Below, in pieces: positions 1 to 64,000 of a stretch of 64,000 nucleotides of DNA (positions within the stretch are counted from its first letter, which is position 1; every line of letters begins with the position of its first letter). The DNA is taken from the NCBI GenBank assembly GCA_000004985.1, contig GG738894.1; one strand, 5' to 3'. The position numbers and the translations under genes were made by a program. Source of the stretch: Naegleria gruberi (lineage: Eukaryota). A model generated the notes under the pieces. It saw only the letters and a list, made by a program, of their open reading frames with translations. It did not search any database and was not told the DNA's origin.

Positions 1-1411
1 CATTTAGTATTGTGATTATCATGTTGATTGTTGTGCATTGTACGATTTTATTGGTCGATAGTAAGAGGTATTTGAATAAGATTATAAAGAAGAAACGAAG
101 GAATGGTGATGATTCGGAAAAGGAATTGGCCACATTTAATGATTTGGGTTATGCTGCTTTTGGAAGATTTGCTACAGTGATTATTACCTTCTTTTTATTT
201 GTAACACAATTGGGATTTTGTTGTGCTGTAGGTTGACTAATTTCACACATTTTCACACTGAAAAGTACTTAACGTTTGTTTCATCAAATCTGATGAACAT
301 TTTTGGAACACCAACAACACTAGGTTGGAAGGCTTTATTTATTTTCTTGACAGGTTTGGCTGTATTTCCATTCTCTTGCATTCGTAATTTGAAATACTTG
401 TCACCTGTGAGTATCATTTCTGAAATTTTGATTACACTCGGTGTGGGTATTGTTCTCTATTTTGCAATTTTCAAATTGGCTACTGAGCCATTCCCTGGCT
501 TGTATAGAAATTTACAACCATACAATATTGAACAATTCCCAACATTTTTTGGTATTTGTTTATTTGCTTTTGAAGGAGTGTATGTATTTTCATTAGTTAT
601 TTCATTATATTTATTCCATTTTGTTTGATTATTTATTGAATTAAATTTCGAAATTACTGAAATACATTTAAAAATATATAGAGGACTTGTCTTACCAATT
701 GAAACAAACATGAGAAATAAGAAGGCATATCCAATGTTATTATTCGTTGGTATGATTATCATTTGTGCTGCCATGACATTGCTTGGTATTGTTGGTTATT
801 TGAGTTATGGTATGGGAGTTAACAGTTTAATTACATTCAATTTGCCAACAACTGGTGCTCTTCCTCTTGTCATCAAAATTTTCCTCATGATTTCTCTCGT
901 TTTCACGTATCCAATTCAATTGTTCCCTCTCTCACAAATGTTAGACAATGCTTTGCAAGGAGTAATCAAGAAAATTAAGGAGAGAAGAAATCCAGAAGAA
1001 AACGAAACACTCGTTTCTCACGATTTAAATCAAGAAGAAAACTCTATCAATCACAACAAATCTCACAATGAAAATGTTATGCAAAAAAAGGAAACTAATA
1101 TCTTTAAATTATTGATCAAGTCCTGCCTCTCACCAACATTCCATGCTGAAAATGTTATCAGATTTACAATGGTTATGGCTACTGTTGCCTTCTCTGCATT
1201 CATTCCTTCATTTGGTGACTTTTTGGGTTTGATTGGTGGTTTTGGTGGTACTACATTGGCCCTTGTATTGCCATGTTGCATTCATATGAAGGTAATGTGG
1301 AAACATTTGAGTTGGAGTGTCAAGGCAAAGGACATTATTCTCATTGTTTTTGGTTTGTTTGCAACGGTTTTTCCACATATATTTCATTTAGAGATCTTGT
1401 TACCCATTTAG
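1..1411 (+). CDS. Proton-coupled amino-acid transporter (Aa_trans / SLC36-like), 5' end outside the window. Exons approx 1-231, 232-579 and 682-1411; one 102-nt intron at 580-681.
   Basis: Translation aligns with human SLC36A1/PAT1: ...IVVHC.ILLV..., ...FFLFVTQLGFCC..., ...FAFEG|VGLVLPIETNMRNKK.... The last segment is joined across a GTATGT...ATATAG intron and reproduces the PAT1 block FAFEGIGMVLPLENKMK. Multiple TM helices. A single reading-frame change near 228-233 (frame 0 runs into TGA, frame +2 continues with LTNFTHF...) is noted in the findings. Confidence 0.8.
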
Positions 1412-1500
1412 AAAATGGTGAATAAATTTTGTCTCCTTATTTTCTTTCAATTATTACAATTCAAAATATTTAATTCCTAGCAATCTAGTTTTATTCTTCT

Positions 1501-3398
1501 CTAGTACTCTGGTTTAGTCTTCCTGAAAAGCATGATATATTTCACCTTCTTCATTAAAATATACTCAACTTCCAATTCTTCTGGCAATCCAGATTCAGAA
1601 AAATTGTAAGGCACCTTCAATGCCACACATTGAACTCCATCTTCGAGTAAAAGTTGTTTGGAGAATGTCTTGACACTGATTGGTGTGAGGTTCTCTTGAA
1701 TCATGTACAAGTCATCAATAAAATCGTGCAATGAATAATCTTGATTTCCCCAAGGAGGATCAAAAAAGACAAATGTTTCAGGCATCTTGTCTCCCAAGTT
1801 TCCTCTCTCCTTTTGCCACCAATCAATAAAATTACCTGAAATTACATTACAAGTGACACAGTCTCTATCATACTTTTTCTCCTCATTTTCAAACAAGTTA
1901 ATATTGTATCGTGCATCGTTGCATCTTCTTTCATCTAGTTCAATCATGGTTACTGTTTTTCTGTGGAGACGTTTGGACCAGAAATATCTTAAAAATCCAA
2001 TAATATTTCCTCCCAAGCCACCAGTTCCATCAACCAAGTGATTTGGATAGAAACCAGTTTTCTGTTTTATCATTTCATTCATGAGGGAGGCAATTTCAAA
2101 GGCATCATTAAAAGGAGTAAGATAGGAAAGTGCCAACTCTGAATCAAATCTCACCTTATTGACCAAATGTTTAGGGAAGAAACCATACATGTTTTCTGAA
2201 TATTTTCTAAACTTGTAGTGATTTTCCAATGTTCTTGGTAGTTCAGGATTTGATTTTGGTTTTGAGGTAGATTTTGCTTCCTTTTCTTCTTCTGTTTGCT
2301 TCTTTTTTACAATGTTTAGTGATTTTTTCACGTGTCTAATAGTTTCCTCCAAAGTTTGATTTGCAACAATGTAGTGAGTATCCTTTGAACTCATTGTGGA
2401 TAATTTTTGTTTTTCCAATTCAAGGACTTTGAGTGCTGCCTTTAACTGTATTTGTAAATTCTTAATTTCATTCATTAGAGTGGCAGAAGAGGCAGTAGTG
2501 AGAGTTGGTGATTCAATTGATTCTTCCTGTTTTTTTCTAGTGTTAGTATTTACAAGAATGCTTGTCAATGGATTATTATCATTTTGTACTGTTGATGATT
2601 GATTAGGATAATTTACATGAACAGGAGTGGAAGTGGTGGTATTGATATCATTATTTAACATGGAATTTTGTGGGAAAAGTTGGGAGAGGAAGTGTGATTG
2701 TTGTGGTTGTTCTACACTAGCAGTAGTATTCACCATGGTATTCGATTGTTCGGTTGGCTCGTTGAAAAAGCTCTTTTCAATATCATCAACAGAACACATG
2801 CCCATCATTGGTGGATAGCCCATCATCATGCCATGAGGAGGCCACATACCCGATGATGGATTATTCATCATCCATTGATGATGATAAAATTGATTTTCCT
2901 GTTGTTGTTGTTGTGGTTGTTGATTAGAGGCTTCATGTTGTTGTTGTTAGGAAACCACGAAGATGACGAATTATTTCCACTATTAATTGCTACATCACCA
3001 TGATGAGCCAATTCACCTCCATTATTATTAACATTTCCAAAATTATTAAACATCATCATTAAATTAGAATTATTAAATTGTTGTTGTTGTGGAGGTGGAG
3101 GCGGTTGATGATTCCACCACATGTTATTATTATTATTCGGAGGAGGAGGAGCCATCATCATCATCATTGAATTATTATTATTCATTGATCCTTGATATAA
3201 TCTAGGTGATAGATTGGTCGTTGTATTATTGTTGTTGCTAATATTATTCATCATTAATAATTTACTTCCTTGTTGATTATTATTATTCTGGGATGATGAA
3301 GTGGTAGTCTTTAATAGATGAGTGGTGGTGAGATCGGCACCAGAGGGTGTCAACATTGATTGTTGTTGTTGCTGAAGCTGCTGATGGGGAGGAAACAT
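1501..3398 (-). CDS. Putative RNA cap guanine-N2 methyltransferase (TGS1-like) with a long N/Q/M/P-rich N-terminal low-complexity region. The two ORFs 2868-3398 and 1501-2871 are treated as one gene with an apparent 1-nt frameshift near 2938-2950.
   Basis: C-terminal region has SAM motif I-like VDGTGGLGGNIIGF and the motif FVFFDPPWGNQDY, which matches the TGS1 catalytic SPPWGGP(D/E)Y block (human DVVFLSPPWGGPDY, yeast FGSPPWGGPEY). The upstream ORF (MFPPHQQLQQQQQ...) abuts in a different frame inside an AAC/CAA triplet run. After the shift the downstream frame reads naturally as ...QQQHEASNQQPQQQQENQFYHHQWMMNNPSSGMWPP.... Confidence 0.6.
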
Positions 3399-3552
3399 TT
3401 TTAATATTAGATTTTCTTGATCATCAAAATTTTAATTTATTAAAAACAATAAAATGTAACGGAAATCTCATTTTTGGCAATTCCTTAAGATAATAAAAAA
3501 AACAGAGTTTCATCTTTTTTATTATCAATTGCTTGATAGGAATTTGAGAAAG

Positions 3553-5112
3553 ATGGGAAATACAGTTTCAACGGATGAACAATTGATAGCTGTTTCAAAG
3601 GAATCCTTACAGTCGGTTGCTAATGTAAAATCAGAGGAAGTCTTCAAGGTTCCTGGCTTTTTTACTTCGGAGCCTGAAGAAGGTTTTCCAAACATTGATG
3701 GTTTCAGGCCGACCATGTATTACTTGTTGGATGAGGAGAGTGGTTACAAGCATTGTATTTTGGAGAAATATCATCAGAAGAGGATGAGGAAAATAGATAT
3801 TATTATATTGTTAGATTATTTACGGAGAGGAAGATGGATCAACATGTGAGAGAAAGACTTGAAGAGGAAGAGAAGGCAGCAAAGGAATTTCCATCATTGA
3901 TGCAGAAAGTGGAGATTCATAATGCTACTTTGAAATTGTATGTAAATTAGTAATTATTTAATATTGAATAATTTTCAATTTAAATATAATTGATGATGCA
4001 ATTCTCGATAATAGTGGAGAAGAAAAGAAGGCAGCCCTTTTTAAGGTTGGAAGTGATGAGGGAAATTCATTCATGTCTCTTTTTGGTTTGAATGGATCTA
4101 ATTTGAATTATTATATGAGGGTTAGATTGGTCAGTTCTGCAATTTTGAATGTTGTCAAGTTGTTTGAATTGAGTGAGAGAAAGTATTGCTTCCATCCTAT
4201 CGATATTTCACACGTTGCTATTCAGGAGAATTTGAATATGAGATTTTTCGATTGTCTTCATGTTATTGCTTATCAGAATGATAGAGGTAGGTGTTTGATT
4301 GTTGGATATTAATTTTCACACATTTTCAGAATCAATTTTCAACCTAGGATTGAGGACTGTTTGTAAAATAGGAGTTTGTATATTGACATTTAATGAAGCT
4401 CTTTATAATAAGGACATATTCTTTGAGGAATGGCTTTCCAATCCAAATACTGTAAGTTATTTGATTTGGATTCGTTGCAATAACATTACTGTTATCAATT
4501 GACCTACCATCAATCAAGACAATTCCTGTATTTTCAACCCTATTTAAAAAAGTATTATTGGATAATAATTTCAAATTGGATGATATTAAAAGCGAGTTGA
4601 GCATATTGGAAATATTAAGCAAACGAACAATTGATCCATCAGTTGTTAATTCTGAAAATTTCAAAGATTTAATAACAATGTATGGAAGCTTATTGTCTCA
4701 TCGTCAGTCAGATCCTTTCCATGACACATTAATGCAATATCTCACTCAATTAATTTCTATAACAGCCCAAAATCATAAGGAAGATCTGTTACAATGTAAC
4801 GAAAATTCATTCTTGTGTACATTATTATTGAATTCAATCTTTAAGAGAGATCTCACAAATAATGCCACCAATGTTTCTGATCAAATCAAAGCACTTTCAA
4901 ACATTTTCAGAGGTGTTTATTCAGAAAAGCCAGAACTCATTGAAATGATTTCTACTGCATTGAAAAATTCCAAAAAGACTATCAGTAATGATCTCGGAGT
5001 GTCAAGAATAATTCTCGATGCTAAACTGTTTATAGAGCTATTATTTTCATCAAATGGGCATGCTATTTCAGAGGAAGAAGTGGACAGTATATCTAAATGG
5101 ATGTTTGCTTAA
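3553..5112 (+). CDS. Multi-exon gene of unknown function. The 3' exons are resolved as ...-3937, 4015-4286, 4330-4451 and 4519-5112. The 5' part (ATG at 3553, MGNTVSTDEQ...) changes frame once between ~3735 and 3850 by a junction I could not place.
   Basis: Introns have canonical boundaries: GTATGT at 3938 to AG at 4014 (77 nt), GTAGGT at 4287 to TTTTCAG at 4329 (43 nt), and GTAAGT at 4452 to AG at 4518 (67 nt). Joins keep one continuous frame: ...ATLKL|GEEKKAALFKVGSDEGNSFMSLFGLNGS...YQNDRG|ESIFNLGLRTVCK...SNPNT|TIPVFSTLFKKVLLDNNFKLDD...SKWMFA*. The N-terminal MGN... suggests N-myristoylation. No family assignment. Confidence 0.4.
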
Positions 5113-5424
5113 TGATGAAAATTGTTTTCAACGTTTTAACTGCATTCACCAAATAGAAAACCTTTGTGTGTGAACGACTAATTACCAGTGGAATCACATG
5201 ACTAAAAGCACACATGAACAATAATAGCTAGTGAACATGTTACAGCTTATTAGTTGTTAAATAATATTGTAATACTAAGAATCTCATTCTTTTTAAGGAA
5301 AAGAGCATGAAAAAGTCGCCGATTCAAACAGCATTTCTCCTTATTAAACGCAGTCCATATTCCATTTCATCCATTCTATATTTAAATACCAATTTGTGAT
5401 TCTTTCTTTTTACAATACAAAAAA

Positions 5425-5835
5425 ATGTCCAAAATACTTCCACCATTCACATTAGAAACTGCCCAAAAGAAAGTTAAACTTGCACAAGATAATTGGAATT
5501 CAAAAGATCCAGAACGCATTGCTCTCGCCTACACTGAAGATTGTGAATGGAGAAATAGAAATGAATTCATTAAGGGAAGAACTGATATTAAAAAATTCCT
5601 TAAAAAAAAGTATGCCAAAGAATTAGATTACAAATTGGAAAAATATTTATTTGCATTTATGGATAACAAAATTTCAGTTCATTTTCAATATGAATATCAC
5701 AATGAAAATGGACAATGGTTCCGAGCTTATGGAAATGAGAATTGGGAATTTGATTGGGAATCGGGATTAATGATGAAGAGAGATGCAAGTATTAATGATC
5801 TTGCAATTCAAGAATCCGAAAGGAAATTTAAATAA
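5425..5835 (+). CDS. DUF1348 family protein (NTF2-like/SnoaL-like fold), single exon, 136 aa.
   Basis: Strong match to the conserved DUF1348 core as recalled from bacterial/fungal members: [21 protein letters not shown]...[63 protein letters not shown]-rich start context aaaaaATG. Codon usage matches the host. Confidence 0.7.
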
Positions 5836-5870
5836 ATCTATTGAAGTATAATTATCCAATCCTAAAAATA

Positions 5871-8800
5871 TTAAATACTGATATTTTCAGCAGTTGGTGA
5901 AGAACAACTGTCATCATTTCCACTCAACATTTGAATCTTTCTCTTCATTAAATTATTGTGTTCCATCAGATCTAACAAGTGACGATTCAATTTTTCACCA
6001 GGTACAACTGTTGTTCGAGGTGTGATTGGAGAGGTGGTTATAATTGGTTCTTCTGGAGTATCGTGTAATTGTGAAAGTGTACTCTCAATTGATTCAATGG
6101 TTGTCTCTTGTGATATTTCTGGTTCAGGTAGAACTGCAGTTCTGAAAGTGAGAAGTGGAGAAGCAACACGAATATCCAATAATTGCATACTCATTCTCAA
6201 CAATTCAGTTTCGTACGATTTCATCTTGGTTCTCAAATTAGTTGTTTGAATGTCCTTCAATTCTGAAAGCTCTTCTGATAATTCCTTAAATTGATTTCCA
6301 AATTGATTCTCCACTATTTGGAATGCATCCTTATCTCCCTTATCTGCCAATAAATTTCTAAAAGTCTCTAGGAGAGACTGTAATTTGAATATTGTCATGT
6401 CAATCTCTTTGGTTTTTTGTTGAATATCATTTCTGAACTTGTCCTTCAATGAACTCAATTTGGAGTATAATACATTAACCAAAGATGATTCATTGGTTGG
6501 AAATTCTGAGGCATCTACTGAATTTGAATTCGATGGTGAAGTAGCTTCTTCCATCGTTGAGGAGGTAGTTGTTGGAGTTGTTGCTACTGTAGGACTGGAT
6601 GTGGCCTTTGAGTTTAGAACAGGGAATGAATTTTGACGTTTCAAATCCTTAAATCTTCTCTCCTTCAATGAATTTGGAATAACCAAAAACAAGGTTGTGT
6701 TCTTGAGACCTGACTTGGCAGTGACACAATTGTCCAATCTCTGAACCAGTGATTCAATAGTATTAGTATCTGGAGGCAATGTATTATTTTGCTTTTCAAT
6801 TGCCAAATTTTCCATTACTTGAGCTTCTGCTAGTGTCTGACCTCCCTGTGCATATTGAGCTATCATTGAGGCTCTCCTGATGGCTTGCAGTGTTGAGTCG
6901 GTGAACTTTTTAGAACGAGCAGAGATACCCATTCGACAACGAAGTCCTCTAAATAAGAGTTTGATATTATTCTTCTGATAGGTGCAAATTCCTTCGAGTG
7001 AGAGAAGAGAATCTGGCCAATCGGCATCCATCATTTTAGTTTGAACTAGGAGTGAGAATTTGAGAGCTTGTCTCGCAGTTTCAAATCCACACACTACTGA
7101 ATCACTCACAATATTGTGGAATTCATCATGTTTCACAGCAGGTGTAGTGTCCATTCCCATATTTTCCTTGAGACATCTCCTCAAAACATCAAAATAGATT
7201 GAAACACTCTTGGTAATGTCCTCGTGTGGAATACTCCACAATTGATTACATCCTTGCAAGTCACAATACACAAAATATTTCAATCTCTCCTCAATGTCAA
7301 AGAATTTAGTTTCGTGAGAAGCATTGAGTGAAACTTCTGGAATGGACATTTTACAATATCCCTCCTTTTCAGCTTCTATAATTTCCAAAATAGAGTACAA
7401 ATCTTCCATATCCTTCTTTACGTGTTCAATTTCTTCCCTAACTGTTGCTTGTTGCATTTTCAATGAATCTTCGAGTTGTTTAATTTTCATGTCCAATTTT
7501 TCTTGTTGAATGGAGGTGGCCAATGAATTCTCAGAGAAGGGTTTCGTTGGAGAATAGGGAACCGAATTGGAATTATTCATCACAGAGAGGTTATTATTCG
7601 ATGAGAACTTTTTAACCATCAGTGGTGAAATGGTAATGGTATTGTTACCTCCACTATTCTTTCGAGGAGGAGATTCTGGAGGCAATTGTGGAAAGACAAT
7701 TTGAGGAGGCGTATTTTCAGAATCGATTCGAGCCGATCCATTGAAAGATCTTGCAGATTTGATTGAAATTGGTGCAGAGGAAACTGAATCATTGCTTCGT
7801 GTCGTAGTTTGTCCATTCACCAACGAGTCAGGAACCAAATAACTCTCATTCTCATCAATTAAAAAGAAGGTGTCATATTTTGGAGCTGTTGGTACAGTTT
7901 TAGAGGTTTGCCTCTCTCGTGTTGAAATACTATCGGTAAGCCACATTGAACTGATTTGCATTCTCAATTTGGCTGTCAATACTAGAGGTGAATTTGATGG
8001 AGCTTCAATTGACAATTTAACTGGAACGAGAATGGTTCTACTCATTGAACCCACTCCACAATAAATCATATGTGGAGGAGTTACAAAATCTGTCAAATTC
8101 AACTTGACAAAACCACTTCTCTTATCACTTGTAATTCTTCCACTGCCACTACTTTTCAATTCTCTAATTTCCAAAACGAGGGGTTTATCTTCCAATAACG
8201 ATTGCATATTCTTGACATAGAATGGTAAAAATGGATCTTCTTGTGAACCACTTCCAGATCCTGAACCATTATTCGAATTTAACATGTTAATTATTTCAGT
8301 TAATGGTTTTTCCTTCTTTGGTTTAAAATCACACACAAAATCATATTCATAATCCTTAAAATCTGCCAAATAAATAATGGAATTCTTTTTAGAGTTTGGT
8401 GAATTTTGATTTGTCGAGTTTGGATTTGTCGATGGAGACATGGATCGACTCCAACACGTATTAATATAATCATAATCTTCAAAAATTGCATCATTGGAAC
8501 ATGTTTTTGAAATGACATTTGCTGGTTCAGTTGCTCCACCAATTACGAAACTATTCGATCCACTTCTACTAAAAAGTGATGAAATACTTGATTCTTCCTC
8601 ATTATTTTGCAATACTTTCCAATGAATGGAATATCTGGATTGTAACAATTTCATTAGGGCATTAGAAACTGCAATCGATTCAGAATCTTCTGAACGTTGA
8701 GAAGCACTTGAAATTCCACTATTTGTACTTCTGGAAGTTTCATTTCCATTTTGTGGTTCATTATTACTGTAATTGTGGAACATTTTGTGTCCTAGTGTGT

Positions 8801-9137
8801 GAATTGAAACATTTCCACTATTATTATTACCAAAAGATGATGAACGTCCCAAATTGGAGTTTCCACCACTTTCGTTTACTTTTTCTAATGATGATGCAAG
8901 TGTCATTAAATCAAAATCTTCCAATGCGAATATATGAATGTTAAATAGACATTTTAATTGTGTAGGATCACTATTATTCGAATTTGATTTAATGGCTGCA
9001 GTAACTTTGCTGTTGGAACGGGCACGTGGCAGGTTAGAGGTTGATGATGAAGATGATGATGGTTTCATATGTCGTTGAACATCGAGACGTCCTTCGTTGG
9101 CGTCGTTTATACTGCCGAATCTAAATAATCTCTTCAT
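5871..9137 (-). CDS. Large (1088 aa) S/N-rich coiled-coil protein, function unknown; possible NT-C2-like region near the N-terminus.
   Basis: Uninterrupted 3.27-kb ORF. N-terminal ...KCLFNIHIFALEDFDLMTL... loosely resembles the EEIG1/EHBP1 N-terminal C2 pattern. A central conserved-looking block (CDLQGCNQLWSIPHEDIT...GICTYQKNNIKLLFRGLRCRMGISARSKKFTDSTLQAIRRASMIAQYAQGGQTL) has no family I can name. The C-terminal third is heptad-rich (coiled coil). Confidence 0.55.
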   Translation of the reverse strand: MKRLFRFGSINDANEGRLDVQRHMKPSSSSSSTSNLPRARSNSKVTAAIKSNSNNSDPTQLKCLFNIHIFALEDFDLMTLASSLEKVNESGGNSNLGRSSSFGNNNSGNVSIHTLGHKMFHNYSNNEPQNGNETSRSTNSGISSASQRSEDSESIAVSNALMKLLQSRYSIHWKVLQNNEEESSISSLFSRSGSNSFVIGGATEPANVISKTCSNDAIFEDYDYINTCWSRSMSPSTNPNSTNQNSPNSKKNSIIYLADFKDYEYDFVCDFKPKKEKPLTEIINMLNSNNGSGSGSGSQEDPFLPFYVKNMQSLLEDKPLVLEIRELKSSGSGRITSDKRSGFVKLNLTDFVTPPHMIYCGVGSMSRTILVPVKLSIEAPSNSPLVLTAKLRMQISSMWLTDSISTRERQTSKTVPTAPKYDTFFLIDENESYLVPDSLVNGQTTTRSNDSVSSAPISIKSARSFNGSARIDSENTPPQIVFPQLPPESPPRKNSGGNNTITISPLMVKKFSSNNNLSVMNNSNSVPYSPTKPFSENSLATSIQQEKLDMKIKQLEDSLKMQQATVREEIEHVKKDMEDLYSILEIIEAEKEGYCKMSIPEVSLNASHETKFFDIEERLKYFVYCDLQGCNQLWSIPHEDITKSVSIYFDVLRRCLKENMGMDTTPAVKHDEFHNIVSDSVVCGFETARQALKFSLLVQTKMMDADWPDSLLSLEGICTYQKNNIKLLFRGLRCRMGISARSKKFTDSTLQAIRRASMIAQYAQGGQTLAEAQVMENLAIEKQNNTLPPDTNTIESLVQRLDNCVTAKSGLKNTTLFLVIPNSLKERRFKDLKRQNSFPVLNSKATSSPTVATTPTTTSSTMEEATSPSNSNSVDASEFPTNESSLVNVLYSKLSSLKDKFRNDIQQKTKEIDMTIFKLQSLLETFRNLLADKGDKDAFQIVENQFGNQFKELSEELSELKDIQTTNLRTKMKSYETELLRMSMQLLDIRVASPLLTFRTAVLPEPEISQETTIESIESTLSQLHDTPEEPIITTSPITPRTTVVPGEKLNRHLLDLMEHNNLMKRKIQMLSGNDDSCSSPTAENISI

Positions 9138-10078
9138 TGTTTCAAAGTTTCGTATTGTTTCGAATAGAGTCTGGAGAAAGTGGTTTTGTAATTTTTGTTA
9201 TAATTGATGATGATGTGATGATAACAAACCTCTCACAGGAAAATTGACTCACAAATCCGCTTGATGATTATTCGAAACTAACTGATTGTTGCCGAAAGAT
9301 GAGTGAGGGATCTTTTTTTGAGAGGGAAAATCGTCTTATTGCTCTAACGCCGGTCACTTGTCAACTCTGCAAGGTTATCAATCTTGGCTGAAAATTGACG
9401 AACCATTCAAATGTACTAAAGAAAAGGAAGTTTCTTACAATAAATACAAAAATTTGATGAGAAGAAGAACATTTCATAAATTTAAATGACGATCATTTTA
9501 ATGGTTTGGAGAAAATTCTACCATTAATTCAGATCTTTGGTAAGGGATTAATTCAGAGTCAGGTTTTTCTTCAATATTTCAAAAACAATGCAAAATTTAT
9601 TCATCTCATTGCAACTTACATTTTGACGATGAGTTTAGATATGAACAAGTTCTCAAATTCGAATGAGAAGAAAACAACACAACATTATATCCTATACGAA
9701 AGCTCCTCATCACTCGAGATTCACAAAAATTGGATTCATTAATCCCAAATCCACCTTCTTGAAACTCATTTATTCAACAAAATGCTAATTTCCTAATAAT
9801 AATACTATAGTATTTTTGAAATCTGACTTCAAATTATGAATCCTCACATTGACATTCCCCTTAAGGTGGCAGCATTCTCAAAATCATGTTGAAATGATAA
9901 AGAACGAAGTGGTTCAATAAATTATTTTGGATTTGACAGCAAAATACTAATTATTATTATTGTCTTTCAAATGTTTTTGAAGAATGAAGATTTCACCACC
10001 AGTATAGATAGAAGTTTTGGATTTTGGTGATGAATAATCATCCAGTCATTATTCGTATAGGATAACACAACAAAAAAA

Positions 10079-11464
10079 ATGAAACTAAACCTCATACTAT
10101 TCCTGTCCCTGATCATTTTCTCATTTCTCTTCCTTGTGGTCTTTTATTTTCAATATCAACATCAAATACGGATAGAGAGTGATTACACACTCCGATTAGT
10201 TGAAAAACAAGTTTCGAATATAAAACCAACGAACAAACTAAATGCACGAGTATTTCCGATAACTTTTATGAGTGCAGATTTGGAGAATTTATTTTTATCT
10301 CGAATATTGAAATCTAATTGTCAAGTTTTCTTGGCTTCATACTATAGTTTTAATTCTTTAGGTGGAATTCTTCCAACTTTTATTGGAAAGGAGAAGAAAA
10401 GTTACATTTATGGTAAGTAATGAGATTAAATTTTTAAATTCAAATATTTATTCGAAAAATTTCTCCTTTATTTTCAATTTTATTAACAAATTAATAATAA
10501 TCCATATTTGTACAACTTTCGAATAGGTCACGGTAAAAAATATTACATTTTGGAACAATTTCTGAATAGCAAATCTTCATCCTATATCAAAGATGATGAT
10601 TTCATCTTCTTTGCTGATGGAATGGATGTAATGTTTTATGATAATTTACAAAGAGCTGTGGAAATTTATATTTCCTATTTGAGATTGGAAGGATTTGATG
10701 TGGAGAGAGATAGAGAAAAGGATTGGCCGATATTGTTCAATGCTGAGAAGAATAGACATCCATTTCCAAGAAATTTCTATCAATTTATTAAGGTAAGATT
10801 TTGAGAAATTTAATTTTGGAATTTTACAAATTTGGAAATTTAATTTTTTCAGAATTTGGATATTAAAATTTTAATTGAGAAATATGTTCGTCAACAAAAT
10901 TATCCAAAGAAGCCATATTGTGCTCCATCCACTTTCAACTTTATTAATTCTGGAGTTTATATTGCAAGGAAACGAGATGTCAAAAGTTACTTGAGAACAA
11001 TATTTGAAAAAATTGTAAAGGATCCAAAATTCCTCGATAATGACGATCAAGGAATAGCCCATTATGTACACATATCCAATTCATATCATCCAGTCTACCC
11101 AATCATGACTGATTGTAATCTTGCTCTCTCAATAACTACCTTCAACTCGTGTGAAATCTTCAGATCCAATGATGGAGCCACTTGTCAAGTTGCAGATCCA
11201 ATTAATGGAGCAAGACCCATTTCAATTCATAGTGCAGGATTGGGATGCAAACAATTTTGCCCCTGTCTCTCCACTAGTGTGAATCAAAGTCCATTATCGA
11301 ATTCAATCACTTCTACTGATTTACATGATTTGAAAAAGGATTTTGGAGTAATTGTCTATGATAGTGATCATGATTCGATAACCATTCGGCCAGTATTGGA
11401 ATTTTGTGGAAAGGAGACATTGTTTAATATCGAACAAGATAAGTGCGTCTATAAGAATTATTGA
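10079..11464 (+). CDS. Type-II membrane nucleotide-sugar glycosyltransferase (GT-A, Nucleotid_trans/GT77-like). Three exons: 10079-10412, 10527-10792 and 10853-11464.
   Basis: N-terminal signal anchor LILFLSLIIFSFLFLVVFYF. DxD-type block DDDFIFFADGMDVMFYDN. Introns GTAAGT(10413)...AATAG(10526), 114 nt, and GTAAGA(10793)...TTTTTTCAG(10852), 60 nt, give in-frame joins ...SYIYG|HGKKYYILEQ... and ...QFIK|NLDIKILIEKYVRQ.... Confidence 0.65.
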
Positions 11465-11612
11465 TTTGGTTTAAAAAAATTCTCAATACTATTTAAGGGG
11501 AGAAAAAAACAATTATGAAAATTCAAAAGGTCAATAAGTTTATTTTGTAAATTTACAATCCAAATAATAAAATACTAGGTATTTTTAAAAACTCAATAAC
11601 AAACATTCATAA

Positions 11613-12512
11613 TTATTGAATGAATCTATTCAAGGTACGATAAAGCCAATATTCAACCAATGAAGTTGTACATTGAGGTAAAGTCAAGATGGCACTCTTA
11701 ACATAGGTTGACAAGTAGTGATCCTTCTTTGGCTTACTCTTCAACAAGAGTTGCTTGGAATAAATTTCAAGTGGTAAACAAGCCAAACGACCAACAACCA
11801 TTCCAAGAGTTTCAACAAGTACTTCCTTAGCTCTATGATCTGAAGAATCATGATTATTGACAGCTTCATCACTAACATTACCCAGACTTGCATCATTTCC
11901 CAATATCATTTGACTAATACCCAAACTAATTGAATGAACAAGGAATGAATGAGCTACATGAATTGCAAAACCTTGCCAATAAGTGGTATTATCACCATCT
12001 TCAACCTTAATCACTTCACATGAACGACCTCTCTTTGTAACTAATCTACTCTCCTGATCCAACAAGATGTAGTACAATGGGAATGTTGAGGCAGAAATGA
12101 TGGCATGTTCCAATGGTTTATATGAAGACAAAGGTACCCAAGTTTGTCTATTCATCAAGGATGTGAAAAAGATGTGACCCAATTGATACAAGACCAACTT
12201 ATTCATCAATGGTCTTTCAAAGTATTGAGACAAACGTTTCTGGAATGTGGAGGATTGAGATGCTTCCTCATCCTCACGATCTGGTGTATCACTTATGGCT
12301 ATGAGAGTCTTTTGGACACTGAATGGAGCATACAAGGCAATACGAGAGAGTGAGAGGGAGAATACTCCCATACCACCATGTTTGATAACCTTGTAGAGTT
12401 TGTTATTGGAGCCGTGTGAGGTGCTCAATGTCTTGCCATGGACAACAACTTCAGGTGGAGAAGTGATGGTTGTACGAGTGGTTGTGGTGGTAATTCTTGT
12501 TTGTTCGACCAT
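11613..12512 (-). CDS. Degenerate mitochondrial-carrier-like protein (SLC25A46/MTCH/Ugo1-style), 299 aa.
   Basis: Three weak ~100-aa repeats, each holding a degenerate P-x-[DE]-x-x-[KR] carrier signature: APFSVQKTLIA, TFPLYYILLDQESR and CLPLEIYSKQLLLK. Hydrophobic helix pairs. Family call from pattern only. Confidence 0.45.
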   Translation of the reverse strand: MVEQTRITTTTTRTTITSPPEVVVHGKTLSTSHGSNNKLYKVIKHGGMGVFSLSLSRIALYAPFSVQKTLIAISDTPDREDEEASQSSTFQKRLSQYFERPLMNKLVLYQLGHIFFTSLMNRQTWVPLSSYKPLEHAIISASTFPLYYILLDQESRLVTKRGRSCEVIKVEDGDNTTYWQGFAIHVAHSFLVHSISLGISQMILGNDASLGNVSDEAVNNHDSSDHRAKEVLVETLGMVVGRLACLPLEIYSKQLLLKSKPKKDHYLSTYVKSAILTLPQCTTSLVEYWLYRTLNRFIQ

Positions 12513-12966
12513 TCTCTCTTGTTTGTTTACTACTATTAGTTAAATTGTAATCAATGATGAATCTAAAGAATTGTTTGTTATCAATGTGACGATGACCAAT
12601 GTAATCAGAAAAGTGTAATTATGCTGATGAACTTGTTCCGAGATGCTGATGATCAAGTGATGAATTTTTTAATAGATTGGTTTCAGTTGGAGAAGGATTA
12701 CTTTTGCAGCTTCTTCTTAAAGCAAACAACCAAAAGAATTAATTATCTTTAAAGAGAATTACTCTAAAAGATTATTTTCAATTCAATCAATATTCGACAC
12801 AGGGATATAATAACTGTCGTAATCACATTGAACAATAGCTTAATCGGAGATTGTAAGCTTGGACATGAACGTAAAAGAAAATGATTGTTATTAGTAATTG
12901 AACAGATAAAGAACTTTCAAATTAAAATAAGTTTTTTTGTTTATATATTTAAATCAGATTGGGCAC

Positions 12967-13743
12967 TTATTGATCCATACCCCATTCAGCAGTTTGACCA
13001 CCTTCACCTTCGTATTCTTCAGCTTCTTCAGTAGTTTCAGCAGCAACAACAGCTTGAACCTTGGTTTCTTGAGATTCCTTAGCTTCTCTTTCTTCCTTCT
13101 TTTCATCGAGATCTCTGTGCAAGAACAAGTCTGGCTTGACATCCCATTCCTTCTTTCTGGAGACAACACCCTTCAATCTCAAAACTTCTCTAGCCAACAT
13201 CCAGTACATCAAAGCAATGGAGTTCTTGTTCTTGTTATTGACTGGGATAGCAATATCGACGAACTTGAGTGGAGAATCAGTATCAGCGAAAGCAATAACT
13301 GGAATGTTAGCCTTGGAAGCTTCCTTGATAGCTTGATAATCGCTTCTTGGGTCAGAAACGATCAAGACTCTTGGTTCCATGAACTTAGCTTGGACTTGAT
13401 TGGTGAAAGTACCTGGAGTGAATTTACCAGCCAAATAGTTAGCACCAGTGTAAGAACCGAACTTGAGGACAGCTCTATGACCGTATTGCTTGCTTGAGAT
13501 AGCACAGATATCCTTTGGATTTTCAATGGTAACAAGGACTCTAGCAGCGAGCAACAACTTTTCGTGGGTCTTAGCAACGTTGATGACGTGAGTACCGTCC
13601 TTTTGGGATCTACCGTGGACATACTTTTGCATATCAGTTTCCAAATTCTTGGTACCCTTGTGGCATTCACAAGCCAACATTTGTTGGACATCAGTTGGAG
13701 TCAAGTCCAAGATGTTACTCTTTGCGTTCTTGGTCAAGGACAT
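12967..13743 (-). CDS. RPSA: 40S ribosomal protein SA (uS2, p40/laminin-receptor), single exon, 258 aa.
   Basis: High identity to human RPSA along the whole length (…[34 protein letters not shown]...[10 protein letters not shown]...[43 protein letters not shown]...[14 protein letters not shown]...). Acidic C-terminal tail. Confidence 0.95.
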
Positions 13744-14516
13744 TTCTATGAGAGTTAAAACACTTTATTCAATGGTCGAGATAACTTACTGTAAGAGCTT
13801 GATTATTTTTTTTTCAACAAGTTTTTTAATTTTTTGGGGTTGAGTATGTTTTACAATGAAAACTCTGCTGATGCATTTTTACCACTCAAAAGCTTCTCTA
13901 AGCAACTAAAAATTCTTAAAGCCAAAACAACAACAGAATTTGAAGCCTTCATATCAGAGTAAATGGATCAACAAAATGTAATCATTACATTGGTAGTGAT
14001 TTATTGAACATCAATAATAATTTCATCATCATGAATAGTAATTTTTAATCTCATCACCCATGTTCCAACAACAATAATCATAAAAACACGGAAAGGAGAA
14101 CAAAATATGAAATTAATTGATTGATTGGGAATTAATACTTATTCATCATCATTATTCATCATTAGACAATCAATTATTATTATTATTATCGGAATAATTC
14201 AGATCGTCTCAACTCATCAATACGTTTTCTCTGGATACAAAACCTCAACAGAAACAAGTAATAGAAATTGAATAACAAAATATTCATTGCACAATGAATC
14301 AAAACAATCATCATCTAGAGACAAATTGAGTGAAATCCATGTCATCTCAAAACCATCAGTGGAAGGAAATTTCGCTTCAACCCCAATGCACTACCAACAA
14401 ATTTTGGAAATTTTCTAATTCAATTCCCCACAATACATTATTCGAAATGAATCATCACCAAGGCAACATATTGAGGCACAATCACATTCTTCTCTTCATT
14501 TACTTTTTCAAACAAA

Positions 14517-16334
14517 ATGTTTCAACAGACTCCTCACGATCAACAGAGCAAGAATTGTTACCCATTACTTGTACCAGGTAACGCCAAAAAGAATAGTTTA
14601 CAACACCAGCAATTAGGTGGTTCAAATGGTTCATCCTCTTCATCAACAACTACAAATATTGGCGCCTCAACTGCCAAATCAATTGGCATGCACACTAATG
14701 AAAAGATTTCAAATCAAAGTTTTGGAATGGATCATGTTTCTAACAATGGTAGCAGTAGTAATATTATTGGTGGTGTTTCTTCTACAATGCCACGTGGTAA
14801 CAGTGGCATGAATACTGCTCAATCCTCATATACATCTACCACCCCATTCAATCAAGAAACACTTCCAAGACCCATTGCAACTTTTGAGAAAACAGCACCA
14901 ATCAATTTGAGAGAATTTACTAATGTGGGTGGATACCCATTAGGTCCAAGCAATATGAACCCGTCATCTTTAAGAAATGCATCATCAACAGCTTCCACCA
15001 ATTTATTGAGTAATCTATCCACAACAATACCATCAGCTCCAAGCACTATGGGAAACGCCATCATTTCAATTCCTCCTCAACAAGAGCAACAACAAAATCG
15101 CCAACCAGAACACAATTCTGAACATGGTCCAAAATTGCATTTCTGTAAGAAGCAACTCAAAGAACAAACATGTGCAGAGTTGCATTCAGAGCCAGAATTC
15201 AGAGTCAATGACAAGACCAAACATCCACCTAACACCTTATTCAATGTATCAATTAAGGATGTCTTGACAATTACTGGCTATTTCCTCAATGATTGCGAAA
15301 TGTTCCTTCGATTGGATAATGGATCACAACATGGCTCACCTGTGGGAAGTTGTTTTTTCAAACCAACTACCATGGTGGGTGACAGCTCTAATAGATTATT
15401 TCGTGCCAAAATTGATATCCCTCCATCCCTCAATACAAAAAAGGGAAATACATCCTCTCGTGTTGGTTTTGTAGAGATTTATGATTCGAATAATAAGATG
15501 ATTGCTGTGAGTGATAAGGTAAGGTTTTTATTTTCGACTTGTTCTCTTATTAATACTATTTCACACATTTTGATCACTATTTAACAACAGTTTTGGATAA
15601 GAAGTAGATCGAGAAATCAAATGATCAAAGATGAATCCACAAAGAAGAGAATTCGAATGAACCAGAAGGGTGAAAGTCAAAAGCAACAAAAGGTTTTCCA
15701 CGACTATTCACCAACCTCACCACAATCAGAAACCAATTCCAATCCAGAAAATCAAGAGGAAGAGCTGATTGAGAATGTTCCATCATCAAAGAAGGTACTG
15801 GCATCAGTCCCTCAACTCCAACATCCAGGTCAGTATGCTAATCCCCTATCGGGCGCCCCATCTACTGCACTTGTACAAGCAGGACTTGGTGGCATAGGAT
15901 TTAATTATGATCAAAGAAAGCAATCAATTGCACCTCCTATGACTTCCTTCTCCACTGCCACCACTAGTTTATTACAACAGCAACAACAGGTGGCCAATGA
16001 TTTTTCACTTGGAAATATGACAGATTTTTGGAACACTGCAAGAAACACCACACCAGATTTTCCACAAAATTCTTCCTTCAGTTTTCTTGATAGAGAAATG
16101 AGTAATGCAAGCAATAGTAGAGCTCCAACCACCTCCAACTTACTTACACCTTCCTCTTGGGCCTCGAGCAATAGTCAACAAGGAGAGCCATTGAAAACAT
16201 TGGAAAATCTCGTCAAAAATCAACAACAGAGAATTGAAGAATTGAGTTGTCTCATCGCCAACAATGCAAAACTCATTCACACACTACAAATGCACGTTCT
16301 TTCACTTACCAACCCAATAAACAGTGAACCTTAA
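14517..16334 (+). CDS. N/Q/S-rich putative nuclear protein with a conserved beta-rich central domain (possible DNA-binding). Two exons: 14517-15518 and 15591-16334.
   Basis: Intron GTAAGG(15519)...TAACAACAG(15590), 72 nt, both exons in frame 0. Join ...KMIAVSDK|FWIRSRSRNQMIKDESTKKRIRMNQK.... Poly-Q/poly-S tracts. Basic stretch KKRIRMNQK looks NLS-like. Confidence 0.55.
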
Positions 16335-16831
16335 CACAAGAGAACATGCAACCCAACCGTAACAACTGTAAAATAAAACACCTTTTAAAAAGCGGCCCCG
16401 CATAACTGTGGAGTAAAATCCACTCACCGTAGGATGTACAAATTGTTAATTCGTTACTGCATTCCCAAAGTCTCTCCTACCAACTCCGTAATTTTTCAAG
16501 TTACAACTCCCACTATTTCATCTATGATAAACTCCTTTTGGCTTGATACCCCCAACGCGAATAGAATTAAAACATTGAAATTCTCCAACTAACTCTCACA
16601 ATTTCAAAAAAAAACACACAAGCTTCCCGCCCAAGGAATCAAAACGAGAATCACATTACACTCTCAATTATTGGCAAAGAAGATACTACCAGTAAGAAGA
16701 AAATATCTTTTAAAAGTATCTGCTACAATCGAACAAGTTCAATAATTGCTTTTTGCATTGGGAACAATTAAATCCTCAAATTCTCCTTCCGATCAAAACT
16801 CCTAGATTTCTCCCAACAAACACTCATAAAC

Positions 16832-19024
16832 ATGATAAGGAAGAACTCTAATTTATCATCATCATCATCTTCATGGCTATGCATTAGCATGTTGATCATG
16901 ATGCTAACTCTCGTATTCACCTCTCAACATGTCCTCTCACTCATGAACACAACCACAGTTGTCAGTGGTGAATATCCTGCCTCTGTACAGACAGGCACGA
17001 TGAATATCTATTGGAAGTTCCATAATAAGGTTACAGGCTTGCTTCAAGATGACGATCTTATTGAAATTGCAATTGTTGCCAAGACAAAGGGTTGGTTGGC
17101 TATTGGTTTGGATTTTAACAAGACTGGTATGACACAAGCTGATTGTTACATTGGTTTTTATGATCAGACAAATTCAAGACCAGTTCTCTATGATTTTTGG
17201 TTACCTGGAAAGTCAATTCCAAAGAATGATTCACTTTTTTTAGGTCAAGATGACATTTTACAATTGACTGGTTCATTAAAAGATGGAACCACTACTTTGA
17301 AATTCTTGAGAAAGATTGATACTGGTGATATTCATGCTGATCACCCAATTAGAAATAGAACTATTGGTGTTAGTTATGCTTTCAATATTAACACAATTGA
17401 TGTCACTCAGAAACACACTACTCATGGCGATTTTTTCATTAATTTCGTCACACAAAAAGGTGCATTGAATTTGGCACCTGCTCCATTGATTCAATTCCAC
17501 ATTATTGCAACTGCATCTGTTGCCATTTTGATGGCTGCTATTGGTTTGTCTTATACTTTCATTTCAATGAAGGAGAAGAATCGTGTAATTAGTTTAGTTT
17601 TCCACACCAAGTTTACAGGTTTGATCAAGAACCCAATTCTCGGTTCCATTTTCAATCCAATTTTGGAGTTGACCATTGGTGAAATTACTCTCATCTTGTT
17701 CCATCTCATGCTTACTGCTGTGTGGTTCTGTTTTGGATTTTTCAACAGTACTTCAGCAAACGTTGGTAAAGGATTTGCCTATGCCATTATTATCAATTTG
17801 ACTGCTACCATCTTGCCAATTACTAGATATTCTGCATTTGTCTTTGTTTTTGGTATTTCATTTGAAAGAGCTGTCAAGTATCACAAATGGGTTGCTAGAT
17901 TAACTCTTCTTATTGCTACTATTCACGGTATTTTGATGACTGTTCACTTGGCAGACAATGGAAGTCTTGGTAACATTCTTACTGCATCAGCAAATGATTA
18001 CATCTTATTTGGATTAATTGCTTGGATTGCCATGGTCATTATGACTATCTTTGCTTTGGAACCAATTCGTAGAAAGTTCTGGGAATTGTTCAAGGTAATT
18101 CACATTATTCTTGCCCCAGTTGTCCTCGTCATGTCTTCAATCCACGCCAAAGGTTGGGAAAGAACTCTCCCAGTTCTTGGTATTGCCATGGGTTTATTAG
18201 TTATTGATCATTTGCTCAGAATTATCTTTGGTTATATCATGCCAACTAAGGTTATCAAGATGGAATATGAGGAAAAGACTGGAATTACTACAATGGTATT
18301 TGAAAAGCCAACTATTAGTATGTGGTATATGGAAAGTTTGGGAATGGGCAAGTTTGTCTATGTCTACATTCCAGGTGTTAGTTTCTTCCAATCTCATCCA
18401 TTCACTATCAGTAGTTATTCTAAATTAGATAGTTCTATTGAATTCACATGTCATGTTAAGAATTTAGGAAGGGGTTGGACAAAGAAATTGGCAGATTTTG
18501 CCATGAAGAGAAAATACTCTGCTGCCTCAATCTTTGCCAGAGTTGAAGGTCCATACGGTAAATTATCAGTTGATTTGAATACCTATTCTACTGTTGTATT
18601 GATTGCTGGTGGTATTGGTGTTACTCCAATTAATGCAATCTACAATGAAATTACAAGTAATAAGGTTAATGCTTCCAAGCAAAATATCTATGTTTTGTGG
18701 ACCATGAAGGATGAACACATGATACAATTATTCCCTAATTTGACTCAACCATCTTCTCAAGTCAAACAAAGCTTTTATATTACTGGTGAAAATCATAAGC
18801 AAGTTAACGAATCAGATACCAGCTATCAATATCATTACAATATGAGACCAAACTTTGGTAAATTCTTCCACATGGTTTCTGAAACTGTTGGATCAGATAA
18901 TAGTGTTGCTGTAGTTGTTTGTGGACCAACTCAAATGAATGTTGATGTTTATAATGCTGCAAGAAGAGTTGGAAGGGAAGAGAGAGTTAATTTCCATGTT
19001 CACAGAGAAACCTTTGAATTGTAA
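16832..19024 (+). CDS. DOMON-domain ferric reductase / NADPH-oxidase family membrane protein, single exon, 730 aa.
   Basis: Signal peptide. DOMON/DoH pattern (…IYWKF.....L..DDLIEIAIVAKTKGWLAIGLDFNKTGMTQADCYIGFYD...LKFLRKIDTGDIHADHPI...). Ferric_reduct 6-TM core with conserved His pairs (HKWVARLTLLIATIHGILM). FAD motif HPFTISS. NAD(P)-binding VLIAGGIGVTPINAI. C-terminal VVVCGPTQM. Confidence 0.85.
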   Translation: MIRKNSNLSSSSSSWLCISMLIMMLTLVFTSQHVLSLMNTTTVVSGEYPASVQTGTMNIYWKFHNKVTGLLQDDDLIEIAIVAKTKGWLAIGLDFNKTGMTQADCYIGFYDQTNSRPVLYDFWLPGKSIPKNDSLFLGQDDILQLTGSLKDGTTTLKFLRKIDTGDIHADHPIRNRTIGVSYAFNINTIDVTQKHTTHGDFFINFVTQKGALNLAPAPLIQFHIIATASVAILMAAIGLSYTFISMKEKNRVISLVFHTKFTGLIKNPILGSIFNPILELTIGEITLILFHLMLTAVWFCFGFFNSTSANVGKGFAYAIIINLTATILPITRYSAFVFVFGISFERAVKYHKWVARLTLLIATIHGILMTVHLADNGSLGNILTASANDYILFGLIAWIAMVIMTIFALEPIRRKFWELFKVIHIILAPVVLVMSSIHAKGWERTLPVLGIAMGLLVIDHLLRIIFGYIMPTKVIKMEYEEKTGITTMVFEKPTISMWYMESLGMGKFVYVYIPGVSFFQSHPFTISSYSKLDSSIEFTCHVKNLGRGWTKKLADFAMKRKYSAASIFARVEGPYGKLSVDLNTYSTVVLIAGGIGVTPINAIYNEITSNKVNASKQNIYVLWTMKDEHMIQLFPNLTQPSSQVKQSFYITGENHKQVNESDTSYQYHYNMRPNFGKFFHMVSETVGSDNSVAVVVCGPTQMNVDVYNAARRVGREERVNFHVHRETFEL

Positions 19025-19082
19025 AAAGTCTTTCAACTTGAAATAAATTCCTATTTTATTCGAATACGAATGATTTATTTTT

Positions 19083-22000
19083 TTACCAATAGGCAGTAGT
19101 TACAGAGCTTACCATGACAGGATAACCAATTGGCACGTCCATACATGAATTGCAAATATTTCTCAATGTATAGGTCATGTTCTGAATGGATCCTCTTTCA
19201 GCTTCCTCAACACCCAAATATAAAAGTTCGTGTTGTTGAGAGGACCACAGGGCTCTGACACCCTCTCTATTCATCTTGACAATATTAAACTCGATATCTC
19301 TCATAGACAACATGAGAATATAATAATCAACACCACCCTTATCCTGAACCTTCTTACGAAGAGAGAATAATTCTGCAGCTTCCTCAGCCATAATACTTTC
19401 TCTCCATTTTGGATCTGATTCGTGTGTAATGACCATATCATACTTGATAAGGGTAGAGACAACATCTGGCAGATCTACATCTTCAGCTGCGAACTTGGAT
19501 TGATACAATGATAGAGACATACCAATAGCTGGCTTGATACAATGATCAAGAATGGACAAATCTCCAAAGACCCATTCATCATTGGTACTTGTAATTCTGT
19601 AATCACCAACAAACAATTGGTGAACTTTTTGAATGAAAGTTCTCAATGAATTGGCAGAGTTGCTTCCATCGAATGAGGCAAGAGCTCTTCTGGCTGTCAA
19701 ACTGGCAAGATAGGCCAATTTTTGAATATTGAGCTTCTTATTTTCATCATAATTACTATTCTTCTCCTTCATTCTCTCATCAATAAAGTAATCAATGAAA
19801 GGTGTATAGATTTGGACAAACTTTTTAAACGAAACACCTCCCAAACCAATTTCTGTGTCATAATCTGGATCAAACTTTTCAGAAAACATTGGATCAAAAT
19901 CTGCCTTTCTATCAGTAATTCTAGTGAAAGCTTCAAGGAATGGGGAAGCATCACCAATCCAAGAATCCAATTGTTGAGCATGAATAACATAGAATAGAAC
20001 TGCTCTCACATAGAGAACAATCACTTCCTTTCTTTCATCATTGGAAGACATTAAATTTTCAACCTTATTTTCCAACATGTTATAGGTCCTCAATTTGACT
20101 CCAGTTTGAATAACTTGCCAAGTGTGCATTCTCAATGTGATCATATCCTTGGCAGAGAGAAGGGAAACCTTTGGAGCTCCTGGGAAGCAAGGCTCCTCAC
20201 ATGCAGAAAATCCAGGCATTCCCTCTTGATCTCTATTGATACGAGAGAGAATGGCACGTTGTTCTTCTTCCTGACAAATTGTTCCCTTAAATTCGAGACC
20301 TCTAATTTGATAGGACACTACACCATTACCAACTTCAATAATGTGAACAATGGCTGTCAAGTTATCATTAATAAACATGAAAATATCACCTTGTTCAAAT
20401 GGTCCTAATTGTCCCTTTCTCATAATTTCAGACATTCTAGTTCTGAGAGCATTGACCAAATGTTCATAAAAGATGGAATTCAAATTGTTGGTAGTATGTT
20501 GATCCATGGCACCTCCACCAAGTGTTTGACCAAGAGTTTGATTAGAAACATCTCTTCTCTTGGATCTATAGTCCTTCTCCCAGAATTTGGCTCCTCTACT
20601 ATAGCCCAGGAACCACAATGCACCACCAATTAAAGGATACATTGGTGAATTGGAAAGAACTGAATAAATTAATTGGACAAAGAAGAATTGTGAGAATGGA
20701 ATACCTAGAGGTTGCATTACAATGTGGAATCCTGATGCCCAAGAAAGAGGAGTACTGTAAACAATGATAAAACCTAGTTTGAGGAAAATTTCCTTGAACT
20801 TTTGCATCACATAGGTAAAAACGAAAAAGTCAACCAATAAACCCTCTGAAATATTTGCAGCATCAACATGTGAAATAAGTACACTGAAGAAGAGAGCTGT
20901 AGTCAATCTACTTGGTTCAGCAAATGCACATCTAATGAGTTTGATGCCACAAATTGAAGCAATGGTGACAGAAATACCTGGCTTACATTTGGTATTCAAA
21001 TGGAGAACAGTTGAAGAAATTCCAGAAATGATAATGACAATGTGGAAGATCAACTCAATCCATTGTATGAAATAGTAAACAATTTCATACCAAAGCCATT
21101 TCTTATCACCAATAAATTTGAATGATTTTTGATTGTTGGCCAAAATTGGATGTCTGAAAAATGTGAATGGATGATGTTTTGTTAAATGTGGATAAATATA
21201 ATATAACATGAATCCAATAAATACGTTGAGAGCTGTCAAAACATAGAGAAGGTATGGATTACCTCTCTGGAATGCGTCCCACAATTGTGGAATTAAAACA
21301 ATTACAAAAATACCCAAAGCAATTGCAAAATCAATTGCAATTCTGGTTATTGGATTAACTCCAGAAATGTTCAAATCCAACTCTTGAGTCTTTCTCTTTC
21401 TAATTTCATCCTTTGATTTGGCACTTCTCAATTTCTTTGGAATGTAATTGTCCCAATAACCTCCAAATATGTCCTCAATAATTGAGGTGTAGAATCTGTG
21501 ATTGGATGGCATTCTACTCAATAAAAATCCAGCAGAAACCAACACGGCGCTGAAAATGGCAGAATAATAATCGCTCTGCCAAGTTGCATTGAAGGCACTT
21601 GTGTATCCAACTCCAATCAGAGTACCAATTGCAATAATGGCTCCAATAATTTGAATGACAACTCCTGTCAATGCGACAGCACCACTTGCTCCAAACAAGT
21701 GCATGTTAATTTGTTCACAACAAACAAAAACAAATGTTGCTGTCTGTGGCAATACACCAAATAAGAAAATTACAGGGAAACACATAATTATATACAATGC
21801 AATATCTCTTGCAGAAATAAATATAATACCAAAATGCAAATTTACACCATAAATTACAACTCTGATTTTTTAAAAGAAGAATTAAATCATTAAGAAGAAT
21901 ATTCCAATAAATTTGACAATTTCAACTTACATTGGCTCTGGAACTCGTGTTAAAACTCCACAAATCAAGGCAATAGTTCCAAAAAATAATACATAAAAAG

Positions 22001-23198
22001 CACGAGAATAGACAGTTCCCTTTGAGTAGTGGAATGGAGAATTGGCTTCAGGTTGAGGACTCTTCAACATGGAGAAGTGAGCTTGAGCAAGGGCGAGAAT
22101 CATGAAAACAATGCTTGCCCAATTTCTGTCCAAGAGTGCCATCAATCTCAACCCCATCCAAGCAACACCAAAAGCCATAAGAGGAGAACCAATCAATTCA
22201 AGTTTAGGATAAGAATCTCTATCAAATAAATATTCTAAAGTTCTACGGTCAAAGAATAAATTATAAACTTTTCCAAACATGACAATTTTGTAATTGTCAT
22301 CCATAACAGCACTGCTATTACCTGCTACTGCTGCAGGAGTAGTCAATTGTTGTTGAGAAACATTCACTGGATTAATGGCAGAAGCAGGTGGTGCATCATT
22401 ACTCGATGAAGCACGATTTCCACTATTATCAGAAGAGGATGGATTGGACTTTCCTTCCTTCTCTTTCATAATTCTATTATATTCATCGACATTGACTGCC
22501 ATTTCATACGAATGAACTTCTCCAAACTCATCAACGTATTCAAAGATGGCTGTTCTCATCTCTGGTTGTCCAGAATTTTCATCAGATGGTCCATCATATT
22601 GTGGAATGGATGGTGAGCTAGCTGCTGATGTCGATGGTGATGATGCTGGTGAATTGACTCTTGGTGATTCAACAGATTCCTTCTCTTCCACAGTGACAAT
22701 GACATCATCTGTCGAAGCAACTCCTCCATCATTATTCACAACAGCAGCATCCTTACTAGTTGTCGTTGATGAGGATGATGACGAAGAGGAGGATGAGGAA
22801 TCTCCATCATTATTCTCTCCATTCATTGCTCCATTCTCCTGTTGCTTCTTTTCCACATCATCTTGAACAATGACTAAATTATTGTCATTGTCATTATGAG
22901 CAGCAGCAGAAGAACCATTGTTATTACTATGATCATTATGATATTCAATGGTAGGTTCATCAGCAATGATTGGTTTGCTTTCATCAACGTTACTTGATAA
23001 AACACTTGTATTCATATTTGGAGCATTGTCTGCCTTGTTGTTGTCATTGGTTGTTGGAATGTTTCTGCCGACTAATCCTTTGGAGTGAGTATCAAAGTAG
23101 TGATGAAAGTAGGAATTGAATGATTTGATGGAGAGGAAGAAGAGAAAGATGATGGAAGCATAGATAATCTCGGCAAATAGATTTCCAAAGCCAAATAC
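19083..23198 (-). CDS. Large polytopic membrane protein (>1200 aa), possibly pecanex-like. Exons 19083-21861 and 21931-23198+, plus at least one further 5' exon not resolved.
   Basis: Intron on minus strand GTAAGT (plus 21925-21930) to AG (plus 21862-21863), 69 nt. Join ...TRVPEP|IVVIYGVNLHFGIIFISA.... The reading frame stays open upstream of the first ATG (…GFGNLFAEIIYASIIFLFFLSIKSF...) to an AATTAG acceptor at ~23199-23205, so the true start lies further 5'. More than 12 predicted TM helices followed by a ~400-aa soluble C-terminal domain. The pecanex assignment rests on architecture only. Confidence 0.5.
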
Positions 23199-24262
23199 CT
23201 AATTATGTATATAATTAATATTTGTTGATGATGAAAATGATGATGATACAGGAAGGAAGAATATAGAGTTTGATTATTATCCATACACAATAGAGGGTAA
23301 TTGTTAAACAATTCGTCGTCAAATGATGAAAATTTTGTAGTACAAGACGAGTGGAGAATAATTTCGAATACAATTTGATGAAAATATTGATAGAAAGCAT
23401 GAACAATAAATGATCGGAATCAAAGGATCCATTCATGTTGTAAATTATCATTATCAATGATGATTCAGATCACAATTAAAATTCATGAACAAATGAATTT
23501 TAATAATTGTTGTTCAATTAGAGTTATTATTAATAGATGCATAATCAATAATGATGATGATATTAGTATAAATACAACAATATGATGATGGTGATGACTC
23601 CCAAAATTCATTTCAATCAACAACCTACCAATATGAAAAACAATGGAAATAATATAAAGAATGAATAAATTAGAAAATGGATCAGGTTCACAACAAAGTA
23701 TGCCGAATATTCATAGTACAATCCTCCTGTCAGAGTGTAGATGAATTGTCTCAGGAAGAATGCAAGTTGTGTCTTGACCATTTTTTATATGTGAATTGGA
23801 ACTTGTGAAGGAAGTTATGGCACTGAAGAATAACTTTGATGTTTGTCGTGGTTGTCAATTTGCGGATGTTTTAATTGGATAACCTTGTTTGTTTTTTAAA
23901 TAGTTGGTGGTGTTGTTTATTGATGAAAATTCAGTTCAAACATGAGAATGGATAACATGTCATAATGAGCAAATTAGATGATGAACAACATTGAAATTAT
24001 ATTGTTTGAAAGTGAGTTTTCACTTGGTCACCAAATTTCTCCAGTAACTTTAAATTAATTTGTATTTTATTATTTTGTGAATTTAAAACAATGAAATGTC
24101 AGTGAAAATTTTTGGAATTGAGGTCACTTATTAAGCATATCAAAATATTCACTTTATTTTGTAATTTAAATCAATCAGAAACAAATACATTCCTCATATT
24201 CAATCAGAATTCAACAAAAAATGACATCTCACCAGTACGACATTATCGACAAGGACAACAAC

Positions 24263-24559
24263 TTAAAAGCGACTCAACAACAATGGAAAATTAATCACAA
24301 AATACATCAAAGGTACGATATTTCCCAAAATTAAAGTTGGAAGCAACCATGCCAAAGTCACAACCAAAGAACCTTCATTAAGATAAATAATAAAATTGAA
24401 AAGCAACAATCCAATATACAAATCCATCACAACTTGCCTTCCCCATTGTAAACTCATTACTGTTTTAAAAGAGCGCCAAAAAGATTCGACTCTACAGGCA
24501 TGGAGGGTGAACATGGAAAATCCCAATAGTATCAACAAGGCAATCCATTGAATCATCAC
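24263..24559 (-). CDS. Small (98 aa) hydrophobic protein with 3-4 predicted TM helices; hypothetical.
   Basis: ORF with A-rich start context (aaaaaaaagcactacacaatcccacgtgATGATG). Hydrophobic helices ALLILLGFSMFTL, VMDLYIGLLLFNFIIYL and LAWLLPTLILGNIVPLMYFVINF. No family recognised. Confidence 0.35.
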   Translation of the reverse strand: MMIQWIALLILLGFSMFTLHACRVESFWRSFKTVMSLQWGRQVVMDLYIGLLLFNFIIYLNEGSLVVTLAWLLPTLILGNIVPLMYFVINFPLLLSRF

Positions 24560-25667
24560 GTGGGATTGTGTAGTGCTTTTTTTTGTTAATTTTCAGTTTG
24601 ATATTTCTGTTGGAAAGATTATAATGAGTGATATATGTCTGAATAACATCAAATTGAAGAGGCCACTGAAAAATTATTGTGTTGACAAGGAGGTTTCGTT
24701 CAAAATAAAGGAGTTTGTTTATTACTAAACAAGTATTACTTGAATTGCAGCCGATTGTGAATTGTTTACTATTAGTAAGGTTAATGAGGCTGAAACAAGT
24801 TTCCAGGTTGACTGGGAACGTTGGCAAGATCCCAAGCTGTTTGATAACAATCAGTGCTTGGTTTGATTCTGTATCCTCGTTTATCTTTGAGATCAGTAGA
24901 AGTGTTCCAAGTAACAACTACCGACATAATGCGAAGGTGCAGTAGATATCATTGCACCAGTCAGTCAAGGATTATTTTCTAAGGCCTTCTGTGATGGCTC
25001 CAATGAGTGGAAAATTTCACTAAATTTCATTTTATAAATTTAGCTTAATTAAAATTCACATTAACCCAAATTACACAATTATATCACTAATTGCCTGCAA
25101 GTAACTATGTAATATGGCTTACAAGCTGAAATACAATACAGTTGATGATTGTGTAGTTATTGTCCAATGATAGTGTAGAATCCCAGGCCTTGGTTGTTTG
25201 AATCCTTGTTCATTCTCCGTAAACTACATTACTACTCAAATATAATAACTATTATTTCTTCTCGTTGTTGTTGGTGTATTAGCATTAGCCAAACACCATA
25301 TTGTTGTTCATCAATTCTACTTTTCGTGTTTACACCATGTTGATGAAGTAAAATATATATTCACGATGAGAAAATAAGGTTTGTTTTCCAAATTTTAAAA
25401 ACGTATTTTCTATCAAAGTAACTTTTGTCTATATTCCGTATAACATCTTGTATTAAAATATAATATTAATTTTAAAATTCATAGAAAACCATGATGAGGA
25501 CAGAGGAAGGATGAAGGGAAAATTAGCACTTGAATGAGAGACTGTACTGTTGCTTCCAAATTTTTATGTATTGCTTTAAAATTTGGCTCCAAATTTTTTA
25601 TTGTAAAAAGCTAATAGTCTCGTTGACAAAAATTATTTAGAATTTTGTTGAAAAAAAAACTCACAAG

Positions 25668-25823
25668 ATGCCAGCCAATAAGACTTTGACAAAGAAGATC
25701 AAGCTCGCCAAGAAGATGAAGCAAAACAGACCAATTCCATATTGGATCCGTTTCAGAACTGGTAACACCATCAGATATAACGCTAAGAGAAGACACTGGA
25801 GAAGAACCAAGTTGAACTTGTAA
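25668..25823 (+). CDS. RPL39: 60S ribosomal protein L39 (eL39), 51 aa, single exon. Not in the ORF track because it is shorter than 60 aa.
   Basis: Translation [51 protein letters not shown] is near-identical to eukaryotic eL39. Confidence 0.9.
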
Positions 25824-26149
25824 ATTTAGTTTTCTGCTTTACCAATAAACTTTATTTAAATTTAAAAAGTAGAGCCTTTTTAATAGTAGAACATCAACAA
25901 CAACATCAGCTACAACAATTACTAGTATGGTCTATTTACTGTGATAGAGTACTTCATTCTAGTATCTTCCAAACCTTCTTATCTGTGTCGTTTTTGCATC
26001 ATTATTTTATTTGGTAGGAGCCAACAAGGCTTATTATCTCTTATGATGTTATGAACATTAACTCCCAACAACACAAATTCTTACACTCAACACATCATGC
26101 TTAGGTACCCACCTAATTATCATGAAATAACAATGAACACAAGCAAAAA

Positions 26150-27652
26150 ATGTCTCAAGACGAATTAACAACCATATCTTCCTACACTCCATCTCCAAAT
26201 TCTGAGATGGATGTCTGTGATAATCCACTCTCCACTCGTTATGCTAGCAAGGAAATGACCTTTAACTTTTCTCCAAAGAAGAAATTCTCTACGTGGCGTG
26301 AGTTGTGGTATGCTCTTGCTATTGAAGAACAAACTCTCGGATTGGAACAAATCACTCAAGAACAATTGAAGGAAATGAGAGAACATTTGGTGATTCAAGA
26401 TGAGGAGATTACTCTTGCTGCCAATTATGAAAAAAAGTTTAGACATGATGTAATGTCTCATGTTCATGCCTTTGGAGATGTTTGTCCGAGTGCTAGACCA
26501 ATTATTCACTTGGGAGCTACTAGTTGTTATGTTGGTGATAATACTGATCTTATTCAAATGAGAGATGGTATGAAGATTATTCAATCGAAATTGTTGCGTG
26601 TCATGCAGTTAATGAAGAGTTTTTGTTTAAAGTATAAGGATTTACCATGTTTGGGATTTACTCATTTCCAACCTGCTCAATTGACTACTGTTGGAAAGAG
26701 AGCTACTTTGTGGTTGCAAGATTTCTTACTCGATCACGAACAATTAATTCACCAATTGGAAAATTTACCTTTCAGAGGTGTTAAGGGTACAACTGGTACT
26801 CAAGGATCTTTCCTCCATTTATTCAATGGAGATCATGAAAAGGTTAAGGAATTGGATAGAAAAGTTACCAAGAGAATGGGTTTCTCCAAATCTATTCCAG
26901 TAAGTGGACAAACCTATACAAGAAAGATTGATTTCCAAGTTTTGAGTGTCTTGTCTCAAATCAGTCAATCTGCTCACAAGTTTGCCACTGATATTCGTCT
27001 CTTGATGAGTATGAAGGAAATTGATGAACCATTCGAAAAGAATCAAATTGGTTCAAGTGCTATGGCCTATAAGAGAAATCCAATGAGATGTGAAAGAATT
27101 TGCTCACTGAGTAGATTTGTCATGTCACTCCTCTCCAACACTGCTCACACTCACGCCAATCAATGGTTTGAAAGAACTCTTGATGATAGTGCCAATAGAA
27201 GATTATCCATTGCTCAAGCTTTCCTTGGTGTTGATGGTATTTTGAATATTGTTGCCAATGTTTGTGATGGTTTGGTTGTTTGGCCTTTGGTCATTGAAAA
27301 ACATACTATGGCTGAACTTCCATTCATGGCCACTGAAAATATCTTGATGGCTGCTGTTAAGGCAGGAGGTGATAGACAAGTTTTGCATGAAGTGATCAGA
27401 GTTCACTCATTGGAAGCTGCTAGACGTGTCAAGGAAGAGGGCGCTGAGAATGATTTGTTTACCAGATTGGTCAATGATGAGGCATTCAAATCAGTCATCT
27501 CTGTAGATAAGATTAAGGAAATGATGGATGCCAAGTTGTACATTGGACGATCAAATGTGCAAACTGAAGAATTTATTGGGAATGAAATTGATCCAGTTTT
27601 GAATGAATATAAGGATTTGATTCCAACCCAAGATTATCAACTCAAAGTTTAA
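26150..27652 (+). CDS. ADSL: Adenylosuccinate lyase (purine biosynthesis), single exon, 500 aa.
   Basis: Collinear high identity with human ADSL: PLSTRYASKEM.F.FS...F.TWR.LW..LA..EQTLGL; RHDVM.HVH.FG..CP.A..IIHLGATSCYVGDNTDLI; fumarate-lyase signature region GSSAMAYKRNPMR.ER. Confidence 0.95.
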   Translation: MSQDELTTISSYTPSPNSEMDVCDNPLSTRYASKEMTFNFSPKKKFSTWRELWYALAIEEQTLGLEQITQEQLKEMREHLVIQDEEITLAANYEKKFRHDVMSHVHAFGDVCPSARPIIHLGATSCYVGDNTDLIQMRDGMKIIQSKLLRVMQLMKSFCLKYKDLPCLGFTHFQPAQLTTVGKRATLWLQDFLLDHEQLIHQLENLPFRGVKGTTGTQGSFLHLFNGDHEKVKELDRKVTKRMGFSKSIPVSGQTYTRKIDFQVLSVLSQISQSAHKFATDIRLLMSMKEIDEPFEKNQIGSSAMAYKRNPMRCERICSLSRFVMSLLSNTAHTHANQWFERTLDDSANRRLSIAQAFLGVDGILNIVANVCDGLVVWPLVIEKHTMAELPFMATENILMAAVKAGGDRQVLHEVIRVHSLEAARRVKEEGAENDLFTRLVNDEAFKSVISVDKIKEMMDAKLYIGRSNVQTEEFIGNEIDPVLNEYKDLIPTQDYQLKV

Positions 27653-27764
27653 TTTTAACAATTTTGTAAATAGGAAGATAAAGTGATTTTTAAATTATTT
27701 CTCTATTCTTTAGTTACTTAAATAAGAATATCATATTTTAAAGAAGATTACTAGTTCAAGCTTT

Positions 27765-30128
27765 TTATCTATACAAATTATACTGAGACAAGACATCTCT
27801 CATTTGTTGCTGTTGCTTCTTTGAAATGTGTTTGACAGAGGTCTTGTGCTTGTGTCCTCGTGAACCATTACCATGACCTCCTCTACTTTCCTTATGTTGA
27901 GCCTTTTCTTTTCTTTCAAGGGAGACTGTTTGCTTTAGTGCTTCCTCAATGAGATTTCTACAAATTTCTTGATACTCGAAAGAACGTTCTCTTTCCTTGA
28001 ATGGTTCCAATCTGTACGACAGCCAAGAGTAGACATTCAAACACTTGTACATTACTTCAAGTTCCTTCAATTTGATTAAAGTATTGATTGGCTTCATTGT
28101 ATTTGGATTTGGTAACAGGAGTGGCACATCCTTTCCTTCAGAGTACAACTTGGCCCACTTGAATGCCATATCCTTACACAGAGATTCATCTGGATCTATT
28201 GGTGACTTGACAAATATCATTCTCTCTGCAGTTGTCAAATTTTCAATTGGGTGAATGATATTGGCAATATCTTTCTTTTCCTCAATTTCACACATAAAGT
28301 ATTTACCCTTATTGACCTGAGTAATTTCATAGAACTTGGCAAGAATGGTACTCAATCTAACTCGGTGATTTTCATTATCAAATTGTCGGGAGAAGTGATC
28401 AATTTGTTCATCAGTTGGGAATAGGCCAGCTCTCAAAGCCTCTTCCTCCAAAGTTGGATCGTATGAAAATGCTTGATGAATAACCTTACAATCTCCATTA
28501 CGGAAAGAAGTAACTTCACCCTCCTCGAATGCACTGTTAAATCTACCAGCTCTACCTCCAATTTGTTTGATTTCGTGTGGTGTGAGGGTTCTCACTTCCT
28601 TACCATCAAACTTTTCAGTGGCACTAAAGATAACACGTCTAATATTCAAATTCAAACCCATTCCAATAGCATCGGTAGCAACGAGAACATCATATGGAGA
28701 TCTTTCATGATTAAACAAGGCAGCTTGAATAATTCTGGTTTGAGGTGGTAATCCTCCATAGACAACACAAACTCTCAAATTGGTTGATTTTTCAATTTCA
28801 TTCTTCATTCTAAAAACTTCCTTTCTCGAGAAACAAACAATACAATCACCCTTTTCCAAATCATTGAATGATTTAAGTGTTGCTTGTTTGGTAATGTTCA
28901 ACTTGGTCAATCTGTTATATTCCTTAACTTCCAATTCATCACCAGTATCTTGACACAATTTTTCAATTAATTTCAAAACTCTACCTTCACCACAGAGGTG
29001 AACTTCATTGGCTCTAACACCCAAGAGAGCCTTCGTCCATGACCAACCTCTATCTGGATCAGTAATGAGCTGAATTTCATCAATGACAGCAACATCAATC
29101 TCCGAACTAATGTCTGCCATTTCTGTGGTTGAGCAAGTGTGAGTAGCATTTTCAACTTCAATCTTAAAGTCACCTGTTATGAGTTGGCAGGTTGACAGAG
29201 GATTATCTCCTGAAGTCAATTTGACATAGGCCTCTGTAGCGAGCAATCTCAATGGTGCACAATAAATACCAGTCTTGGCATTTCTCAATGCTTGGAATGC
29301 ACTATATGTCTTACCACTGTTTGTTGGACCAATGTGGAATATGATTTTTCTCTTCTTGAGACGAGTCAAAGGGTACAATTGATGAGGTTCAGTCAAATCA
29401 GCAATTTTAAGAATTCGCTCCTCCTCAATCTGATCTTCTAAATCTTTGAGATACAAGCTCCACATTAAATCTTCTGCTTTCCCATCTCTTTGAGCCATCT
29501 TGAAGGCCTTTTTAATCTTGGTTCTCATATCATTATTCGTCTCGAAAGTATGTAAAAAGTTATATCTGAAAGATGAAATTGTAGATTCCCAATCTTCTTC
29601 ATCCTCAATACCTAGTGTCTTTGCAGATTCAATTCTCTCAGAATTTCGTGACATGTTTGCAATCACTTGATCTAAAAACTCCAAATTAATGAGTCCTCTC
29701 TCAACAGTTTCCAGAGAATAATGTGATGGTTCTTTAAAATCGAGTAAATCAGTAATTTCCTCATTTCTTTCTTTCACTTTTTTAGTTGCCTTGTTTGGAT
29801 TAAAACTAATTGAAAATTTGTTATTCATCATTTCATTCGAAATGCAATTATTATTCACGAGAAGTAACTTTTTACTACTCCTCATTCCTACAAGACTCTT
29901 TCCTCCATTAATATTATTATTAGTACTTTTAGAATTTTCAAATAATTGTCCCTTTTGCATCATCTTTGAACAAGTCATCTTTCCATATGAATTACTATTA
30001 TTATTATTGCCATGCACACCACAACCAACCAAAGCATTAGCAGCACTAACCCGAATCTTTCCGTTGCTTATGCTGTTGTTGTTCATTGTCGACAATAGCG
30101 GTTTGATTAAAAGCCATTGTTTGAACAT
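27765..30128 (-). CDS. SUPV3L1: ATP-dependent RNA helicase SUV3 (mitochondrial degradosome helicase), 787 aa, single exon.
   Basis: SUV3-specific helicase motifs: KIIFHIGPTNSGKTYSAFQAL...GIYCAPLRLLATE (motif I/Ia); VIDEIQ (DExQ); VCVVYGGLPPQTR...DVLVATDAIGMGLNLNIRRVIF. N-terminus MFKQWLLIKPLLST looks like a mitochondrial presequence. Confidence 0.9.
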   Translation of the reverse strand: MFKQWLLIKPLLSTMNNNSISNGKIRVSAANALVGCGVHGNNNNSNSYGKMTCSKMMQKGQLFENSKSTNNNINGGKSLVGMRSSKKLLLVNNNCISNEMMNNKFSISFNPNKATKKVKERNEEITDLLDFKEPSHYSLETVERGLINLEFLDQVIANMSRNSERIESAKTLGIEDEEDWESTISSFRYNFLHTFETNNDMRTKIKKAFKMAQRDGKAEDLMWSLYLKDLEDQIEEERILKIADLTEPHQLYPLTRLKKRKIIFHIGPTNSGKTYSAFQALRNAKTGIYCAPLRLLATEAYVKLTSGDNPLSTCQLITGDFKIEVENATHTCSTTEMADISSEIDVAVIDEIQLITDPDRGWSWTKALLGVRANEVHLCGEGRVLKLIEKLCQDTGDELEVKEYNRLTKLNITKQATLKSFNDLEKGDCIVCFSRKEVFRMKNEIEKSTNLRVCVVYGGLPPQTRIIQAALFNHERSPYDVLVATDAIGMGLNLNIRRVIFSATEKFDGKEVRTLTPHEIKQIGGRAGRFNSAFEEGEVTSFRNGDCKVIHQAFSYDPTLEEEALRAGLFPTDEQIDHFSRQFDNENHRVRLSTILAKFYEITQVNKGKYFMCEIEEKKDIANIIHPIENLTTAERMIFVKSPIDPDESLCKDMAFKWAKLYSEGKDVPLLLPNPNTMKPINTLIKLKELEVMYKCLNVYSWLSYRLEPFKERERSFEYQEICRNLIEEALKQTVSLERKEKAQHKESRGGHGNGSRGHKHKTSVKHISKKQQQQMRDVLSQYNLYR

Positions 30129-30864
30129 TTTTTTGATTTTGATTTGAAGAAATCGAAAAGATTGGTGAAAATTGTTTCAATCGTGAATTGAATGAAATAT
30201 TTACATCAAGTCTTGATGATAGAAATTGGATAAGGAATTGATAAGGGTAATCATTAGTGTGTGTGATGGATTGAAAGAAACCTTCCTTGGAAAGCAAAAA
30301 TAGATTCTCAAAGAATTAGTATTCGAGAAAATAATTACACTTCATTCTACAACAATAACAGCAACATTATCTTCCAGTTGTACAACTTTAAAGCAGATCA
30401 TTGCAAAGGCCTTCATTGTTGTCAAACAATAACTTCATCAATTGGAGTAATCCACGTTGTGCTGGAAAAAAATAAGCTTTTCTAAAAATTGTGGAAAGAG
30501 AGAAAAAGCCTTCGCTGTTGTAAGATCACCTGCCACTGCTACATAGCTTCATCATTTGTTTGCAAAGTAGAAGGCTCTCTTGTCAAGAATAACATAGTAG
30601 TTGTGTTTCTAGATTGGATAATTTTTTGATAAAACAAAAGGAGGAACACATTCTCAAGGGGTTGTTGTTGAATACAATTGGAACACTATTCTTTACGAGA
30701 CAATTCTACTATAATTTTTGTAATTAGGAAGACTAGAATACTTTGTTTTACTCACTTGCTTTTTGTATTATAGTAGCATTTGGACAGGAATTAAATTTTG
30801 GAGTGAACATCCTTCTTCTTCTTCAGTTAACTACATCATCACTGCTGAAGAACCATCTTCTTGA

Positions 30865-32577
30865 ATGGAAATGAATGGAAAGAATTCTTCTTCTTCCTCT
30901 TCTAATGGGTCTTCTCTTTCATCTAAAACCCACTGTAAACATTTTCAGAAATTACTTGTTGAACAACCTGCAAATCCAACCTCAGCCTATGATGAGTATG
31001 GTGAATTGAGTATGGATAATAGCCTGGCAACGTATTTAAATTCTTCCCGTACTAGTTCGACTTTATCACAACTTTCGAGATGCAACTGTTGCACCAATCA
31101 CTTCTCATTGAAGGATGAGAATGTCATGTGCACTGCTTGTTTTCACATATTCACACTTCACACCTTCAGTGAAGGCAAACAAGAAAGAGAGAGCACTTCT
31201 TGCCCTCAATGTAAAAATGATATCACCTTCCACCTCACTTATAAGGAGTTCTTTTGTTTGGAGTGTTTTGATTTTGTAACTCTGGAACATGACTCTTTGA
31301 AATACGTTCTTCTTCCCTCACTCTTTTCCTCATCCATCATGAACAATTCATCGGATAAGCAGAGTGAAAAGAAGAGAAAAATTTCCCACAATACTAGTAG
31401 GGAAACTACCGAGAAAACAAATAAGGATTTTAATTTGGAATCATCCATCAAGACAATGCTCAAGAGTTCTGTAAATACACGAGAAAACTCATTATTGGGC
31501 CTTAGAGGAATGGTAAATTTAGGAAACACTTGTTTCATGAACTGTATATTACAAACACTTTCACATATTATTCCATTGAGAAATTACTTCCTCTCTGGAA
31601 CAACAGTTTTGAAAATAGAATCAGAAATTGAGAATAATCCCGAATACAGCTCAGAATATGATCTGAAAACCTACCTGTCCATAAGTAAGGCTGTCAGGAA
31701 TATGTACACTGAAATGTATAACCCATCCAATAGCACGACAGCTATCAAGAGCAAAAAGAGATCGAGTAATGGTAAGAGAAAATCAGATGGAGATGAAGTA
31801 ATCGAGGAAACTGTCTTTCCATTCGTTCCAGATCAATTTCTCTATCTCATTTGGAATGCTGCAGGAAATTTGGCTGGCTATCAACAACAGGATGCTCACG
31901 AATTTTATATCACTCTCCTCTCCTTCCTCATGCCTGTAAAATTACCAAATAATCAGAGTAATACCATTCAGGAATTATTTACTGGTCAAGTTCAATCAGA
32001 TATTATTTGTAAACATTGTGGACATGTTTCATCAACTATGGAACCAATACTCGATGTTTCTCTTGCTCTTAAGGGAAAGAGTGGAAAGGAATGGATTGAT
32101 TTAGAATCATTGGAGGAATGTTTGGAAAAGTATACGAATGACGAAAGTTTGGAAATTAATGATTATTCATGTTCCAGTTGCAAAACCAAAGCCACCATTA
32201 CCAAACAGCTCAAATTTTCAAAATTGCCAAAACTTGTATGTTTCCATCTGAAACGTTTTGAACACAATGAAGGAGTTGGAAGAAAATCAGCATCCAGTTC
32301 CAAAATTGATGAACACATTTCATTCCCATTCACTTTAAATATGACACCTTACATGTCAAGATCATCACAAACGAAGGACAATAACTCACCAACAACGGAG
32401 GAGTACTCACTCTTTTCTGTGGTTTGTCACACTGGAGATATGAGTGGAGGTCACTATACTTGTTTCGTTAAGCATGATGTTCAATGGTATTTGTGTAATG
32501 ACTCGTCCGTTTACTATGCCATGGAGGAAGATGTTGCCGATAGTGAAGCTTACTGTTTGTTTTACATGAAGAAATAA
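30865..32577 (+). CDS. Ubiquitin carboxyl-terminal hydrolase with N-terminal Cys/His-rich ZnF-UBP-like region (USP22/Ubp8-type architecture), 570 aa, single exon.
   Basis: Cys box GLRGMVNLGNTCFMNCILQTL. His box YSLFSVVCHTGDMSGGHYTCFVK...WYLCNDS.V. N-terminal C/H-rich segment (CKHF...CNCC...CTAC...CPQC...CLEC). Size is typical of SAGA-type DUBs. Confidence 0.85.
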   Translation: MEMNGKNSSSSSSNGSSLSSKTHCKHFQKLLVEQPANPTSAYDEYGELSMDNSLATYLNSSRTSSTLSQLSRCNCCTNHFSLKDENVMCTACFHIFTLHTFSEGKQERESTSCPQCKNDITFHLTYKEFFCLECFDFVTLEHDSLKYVLLPSLFSSSIMNNSSDKQSEKKRKISHNTSRETTEKTNKDFNLESSIKTMLKSSVNTRENSLLGLRGMVNLGNTCFMNCILQTLSHIIPLRNYFLSGTTVLKIESEIENNPEYSSEYDLKTYLSISKAVRNMYTEMYNPSNSTTAIKSKKRSSNGKRKSDGDEVIEETVFPFVPDQFLYLIWNAAGNLAGYQQQDAHEFYITLLSFLMPVKLPNNQSNTIQELFTGQVQSDIICKHCGHVSSTMEPILDVSLALKGKSGKEWIDLESLEECLEKYTNDESLEINDYSCSSCKTKATITKQLKFSKLPKLVCFHLKRFEHNEGVGRKSASSSKIDEHISFPFTLNMTPYMSRSSQTKDNNSPTTEEYSLFSVVCHTGDMSGGHYTCFVKHDVQWYLCNDSSVYYAMEEDVADSEAYCLFYMKK

Positions 32578-32938
32578 TTAATATGATATTCTTCAATATC
32601 ATATCATATTACGAGATGTGTTGATAAATAATTCCTAGAGAAATGTTGGCAAGCCAATTTTGCAAGTCGTGGCTTGTGCAATAAATTCTTTAAAAGTGTA
32701 TGTTTTTCACATGATGTTAAAATTAATTATTGAATATGATGCTGAAACAAAATAGAAATGCAAGATGTTGTTTTCAAATTGAATCCTGTGCGATAGTTTT
32801 TATTGTCAGGTGAGAATTGATGAAGAAGGTTGATAATTTTTTTCCCTCTACCTTCCCTTCAAAAATATTCATTGTAAACAACGTGCAAACTAGTTAACCG
32901 GCAAAAAATAAAAAGTTTTGTTGAAAAAAAATATCGAA

Positions 32939-33398
32939 ATGTCTACTCAAACAAAGCAAACCACCCAACAACAAGGAAAGGTAAGCATATCTAGAACAAC
33001 AAATACTTAACATTCTTCCTCTCTATTATTATTCACCCAATTCATAAATACTTGTGGAAATAACATTATTACAGAAGAAGACTTCTGAAAACATCAATGC
33101 TCGTCTTCAATTGGTCATGAAGAGCGGTAAATACACTTTGGGTTATGCTGAAACCATGAAGAACTTGAGACAAGCTAAGGCTAAACTCATCATTGTTTCT
33201 AACAACATTCCTCCAATCAGAAAGTCAGAAATCGAATATTACTCCATGTTGTCCCACGCTGATATTTACTTCTATCCTGGTAACAATATTGAACTCGGTA
33301 CTGCTTGTGGTAGATATCACTCTGTTGGTGTCATGTCTGTTTTGGAAGCCGGTGACTCTGATATCGTTAGAGCTGTCAAGATGATGCAAAATCAATAA
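32939..33398 (+). CDS. RPL30: 60S ribosomal protein L30 (eL30). Two exons, 32939-32980 and 33075-33398; intron 94 nt.
   Basis: Exon 1 [14 protein letters not shown] ends at GTAAGC(32981). Acceptor TTATTACAG ends at 33074. Joined protein ...[26 protein letters not shown]...[25 protein letters not shown]....[28 protein letters not shown] matches human RPL30 closely. Confidence 0.9.
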
Positions 33399-33554
33399 AT
33401 TTAAAAATTAAAATTATTAATTAATTCATTAACTTCAATGTTTTTCACTACCATAAAAAACGTTGGTATCTTATCCAACTACATTTTTCTCTCCTAGACT
33501 CAGATATTCATCTGATTGAAGTGGTAGAAAGAGTAAAAAAACAATTTTTAAAAA

Positions 33555-34136
33555 ATGTCTTCAAATAATAATCAAAGATTGCCACCAATTCATGAATTGG
33601 CTCCATTGATGAGAAATCCGAATAACCCTGTTGTATTCTTTGATGTTAGCATTGGTGGTCATGCAGTTGGTAGAATTAAAATTGAATTATTTGCTGATGT
33701 TACACCAAAGACTGCTGAAAACTTCCGACAATTCTGCACAGGGGAACATTTAAAGAATGGAGTGCCTGTTGGATACAAGGGTTGTGCTTTTCATAGAGTT
33801 ATTAAAGATTTTATGATTCAGGGAGGTGATTTTGTTTCTGGAGATGGAACTGGATCTTACTCAACATTTGGAACTGATCAATTCAATGATGAGAATTTTA
33901 CTTTAAAACATGATAGACCTGGAATTCTTTCAATGGCCAACAGTGGTCCAAATTCAAATGGTTGTCAATTCTTTTTAACAACAACTAAAACACCATGGTT
34001 GGATGGAAAACACGTTGTTTTTGGAGCTGTATTGAAAGGATTTGAAGTTGTGAAAAAAGTTGAAGCTGTAGCAGTTTTTGGTTCATCAAACAAACCAAAA
34101 ATGTCATGTCTCATTACTGAATGTGGAGAGTTGTAA
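33555..34136 (+). CDS. PPIH: Peptidyl-prolyl cis-trans isomerase, cyclophilin H type (U4/U6 snRNP cyclophilin), 193 aa, single exon.
   Basis: About 70% identity with human PPIH over the whole domain: [37 protein letters not shown]...[28 protein letters not shown]...[32 protein letters not shown]. Confidence 0.95.
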
Positions 34137-34352
34137 GATGTGAAATGAGGATTAGTGACAAGTATGATAGTTAACATGATATTTCAATTATAATAATTTA
34201 AGACTTGGATTTATTCTATCATACATTTAACACTCGCTTAATTGAGTTATTTCATATTCGATTATTGAATAATTGAGACATTTGTAAAGAAAACAAACTC
34301 TATGTACAACAGTTTTAACAGAATATATTCAAGATTTGTAAAGTAAAGTTAT

Positions 34353-35633
34353 TTAATTTTTCAAAATGAAATCTCTGAGACGATTTTGGCTAGAGGCAAA
34401 GGATAAACAAGAGACAAGGGTTTCACAATTTTGTCTACGATCCCAAATGAATGGGCACAAGTCACGAATGATAGTGTCCTTATTATTATCGTGTGCAAAT
34501 GATCTTACAAGTAAACATGTCGAAGAGCAATCCATTGTTGCAATATTATTGGTCTTCTTCAATTGTTGAACGGCTTTTACCTTATCAGATTCAAAATTGA
34601 ATAATGAAATAATTCTGATAAGATCACTATTACCCATTGGAGAAATTTGAGATGTGGAGTATGTTACAAGAATCTTCATCTTGTCACTATCAAAACTCTT
34701 TCCTTGACAAGCAGTAATTATTGTATTGGCAAGTGAGCTCGATGTAACTGGCGTTGTTTGCATATAAACTTGAGGTTGACCATATGGTTGTGGTTGAGAG
34801 AATGGTTGTGGTTGTCCAAATGGCTGTGGTCGACCGAATGGTTGTGGAGGAGTAAATGGTTGAGGTTGGCTAAAAGGTTGTTGAGGTGGATAATTTGGAT
34901 TCATTGGTGGATTATAGGTTGGGGGAATAATAGTGCTTGGAGTTGTAAATGAAACACTAATACCAGAATTTCCAATAGAAACACCATATCCAGTATTCAC
35001 AGTAGTTGGTTGCATGGATTGCATGGTGCATCTGAAAACATCACCATTTGAAAGTGGAATATTGTTCATATCATATGTTTCAGCTCTCAAAGGATGTTGA
35101 GTTCCTTGGAATTGAATATACATGGTATGCTTATTCGAGGAGATATCTTTGATAACATAGAATTCTGCACTTCTTCCATCTTGTTGATTTCTCATCGTGA
35201 AATATCCAGCATGTGGACAAGAAGTGATGGTCCAGGATTTGCCAGAATTTTCAGTATAAGTAGTATTGACATTTTGTTGATTCATTACGGAAGAGGCCAC
35301 CATTCCATGATTCAATCCATTAACATTATAGACACTTGGTTGGGAAAAGTTGGCACTACTTGAAGCTCTATAAAAGTTATCACCCATTCCGTACAATGTA
35401 TTTCCATCTGGGCTAGAAGTGAGTCTCCAATGCACATTTCCATCAAATGTAATGTGAATTGCCCAATCACTTACACTTGTTGGTGATACCTTAGTTGAGA
35501 CCAGTGTACCTGTGGCCATTCTATTGGTTCCCTGTTGAATCCATTGAAAGGAATTTCCATTTTGTGTTGACTGCCAAATTCTACCACTTCCCTCTCTCCA
35601 GGAACCTCCAATACTTGGTGTGACGTTACCCAT
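34353..35633 (-). CDS. N-myristoylation-signal protein (MGN...) with a beta-rich N-terminal domain, a P/Q-rich repeat linker (PQPFGQPQPF x ~8) and a C-terminal DUF4476-like domain; 426 aa.
   Basis: Long ORF starting MGNVTPSIGG. Repeat PQPF(S/T/G)(Q/P/R)PQPF between ~aa 230-280. The C-terminal ~110 aa (ACQGKSFDSDKMKILVTYSTSQISPMGNSDLIRIISLFNFESDKVKAVQQL...) resembles DUF4476 from memory only. Confidence 0.5.
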   Translation of the reverse strand: MGNVTPSIGGSWREGSGRIWQSTQNGNSFQWIQQGTNRMATGTLVSTKVSPTSVSDWAIHITFDGNVHWRLTSSPDGNTLYGMGDNFYRASSSANFSQPSVYNVNGLNHGMVASSVMNQQNVNTTYTENSGKSWTITSCPHAGYFTMRNQQDGRSAEFYVIKDISSNKHTMYIQFQGTQHPLRAETYDMNNIPLSNGDVFRCTMQSMQPTTVNTGYGVSIGNSGISVSFTTPSTIIPPTYNPPMNPNYPPQQPFSQPQPFTPPQPFGRPQPFGQPQPFSQPQPYGQPQVYMQTTPVTSSSLANTIITACQGKSFDSDKMKILVTYSTSQISPMGNSDLIRIISLFNFESDKVKAVQQLKKTNNIATMDCSSTCLLVRSFAHDNNKDTIIRDLCPFIWDRRQNCETLVSCLSFASSQNRLRDFILKN

Positions 35634-36388
35634 TCTCTTAATGATTTATGGTGGTGATTATTAATACTTGTTTGTGATTTTTCTTTGTTTTCCTTGTTAC
35701 TAGTTGGTAAAGTGGAATGCGAAGAAATGATCAATTTACAGTGTTACAACTCATTGAGTGGAATTTAAGGAAGAACACATGCTTGGAGTTGAATGATTCA
35801 TCAATAGCTAGAGCATGATGGATCGGAAGAGGTAATACTACTTGTGGTATCATTCCTTGAAGCATCTTTTGCAATTGTCTAACATATGGATACGGAAATG
35901 CTGTAACCCTTAATGAAACACTTGGTGCAATTGGAGAAACAACTAAGGAATTTAGTAGTTCTTTAATCCTCATTGGATTCTAATAACTCCTTACTCAAGG
36001 TCATCTCAGTTGGTCTTTGTCAAATGAAAAGAAATGTTGCGTGTAACTGCTTTCAAATTGTTCAACATTCAAACTATCACATTTCAGAAGCATATTACAA
36101 CAAAAAAAATTTAAACGTTTATTAATCGTATGAACCCGACGGGTTCGTCTTGATGATATTACGAATATTAAATAATAAATTCTTTCTTGTTGGGATTGCT
36201 TTGTTCATTTCTTGTAACTCTGTGGACACAAATACTTGGCTTGAACACCCTATGCTGGAACCCCGGGTAGTATAGGGTACGGTGACTTAACCCGACGTAA
36301 GTATTGCGGCAACACACTGTGGTCTCAGGGTCAACAGTGTAGTTACTGGGTGGTACGACATTTTTTTTGAGACGTTACAACAAAAAAA

Positions 36389-37420
36389 ATGGATGATTAC
36401 GATGCAATTAATAATCTAGATGTAGGGACACCCCATGATAGGACGGACATTGATCTGGTTCCACTTGCAATTACTGACAATTTGGATGAATTGACTATAA
36501 AGGAATTTGATGAATTACAATCAGCCTTGATTATTCGAGCAGATACATCAGAACCTGCCCACTTTATGCAATGTATTGAAGAGAGATTGTGTTATTATGT
36601 TAAAAATCCAAAATTATTCAAGACTTCGGAGGAGTCCACTGAATCACATTGGACGAGATTCATGCTCGATCAGAAATGTATATTCAAGAAGGTGGATAGG
36701 ATTAATGAATCCAGTTTTTGTAGCTTGCAACCTCAAGTGATGAGGAGCTTTCTGAGAGGATATAATATTGTTTTCTTCACGTTATATTCTGGAACTTATA
36801 CGGGATTTGATTCAGTTGTTGTAGGTGTGATTAATGATTTAATCAACAGTGGAGAGTTGTCTGTAGTGTTTTTGAGAGGAGCAGGACGATCAGTTCCAAT
36901 GAGACTTGGTTTTGTGAGAAGAAAGGACGCAAATGATGGTTATGTGGAGTATACAGATGGAACTTATGTACAACTCTTGCTTCAAAATATTAAGCAATTG
37001 GATAATCAGAGCTTGACTATATTTGTGAATAAGTGTATGAACAAATTAGAAAATAGAGTTCAAACAATTGGTGAAGTGGAAGAGACTATTGAGGATTGTT
37101 TGAAATTGGATGATTTATACATTTGTGGAGTTTGTGACACCACCTTGAGTAATGTAAATGATTGGCATTTACTTGCTAGGAGTGTAAGTGAAAGGGAGAA
37201 ATATCCATGGGTTATTCACAAAACTAAGAAGGTAATGTTCACTCCATGGTATGGATATAGTCATGGAAATGAAAACCAATGCCTACTGACCTTGTATGCA
37301 TTGAGATATCTTTTGTATGAACATATGAAGCACTTCCACAATATCAATAGTTTCAAATCTAATTTATTGATCAAAATAATTAACAATCAACTCTCTGATA
37401 TCTCAATAGATTTTGAATAA
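36389..37420 (+). CDS. Hypothetical protein, 343 aa, single ORF, no family recognised.
   Basis: Clean ORF with A-rich start context (caacaaaaaaaATG), preceded by a GC-rich island (see findings). Conserved-looking Cys/His/Trp-rich C-terminal half (…CGVCDTTL...WHLLARS...YPWVIHKTKKVMFTPWYGYSHGNENQC...). Confidence 0.5.
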   Translation: MDDYDAINNLDVGTPHDRTDIDLVPLAITDNLDELTIKEFDELQSALIIRADTSEPAHFMQCIEERLCYYVKNPKLFKTSEESTESHWTRFMLDQKCIFKKVDRINESSFCSLQPQVMRSFLRGYNIVFFTLYSGTYTGFDSVVVGVINDLINSGELSVVFLRGAGRSVPMRLGFVRRKDANDGYVEYTDGTYVQLLLQNIKQLDNQSLTIFVNKCMNKLENRVQTIGEVEETIEDCLKLDDLYICGVCDTTLSNVNDWHLLARSVSEREKYPWVIHKTKKVMFTPWYGYSHGNENQCLLTLYALRYLLYEHMKHFHNINSFKSNLLIKIINNQLSDISIDFE

Positions 37421-37630
37421 ATTCTATTTATCAAGAACATTTTGAACGCAACTTTCAATGTTTTGACTCTATGTATCATCTGTTTCTTGGGTACCCAAGA
37501 AATGTTGTTCAAAAAGTTATTTTTGTAATATGTAACACACAAATAACTTTAATTCCTTTTTCAAAATTCTTTTAATAGCACAAAAATCTCATGCCAATCA
37601 ATGAATTCAACACAAAAAGAATAACACAAC

Positions 37631-38026
37631 ATGAATAACAATAATTTTAACAATAATAGTAACAACATGATGAATAATAATAGAAGAGTAGGAGATCAAG
37701 ATTTAAATCCATTGCCTTGTTTTCAACCTTTACATGGAAATGCTCCTTCCTCAATGAGTGGTGGATTTGGTGGCAATCAAGTTGGACCAAATAATCCAAT
37801 TTTCAATGATCGTTCGAATTTTCCTTCTGCTTCTTCAATAATGGGAGGAGATATGAAACCTCCTCAGATGTTACCAGGTTCTCGATTTGATCCAGTTTAT
37901 CCTACCATTGAACCATTTGGAGGTTCTGGAAGTGGAAATAGAGGAGGTAATTCTTCATCATCTTCATTTGGAAATGTTAATCCAGATCATCACAAACCTC
38001 CACAATTTGAAGATGAAGATTTGTAA
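37631..38026 (+). CDS. PI31 proteasome-regulator C-terminal-domain-like small protein (131 aa) with N-rich N-terminus.
   Basis: C-terminal half parallels the human PI31/PSMF1 C-terminus: ...PGSRFDPVYP..EPFG......NPDHHKPPQFEDEDL* versus ...PGARFDPFGP...NPDHLPPPGYDDMYL*. No PI31 N-terminal (FP) domain is encoded nearby; the upstream ORF 36389-37420 is unrelated. Confidence 0.45.
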   Translation: MNNNNFNNNSNNMMNNNRRVGDQDLNPLPCFQPLHGNAPSSMSGGFGGNQVGPNNPIFNDRSNFPSASSIMGGDMKPPQMLPGSRFDPVYPTIEPFGGSGSGNRGGNSSSSSFGNVNPDHHKPPQFEDEDL

Positions 38027-38069
38027 TTATTTCTAAAGATTGAAACAAGAGATTCAACAATATAGCCCG

Positions 38070-38148
38070 AGTTAATATGTAAAATGAATAAATTTCTGCA
38101 TCCAATTATTTAAATATTCTTTATATTCATTGTATTAAGGAAATGAAT
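38070..38148 (+). repeat. Conserved 5' flank of 5S copy 1; it recurs at 48964-49041 upstream of copy 3.
   Basis: ...TGTAAAATGAATAAATTTCTGCATCCAATTATTTAAATATTCTTTATATTCATTGTATTAAGGAAATGAATGG matches copy 3's flank with about 5 substitutions and 1 indel. Copy 2 lacks it. Confidence 0.8.
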
Positions 38149-38266
38149 GGCTACGGCCATATCACGATGAATGCACCTCATCCCGTCCGATTTGAGAAGT
38201 TAAGCATCGTCGAGCCACATCAGTACTGAGGTTGGAGACAACTTGGGAACCTGTGGTGCTGTAGTC
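38149..38266 (+). rRNA. 5S_rRNA: 5S ribosomal RNA gene, copy 1 (118 nt) followed by a T5 Pol III terminator (38267-38271).
   Basis: GGCTACGGCCATATCACGATGAATGCACCTCATCCCGTCCGATTTGAGAAGTTAAGCATCGTCGAGCCACATCAGTACTGAGGTTGGAGACAACTTGGGAACCTGTGGTGCTGTAGTC. The helix I ends pair (GGCUAC/GUAGUC). Universal 5S blocks are present (CCGUCCGAUUUG...GAAGUUAAGC, loop C/box A region, GGGAAC...GGUGCUGUAG). Shares the GUUGGAGACAAC block with dictyostelid 5S. Confidence 0.9.
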
Positions 38267-38803
38267 TTTTTAATTTCAATTTAATTTCAAGCTTATTGTT
38301 TTTACAGCTTTAAATATTGAAATGTAGAGAACATTGAAATGGAAATGTTCAAATATGTGAAGAAAATTAAATACAAATCATTTGACATTTAAAGAACTTT
38401 ATTGAAAAACTTGTAAATTCAATCTTATCCAAATTGTTTGGGTTGTTGTTTACTATTAAGGAGACTCTTTTAACTGCTGTGGATTCACATTACTGCAAAT
38501 ACTTGGTTACAATCAGGGATTCCCTCCCTCTACATTAATTATCAGCCCTCTCGCCACTCTTTCTAGAACGATTTGATTGGACAAGAGGGCTCAATGAATC
38601 TATGAAAATACTCGACTGAAGATTCATTGCAGTAGGTTTCTTTTTTAATTGAACAAGAGACAATTTTCACATTCAAGCCAGCTCTCTTTCTATTCATATT
38701 TTAGGAAATGCCACTTTCAAACTTTTGAAGCAAACATTGATGAATGAAATTTTCATTTGATCAACAAGTTCATAGAAGGATCAATATCAGTTATATCTGT
38801 CTT

Positions 38804-38846
38804 CTACGGCCATATCACCTCATCTCAATTAGGAACCTGTCTTTTT
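38804..38846 (+). pseudogene. Internally deleted 5S rRNA relic (about 43 bp).
   Basis: CTACGGCCATATCAC|CTCATC|tcaattag|GAACCTGT|CTTTTTG. It has an exact 15-mer from 5S positions 3-17, then 5S 28-33, then 5S ~100-107 and the oligo-T tail. This is a 5S gene with two internal deletions in the spacer between copies 1 and 2. Confidence 0.7.
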
Positions 38847-39914
38847 GTCTTATTGATTTTTCAAGGGTAAGTTGGCCTAGTTGTCCACTTCCATTTCACA
38901 GATTATTATAGCATTTGTGCAAGGAATGAGGAAATTCTCCACTTAATTAGTTGTTTCTTACAACTTCGGGAGGAAGTTCTTAAAAATTGTGAGCTGATCT
39001 TGAAGCCATGATGGAAATTGCTCCACCTCAATAATTTAATCAAGTCAACATTCAATTATTTTCTTGAATTGAAATTTATATTTTTCACACATAAAAGTAC
39101 CACAATTTTTTAACCTCACTTTTCACACATTCAAAACCAATATCACAAACCTCACAAATCAAACTAGATAAAACCATTGACTGTACTTCTACAGGATCTT
39201 TTCTGTAGGAATACATAAACTCGACTTTTTTGAGTCAATCTGACCTTTGAGGTTAACCAAGATGAAGACTCTGTAGTCATATATCTTGAGCATGATATCG
39301 AACTGGAAACATGCTTCGTTGTAGGTTTCCTCGTTCATAGATGATTGCTGCATTCCTTACCAGCCATGGTTTGTGAATGGGGGATTTGTGAACATGCAGA
39401 TTGGTACCTTAATTTTTTTAATAATTAATAGAAACTTAAACAATTTCAATGAACCTATGTTTCTTTTGTTGATTTTCACTCATCATGTGAACATGCAGAT
39501 CTATTAGATCTATTTGGAACTTTCTTTGCATTTTAGGTACATAAATGAAAGAGTTCTTCACTACCTTGGCCAACAGATTGAAATTTATAAGGAAATTCAA
39601 AAAGATCAGTTATCAAATTTTGTCACCCCTTTAATTGAAACTTCCATTTCAGAGTTGGATCTATTTTTAAAGAAAGAATTATACCATAATGAAATGAATG
39701 TTTTCAATTCTAACATCACGATCAGCTCATTTCTCTGAAGTGTTGGTGGCGAAACTCCATCCATGCCTTTTTTACCTCCTGTTAAAATTTCATTAAGAAT
39801 TTGAATGGAACTTTGGTATTAGTTTTATCTGGTTCAAAACCATCAATTTTCGAATGGTGTTTTAGTACTCACTCACAAATTAAACTATAACAAATTAAGA
39901 GATAGCTCATTATC

Positions 39915-40032
39915 TTAATTTTTATAACAACAATGGCTACGGCCATATCACGATGAATGTACCTCATCCCGTCCGATTTGAGAAGTTAAGCATCGTCGAG
40001 CCACATCAGTACTGAGGTTGGAGACAACTTGG
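39915..40032 (+). rRNA. 5S_rRNA: 5S ribosomal RNA gene, copy 2 (118 nt), T5 terminator 40033-40037.
   Basis: Identical to copy 1 except one transition (GAATGTACC versus GAATGCACC). Upstream flank is unrelated to copies 1 and 3. Confidence 0.9.
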
Positions 40033-40245
40033 GAACCTGTGGTGCTGTAGTCTTTTTATATTTTCCAAAACGAATGTCAAATTTCCTTTTTAGAGTCTAT
40101 TGAAAATGCATTTAATTTGTCAACTACATCATTTGTCATAGTGTTTGTCAATTCTAACAACAAAAAATACCACACGCATCCATTTTCAATAATAAATTAA
40201 ATAATACCACAGGATCACTACAGTCAACACATCATTATCATCATC

Positions 40246-40764
40246 ATGGTCAAACACTCCGTCAAGAAACTCATTCCACTGAGTAGAGAAGAATATTGGA
40301 AAATAATATTTACTGATGATTTTGATAAATTCACAGCTCCTCTGCTCAAATTCAACAAAGTTGAAACTGAAACACTTCCAAGTGAAGATGTTAATATTGT
40401 CAAGAGAACTGCCAAAGTCTTTCCAGATTATGACATTCCCCATGCATTGTTGCACTTGTTAGGTCAGGAAGAATTTCACTATGTCGATCATCAGGAAAAG
40501 AATTTATTGAACTATACCATGAATAGTAATACTATGCCTCCACTGAGTCATCACGATATTCTAAAGATCAGTACTCATCAACATATTGAACCAATTGACG
40601 AACATAGTTGTTATCATGTTTTGGAAACAGAAATTCACTGTTCTGTGTTGTTACTTGGTCACTTGGTTGAGAAGGCAATTATTCATGGTGTTGAGAATGG
40701 TTATGATTTATTACCAAAAGCCGTGGAAGCTTACATTGCTCACTTGAATTCGGAAGTAAAATAA
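40246..40764 (+). CDS. Hypothetical 172-aa protein; weak resemblance to PRELI/SRPBCC-type lipid-binding folds.
   Basis: ORF with start context catcatcatcATGG. C-terminal ...GHLVEKAIIHGVENGYDLLPKAVEAYIAHLNSEV resembles the PRELI C-terminus pattern (…EWVIHKLNAEIEE) only loosely. Confidence 0.4.
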   Translation: MVKHSVKKLIPLSREEYWKIIFTDDFDKFTAPLLKFNKVETETLPSEDVNIVKRTAKVFPDYDIPHALLHLLGQEEFHYVDHQEKNLLNYTMNSNTMPPLSHHDILKISTHQHIEPIDEHSCYHVLETEIHCSVLLLGHLVEKAIIHGVENGYDLLPKAVEAYIAHLNSEVK

Positions 40765-41068
40765 TTTGAATTTGAACCACTCTATTTTTAAATTATGCAA
40801 ATAATATGAAAATAGTTATGAAAATGAATGTGCATTTATGAAATTGAAGAAGAGGTTCATTTTCGTAAGTGAATCAGAGGTTCAAATTCAAACAAGTCTG
40901 AAAATGAAGCTGTGGAGGTTCAAGTTGAAAGCAAGCAAATTTAGCTCTATTTAAACACCTCTCAAAAGTATTCTCACTCCATCAAACAAACAAAAAAAAA
41001 CAACAAATTAACTAACAGCTCATTCAATAGCTCAATATTCAAATACAGATTATTTAAATAATTACAAT

Positions 41069-43633
41069 ATGGTCAAGTTCAGTAAAGAAATACTCGAAAG
41101 GCTCTTACTCGACAGTAACAAGATTCGTAACATTAGTATTATTGCTCACGTTGATCATGGTAAATCAACACTCACTGATCAATTGGCTTTAGCAGCTGGT
41201 TTAGTGGATGAAGATGCTGCAGGTGAGAAGAGAGTTTGCGACGTAGATAAGAATGAAATTGAAAAGGGTATTACCATTAAATCAACAAGTTTGAGTATGG
41301 TTTTGGAAAATCCAGACAAGGAGAATGATCATCATTTGGTTAATTTGATCGATTGTCCAGGTCACATTGATTTCTCATCTGAAGTTAGTACAGCTTTGAG
41401 AATTACTGATGGTGCAGTGTTGATTGTAGATGCTGCTGAAGGTTGTAGAGGTCAAACTGAAACAGTAATTAGACAATCTCTTCAAGAAAGAATTCGTCCA
41501 GTTCTCTTCATTAACAAGGTTGACCGTTTAATTGAAGAAATGCAATTTACTGAAGAAGAAAGTTATCAAAACTTTTTAAGAATTATCGAGTCTGTGAATG
41601 CTCTATTATCAACTTATTCTGATGAGTCAGTTTCTGTTGATCCAGTTGATTGTAACATTGCTTTTGGATCAGGTAAGATGGGTTGGGCTTTCACTTTGGA
41701 GCAATTCGCTCAATTATATAGCAAGAAGTTTAAACTTCCTGTAGAGAAGGTTATTAACAAATTATGGGGTGAAAATTATTATGATCACTCAACTAAGAAG
41801 TTTACCACTGAACCTTATTCATCGACAAGTGGTCAACAATTGAAGCACACTTTCTGTGAATTCATTTTAGAACCTATTTTCAAGATTTTCAAGTTGGTTA
41901 GAGAACATGAAATTTCGAGTGAAGGTATTTTGTCAACAGATTTGGAAAATATCATTAGTGCATTGTCTATACCTCTGACGAAAGAAGAAAAGAGAAAAGA
42001 GCCGAAACTTTTAGCTAAATCAATCATGAGAAAGTTCCTCCCAGCTCACAAACCTCTAGTTCAAATGATTATCAACCATTTACCTTCTCCTAAGGAAGCT
42101 CAAAAGGTCAGATATGATAGCCTCTACACTGGTGAAGATTTGACAGATCCATACGCTACTGGTATTAAGGAATGTGATCCAAATGCACCACTGGTTGTCT
42201 ATGTCAGTAAGATGGTACCTATGCACTCTAATACTAGCTCTAGTATGAGTAATAATGTTGGTCGTTTTATTGCTCTAGCTCGTATATTCTCTGGTAGTTT
42301 GACTCAATCAACTAAGGTGAGAATTTTGGGTCCTAACTATGATCCAATTGCTAAGAAAGATGTTTTCCATACAAGTATTCAAAGATTGTTAGTCATGATT
42401 GGTAAAAATACTGAAAGCATCACTCAAGCTTCTTGTGGTGCCATCGTAGGTATTGTTGGTCTTGACAAGTACATTATCAAATCATGTACATTGACAGAAG
42501 AAGGACAAGTTGCATGCATGCCAATTAAGAATATGAAATACTCTGTGAGTCCTGTAGTTCAAATGGGAGTTGAGCCAGTCAATCCAGCAGATTTATCTCG
42601 ATTTGTTGAAGGTTTGAAACGTCTCGTTCAAAGTGATCCTCTATTGGAATGTAAGCAAAATGATAGTGGTCAACATATTCTTGGAACAGCAGGTGAATTG
42701 CATTTGGAAATTTGTTTAAAGAATTTAGAAGAAGAATATGCAAGAGGAATTCAAATTAAAAAGTCTCCTCCTGTTGTCACTTTCCACGAAACAGTTTCAA
42801 ATAAGAATGGTGACATGGTCATGGCAAGAAGTGCTAACGGCCACAATCGTTTATATATGCAAGCTGAACCAATCAGTGAGGAATTAATTGAAATGATTAA
42901 GGAAGGTCAATTGCCAATGGATGATCAAAATAAGAGAGCAAAGATTTTAGAAATTGACTTTGAATGGGATCCTAGCATAACAAAGAGAATTTGGAGTTTT
43001 GGACCTGAAGCTGATAAGGGTAGTAACATTTTGGTAAATGCAACCAAGTCAGTTGACTATATTAATGAAATTCAACAATATGTGGTCACTAGCTTCCAAC
43101 AAAGCAGTTCTTCAGGAGGTTTATGTGACGAAGCAATGAGAGGTGTTTTATTCAAATTTAATGATTGTAATCTTCATGCAGATTCTATCCATCGTGGAGC
43201 TGGTCAAATTCTCCAAGCAACATCTCGTGTCATGACTGCTAGTCAATTGAGAGCTGATCCAAAGTTAGTTGAACCAATGTATCTTGTTGAAGTTCAATGT
43301 CCTCAATCAGTGATGGGTTCTGTCTATAGTGTCATTTCTAATAGAAGAGGTGTTATCAAATCTACTGAAATGGTAATTGGTACTCCTCTCGTTAGTATAA
43401 CTGGTAATTTACCTGTGCTGGAAAGTTTCGGTTTAACAGAAGAGTTGAGAGGTGTTACTCAAGGACAAGCTTTCCCTCAATGTAGTTTCAGTCACTGGAA
43501 AGTTATGGAAGACAATGTTTATGATCCTCAATCTAAAGTTCACAAACTCATCAAATCTATCAGAAAGAGAAAGGGTCTTAAGGAAGATATACCACTCTAC
43601 ACAGATTACTGTGATACAATGCCTAAACAATAA
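41069..43633 (+). CDS. Elongation factor 2 family GTPase, a divergent EF-2 paralogue (854 aa, single exon).
   Basis: G1 AHVDHGKSTL. G3 LIDCPGHIDF. G4 NKVDR. EF2-specific block DGAVLIVDAAEGCRGQTETVIRQSLQERIRPVLFINKVDR. Diphthamide-site context LHADSIHRGAGQI. C-terminal SHWKVMEDNVYDP...IRKRKGLKEDIP parallels EF2 HWQILPGDPFD...TRKRKGLKEGIP. Overall identity to canonical EF-2 is clearly lower than usual (N-terminus MVKFSKEILERLLLDSNKIRN versus [21 protein letters not shown]). Confidence 0.85.
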   Translation: MVKFSKEILERLLLDSNKIRNISIIAHVDHGKSTLTDQLALAAGLVDEDAAGEKRVCDVDKNEIEKGITIKSTSLSMVLENPDKENDHHLVNLIDCPGHIDFSSEVSTALRITDGAVLIVDAAEGCRGQTETVIRQSLQERIRPVLFINKVDRLIEEMQFTEEESYQNFLRIIESVNALLSTYSDESVSVDPVDCNIAFGSGKMGWAFTLEQFAQLYSKKFKLPVEKVINKLWGENYYDHSTKKFTTEPYSSTSGQQLKHTFCEFILEPIFKIFKLVREHEISSEGILSTDLENIISALSIPLTKEEKRKEPKLLAKSIMRKFLPAHKPLVQMIINHLPSPKEAQKVRYDSLYTGEDLTDPYATGIKECDPNAPLVVYVSKMVPMHSNTSSSMSNNVGRFIALARIFSGSLTQSTKVRILGPNYDPIAKKDVFHTSIQRLLVMIGKNTESITQASCGAIVGIVGLDKYIIKSCTLTEEGQVACMPIKNMKYSVSPVVQMGVEPVNPADLSRFVEGLKRLVQSDPLLECKQNDSGQHILGTAGELHLEICLKNLEEEYARGIQIKKSPPVVTFHETVSNKNGDMVMARSANGHNRLYMQAEPISEELIEMIKEGQLPMDDQNKRAKILEIDFEWDPSITKRIWSFGPEADKGSNILVNATKSVDYINEIQQYVVTSFQQSSSSGGLCDEAMRGVLFKFNDCNLHADSIHRGAGQILQATSRVMTASQLRADPKLVEPMYLVEVQCPQSVMGSVYSVISNRRGVIKSTEMVIGTPLVSITGNLPVLESFGLTEELRGVTQGQAFPQCSFSHWKVMEDNVYDPQSKVHKLIKSIRKRKGLKEDIPLYTDYCDTMPKQ

Positions 43634-43684
43634 GAGTTTTAACATTTAGTAATAAATTACCTTTTTCTCCAATCTTGCCATAGC

Positions 43685-44680
43685 TTATTTTCTTAGTGAT
43701 ATTAATTGTTTCATTTCACTTATGAATTTTGCTCCTTCACCACCAATTCGATTGCCAGCAATATCAAGTGATGTCAATTGTTTCATTTCACTAATGAATT
43801 TAGCTCCTGCATTACCAATTTCATTGCGAGTAATATTAAGTGATGTTAACTGCTTCATTTCATTGATGTATTTTGCTCCTTCATCACCAATTACATTGTA
43901 AGAAATATTAAGTGATGTTAATTGTTTCATATCACCTATGAATTTAGCTCCTGCATCACCAATTACATTGTTAGCAATATTAAGTGATGTTAATTGTTTC
44001 ATTTCACTTATCAATTTTACTTCTTCATCACCAATTTGATTTCCACCAATATCAAGTGATATTAATTGTTTCATTTCACTAATGTATTTTGCTCCTTCAC
44101 CACCAATTCTATTATTATATATATAAAGTGATGTTAATTGTTTCATTCCACTGATGAATTTTGCTCCTTCACCACCAATTACATTGCCATTAATATTAAG
44201 TGATGTTAATTGTTTCATTTCACTTATCAATTTTGCTCCTTCACCATCAATTCGATTGTAACTAATATCGAGTGATATTAATTGTTTCATTTCACTGATA
44301 AATTTGAGTTTTTCTATGCCTCCAAGCAAATATCCCAAAAATTTAAGATTAACAATACTATTCATAAATTGACTTTTCATGAATAATTCAACTCGTTTCT
44401 CTGTAAATTTTTTTTTAAATTGAATAACAAGTTTTGAACGTTCCTTGATCACATTAAAGAATTGTTTTGAAATTAAAGTACAATTATTTAAAATAAACCA
44501 CGAATCATCAATCATGCAAATTATTTCAAAACAAATATCATCTGAAAATGTTTCTTGTTCGAGTTTCACATGCTTTTTTACTTTCTCTTCCATAATATTA
44601 TTATTATTATTGTTAGTGAATATTTCATCCGAACTAATTAATTGATGATTTTCAAAATCTTGTCTGTTTCGTTTGCTCAT
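43685..44680 (-). CDS. F-box-like / RNI-type leucine-rich-repeat protein (331 aa) encoded by near-identical tandem 72-bp units.
   Basis: About nine 24-aa repeats of form EMKQLTSL(N/D)I..N.IG.EGAKFIS. N-terminal DDICFEIICMIDDSWFILNNCTLISKQFFNVIKER is F-box-like. Confidence 0.8.
   Translation of the reverse strand: MSKRNRQDFENHQLISSDEIFTNNNNNNIMEEKVKKHVKLEQETFSDDICFEIICMIDDSWFILNNCTLISKQFFNVIKERSKLVIQFKKKFTEKRVELFMKSQFMNSIVNLKFLGYLLGGIEKLKFISEMKQLISLDISYNRIDGEGAKLISEMKQLTSLNINGNVIGGEGAKFISGMKQLTSLYIYNNRIGGEGAKYISEMKQLISLDIGGNQIGDEEVKLISEMKQLTSLNIANNVIGDAGAKFIGDMKQLTSLNISYNVIGDEGAKYINEMKQLTSLNITRNEIGNAGAKFISEMKQLTSLDIAGNRIGGEGAKFISEMKQLISLRK
43690..44300 (-). repeat. Tandem array of ~72-bp near-identical units (at least 8 copies) that form the LRR-coding part of the gene above.
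   Basis: Period 72 bp: TTGTTTCATTTCACT.ATGAATTT.GCTCCTTCACCACCAATT....CCA..AATATCAAGTGATGT.AA, with most substitutions at 3rd codon positions. Confidence 0.85.
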
Positions 44681-44864
44681 TTTTTTTTAAATTCATGTTA
44701 AGGCTTTGATTCATGGCTAATTTGGATTCAATCTCAGAAACAAAATTGAAATAGCACCGTTCTGAAAGTAGCTTCTCCCATTCATTGATAGAAGAGTTCT
44801 TATTGGTACTCAAAATACTTTCCTGAAACATTTGTGGATAACGTATATTCTTTGTGAATGTAAA

Positions 44865-44937
44865 GGGGATGTAGCTCACATGGTAGAGCGCTTCTTTAGC
44901 ATGGAAGAGGTACGGGGATCGATACCCCGCATCTCCA
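44865..44937 (+). tRNA. tRNA-Ala(AGC): tRNA-Ala (anticodon AGC), 73 nt, no intron.
   Basis: GGGGATGTAGCTCACATGGTAGAGCGCTTCTTTAGCATGGAAGAGGTACGGGGATCGATACCCCGCATCTCCA. Acceptor stem 7 bp with the G3:U70 alanine identity pair. D-arm AGCTCA..GGTAGAGC (A box). Anticodon loop TTAGCAT. T-arm GGGGATCGATACCCC (B box GATCGATACC). Confidence 0.95.
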
Positions 44938-44944
44938 CTCTATC

Positions 44945-44950
44945 TTTTTT
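44945..44950 (+). terminator. Oligo-T (T6) Pol III terminator 7 nt downstream of the tRNA-Ala 3' end.
   Basis: ...ATCTCCA ctcTATC TTTTTT. Confidence 0.7.
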
Positions 44951-45411
44951 ACGGCATTCAAAATAATTCAATATGGCATATGTGATTTGCTAAACGAAAA
45001 GTTAAAAACATGCACACCAGCTTACGATTTCATTGGTGTTGTGTTTGGTTCAACGACAATAAATGTTGCTTTTAATAATTAACCACAAGTGTCATTTTTA
45101 AAATGATCAAAATTCAAAAGTGATAAATAGATGGTGATCAAGCTAGATCTATTTCTTCAACAACCTGTTTCGCATTGAACAAAACAAGATTCGTCAAAAG
45201 AACTCTTGAATTCACTGTTCATACAGTCAAAGACTGTAGCGGGATTGTCGCCATATTCCTGGCAGGCTTCCCGTCCAAATTATTAATTGAATCTTATTAG
45301 AACATTCTTCCTCATTTACTTGACAAACAAAAAAAACTTTAGTTTGTTCTTGATATTTATTTAGCTCTTGAGGGATTGAGTGCAATTAACTCAAGGAATT
45401 GGCTTTCTAAA

Positions 45412-48400
45412 CTAGGCCAATTCAACATCAGTGGCACCAGCCATAATTAAATCTTTTGCCAATGAAGCAGATGCTTTCTTCTTCATCATGATTACAATAG
45501 TTGTAATCAATACAGCAACACCACCTCCAATAACTGCAACAGAAACAATTGGAACAACAACTGCTGCAACAATCACTCCTGTATTCTCACTGTGTACTGA
45601 GTCAATAGCAAGGAAAGGAAGCGAAGTCAATCTTGCTGAAATCTGAGGAATGTTTTTTAGTTGAAGAGAAAGAGCTGTTTCAGTTTCAACTCTGAAGGAA
45701 ATGAGCGTCGAGTTGAGGGAAAGAGCTGCCTTAGCTGTTAAGGAACCTGTTTTGGAAAGAGAGGCTGGTAGATTAAATGGAATGGAAGATGTCAGCTGTT
45801 GGTGGACAGTTGAAGAGGAATCAAATTGACCATCTAATAGGAATTCAATAAAAATGTTAATGGATTGGTTGACATAATAATCAAGAAATGAAGAATCTTG
45901 AATGGAAAGAGAAATAATGGTTGAAATATCTCCAACAATATCACTAGTATTGTTGAATGATAACTTCATTGCTTGGGAAAGGAATTTAAATTGACACTTA
46001 TTGCCAATGAAATCCTTCTTACAATGACAGGTGTCATAATTAACACAATCACCTTGAGAGGAGCAAACTTTTGAATCAACAGATGTTTCACCATAACAAT
46101 AGGTAATGTTACATTGTGGTCCGAACCATTTGCTTTCATTCACACATTTACAGTAATCAAATGAACGACAAGTTCCATTTCCAAGATTGCAAACTTGTGA
46201 GCTTTCTTGTTCTATGCCAAAACATGAAGTAAATTGACAATTTGATCCACTGTATCCATATTCACATTCACATTGATCTACATTAAGGCATGTTCCTCTT
46301 CCACTACATACAGAGCTTGAACTTTCCAATATTCCATTGCATTCCACTAGTTCACAATTGTTTCCTCCAAATCCATTCTCACAAATGCAAGTATTCAAGA
46401 ATTTGCAAACACCATGAGAATTACAAACTCTTGTTGAATTGAATTCGACACCATTACATTTAAAGTATTGACATTCTTCACCAAAATAATTGAAATCACA
46501 TTTACAATAATCAGTTGACAAACATTTTCCATTTCCAGAACAAGATCTATTATCCAACTTTTCAATGCCAAAGCAGATTGGATTTTTAAGCTTGCATTCA
46601 TTTGGTGCATCGCAATACTGTTCAGTATCATTGCAGACACTGCTGTCATTTGCCAATTTACCAAAACAAATTGGAAATTGACACGTTGTCGAAGGTCCAT
46701 ATCCATCTGAACAATTACAATTGTTATAGGAAATGCATTTTCCATTTCCAAAGCAAACATTGCTGTCATCAGAAGGTACAGAATTACAAGTAGTTTTTTC
46801 ACAATTAGTTCCATAATAATTCGAATCACATTTACAATAGTTTGGATTCGTACATTGACCATTCGAAGAACAAGCTCTGGAATTGTTGGAAGGAACTCCG
46901 TGACAGATAGGTATCTCACAATTCAATCCAGTCCATCCACTGTTGCAGCTGCAAGTATCTGGAGCTAGGCAAGTACCGTTTCCTTGATTACAGATTTGAT
47001 TAGTTTGATTCGAATAGATACCAAAACAGTTAATCAATTCACATTCAGATCCATCATACCCACTCATGCATTGACACTGATTCGGTGCTGTACAATTTCC
47101 ATGAGAATTACAAACCAATGGATCTGTACCAAGTTTCGTATTACAAAAAGGAATTTCACATTGAGATCCTCCATATTTGGAATTACATTGACACTGATCA
47201 ACTGAAATGCAATTTCCTTGTCCTGAACATACACTCAATGATTGATTTGCTAAAATTCCAAAACAAATTGGAATTTCACAAAAACTGCCAGAGTACATTG
47301 AGGAATTAAAACATTGACAAGTGTCATATTCAAGACAATTGCCATTTCCAGAACAAACAGATGGATCATTAGAGAGTGTACCATTACATTTTGATATATT
47401 GCAAAATGTTCCTTCGTAATTTTCATTGCATTCACAAATATTGTAATCAACGCATGTTCCATGATTCGAACAAGTATTTGAATTATTCGAAAACTTTCCA
47501 TCACAAGTAGTGACATTACACTCAATTCCATAATAATTGGAATTACATGAACAATTATTCACATCTATACATTCACCATTCATACTACAATATAAAGTTG
47601 AATTCTTTCCAAAACATTTTGGCAGTTCACATGCCATACCATAATAATTATTGTTACATTGACAGGTGTCCACATCAATACATAATCCATGTGATGGGCC
47701 TCCACATGCTTCATTCCCAGACTTTGTGAAACACAATGGATTGCATAATCTTCCATCAGAGCTCAATACTAAACCATCCTCACAGTATGGATATAATTTC
47801 CTAACAGTTCCAGAAGCAATCATTTCAGTAATGTAAACTTCATTCTTTCCACTCACAAAAATTCCATTTGTATTGCTTATTAAACAAGTAAGCGCATCTG
47901 AATCGTCTGGACAACTGGAGCCAATTAGTCCAACACCAGCAATTTGCCTTAACGTTCCATTATAAACCTTAACTCTACCTGATGATTCAGCAATATAGAA
48001 TTCATTCTTACTTGTTCTAAATATACCCTTTGGAGAGGAAAGATTCTTGAGAAAGTAAGTTCCAGAACTAGCAGAGCCATAAGCTCCTGGTTTACCAATG
48101 CAATCAAACGAACTGAAATAAATATCTGATGGGAAAGAAAGTGCCACTCCAACGGGTTTATCGAAAACATCTAATACATAATAATTTTGTGAGGCCAAGT
48201 TGAAAATTCCAATATCACCATTTCCAAATATTCCATAAATGGCAAAAACTAATTGATTTAATCTCTTGTCTAAAATTAAAAATCTTACATTACCAACACC
48301 AGTTTTTAGTGTTGTAATGGTATTGGAAATTTCATCAACAACCCGTATATTGCCATTATCTTCGCCAATGTAAATTTTTCGGCTAGTTTCGTCCACCCAA

Positions 48401-48803
48401 ATATAAGGTCTTGCTATTTAAAGTTATAACAGAGGAATTATATTTTGATAACCTACTTAATTGTGCTTGTGTAGGAACCATCACTGCACTACTAGTATCA
48501 GAGCCTCCACCAGCCACAATTACTTTCGTTCCATTAGTATAAATTCTAATAGAGAATCATGATCATATTGAACATAAACAGGACGAAACAACAACACACT
48601 TACTTGCTCACGACACTCTCTTCAGCTACATAAATATCTCCATTCTCAAACACGCTGACTGAAGTTGGTTTTACCAATGAATCAACCACTGTTCTAATCT
48701 TGAATTTCACATCTGCAGATTTTGTCAAGTGGGGAAACACGAAAAGCAAGCTAAAAATTAACACAATTGAGTTGATGACTACCCATTTGTTGTTGTTGAG
48801 CAT
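45412..48803 (-). CDS. Secreted/type-I membrane protein with N-terminal NHL-type beta-propeller repeats, about 19 EGF-like Cys-rich repeats, one TM helix and a short cytoplasmic tail. Three exons: 48603-48803, 48457-48545 and 45412-48413.
   Basis: Exon 1 encodes the signal peptide (MLNNNKWVVINSIVLIFSLLFVFPHLTKSA). Minus-strand introns: GTAAGT (plus 48597-48602) to TTAG (plus 48546-48547), 57 nt; and GTAGGT (plus 48451-48456) to AAATAG (plus 48414-48415), 43 nt. Splice phases are consistent, giving ...ESVVSK|IYTNGTKVIVAGGGSDTSSAVMVPTQAQL|T|RPYIWVDETSRKIYIGEDNGNIRVV.... Repeated (D/E)xYIAE/YITE NHL motifs. EGF repeats of form C.(C/G)..G.C.....C.C...Y.G..C. TM helix VIVAAVVVPIVSVAVIGGGVAVLITTIVIMM then KKK. 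Confidence 0.8.
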
Positions 48804-48963
48804 TTTGTTTTTGCGGTAAGATTAATTTGTTGTGAAAAAAGAAACTGTCAAGTCCATCAAAATATTCATAAAAGATGTGTTTCCTTTTTCAAACAATTAT
48901 GAATAAATTAAGCAAAAAATGGACCAATATACAGGCTAAGATGTAATTTCACTCTTTGTTCCT

Positions 48964-49041
48964 AGTTATTTGTAAAATGAATAAATTTTGCCTTCCAATT
49001 ATTAAAATATTCTTTATATTCATTGTATTAAGGAAATGAAT
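48964..49041 (+). repeat. Conserved 5' flank of 5S copy 3 (homologous to 38070-38148).
   Basis: See the copy 1 flank; about 90% identity over ~75 bp. Confidence 0.8.
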
Positions 49042-49159
49042 GGCTACGGCCATATCACGATGAATGCACCTCATCCCGTCCGATTTGAGAAGTTAAGCAT
49101 CGTCGAGCCACATCAGTACTGAGGTTGGAGACAACTTGGGAACCTGTGGTGCTGTAGTC
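49042..49159 (+). rRNA. 5S_rRNA: 5S ribosomal RNA gene, copy 3 (118 nt), T5 terminator 49160-49164.
   Basis: Sequence identical to copy 1. Confidence 0.9.
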
Positions 49160-49267
49160 TTTTTATCAAATTATACATAATACATTCGAAATCATTTTAT
49201 TGGAAAGGTATTCTGGTATTGCACTTTAAAGTTTACAAAATGTTCGAACAAAAAATCAACAAAAAAA

Positions 49268-51424
49268 ATGGCACAACATCAATACCACTACATTCTCAAT
49301 ACACAAGAAGAATTTAATTATTCAAATTATGTTCCGAATAATGTTCGTCCAGAGACAAAACTTCAGGAAATTAAGAAAATTTTCAAGGAATGTTTCGGAA
49401 ATGTAGAGTTAATTGTTGAATGTTTGAAGGGATTTGATGAGAAAACTTATGCCAACTTGTGTTATACCGAGTGGAAAGAGTCGAATTTCTTATCGAGAAT
49501 ATCTAAATGGTTATTCCTGGGATTCGGAAAAGAAGAAGAACAATCAGAATTGTTAAATAATAGTAGTAGTAGTGGTCGTAGTAGTGCAGTAAAATATGAT
49601 ACAAGAATTGTTGGGGAGTATTTTAAAATTTTGGATATGGCAATTATGCGTGATCTTACCTATAGTAATGTGATCAATTCTTATTCCTTATTCCCTTCAA
49701 AGAATGAACGAGTGTGGAATGAAATTGTTAATTATTGTCTTTATTTGATAGATTTGGCTGATTCTGCAGATAGAGGTTTGACAATTTCGTATGCTCTGAG
49801 GAGATTTATTCAGAGAGACAATAGAATTAAAGATCTTGTTGCAGAAAAGAGAGAAAACTTGATTCAAATGATGATTAGATTGACTAGATTTCCAACCAAT
49901 CAAACATTATTGACGAGTAATCATTCTCTGATGGTTTATTGGACTCTCAAGTTGCTCGAATTGAGTGGTGTAGAGAAATGGAATGGAATAATTGAATACG
50001 AAACAACTTTGGAGAAAATTCAGGGATTTTACTTGAAAGCATTAGTTAGCACTCTTCCTGAAAACTTGCTTGATAGGCATTGCGCTAAATATCATATTGA
50101 ACCTTATGAAATTGTAACAGAGGTGTTTAATCTTTCCAATTCTTGCTATTTGAAGAACGGTGACTCTGTTTCTTGTCTATTTGATGATCAATTGATTTGT
50201 ATGAGAGAATTTACAATAGTTTCTATGGCAAATACTATCATGAATAGATCAGGGATTGAAATCGATGAGTTAATGCTTAATTCCTTAGCTAGAGCTCTCA
50301 AGTTGCAAAATGACAATAATGCGTGTAAGCTTTTCAGCGCGACGATTTCTTCCTTCTTTGAGCAAAATCCCAAACAACCGATTTCTGAGCTCAATTACTC
50401 CATAATTAATCTATACTGTTCCATAAGAATGCAATCTACCTTCAAATTATATTGTGAAATATTCAATAGTAATGAACAAAGAGTATTCATTTCCAATACT
50501 ATTATGGATCCTTTTCTCGACCATTTTATGGAAATAAGGAAAGGAAAAGACTATACTGATTTGAAGAATATTATAGACTGTTTTGATGCATTTGGGGAGA
50601 GTAGTTCGTTTCTTGATGAGAGAATGGTGACCCTGTTTGTGGATTTTGGTCAAACATATAGTGTATTGGGGGCTTTTGCATCTATTATTCAAAATAGAGG
50701 AGCTGAGCTGATGAACATCATGGATGGAGCAATGTGCAATCGTTTAGAAAAACGGTTAGAAATACGTATTTCAAGGTATTGTGACGGTGGTTGGTTTGCT
50801 GTTTTATGCTCAGCACTGGAAAGTGGATTATTTTGGAATATTATTGAAAAATCGAGGCAATTAACTGAGCCAAACTTTACAATAACTGAGAAATTCAAAC
50901 AAGGCTACACTTTAGAACTTGTGAAAAAAGTGAGACAAGAACATGAAGGTGGCACTGCTGATCCTCCTTTCTACATTCTCTACTGTTTGTGGTTCCTCTT
51001 AATGGAGAACATTGAAAAATCTAACAAGGTTAGTAGAGGAAAGAAAAATGAAATGTACAGAGCTCTCGTTAAACTATCTTTGATTCCAAGAGATTATGAC
51101 TGTGGCAGTCCTTTTGATTCTGTGTTTGCCTTCTTCCTACTTGCAGAACTTGAGGAAAATGTGGAAGAAAACATGAGTATTATTTTGGAAAATATGGATG
51201 CAATCATTAATAGTATGTATGAACAATCAAACAGAAGCACAAGCTTTTTAAGCTTTGCAATAAGTAGATTATTGGAAAACATTGAAAGATTCCTCTATCA
51301 CTACAGTGGAAGAGATGAATTGCAAAATGCAATTCGATTCGAATTAAAACAGGCCTTAATTCACTTGCCAACAGATGAGCATCCAAAACTTTTAGAAGCC
51401 ATTCACAAGCTTATCGATAATTAA
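49268..51424 (+). CDS. Hypothetical alpha-helical protein, 718 aa, single ORF.
   Basis: Long ORF with start context caaaaaaaATGG. Codon usage and composition match the neighbouring genes. No recognisable motifs. Confidence 0.55.
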   Translation: MAQHQYHYILNTQEEFNYSNYVPNNVRPETKLQEIKKIFKECFGNVELIVECLKGFDEKTYANLCYTEWKESNFLSRISKWLFLGFGKEEEQSELLNNSSSSGRSSAVKYDTRIVGEYFKILDMAIMRDLTYSNVINSYSLFPSKNERVWNEIVNYCLYLIDLADSADRGLTISYALRRFIQRDNRIKDLVAEKRENLIQMMIRLTRFPTNQTLLTSNHSLMVYWTLKLLELSGVEKWNGIIEYETTLEKIQGFYLKALVSTLPENLLDRHCAKYHIEPYEIVTEVFNLSNSCYLKNGDSVSCLFDDQLICMREFTIVSMANTIMNRSGIEIDELMLNSLARALKLQNDNNACKLFSATISSFFEQNPKQPISELNYSIINLYCSIRMQSTFKLYCEIFNSNEQRVFISNTIMDPFLDHFMEIRKGKDYTDLKNIIDCFDAFGESSSFLDERMVTLFVDFGQTYSVLGAFASIIQNRGAELMNIMDGAMCNRLEKRLEIRISRYCDGGWFAVLCSALESGLFWNIIEKSRQLTEPNFTITEKFKQGYTLELVKKVRQEHEGGTADPPFYILYCLWFLLMENIEKSNKVSRGKKNEMYRALVKLSLIPRDYDCGSPFDSVFAFFLLAELEENVEENMSIILENMDAIINSMYEQSNRSTSFLSFAISRLLENIERFLYHYSGRDELQNAIRFELKQALIHLPTDEHPKLLEAIHKLIDN

Positions 51425-51526
51425 ATAATGTAAGTAAAATATTTTGATTTGTCAAAAGGATGGTCAAGGTTGATTTACTTTTAATTTATTATACAATATG
51501 TACAATTTCTAATATATGAATGATAT

Positions 51527-53772
51527 TTAAACCATACTTTGTTTGGCAGCAAGTGATCTATAAATGCCATTTGGATTTCTAATCAATTCTTCATGAGAAC
51601 CACGTTCTCTAATGACACCATGATCCATGACACAAATTTCATCTGAATTCTTAATGGTTGCCAATCTGTGAGCTACACAAATGGTTGTTCTTCCCTTCAT
51701 TAAACGATCGAGGGCTTCTTGAACTAGGCCTTCAGATTCAGCATCGAGAGCAGAAGTAGCTTCGTCCAAAAGGAGAATTTGTGGATTTTGTAAAATAGCT
51801 CTGGCAATAGCAATTCTTTGCTTTTGACCACCAGATAAGGAAACACCCTTTTCTCCCAATCTTGTATTGTATCCATTAGGAAGTTCCATAATAAAGTTGT
51901 GTGCATTGGCAGCTTTGGCAGCTTCTTCAATTTGACTTTGCTTGGCATCTTTCTTACTTCCAGTCAATCCACCAATTGAGTAGGCAATATTTTCCTTAAT
52001 AGTTCCTTGGAATAGAGTTGGTTCCTGAGTGACGATACCAATAACTTGATGGAGCCATTCAGTGTCCAATTCTTTAATATCCACACCATCCAAGAGAACT
52101 CTACCTTTTTGAGGAGCATAGAATCTTTCCATAAGACCAATAATTGTTGATTTACCAGATCCTGAACCACCAACCAAAGCAACGGAGCTACCTGCCTTAA
52201 TCTTCAAATTAAAGTCTTTCAAAATGGTCAAGTGTGGACGAGATGGATAAGCAAATTCAATTCCTTCAACTGTAATTTCACCTCTGAGATCGTCAACCTT
52301 TTTACCATTGAGTGGTTCAGTAATTTCTGGTTCTCTCAAAATGACCTTCAAGAGAGCTTGTTGACTGGCGTTTGCCTTGGCAAAGTATGGAAGATTGTCA
52401 GCAGCTTGATTCAAACCTAAAATACTAAGCAACTGTTTTTACAATAATTGTAAATGAAACAAATTGTTAATTAACTTACCATAATACCAAAGACTTTGAC
52501 CATTTCACCAAGAGTTGCATCACCATCAATGACAATAGAACCTCTACAATATGTGAAAATATATTGCGCCATTCGAATAATTAATTACTGAACTAGTGAA
52601 ACGCAAACTAACTTACCCATACCAAAAAGTCAAAGCAAAGAAACCATTGATAACCATATAAGAATTACCCATAGCAATACCTTGAGAAACTCCCTTTCCA
52701 ATAATTGAGAATGGAGCTCCAGCAAGTGCCTTACCAAAACGTGCCTTCTCACGTCTATCTCCGGCCATTGAACGAATTGTCTTGATTGAGCTAGAAACTT
52801 CACCAGCAACACCAGCAGCTCTCATCACTGCATTATTAATTCTATTTGTGAAAACTTCAATACACTTGGTACAAATGACAATGACAATCACAACGAGTGG
52901 ACTGCAACTAATCAAAATCAATGTCATTTTCCAATTGGTTGTCAGAGCCATGATAACTCCTGCAATGGCAGTTGCAACGTGAGTGCAAACTAAACTGAGT
53001 TTCATAGTGTAGGCATCTTGAATCTTGGCTACATCTTCAAAGATTGGAGCAGTTAATGCACCAGATGACTTGATGTCGAAAAATCCCATTTCTTGTGAGA
53101 TTAGTGCATTGAAATAGGTTCTTCTTAAACGAATGGCTAAACGGTCACCTGCAATATTCATGAACATTTGTGAGAGAAAGCTGGATAAACCACCACCGAC
53201 ACCAATACAGGCAAAACCAATTGTGTAATTGACAATATTGTCTCTCCTAATTGAATTCGAATAGAAAAAAAACAGTTTCGTATACGAAAAGAAACTAAAA
53301 CTTACAATTCCTGAGCAGAAATATCCAACTTGGCATAATCAATAGCATCATCAACAAAGGTACCAAAAATCAAATAAAACACCAAAGGCATGACACCATA
53401 AACAGCTGAAGAAAGCATTCCACACAAAATTAAAATCCATTCCCAACTGAAAGTTTTCAAAATCTTAAAGTTGTGTTTTCCCTTCAATTGTGGTTCTCTT
53501 GCATCCTTGTAAGTTTGTTTCTCTTGTTCTGAAAGGGATTTTCTACGATTTTTTAACATGTCAGCAATTGACTGATCGTAATCTCTATTTAAAGAAGATG
53601 CATATGGAAGAGCAGTTGGTGGAGGGAGAACCTTGTTAGGAAGATGTTCAGTTGATTGTGGTTGTTGAGCTGCATCAAATTCCTTTTGTTTGAGCATTCT
53701 GGCGAAGAGTTCTTGATCTTCGTTGGTTGTGGCAATTGGCACAAATTGCTTGGTTGGGTTTTGCGGATTCAT
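51527..53772 (-). CDS. ABC transporter, B-family half-transporter (TMD-NBD). Four exons: 53306-53772, 52617-53246, 52480-52543 and 51527-52432.
   Basis: Minus-strand introns with GTAAGT donors: plus 53247-53305 (59 nt), 52544-52616 (73 nt) and 52433-52479 (47 nt). In-frame joins ...DISAQE|L|RDNIVNYTIGFACIGVGGGLSSFLSQMFMNIAGDRLAIRLRRTYFNALISQEMGFFD..., ...ALTFWYG|GSIVIDGDATLGEMVKVFGIM|LLSILGLNQAADNLPYFAKANASQQAL.... NBD has Walker A GGSGSGKST, ABC signature LSGGQKQRIAIARA, Walker B ILLLDEATSALD and the H-loop. Confidence 0.9.
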
Positions 53773-54928
53773 CTTTCCGTTATTTGTTAAATGTTATGTT
53801 GCTATTATCTATTGCTATTTGAGAAGTGCAGTGTTGAATTGTTACTATTGGTGTGGAGGATGAATATTGTGGAACGACAAGTTAGGGATTTTGTTTTAGT
53901 TTGAATTAGTTTGACTTTCGTCTCTGTGAGTGTGATAGAGAACATTCATCCATGTATCTTCTAGTAGGTGGGTTGGAATGTTTCCTCATGTGAAACCACA
54001 AAACATGAACCAACTGGAAACTTTTTCTTGGTGATGTTTGATGGCGATTACTTTCAAGAACGCCAAATTGCTTCCATCTGGATATTAAAATCGTTGCTGT
54101 CAGATCTTGTACTGATCCTGTCCATGTCAACTACCTGTAATGCATGCCAGTAATAGAATGTTAAATGATTTATCATGATAAACCCTAAAAAATTGATTGT
54201 ATTGAAATTTTGAAAAGAATGTGTGGAAGAAAGTTTGCTAATGGAAAGCAATTACAATAATTGTGATTTTTCAATGGTAATGTTGGAATGGATGGTGAAC
54301 GTGGAAAAGAATTTGGGATGTAAATCATGGATAGAGTGTGTGAGGATGGATGCTTGGTTGTATATCCATAGTCTGTCTCAAGATTCTAACACAGTCCCAA
54401 CTGTCCAGATTAGCATAATAGGGATCTTCGGATGTGACATTGATAAGGTTGACATCTTCTCATGTGTGATAATCGAGGAAATTTCCTCTAAAGCACTTGT
54501 ACACTTTTGACCTTAATATATTATCAAATAATCAAAATGATGATGAAGATTCATTTGATACTGATGAAATTACTTACATGATCCGAAGGAATTAGAACCA
54601 ACTCCCCAATCTTTTCAAGTAACTATTTGATATCATGTTCTTCCTGATCAATACGGTCGGACGACACTTTTCCAATTCGCTTTCAATCATTTACTCAAAG
54701 GTCTTTGAAGAGATAACAAGAGCTTGACCATAGTGAGGCAGACATTGTTCGATTTTTTTTTGAGAACTTTTGATCATTTCACAAATAGAGAAAGAGATTG
54801 AGGAAATTGAATTTATTGTTGGAATGAACATTTCTTAACTATTAATTGTTTTTGGAGACATTGATGGATTGTGATTGTGGAAAATGAGGATTTTCCACTC
54901 AATTGATATCTTTTCCTATCTAATTCAA

Positions 54929-56488
54929 TTAAGGATTTAAGAGTTTCTCTGTTTTTTGGTTTTTTAACAATTGCAGACTTATNNNNNNNNNNNNNNNNNN
55001 NNNNNNNNNNNNNNNNNNNNNNNNNNNNNNNNCCATATATAGATCAAATAAATAAACCACACAAACGATTAGTGACATGGCCATGACAAAGGAAAATACT
55101 GAACCTGCCATAATATCTGTATATTCAATACTTGAAATATTCTGAGATAGACGCAATCCAAGGAAAATTGCATAAAAGGCAATGAAAATAATTGAAAATA
55201 CCAAGTTGAGTATTACAATAAATGCCTTACTTGTGAGAACAAACTTGATCCATTTAAATCTCTTTTCAAGAGTCATATCAACCTTATTTTCATCCAATTT
55301 TGCCATAATTTCGTACACATATCTGAAGGCAACAAATCTCACATTTAGAATCGTATAATTTAAAATTGCTAAACAATAGAACAAGCAAGAAATGAAAGAT
55401 GAAACATATTTGACAACAGTAGAAGCTTCAGAATTACTTTCTAATAAAATTGCATTGGAAATAATGAATAAAAATACCAATTCTATCAAAATAGATATCA
55501 ATGATAAATATGGAATGATTCCTCTACTTTTGGTTGGAGTTTTTCTATGAGTGGAAATGACACCAATTAGGGTACAGATAGTAAATAGGATTAATAAGGA
55601 TCCAATAACAATCGATGCAATGGCAATGTTCTTATCTGTTACCGTGTTGAGTTTGGACTCTACAAACGCAGAGAAAGTTGTTGTGTGATTACAGAGACAG
55701 TTGACTGTCGAAGATGCAGCATCAATTTGTGTGGTACATCCATTAGAGAGCCATTCATTTTTTGTTTCATTGAAATATCTACAAGTAATTTTCAAGGTTG
55801 ATGATGAAATTGTTGAATTATCCACTGTAAATGTCATTTTGATTGGATTAATGAGTTCACTAACTTGTAAAAAGTTTCCATTTGAAATATACTTCAAATC
55901 TATTGGATTTACAATATTGACCAATGTAGAGTTTGATAGATAGGTTGAAGTATTTGTGAAATTATTGGTCAACTTGGTGCTACTTGAGGAATCAAAAATT
56001 TTAGCCAACTTTTCAACATTCAAATAATTGACACTGGAAATTGAAACTCCTTCCAATAGTAACAACTCACTTGGAGTTTCAATTGATGTATTTCCATTAC
56101 TGACCAATAAAATGTTGGCATTTCTGACAACTGACACAACAAATGAGCTAGTACTTGCAGAAAACACATTATCTTTAACAGAACTTGCTTTGGATGAAAC
56201 AATTAACATGTTATCAATAACTTCTGTTGAATTAGCAATGTAATTATTTGAACTGAGAATATTAGAAAAGGTGTTCAAAACTTGACTGACAGTTGTGTCA
56301 ATTGTGGAAGAAGCTTGCAATGAGGAAGATGATAATTTTGTTAAATCTGTTGATATTTCATTCACCATTGAGGAAACAGTTGAAATAATAGATGAAGTGA
56401 CAGCTGACATGGATGAAATAACATTCAATGCCTTAGTTACCTTTGAGGTTTCGTCAAGATTTGTAGTATTTCTTTCACTTGTTGCCAA
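54929..56488 (-). CDS. Adhesion-type (family B-like) GPCR with S/T-rich ectodomain and GPS/GAIN cleavage motif followed by 7TM. Partial, interrupted by N-gaps.
   Basis: GPS motif WLSNGCTTQIDAASSTVNCLCNHTTTFSAFVE sits immediately before TM1 (IAIASIVIGSLLILFTICTLIGVI). Six further hydrophobic helices. The ORF is broken by the 49-nt N run at 54984-55032, and its 5' end runs into the gap starting 56509, so the N-terminus is not determined. Confidence 0.6.
   Translation of the reverse strand: MATSERNTTNLDETSKVTKALNVISSMSAVTSSIISTVSSMVNEISTDLTKLSSSSLQASSTIDTTVSQVLNTFSNILSSNNYIANSTEVIDNMLIVSSKASSVKDNVFSASTSSFVVSVVRNANILLVSNGNTSIETPSELLLLEGVSISSVNYLNVEKLAKIFDSSSSTKLTNNFTNTSTYLSNSTLVNIVNPIDLKYISNGNFLQVSELINPIKMTFTVDNSTISSSTLKITCRYFNETKNEWLSNGCTTQIDAASSTVNCLCNHTTTFSAFVESKLNTVTDKNIAIASIVIGSLLILFTICTLIGVISTHRKTPTKSRGIIPYLSLISILIELVFLFIISNAILLESNSEASTVVKYVSSFISCLFYCLAILNYTILNVRFVAFRYVYEIMAKLDENKVDMTLEKRFKWIKFVLTSKAFIVILNLVFSIIFIAFYAIFLGLRLSQNISSIEYTDIMAGSVFSFVMAMSLIVCVVYLFDLYMXXXXXXXXXXXXXXXXXISLQLLKNQKTEKLLNP
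54984..55032. other. Assembly gap (49 N) inside the GPCR coding region.
   Basis: Run of n characters. Confidence 1.
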
Positions 56489-56508
56489 AGCATTGGTAAC
56501 TAAAGTAA

Positions 56509-59500
56509 NNNNNNNNNNNNNNNNNNNNNNNNNNNNNNNNNNNNNNNNNNNNNNNNNNNNNNNNNNNNNNNNNNNNNNNNNNNNNNNNNNNNNNNNNNNN
56601 NNNNNNNNNNNNNNNNNNNNNNNNNNNNNNNNNNNNNNNNNNNNNNNNNNNNNNNNNNNNNNNNNNNNNNNNNNNNNNNNNNNNNNNNNNNNNNNNNNNN
56701 NNNNNNNNNNNNNNNNNNNNNNNNNNNNNNNNNNNNNNNNNNNNNNNNNNNNNNNNNNNNNNNNNNNNNNNNNNNNNNNNNNNNNNNNNNNNNNNNNNNN
56801 NNNNNNNNNNNNNNNNNNNNNNNNNNNNNNNNNNNNNNNNNNNNNNNNNNNNNNNNNNNNNNNNNNNNNNNNNNNNNNNNNNNNNNNNNNNNNNNNNNNN
56901 NNNNNNNNNNNNNNNNNNNNNNNNNNNNNNNNNNNNNNNNNNNNNNNNNNNNNNNNNNNNNNNNNNNNNNNNNNNNNNNNNNNNNNNNNNNNNNNNNNNN
57001 NNNNNNNNNNNNNNNNNNNNNNNNNNNNNNNNNNNNNNNNNNNNNNNNNNNNNNNNNNNNNNNNNNNNNNNNNNNNNNNNNNNNNNNNNNNNNNNNNNNN
57101 NNNNNNNNNNNNNNNNNNNNNNNNNNNNNNNNNNNNNNNNNNNNNNNNNNNNNNNNNNNNNNNNNNNNNNNNNNNNNNNNNNNNNNNNNNNNNNNNNNNN
57201 NNNNNNNNNNNNNNNNNNNNNNNNNNNNNNNNNNNNNNNNNNNNNNNNNNNNNNNNNNNNNNNNNNNNNNNNNNNNNNNNNNNNNNNNNNNNNNNNNNNN
57301 NNNNNNNNNNNNNNNNNNNNNNNNNNNNNNNNNNNNNNNNNNNNNNNNNNNNNNNNNNNNNNNNNNNNNNNNNNNNNNNNNNNNNNNNNNNNNNNNNNNN
57401 NNNNNNNNNNNNNNNNNNNNNNNNNNNNNNNNNNNNNNNNNNNNNNNNNNNNNNNNNNNNNNNNNNNNNNNNNNNNNNNNNNNNNNNNNNNNNNNNNNNN
57501 NNNNNNNNNNNNNNNNNNNNNNNNNNNNNNNNNNNNNNNNNNNNNNNNNNNNNNNNNNNNNNNNNNNNNNNNNNNNNNNNNNNNNNNNNNNNNNNNNNNN
57601 NNNNNNNNNNNNNNNNNNNNNNNNNNNNNNNNNNNNNNNNNNNNNNNNNNNNNNNNNNNNNNNNNNNNNNNNNNNNNNNNNNNNNNNNNNNNNNNNNNNN
57701 NNNNNNNNNNNNNNNNNNNNNNNNNNNNNNNNNNNNNNNNNNNNNNNNNNNNNNNNNNNNNNNNNNNNNNNNNNNNNNNNNNNNNNNNNNNNNNNNNNNN
57801 NNNNNNNNNNNNNNNNNNNNNNNNNNNNNNNNNNNNNNNNNNNNNNNNNNNNNNNNNNNNNNNNNNNNNNNNNNNNNNNNNNNNNNNNNNNNNNNNNNNN
57901 NNNNNNNNNNNNNNNNNNNNNNNNNNNNNNNNNNNNNNNNNNNNNNNNNNNNNNNNNNNNNNNNNNNNNNNNNNNNNNNNNNNNNNNNNNNNNNNNNNNN
58001 NNNNNNNNNNNNNNNNNNNNNNNNNNNNNNNNNNNNNNNNNNNNNNNNNNNNNNNNNNNNNNNNNNNNNNNNNNNNNNNNNNNNNNNNNNNNNNNNNNNN
58101 NNNNNNNNNNNNNNNNNNNNNNNNNNNNNNNNNNNNNNNNNNNNNNNNNNNNNNNNNNNNNNNNNNNNNNNNNNNNNNNNNNNNNNNNNNNNNNNNNNNN
58201 NNNNNNNNNNNNNNNNNNNNNNNNNNNNNNNNNNNNNNNNNNNNNNNNNNNNNNNNNNNNNNNNNNNNNNNNNNNNNNNNNNNNNNNNNNNNNNNNNNNN
58301 NNNNNNNNNNNNNNNNNNNNNNNNNNNNNNNNNNNNNNNNNNNNNNNNNNNNNNNNNNNNNNNNNNNNNNNNNNNNNNNNNNNNNNNNNNNNNNNNNNNN
58401 NNNNNNNNNNNNNNNNNNNNNNNNNNNNNNNNNNNNNNNNNNNNNNNNNNNNNNNNNNNNNNNNNNNNNNNNNNNNNNNNNNNNNNNNNNNNNNNNNNNN
58501 NNNNNNNNNNNNNNNNNNNNNNNNNNNNNNNNNNNNNNNNNNNNNNNNNNNNNNNNNNNNNNNNNNNNNNNNNNNNNNNNNNNNNNNNNNNNNNNNNNNN
58601 NNNNNNNNNNNNNNNNNNNNNNNNNNNNNNNNNNNNNNNNNNNNNNNNNNNNNNNNNNNNNNNNNNNNNNNNNNNNNNNNNNNNNNNNNNNNNNNNNNNN
58701 NNNNNNNNNNNNNNNNNNNNNNNNNNNNNNNNNNNNNNNNNNNNNNNNNNNNNNNNNNNNNNNNNNNNNNNNNNNNNNNNNNNNNNNNNNNNNNNNNNNN
58801 NNNNNNNNNNNNNNNNNNNNNNNNNNNNNNNNNNNNNNNNNNNNNNNNNNNNNNNNNNNNNNNNNNNNNNNNNNNNNNNNNNNNNNNNNNNNNNNNNNNN
58901 NNNNNNNNNNNNNNNNNNNNNNNNNNNNNNNNNNNNNNNNNNNNNNNNNNNNNNNNNNNNNNNNNNNNNNNNNNNNNNNNNNNNNNNNNNNNNNNNNNNN
59001 NNNNNNNNNNNNNNNNNNNNNNNNNNNNNNNNNNNNNNNNNNNNNNNNNNNNNNNNNNNNNNNNNNNNNNNNNNNNNNNNNNNNNNNNNNNNNNNNNNNN
59101 NNNNNNNNNNNNNNNNNNNNNNNNNNNNNNNNNNNNNNNNNNNNNNNNNNNNNNNNNNNNNNNNNNNNNNNNNNNNNNNNNNNNNNNNNNNNNNNNNNNN
59201 NNNNNNNNNNNNNNNNNNNNNNNNNNNNNNNNNNNNNNNNNNNNNNNNNNNNNNNNNNNNNNNNNNNNNNNNNNNNNNNNNNNNNNNNNNNNNNNNNNNN
59301 NNNNNNNNNNNNNNNNNNNNNNNNNNNNNNNNNNNNNNNNNNNNNNNNNNNNNNNNNNNNNNNNNNNNNNNNNNNNNNNNNNNNNNNNNNNNNNNNNNNN
59401 NNNNNNNNNNNNNNNNNNNNNNNNNNNNNNNNNNNNNNNNNNNNNNNNNNNNNNNNNNNNNNNNNNNNNNNNNNNNNNNNNNNNNNNNNNNNNNNNNNNN

Positions 59501-62500
59501 NNNNNNNNNNNNNNNNNNNNNNNNNNNNNNNNNNNNNNNNNNNNNNNNNNNNNNNNNNNNNNNNNNNNNNNNNNNNNNNNNNNNNNNNNNNNNNNNNNNN
59601 NNNNNNNNNNNNNNNNNNNNNNNNNNNNNNNNNNNNNNNNNNNNNNNNNNNNNNNNNNNNNNNNNNNNNNNNNNNNNNNNNNNNNNNNNNNNNNNNNNNN
59701 NNNNNNNNNNNNNNNNNNNNNNNNNNNNNNNNNNNNNNNNNNNNNNNNNNNNNNNNNNNNNNNNNNNNNNNNNNNNNNNNNNNNNNNNNNNNNNNNNNNN
59801 NNNNNNNNNNNNNNNNNNNNNNNNNNNNNNNNNNNNNNNNNNNNNNNNNNNNNNNNNNNNNNNNNNNNNNNNNNNNNNNNNNNNNNNNNNNNNNNNNNNN
59901 NNNNNNNNNNNNNNNNNNNNNNNNNNNNNNNNNNNNNNNNNNNNNNNNNNNNNNNNNNNNNNNNNNNNNNNNNNNNNNNNNNNNNNNNNNNNNNNNNNNN
60001 NNNNNNNNNNNNNNNNNNNNNNNNNNNNNNNNNNNNNNNNNNNNNNNNNNNNNNNNNNNNNNNNNNNNNNNNNNNNNNNNNNNNNNNNNNNNNNNNNNNN
60101 NNNNNNNNNNNNNNNNNNNNNNNNNNNNNNNNNNNNNNNNNNNNNNNNNNNNNNNNNNNNNNNNNNNNNNNNNNNNNNNNNNNNNNNNNNNNNNNNNNNN
60201 NNNNNNNNNNNNNNNNNNNNNNNNNNNNNNNNNNNNNNNNNNNNNNNNNNNNNNNNNNNNNNNNNNNNNNNNNNNNNNNNNNNNNNNNNNNNNNNNNNNN
60301 NNNNNNNNNNNNNNNNNNNNNNNNNNNNNNNNNNNNNNNNNNNNNNNNNNNNNNNNNNNNNNNNNNNNNNNNNNNNNNNNNNNNNNNNNNNNNNNNNNNN
60401 NNNNNNNNNNNNNNNNNNNNNNNNNNNNNNNNNNNNNNNNNNNNNNNNNNNNNNNNNNNNNNNNNNNNNNNNNNNNNNNNNNNNNNNNNNNNNNNNNNNN
60501 NNNNNNNNNNNNNNNNNNNNNNNNNNNNNNNNNNNNNNNNNNNNNNNNNNNNNNNNNNNNNNNNNNNNNNNNNNNNNNNNNNNNNNNNNNNNNNNNNNNN
60601 NNNNNNNNNNNNNNNNNNNNNNNNNNNNNNNNNNNNNNNNNNNNNNNNNNNNNNNNNNNNNNNNNNNNNNNNNNNNNNNNNNNNNNNNNNNNNNNNNNNN
60701 NNNNNNNNNNNNNNNNNNNNNNNNNNNNNNNNNNNNNNNNNNNNNNNNNNNNNNNNNNNNNNNNNNNNNNNNNNNNNNNNNNNNNNNNNNNNNNNNNNNN
60801 NNNNNNNNNNNNNNNNNNNNNNNNNNNNNNNNNNNNNNNNNNNNNNNNNNNNNNNNNNNNNNNNNNNNNNNNNNNNNNNNNNNNNNNNNNNNNNNNNNNN
60901 NNNNNNNNNNNNNNNNNNNNNNNNNNNNNNNNNNNNNNNNNNNNNNNNNNNNNNNNNNNNNNNNNNNNNNNNNNNNNNNNNNNNNNNNNNNNNNNNNNNN
61001 NNNNNNNNNNNNNNNNNNNNNNNNNNNNNNNNNNNNNNNNNNNNNNNNNNNNNNNNNNNNNNNNNNNNNNNNNNNNNNNNNNNNNNNNNNNNNNNNNNNN
61101 NNNNNNNNNNNNNNNNNNNNNNNNNNNNNNNNNNNNNNNNNNNNNNNNNNNNNNNNNNNNNNNNNNNNNNNNNNNNNNNNNNNNNNNNNNNNNNNNNNNN
61201 NNNNNNNNNNNNNNNNNNNNNNNNNNNNNNNNNNNNNNNNNNNNNNNNNNNNNNNNNNNNNNNNNNNNNNNNNNNNNNNNNNNNNNNNNNNNNNNNNNNN
61301 NNNNNNNNNNNNNNNNNNNNNNNNNNNNNNNNNNNNNNNNNNNNNNNNNNNNNNNNNNNNNNNNNNNNNNNNNNNNNNNNNNNNNNNNNNNNNNNNNNNN
61401 NNNNNNNNNNNNNNNNNNNNNNNNNNNNNNNNNNNNNNNNNNNNNNNNNNNNNNNNNNNNNNNNNNNNNNNNNNNNNNNNNNNNNNNNNNNNNNNNNNNN
61501 NNNNNNNNNNNNNNNNNNNNNNNNNNNNNNNNNNNNNNNNNNNNNNNNNNNNNNNNNNNNNNNNNNNNNNNNNNNNNNNNNNNNNNNNNNNNNNNNNNNN
61601 NNNNNNNNNNNNNNNNNNNNNNNNNNNNNNNNNNNNNNNNNNNNNNNNNNNNNNNNNNNNNNNNNNNNNNNNNNNNNNNNNNNNNNNNNNNNNNNNNNNN
61701 NNNNNNNNNNNNNNNNNNNNNNNNNNNNNNNNNNNNNNNNNNNNNNNNNNNNNNNNNNNNNNNNNNNNNNNNNNNNNNNNNNNNNNNNNNNNNNNNNNNN
61801 NNNNNNNNNNNNNNNNNNNNNNNNNNNNNNNNNNNNNNNNNNNNNNNNNNNNNNNNNNNNNNNNNNNNNNNNNNNNNNNNNNNNNNNNNNNNNNNNNNNN
61901 NNNNNNNNNNNNNNNNNNNNNNNNNNNNNNNNNNNNNNNNNNNNNNNNNNNNNNNNNNNNNNNNNNNNNNNNNNNNNNNNNNNNNNNNNNNNNNNNNNNN
62001 NNNNNNNNNNNNNNNNNNNNNNNNNNNNNNNNNNNNNNNNNNNNNNNNNNNNNNNNNNNNNNNNNNNNNNNNNNNNNNNNNNNNNNNNNNNNNNNNNNNN
62101 NNNNNNNNNNNNNNNNNNNNNNNNNNNNNNNNNNNNNNNNNNNNNNNNNNNNNNNNNNNNNNNNNNNNNNNNNNNNNNNNNNNNNNNNNNNNNNNNNNNN
62201 NNNNNNNNNNNNNNNNNNNNNNNNNNNNNNNNNNNNNNNNNNNNNNNNNNNNNNNNNNNNNNNNNNNNNNNNNNNNNNNNNNNNNNNNNNNNNNNNNNNN
62301 NNNNNNNNNNNNNNNNNNNNNNNNNNNNNNNNNNNNNNNNNNNNNNNNNNNNNNNNNNNNNNNNNNNNNNNNNNNNNNNNNNNNNNNNNNNNNNNNNNNN
62401 NNNNNNNNNNNNNNNNNNNNNNNNNNNNNNNNNNNNNNNNNNNNNNNNNNNNNNNNNNNNNNNNNNNNNNNNNNNNNNNNNNNNNNNNNNNNNNNNNNNN

Positions 62501-64000
62501 NNNNNNNNNNNNNNNNNNNNNNNNNNNNNNNNNNNNNNNNNNNNNNNNNNNNNNNNNNNNNNNNNNNNNNNNNNNNNNNNNNNNNNNNNNNNNNNNNNNN
62601 NNNNNNNNNNNNNNNNNNNNNNNNNNNNNNNNNNNNNNNNNNNNNNNNNNNNNNNNNNNNNNNNNNNNNNNNNNNNNNNNNNNNNNNNNNNNNNNNNNNN
62701 NNNNNNNNNNNNNNNNNNNNNNNNNNNNNNNNNNNNNNNNNNNNNNNNNNNNNNNNNNNNNNNNNNNNNNNNNNNNNNNNNNNNNNNNNNNNNNNNNNNN
62801 NNNNNNNNNNNNNNNNNNNNNNNNNNNNNNNNNNNNNNNNNNNNNNNNNNNNNNNNNNNNNNNNNNNNNNNNNNNNNNNNNNNNNNNNNNNNNNNNNNNN
62901 NNNNNNNNNNNNNNNNNNNNNNNNNNNNNNNNNNNNNNNNNNNNNNNNNNNNNNNNNNNNNNNNNNNNNNNNNNNNNNNNNNNNNNNNNNNNNNNNNNNN
63001 NNNNNNNNNNNNNNNNNNNNNNNNNNNNNNNNNNNNNNNNNNNNNNNNNNNNNNNNNNNNNNNNNNNNNNNNNNNNNNNNNNNNNNNNNNNNNNNNNNNN
63101 NNNNNNNNNNNNNNNNNNNNNNNNNNNNNNNNNNNNNNNNNNNNNNNNNNNNNNNNNNNNNNNNNNNNNNNNNNNNNNNNNNNNNNNNNNNNNNNNNNNN
63201 NNNNNNNNNNNNNNNNNNNNNNNNNNNNNNNNNNNNNNNNNNNNNNNNNNNNNNNNNNNNNNNNNNNNNNNNNNNNNNNNNNNNNNNNNNNNNNNNNNNN
63301 NNNNNNNNNNNNNNNNNNNNNNNNNNNNNNNNNNNNNNNNNNNNNNNNNNNNNNNNNNNNNNNNNNNNNNNNNNNNNNNNNNNNNNNNNNNNNNNNNNNN
63401 NNNNNNNNNNNNNNNNNNNNNNNNNNNNNNNNNNNNNNNNNNNNNNNNNNNNNNNNNNNNNNNNNNNNNNNNNNNNNNNNNNNNNNNNNNNNNNNNNNNN
63501 NNNNNNNNNNNNNNNNNNNNNNNNNNNNNNNNNNNNNNNNNNNNNNNNNNNNNNNNNNNNNNNNNNNNNNNNNNNNNNNNNNNNNNNNNNNNNNNNNNNN
63601 NNNNNNNNNNNNNNNNNNNNNNNNNNNNNNNNNNNNNNNNNNNNNNNNNNNNNNNNNNNNNNNNNNNNNNNNNNNNNNNNNNNNNNNNNNNNNNNNNNNN
63701 NNNNNNNNNNNNNNNNNNNNNNNNNNNNNNNNNNNNNNNNNNNNNNNNNNNNNNNNNNNNNNNNNNNNNNNNNNNNNNNNNNNNNNNNNNNNNNNNNNNN
63801 NNNNNNNNNNNNNNNNNNNNNNNNNNNNNNNNNNNNNNNNNNNNNNNNNNNNNNNNNNNNNNNNNNNNNNNNNNNNNNNNNNNNNNNNNNNNNNNNNNNN
63901 NNNNNNNNNNNNNNNNNNNNNNNNNNNNNNNNNNNNNNNNNNNNNNNNNNNNNNNNNNNNNNNNNNNNNNNNNNNNNNNNNNNNNNNNNNNNNNNNNNNN
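56509..64000. other. Assembly gap / unsequenced region (about 7.5 kb of N) to the end of the window.
   Basis: Uninterrupted n from 56509 to 64000. Confidence 1.

Follow-up and report, generated by a model that had tools for sequence, protein, structure and literature searches.

An intronless DUF1348 gene in the heterolobosean Naegleria gruberi and its plausible acquisition from bacteria

A structure of the DUF1348 family (PF07080) was solved in 2006, and the structural representative of PF07080 is 2IMJ, PFL_3262 of Pseudomonas fluorescens. We know of no DUF1348 member with a defined biochemical activity, and to our knowledge 71cR of the fungus Cercospora nicotianae is the only member with any phenotype. 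It has been reported that C. nicotianae 71cR in Neurospora raised the resistance to photoactivated cercosporin, a perylenequinone, and that the knockout of 71cR in Cercospora had no phenotype (PMC4608573). As for gene acquisition in the lineage of interest here, 1253 supported horizontal gene transfers (HGTs) were described for the heterolobosean Acrasis kona (PMC11589745), and a study of Naegleria reported genes derived from cyanobacteria (PMC3087521). The text and four supplementary files of the Acrasis study, in the portions that were searched, contain no mention of DUF1348 or of the Naegleria gene (PMC11589745). Neither the locus tags and accessions of this gene nor a candidacy for HGT was found in the literature searched, which covered work other than the HGT table of the N. 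gruberi genome paper and in which three papers name DUF1348.

The gene studied here lies in a window of 64,000 nucleotides (the whole stretch of DNA that was analysed) from contig GG738894.1 of the N. gruberi assembly GCA_000004985.1. N. gruberi is a heterolobosean (Heterolobosea, Discoba) and not an amoebozoan. An exact-sequence look-up showed that the gene was already annotated as NAEGRDRAFT_81075 (XP_002672871.1; UniProt D2VSI5, named 'DUF1348 domain-containing protein'), and the N. gruberi scaffold which holds it together with its neighbour NAEGRDRAFT_51913 is 499,907 bp long. A previous reading of this DNA from its letters alone (hereafter the sequence-only reading) had described a full-length intronless DUF1348 copy between spliced eukaryotic genes. 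The first part of this description was confirmed, since the open reading frame occupies exactly positions 5425-5835 of the plus strand and the Pfam match runs from end to end. The second part was right for one flank only: the upstream gene on the plus strand looks multi-exonic, whereas the downstream gene on the minus strand is a single exon. Upstream, a chain of plus-strand ORFs with shifting frames runs from about position 3529 on and suggests a multi-exon gene, and its terminal coding segment gave no Pfam match. The downstream gene encodes a protein with Ser/Asn-rich low-complexity sequence, for which the Pfam search found no domain and the 20-kb N. fowleri locus contained no homologue. The stop codons of the two convergent genes fall within positions 5833-5873, and as they are so close together the 3' ends of both transcripts must be very short or overlap. 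The upstream intergenic region is presumed, from its position, to contain the promoter and the 5' UTR of the DUF1348 gene. Further along the window there is a 50-N scaffold gap at 54983-55032; the last real base is 56,508 and positions 56509-64000 are all N. The coordinates of these features, together with those of the bacterial gene clusters considered below, are collected in Table 1.

Table 1 Features of the N. gruberi locus (positions in the window) and loci of the related bacterial gene clusters
Feature	Coordinates	Strand	Basis or detail
Terminal coding segment of the upstream neighbour	4558..5112	+	ORF lists
Upstream intergenic region, 312 nt, GC 0.30	5113..5424	+	Sequence, composition
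DUF1348 CDS, NAEGRDRAFT_81075	5425..5835	+	Single exon, ATG start, 136 codons + TAA
Spacer of 35 nt between the stop codons of the two convergent genes	5836..5870		ORF coordinates
NAEGRDRAFT_51913, 1088 aa, convergent downstream neighbour	5871..9137	-	Exact match XP_002672943.1
Bacteroidota-type cluster loci	L004 4022-8123; L035 8001-9875; L053, L037, L030, L040, L041, L101		
Cyanobacterial cluster loci	L005/L006 2724-6423; L009/L010		TetR, then GST, PPOX-like, cupin_7, PTP/NADK-like, DUF1348

The assignment of the encoded protein to DUF1348 was clear. The PF07080 profile was matched over its whole length (1-130 of 130) by residues 6-136 with 205.8 bits (E = 2.4e-61), compared with a gathering cut-off of 22.1 bits, and the protein has the NTF2-like alpha+beta cone fold of the family as seen in 2IMJ. 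An alternative assignment as SgcJ/EcaC family oxidoreductase (TIGR02246) was rejected, the match reaching 23.9 bits against a cut-off of 33.95 and covering residues 21-67 only. All 38 columns that are invariant over 40 sequences from Naegleria, bacteria and fungi are kept in the Naegleria protein, including the motifs WN, YT, WRNR, YE, W.R.YG.E.W.F and G.M..R..S.N. The polar and aromatic members of this set are W24, N25, Y36, W42, R43, N44, R45, K62, E66, Y69, K73, Y89, E90, R100, Y102, E105, R119, S122 and N124, and many invariant residues stand at alternating positions on four long strands. By our reading of this pattern, the invariant residues may form the wall of a conserved cavity that takes a polar ligand. 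The protein carries no C-terminal tail and, because the domain begins at about residue 5-6, no N-terminal targeting extension.

The sequence-only reading had regarded DUF1348 as predominantly bacterial with scattered fungal members, which proved too simple: the family is kingdom-wide in Fungi and occurs in several algal lineages. When 1.84 billion cluster representatives were scanned without a profile, 3400 passed E <= 1e-3 and 158 passed E <= 1e-30, and the groups given below come from labelling these together with two further homology searches. In Fungi the family was found in chytrids (Chytriomyces, Obelidium, Nowakowskiella, Homolaphlyctis), Mucoromycota and Dikarya, including 71cR of Cercospora; in green algae in Mantoniella, Tetradesmus, Micractinium, Chlorella, Parachlorella and Monoraphidium; and a red-lineage clade comprised the red alga Timspurckia (MMETSP1172), brown algae and the cryptophyte Rhodomonas. 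The grouping of Timspurckia with brown algae and a cryptophyte suggests that DUF1348 spread with red plastids. A Symbiodinium-type group was also found, and there are at least four sizeable eukaryotic clades. A hornwort and a choanoflagellate are represented by one transcriptome sequence each, the provenance of which is uncertain. Homologues with 56-60% identity to the Naegleria protein were also present in thaumarchaeal Nitrososphaera MAGs (L021, L025), so that the family spans all three domains. A pattern-based scan of GTDB genomes with the Naegleria protein returned 10 loci, a set that does not include the closest relatives.

Some members differ from the plain domain. Algal members (P0194, P0275, P0210, P0236, P0203, P0430, P0433) are extended at the N-terminus by 40-120 aa, which could represent targeting peptides or a TM segment, and cryptophyte-type members have an Ala/Glu-rich C-terminal tail. 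Apparent fusions were seen as well (P0233, P0125, P0178), namely a MoaC-like domain with DUF1348 in a green-alga-like sequence with Ala/Ser-rich inserts, thioredoxin with DUF1348 in a bacterial protein, and a 436-aa Symbiodinium protein annotated 'bcas2'. These fusions may be gene-model artefacts.

The sequence-only reading had proposed an ancient horizontal transfer from bacteria. In our analysis horizontal transfer of the Naegleria gene is plausible but unproven; a bacterial origin before the radiation of Naegleria is the best-supported reading, which we consider likely. According to this reading a functional nuclear gene would have been gained from a bacterium by horizontal transfer before the split of N. 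gruberi and N. fowleri, with low-GC Bacteroidota-type short forms as its nearest sampled relatives, and after entry it would have come under purifying selection and taken on the codon usage and start context of the host. The similarity search agreed with it. After Naegleria itself, the best 120 matches were cyanobacterial or Bacteroidota wherever they were named, at 205-215 bits, and among the matches listed the named proteins above 200 bits outside Naegleria (Pseudanabaena, Chitinophaga, a Bacteroidota MAG) were all bacterial, with about 70% identity between Naegleria and bacteria. The best other eukaryotes were Chlorella sorokiniana (190 bits), the hornwort transcript (179.5) and fungi (165.5); no discoban besides Naegleria appeared among the matches listed. 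Attraction by composition was rejected as an explanation of the bacterial top matches, because the Lys/FYMINK content of fungi is as high as that of the Bacteroidota type and the cyanobacteria with the highest scores are not rich in Lys.

In NJ trees (135 columns, Kimura distances) bootstrap support was 97-98% for the Naegleria clade, 93% for Fungi and 74% for the red-lineage clade. The attachment of the Naegleria clade received 18-22% with the Bacteroidota type and 12% with Fungi, and no bipartition joining Naegleria and green algae reached 6%. Recoding into Dayhoff-6 classes left too little signal, the monophyly of Naegleria itself falling to 50%. The clade was also placed by likelihood, using our own implementation of a reversible model derived from Gonnet 1992 (+F +G4, alpha ~0.9), in which the clade was tried with local optimisation on every edge of a fixed NJ backbone with ML branch lengths (135 alignment columns), and support was given as RELL and KH-type statistics. 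With 113 taxa, the Bacteroidota-type group took 94% of the likelihood weight, and RELL was 0.50 for the Bacteroidota group proper and 0.28 for an adjacent set in which P0150, the second-best neighbour (RELL 0.26), predominated. Classification of P0150 as near-Bacteroidota was rejected: it is a green alga, with TMA17 and a split PsbP gene on its contig, and its relatives belong to Chlorophyta. Once green algae were sampled (152 taxa, 149-taxon backbone), the Bacteroidota-type placement had a RELL of 0.84 (LWR ~1.0), cyanobacteria had 0.025, and all eukaryote-adjacent placements together had 0.10; green algae were behind by dlnL -18.0 (z 1.67), Fungi by -22.2 (z 1.67) and the red lineage by -45.6 (z 3.4). 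When 27 labelled sequences of bacterial and archaeal loci were added (179 taxa), the clade placed best next to P0457 (LWR 0.97); eukaryote-adjacent placements had a RELL of 0.16, and among eukaryotic positions the fungal stem did best (dlnL -15.4, z 1.1). P0457 is an unlabelled metagenome protein that counts as Bacteroidota-type only through the operon context of its relatives. The nearest neighbours are bacterial: one is a Chitinophaga protein from a 2.7-Mb contig, and others come from a Bacteroidota MAG, from a contig that also has a T9SS-tail gene, and from low-GC metagenome contigs as long as 1.7 Mb, with an ORF coverage of 90-93%.

The placement depends on the backbone. Of four bootstrap-derived backbones, whose fit was poorer by 280-490 lnL units, three gave a Bacteroidota-type best neighbour, and over the four the eukaryote-adjacent RELL ranged from 0.06 to 0.44. 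The best eukaryotic placements, with KH-type z values of 1.1-1.8, were not significantly worse and hence not rejected. Thus the phylogeny that the sequence-only reading had named as the check on its proposal came out on the bacterial side for the nearest sequences and for the favoured placement, while the low NJ support, the sensitivity to the backbone and the surviving eukaryotic sister placements keep the transfer short of proof.

The strongest competing explanation is eukaryotic ancestry, by which the gene was either inherited vertically from an early eukaryote with many losses elsewhere or taken from another eukaryote, for example a green alga, and its likeness to Bacteroidota and cyanobacteria would reflect slow evolution and retained ancestral states. 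The breadth of the family, which reaches Opisthokonta, Archaeplastida, stramenopiles, cryptophytes, dinoflagellates and Discoba, speaks for it, as do the scores of green algae against the Naegleria protein, the rank of green-algal P0150 before its own clade was sampled, and the eukaryotic placements that were not rejected, with RELL of 0.30-0.44 on some alternative backbones. However, the eukaryotic groups (Fungi with the Symbiodinium type, green algae, the red lineage) are separated from one another by bacterial sequences, the green-algal link dropped to a RELL of 0.05 with the sampling of green algae and stays below 6% in the NJ bipartitions, and the best named matches are bacterial. Derived characters were also considered. 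The fungal signatures YGLEDWTF, KRQMSGN and ERWF and the red-lineage signatures HGNE and GYM.WRDMSAN are absent from the Naegleria clade in the alignment, and Naegleria keeps the general bacterial states at these positions, although states common to Naegleria and bacteria may be plesiomorphic. A one-residue insertion after 'EFD' (query residues 110-112), present in all three Naegleria-type sequences, was examined as a character shared with fungi; within fungi it recurs only in one subclade of Chytridiales (Chytriomyces, Obelidium, P0204) and was rejected as convergent. Presence or absence of the C-terminal tail varies among clades and was likewise discarded as a marker. Taking both sides together, we regard eukaryotic ancestry as rather unlikely.

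If the bacterial origin is accepted, the donor could have been a Pseudanabaena-like cyanobacterium instead of a Bacteroidota-type bacterium. Pseudanabaena proteins, at 205-215 bits, make up most of the highest-scoring matches, the trees show the cyanobacteria-type and Bacteroidota-type clades as sisters, and a precedent exists in the cyanobacteria-derived genes of Naegleria (PMC3087521). Placement on or within the cyanobacteria-type clade was nevertheless 9-13 lnL units worse, with a RELL of 0.025-0.05, and such a donor seems very improbable to us.

Several lines of evidence showed that the gene belongs to the amoeba. The 3.3-kb ENA metagenome contig L002 (ERZ929261, PRJEB11402) aligned over its whole length to window positions 5245-8552 and has the same junction between the DUF1348 gene and the 1088-aa neighbour at 98.9% nucleotide identity, which indicates that the sample contained an N. 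gruberi-like amoeba; in the DUF1348 gene the L002 allele differs from N. gruberi by three synonymous changes and one non-synonymous change. The gene has a GC of 0.307 and a GC3 of 0.234, within the GC3 range of 0.17-0.35 of the 17 long ORFs in the window, and its CAI-like index, referenced to the same 17 ORFs, is 0.79 compared with 0.65-0.79 for these ORFs. Together with the A-rich context of the ATG start, AAAAAAATG, these values agree with the host-like A+T-rich codon usage and start context claimed in the sequence-only reading; as an argument they tell against contamination and do not separate HGT from vertical descent. The orthologue in N. fowleri (FDP41_008724), intronless and 142 aa long (73% identity), lies on a 252-kb contig, flanked by RGS, PH, RWD/Impact and actin-type genes, and a third Naegleria-type sequence with 77% identity came from a metagenome. 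The gene is thus common to several members of the recipient lineage, as an old and fixed acquisition should be, and scaffold neighbours, a second assembly and codon usage agree that it is physically integrated in host DNA. A bacterial contaminant ORF or a chimeric join in the scaffold, to which the roughly 70% similarity to bacterial proteins and the lack of introns might point, is scarcely credible given Naegleria genes on both sides, the junction repeated in an unrelated metagenome assembly, the host-like GC3 and CAI-like index, a best bacterial identity of <= 73% and the diverged orthologue in a eukaryotic context in N. fowleri. Integration without contamination, as the sequence-only reading had argued, was therefore upheld, the flanking junction having been recovered in the other assembly and chimerism excluded. 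Between the 56.5 kb of N. gruberi and the 20-kb locus of N. fowleri no microsynteny was found beyond DUF1348 itself, so that a single acquisition is indicated by the tree alone. For the two orthologues dN was 0.197, with synonymous sites saturated (pS = 0.72); this is a functional gene kept by purifying selection.

Clues to function came from the bacterial gene context. In Pseudanabaena the gene is the last in a co-directional cluster, beside a TetR gene, in which it follows GST, PPOX-like, cupin and PTP/NADK-like genes, and another lineage of the cyanobacteria type has TetR followed by two GST genes, an FMN-reductase fragment, a Zn-ADH gene, a PPOX-like gene and DUF1348. The Bacteroidota-type cluster consists of an AhpD/CMD-like gene, DUF1348, a gene for a PPOX-type (TIGR04025-like) FMN flavoprotein after a gap of 5-10 nt, and an AraC regulator; for example, in the Bacteroidota MAG the AhpD/CMD-like gene is upstream and DUF1348 is followed after 7 nt by the PPOX-like gene and then by AraC. 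The PPOX-like proteins of Bacteroidota and Pseudanabaena are orthologous (43% identity, E = 3e-53) and score above the Pfam PNPOx_N threshold, and the CMD protein scores above the threshold of the AhpD core domain. Counted over 80 related metagenome loci, with the loci that had enough flank as denominators, a PPOX-like gene directly adjoins DUF1348 in 17 of 65, 18 of 41 have an AhpD-like gene <= 2.2 kb upstream, and 15 of 43 have an AraC gene <= 2 kb downstream; the PPOX and AhpD linkage thus holds in a minority of loci. These recurrent neighbours suggest a redox or electrophile-detoxification role for DUF1348. In the Naegleria window no homologue of PPOX, cupin, GST or PTP was found, and a co-transfer of operon partners was rejected within that window.

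From these data a working mechanism can be proposed. The Naegleria protein would be a cytosolic NTF2-fold protein of 136 aa, a small cone-shaped enzyme or ligand-binding protein in which one face of the beta-sheet and the helices would bear the invariant polar and aromatic residues, and its substrate would probably be one conserved polar small molecule, on which it performs acid/base chemistry as an isomerase, hydrolase or dehydratase does. In bacteria DUF1348 would act alongside the FMN-dependent PPOX-type flavoprotein, the AhpD-like peroxidase-related protein and GSTs under AraC/TetR control, as part of a response to oxidative, quinone or electrophile stress. At the Naegleria locus the DUF1348 component would stand alone; because the protein has no targeting extension and the window no partner gene, a stand-alone cytosolic handling of a redox-active or electrophilic small molecule is proposed, each step of which we infer. 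As a whole, a functional gene of bacterial derivation that encodes a cytosolic NTF2-fold small-molecule protein is the best explanation we can offer, and we hold it to be rather probable. A much wider reading is that DUF1348 may be the portable core of a stress module against oxidants of the quinone or photosensitiser type or electrophiles, captured by at least three to four eukaryotic lineages. The module may comprise DUF1348, the PPOX-type FMN flavoprotein, the AhpD-like protein and, in some lineages, GSTs, with AraC/TetR control, and separate bacterium-to-eukaryote captures may have taken place in Fungi, green algae, red-lineage algae and Naegleria. We find this wider reading quite doubtful.

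If the bacterial origin is true, the gene is one more stress or metabolic gene taken from prey by a bacterivorous heterolobosean, and since transfer from bacteria to heteroloboseans has already been documented on a large scale, the Naegleria case changes little. Transfer of this kind is an ordinary event in amoebae, and a sequence as short as DUF1348 cannot prove it. More useful by-products of the analysis are the strong conservation of the family, its patchy distribution over several eukaryotic clades and its recurrent linkage with PPOX, AhpD, GST and stress-regulator genes. The operon linkage and the fungal cercosporin-resistance phenotype together give a testable functional hypothesis for DUF1348.

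The proteobacterial members represented by 2IMJ carry a C-terminal tail of about 20 aa, HWPLGRRPDDHPGLSELGL, whereas the Naegleria protein is a short form without it, and the insertion after 'EFD' sets it apart from both PF07080 and 2IMJ. To the NTF2-like or SnoaL-like enzymes, such as ketosteroid isomerase (KSI), the limonene and polyether epoxide hydrolases, LinA and the SnoaL cyclases, the identity is 11-17%, and Naegleria DUF1348 is a relative of the SnoaL and KSI enzymes at clan level only. The invariant set of DUF1348 contains many Arg, Lys, Glu and Tyr residues, and its ligand may accordingly be more polar than those of the SnoaL-like superfamily. Similar to the transferred genes of Acrasis kona, the gene is of a metabolic or stress type, intronless, ameliorated to its host and nearest to bacterial sequences, in a bacterivorous amoeba, but its support is weaker than the bootstrap criterion of >= 60% used in that study (PMC11589745). 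With 71cR it shares the family, about 50% identity and the form of a small cytosolic protein, whereas 71cR belongs to a separate fungal clade (93% bootstrap) with its own signatures YGLEDWTF, KRQMSGN and ERWF. The cercosporin resistance associated with 71cR fits the redox and detoxification context in which DUF1348 is found in bacterial operons.

Follow-up and report, generated by a model that had tools for sequence, protein, structure and literature searches.

Three Dispersed 5S rRNA Genes of Naegleria gruberi NEG-M and a 206-bp Unit Common to Two of Them

Three complete 5S rRNA genes were revealed in the analyzed 64,000-nucleotide stretch of contig GG738894.1 (hereafter the window). Almost certainly they are ordinary nuclear 5S genes of Naegleria gruberi NEG-M belonging to a dispersed family of approximately 280 copies, and copies 1 and 3 owe their common flank to one 206-bp event. 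These genes are already known and are a typical part of the N. gruberi genome.

Identity and Structure of the 5S rRNA Genes

All three genes lie on the + strand, copy 1 at 38149–38267, copy 2 at 39935–40053 and copy 3 at 49042–49160. Their identity is established by matches to the Rfam model RF00001 with scores of 105.4, 103.0 and 105.4 bits, respectively (gathering score 38). Each copy is complete over positions 1–120 of the model, without truncation, and the E-values (1e-21 to 1e-22) show that the matches are not due to chance. Thus, the earlier note, made from the letters alone, was right in describing three intact full-length 5S genes on the + strand. Its coordinates were correct within 1 nt for copies 1 and 3, while those given for copy 2 (39915–40032) were 20 bp too low.

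As had been claimed, copies 1 and 3 agree at all 119 of 119 positions. Copy 2 differs from them by a single substitution, C>T at position 25, which replaces a C-G pair by a U-G wobble. In the cmscan alignments every helix of the three-way junction is paired, and the substitution in copy 2 is compatible with this pairing. The description of copy 2 as carrying one substitution and an unrelated flank also proved accurate: it has in common with the other copies only the gene itself, 3 bp upstream of it and the terminator. The 3' ends of all three copies read GTCT followed by TTTT, so that at least four T residues directly follow each gene, and the T5 run reported behind every copy (in copy 1 it extends to position 38271) was indeed present.

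The organism was established from the protein-coding genes. Five ORFs of the window match exactly the N. gruberi NEG-M proteins EFC40135–EFC40139, encoded on a scaffold of 499,907 bp, and a sixth one clusters with EFC40134; an EF2-like paralogue is 99% identical. Consistent with the initial description, the 5S genes are dispersed between unrelated chromosomal protein-coding genes; for example, the 3' end of copy 3 is separated by 108 bp from the ATG codon of EFC40139.

The GGTTGGAGACAAC of the 5S genes in the window presumably resembles that of Dictyostelium 5S rRNA. A dictyostelid or amoebozoan origin of the DNA, which this similarity and the AT-rich, intron-poor genes might have indicated, was ruled out by the matches to NEG-M proteins. 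Since the host is N. gruberi NEG-M, the comparison made in the earlier note with the rDNA palindrome of Dictyostelium is not applicable. Both Dictyostelium discoideum and Naegleria carry the 18S, 5.8S and 28S genes on a multicopy extrachromosomal element; the 5S gene is present on the extrachromosomal palindrome in Dictyostelium but not on the circle in Naegleria (PMC5805870).

Relation to the Catalogued 5S Gene Family

The three copies were compared with the catalogue of 279 putative 5S genes located on 117 scaffolds of N. gruberi NEG-M (Feng et al., 2012, PLoS One 7:e36878; PMC3369914, Table S1). They correspond to scaffold_50:134152, 135938 and 145045 (entries R33468, R33469 and R33752, spaced by 1786 and 9107 bp), and the positions of all three differ from those in the window by the same offset, 96003. 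The genes and their spacing are therefore the same as those published, and they are likewise unlinked to the rDNA unit. A further, solitary 5S gene is located on this scaffold at scaffold_50:344821. Because the copies belong to this scattered family, catalogued in 2012, their occurrence between protein-coding genes is ordinary. The suggestion that they represent a new genome organization must be abandoned, as the same copies are already included among the 279 scattered loci listed in Table S1 (PMC3369914) and the extrachromosomal rDNA circle lacks a 5S gene (PMC5805870).

Re-analysis of the coordinates given in Table S1 revealed a median gap of 34 kb between the genes, with only one gap shorter than 1 kb and 22 gaps of no more than 3 kb. 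Five triplets, including the present one, fall within 11.1 kb; these are loose clusters, and there are no true tandem arrays among the listed coordinates. Therefore, the 2012 coordinates describe a dispersed, loosely clustered family, contrary to the label 'tandem' used for this arrangement in Table 1 of the same paper (PMC3369914). The window agrees with such an organization: with spacings of 1786 and 9107 bp and unrelated flanks the three copies do not form a head-to-tail array, and a U3 gene, a tRNA gene and four protein-coding ORFs are located between them.

According to published data, the Naegleria rDNA circle carries only the 18S, 5.8S and 28S genes (PMC5805870), and chromosomal 5S genes are expected for this reason. 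In N. gruberi none of the large rRNA genes is chromosomal, which leaves 5S as the sole rRNA gene on the chromosomes. The statement, made in several papers on the Naegleria rDNA circle, that chromosomal rRNA genes do not exist is therefore true only when 5S is disregarded. Even at E<=1 the window gave no match to SSU, LSU or 5.8S rRNA, so the 5S copies are not linked to rDNA there. The members of the 5S family occur singly or in loose clusters, dispersed among the protein-coding genes of the chromosomes, with 18S, 5.8S and 28S residing on the separate multicopy circle.

These data also bear on the possibility that the 5S copies are assembly artefacts arising from extrachromosomal DNA or from rDNA repeats that were collapsed or wrongly placed. 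The scaffold does contain N gaps (at 54983–55032 and from 56509 on), and short-read assemblies are often broken by repeats. Nevertheless, every copy is surrounded by unique sequence and adjoins annotated NEG-M genes, the flanks of the three copies all differ, the window is devoid of 18S, 5.8S and 28S genes and the rDNA circle of 5S genes. Moreover, an independent metagenome contig (L016) matches positions 27671–34771, upstream of the cluster, with 99.2% identity. An artefact thus appears extremely improbable, the least credible of the explanations considered here.

Dispersed 5S gene families are also typical of Neurospora crassa and Schizosaccharomyces pombe. In Acanthamoeba castellanii about 100 5S copies are distributed across most chromosomes (PMC9528979). 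N. gruberi resembles these three organisms in having many near-identical single 5S genes that lie between Pol II genes and have unrelated flanks, and in the structure of these genes as autonomous Pol III units, each with a terminator of its own and with short upstream elements rich in AT. It differs from them in its systematic position (Heterolobosea) and in the wholly extrachromosomal location of its large rRNA genes.

The 206-bp Unit Common to Copies 1 and 3

Self-BLAST revealed that copies 1 and 3 share a unit of 206 bp with an identity level of 96.1% (38067–38272 versus 48961–49165). The unit spans the region from -82 to the terminator and has sharp ends, which establishes the extent of the duplication: outside it identity drops to the background (33/100 positions upstream and 27/100 downstream). 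Pairwise alignment of its upstream part, located on the + strand at 38067–38148 in copy 1 (-82 to -1) and at 48961–49041 in copy 3, gave 76 identities over 82/81 bp (about 93%). The common flank described in the earlier note is therefore real and slightly longer than the 75 bp claimed. The idea that it is general to 5S genes was not upheld, as the block is absent both from copy 2 and from the only other near-identical 5S locus available for comparison, located on a metagenome contig (L005).

Divergence within the unit is distributed unevenly. Between copies 1 and 3 the block contains six differences, all of them located from -82 to -38, and the proximal 37 bp (-37 to -1) are 100% identical. 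Furthermore, no differences were found among the 119 positions of the gene, as against 8.7 predicted from the divergence of the flank (Poisson P=1.7e-4). The flank common to copies 1 and 3 would most plausibly stem from one local event at the DNA level, whether the duplication of a small segment or gene conversion, that covered the entire 206-bp unit. Copy 2 would then be an independent member of the family, its near-identity to the others being maintained by selection and/or concerted evolution.

Alternatively, the gene and its flank could be supposed to move together by transposition or retroposition, for instance as a 5S-derived SINE or a transposon-borne cassette. The occurrence of a sharply delimited 206-bp unit twice, 10.9 kb apart, within a highly dispersed gene family would be in line with this explanation. 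In 5S-derived SINEs (e.g., zebrafish SINE3) a 5S-like head is joined to a body of unrelated sequence with a LINE-like tail, and target-site duplications surround the element. The genes of the window are similar to them in being dispersed 5S-related sequences but, unlike them, are complete 5S genes that end at the terminator, lack duplications and share additional sequence only upstream. Direct repeats flank neither 206-bp unit, and homology stops at the T5 run, with no A-rich or LINE-like tail behind it. At the other end it reaches 82 bp upstream of the transcript, into a region that would not be copied during retroposition of a Pol III transcript. In addition, no transposase or reverse-transcriptase ORF adjoins the unit, and copy 2 has only the gene in common with the other two. 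Because target-site duplications and a tail are absent, the 206-bp unit is unlike a mobile element, and we regard this origin as very improbable. Thus, of the mobile or duplicative unit proposed earlier, the co-duplicated block in copies 1 and 3 stands, while mobility finds no support.

Upstream Motifs and Possible Promoter Elements

An internal control region (ICR) and a TATA box have been reported for the N. gruberi 5S genes, and a homologue of TFIIIA was not found in this organism, according to Feng et al. (2012; PMC3369914). The A-box consensus given there matches the 5S genes of the window at +50. The C-box consensus was located at +80 with two mismatches, and the consensus of the intermediate element is too degenerate to be informative. 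In the upstream block of copy 1 a TATA-like sequence TTTATATTC occupies positions -29 to -21. Each copy may therefore be considered an autonomous RNA polymerase III unit with a predicted internal control region, an AT-rich, TATA-like element located approximately 25 bp before the gene and a T5 terminator. Promoter function and expression, including the activity of any single copy, would follow from these features as a prediction.

The motif TATATTCNTTGT occurs three times in the window, and all three occurrences lie just upstream of Pol III genes (0.09 expected), namely 5S copies 1 and 3 and a tRNA-Ala(AGC) gene. The latter gene, at 44865–44937 on the + strand, was identified by ARAGORN and RF00005 (53.6 bits) and is followed by a T6 run. 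The proximal 37 bp of the block contain the sequence TATATTCATTGT, whose sole recurrence is upstream of the same tRNA gene; there the motif scan located TATATTCTTTGT at -21 to -10.

These observations raise the question of whether the 82-bp block could function as an upstream promoter module for Pol III, specific to a 5S subfamily and preserved by selection rather than by recent duplication. Upstream TATA elements are needed for 5S transcription in several organisms, including Neurospora, Arabidopsis and S. pombe. Such a role would agree with the TATA-like box inside the block, with the restriction of TATATTCNTTGT in the window to the three Pol III genes, and with the complete conservation of the proximal part, the six differences all being distal (Fisher p=0.03). 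On the other hand, the block is lacking in the equally intact copy 2 and in locus L005, where the 5S gene differs by 1 nt, and a hand count on the alignment of copies 1 and 2 gave agreement at only about 16 of 31 positions between -31 and -1. The motif was defined post hoc, its distance from the gene is unequal (-21 in tRNA-Ala versus -27 in the 5S genes), and there is a single independent pair of duplicates. Finally, a conversion tract with its centre in the gene accounts for the gradient of identity just as well. We therefore consider a selected promoter module unlikely, though less so than a mobile or artefactual origin, and prefer the single duplication or conversion event.

A narrower hypothesis can be put forward with somewhat greater reserve. 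The sequence TATATTCATTGT might be a Naegleria-specific upstream Pol III element, perhaps marking an actively transcribed 5S subfamily in the absence of a known TFIIIA. If so, copies 1 and 3, which possess the module, would differ in activity from copy 2, which does not. A proximal upstream element of this kind could serve as a starting point for the study of Pol III promoters in Heterolobosea.

Distribution in Related Species and Sequence Collections

The first 25 nucleotides of the 5S gene were not detected in the viral, metagenome and prokaryote-genome collections. A scan with the 27-mer covering loop C and helix III matched 13 metagenome contigs and gave no matches in prokaryote genomes or viral contigs. 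Among the 13 contigs only L005 contains a 5S gene of the Naegleria type (1 mismatch), with an unrelated flank; the remaining ones belong to a different eukaryote (26–32 mismatches). The 37-bp proximal block was not found in viral contigs.

In related organisms we inspected about 99 kb around the orthologues of the neighboring genes, and no 5S gene was present in these regions of N. fowleri, N. lovaniensis, Willaertia magna and two SRA/metagenome relatives. Specifically, 5S, U3 and tRNA genes are absent from the EF2-like orthologue loci of N. fowleri and N. lovaniensis and from the hydrolase loci of N. lovaniensis, Willaertia and the two relatives; the other neighbors of these loci differ too, and no conservation of position was revealed. 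A metagenome contig encoding a 172-aa paralogue (L017) was examined as a candidate allele without copy 2. Its sequence departs from that of the window on both flanks, and it is thus a paralogous locus that is uninformative in this respect.

A 5S relic, probably a dead pseudogene, was detected at 38804–38846 on the + strand. It retains positions 3–17 of the 5S gene (a 15-nt exact match), short fragments in collinear order and the GTCTTTTT end, and has lost the internal promoter region. Its gapped local alignment score was 52.4, as compared with 35.6 for the best of 1912 background windows. The presence of this relic near the intact genes, together with the lack of 5S genes at the corresponding loci of relatives, points to a continual birth and death of 5S copies.

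Other Features of the Region

A candidate for an additional Pol III-type RNA at 38436–38650, noticed as a stem followed by a T-run, was rejected: its fold z-score was only -1.55, and no Rfam match was obtained at E<=1. The 82-bp flank, the relic and the U3 gene interleaved with the 5S copies were not found in the accessible part of Feng et al. (2012; PMC3369914). The U3 snoRNA gene lies between copies 1 and 2, at 39177–39405 on the + strand (RF00012, 75 bits; gathering score 34), and a T7 run is located 3' of it at 39416–39422. It should be mentioned that this gene, the tRNA-Ala gene and the 5S relic had been overlooked in the earlier note.

Three Catalogued Members of a Dispersed 5S Family

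Three full-length 5S rRNA genes, all on the + strand and all covering model positions 1-120, were revealed by an Rfam scan over the whole window (gathering score 38): copy 1 at 38149-38267 (105.4 bits), copy 2 at 39935-40053 (103.0 bits) and copy 3 at 49042-49160 (105.4 bits). The earlier note, made from the sequence alone, had described three such genes but placed copy 2 20 bp too low. A permissive scan of the window at E<=1 gave no further matches beyond the first one. As had been noticed, a T5 run directly follows each gene (3/3), and the alignments bear out the described relationships: copies 1 and 3 are identical (119/119), and copy 2 carries one substitution (C>T at position 25, giving a U-G still scored as a pair in the covariance-model alignment) and flanks unrelated to those of the other copies. 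The observation is confirmed, and its interpretation is only partly supported.

Searching the N. gruberi NEG-M genome, Feng et al. (2012, PMC3369914) arrived at 279 putative 5S genes, which they describe as unlinked to the rDNA unit and as possessing both a TATA box and an internal control region. Table S1 of that paper lists entries at scaffold_50:134152, 135938 and 145045, which are spaced 1786 and 9107 bp apart, precisely as in the window, and a single offset of 96003 maps all three window genes onto them; these genes have therefore already been catalogued. In our re-analysis of Table S1, the 279 entries fall on 117 scaffolds with a median neighbour distance within a scaffold of 34 kb; a single gap is below 1 kb and 22 do not exceed 3 kb. 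For 89 copies the next one is no more than 12 kb away, and five triplets, including that of the window, lie within 11.1 kb. The N. gruberi 5S family is thus scattered, with some loose clustering, and the window is a typical example of it, and the 'tandem' label in Table 1 of the same paper does not fit its own Table S1 coordinates.

The Naegleria rDNA circle carries 18S, 5.8S and 28S, one copy each, and no 5S (PMC5805870), so that chromosomal 5S genes are to be expected. The denial of chromosomal rRNA genes in Naegleria by several rDNA-circle papers (PMC5805870, PMC10586121) overlooks roughly 280 chromosomal 5S genes. Since the same genes stand in Table S1 and a chromosomal location is expected, the proposal of a distinct genome organisation does not hold. 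Dispersed 5S families occur in other organisms as well, for instance in Acanthamoeba castellanii, with about 100 copies over most chromosomes (PMC9528979). The 5S trio was known before and is nothing unusual for the N. gruberi genome; it represents neither a new organisation nor a mobile element.

The Flank Shared by Copies 1 and 3

Self-BLAST delimited a unit of 206 bp common to copies 1 and 3 (38067-38272 vs 48961-49165; 96.1% identity), made up of 82 bp upstream, the 5S gene and the terminator. Just outside it, identity is at background (33/100 upstream, 27/100 downstream). The upstream block claimed earlier is thus real, with a length of 82 bp, and the shared flank goes back to one event at the DNA level, in the form of a small duplication or of a conversion tract. 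Neither direct repeats flanking the unit nor a 3' tail were found at copies 1 and 3, and the extra homology lies 5' of the transcript; these features speak against retroposition or a SINE-like element, and so against the suggested mobile unit. The block is not general; it is absent from copy 2 and from L005, a metagenome contig with the sole other Naegleria-type 5S locus compared. The 5S gene of L005 has one nucleotide different, and the adjoining ORF is closest to Willaertia and N. lovaniensis proteins.

Between the 5S genes of copies 1 and 3 there are 0 changes in 119 positions vs 8.7 predicted by the flank divergence of 6/82 (Poisson P=1.7e-4). This, together with the one-site difference in copy 2 despite foreign flanks, is what purifying selection and/or concerted evolution usually leave behind in a multigene family.

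Putative Promoter Elements

By its features, each 5S copy seems to be an autonomous Pol III type-1 unit, whose transcription the T5 run would end. The A-box consensus employed by Feng et al. matches at +50, and at +80 there is a fit to their C-box consensus, two mismatches apart. Some 25 bp upstream of the gene is an AT-rich TATA-like element, which reads TTTATATTC in copies 1 and 3 (-29..-21), CTCATTATC in copy 2 and AAATTATAG in L005. We infer promoter roles for these elements from what is generally known about 5S genes.

The conserved proximal part of the shared flank might serve as a Naegleria Pol III promoter element, a point of modest interest. Over its 37 bp, copies 1 and 3 agree completely (100% identity), six of six differences falling within -82..-38 (Fisher p=0.03), a gradient for which a conversion tract centred on the 5S gene accounts equally well. 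A motif scan of the window located TATATTCNTTGT three times (0.09 expected), each time a short distance 5' of a Pol III gene: at 38122-38133 (5S-1), 44844-44855 (a tRNA-Ala gene) and 49015-49026 (5S-3). However, the motif was defined post hoc, its occurrences at 5S-1 and 5S-3 are duplicates of each other, and its distance to the gene differs between tRNA-Ala and 5S.

Genomic Context

Five ORFs of the window are identical to N. gruberi NEG-M proteins EFC40135-EFC40139 by exact-sequence look-up, and a sixth clusters with EFC40134; all six proteins are encoded on one 499,907-bp scaffold. These exact matches exclude a dictyostelid origin of the window. Real sequence amounts to only about 56.4 kb, with a 50-N scaffold gap at 54983-55032 and N from 56509 to 64000.

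The segment 36389-43633, which comprises genes for 343-aa, 131-aa, 172-aa and EF2-like proteins along with 5S-1, a U3 snoRNA gene and 5S-2, is matched by an inverted paralogous segment elsewhere on this scaffold (EFC40215-40217). The EF2-like ORF (41069-43633) is 99% identical to an N. gruberi paralogue, the gene being present in NEG-M in at least 4 copies, 99% identical; the ORF at 49268-51424 has an N. gruberi paralogue with 81% identity. Recent segmental duplication or unmerged haplotypes account for the paralogous segment and the EF2-like copies. A lone 5S gene at scaffold_50:344821 (Table S1) may lie in the inverted segment. The 72-bp periodic repeats at 43695-44305 (~83% identity) encode the leucine-rich-repeat units of the ORF 43685-44680 (- strand).

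Three further RNA features had been absent from the earlier note: the U3 gene, the tRNA-Ala(AGC) gene (44865-44937) and a 5S relic. The U3 gene (39177-39405; RF00012, 75 bits) is situated between copies 1 and 2 and shares their strand; the T7 run that comes after it (to 39422) suggests Pol III-type termination, as in plant U3. The stretch upstream of the gene (about 39085-39160) contains two occurrences each of TTTTCACACAT and AACCTCAC. The last 14 nt of its 3' region (GTGAACATGCAGAT, ~39387-39400) are repeated ~90 bp past the gene (~39478-39491), which may be what is left of a second U3 copy, or else an element acting in processing or termination.

Turnover of 5S Loci

The relic (38804-38846) is an internally deleted 5S sequence of 43 nt. 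Its first 15 nt are still present, as are some short collinear pieces and the GTCTTTTT end/terminator, but the internal promoter region is gone. Its alignment score is 52.4 vs a maximum of 35.6 among 1912 background windows. Located beside copy 1, it is one sign of 5S copy gain and loss. Rfam scans of about 99 kb of orthologue loci in total gave zero matches: to a distance of about 10 kb, 5S genes are absent around the EF2-like orthologues of N. fowleri and N. lovaniensis and around the L005 hydrolase orthologues of N. lovaniensis, Willaertia magna and two relatives. 5S positions are thus not conserved between species.

The remaining metagenome contigs with 5S matches (L001-L004, L006-L012; VFQM01/VFQO01) carry a different 5S, with 26-30 mismatches vs Naegleria. 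Ten matches are full-length and two partial (L003, L009), with one 5S per contig and unrelated flanks; these contigs represent another eukaryote with dispersed 5S genes.
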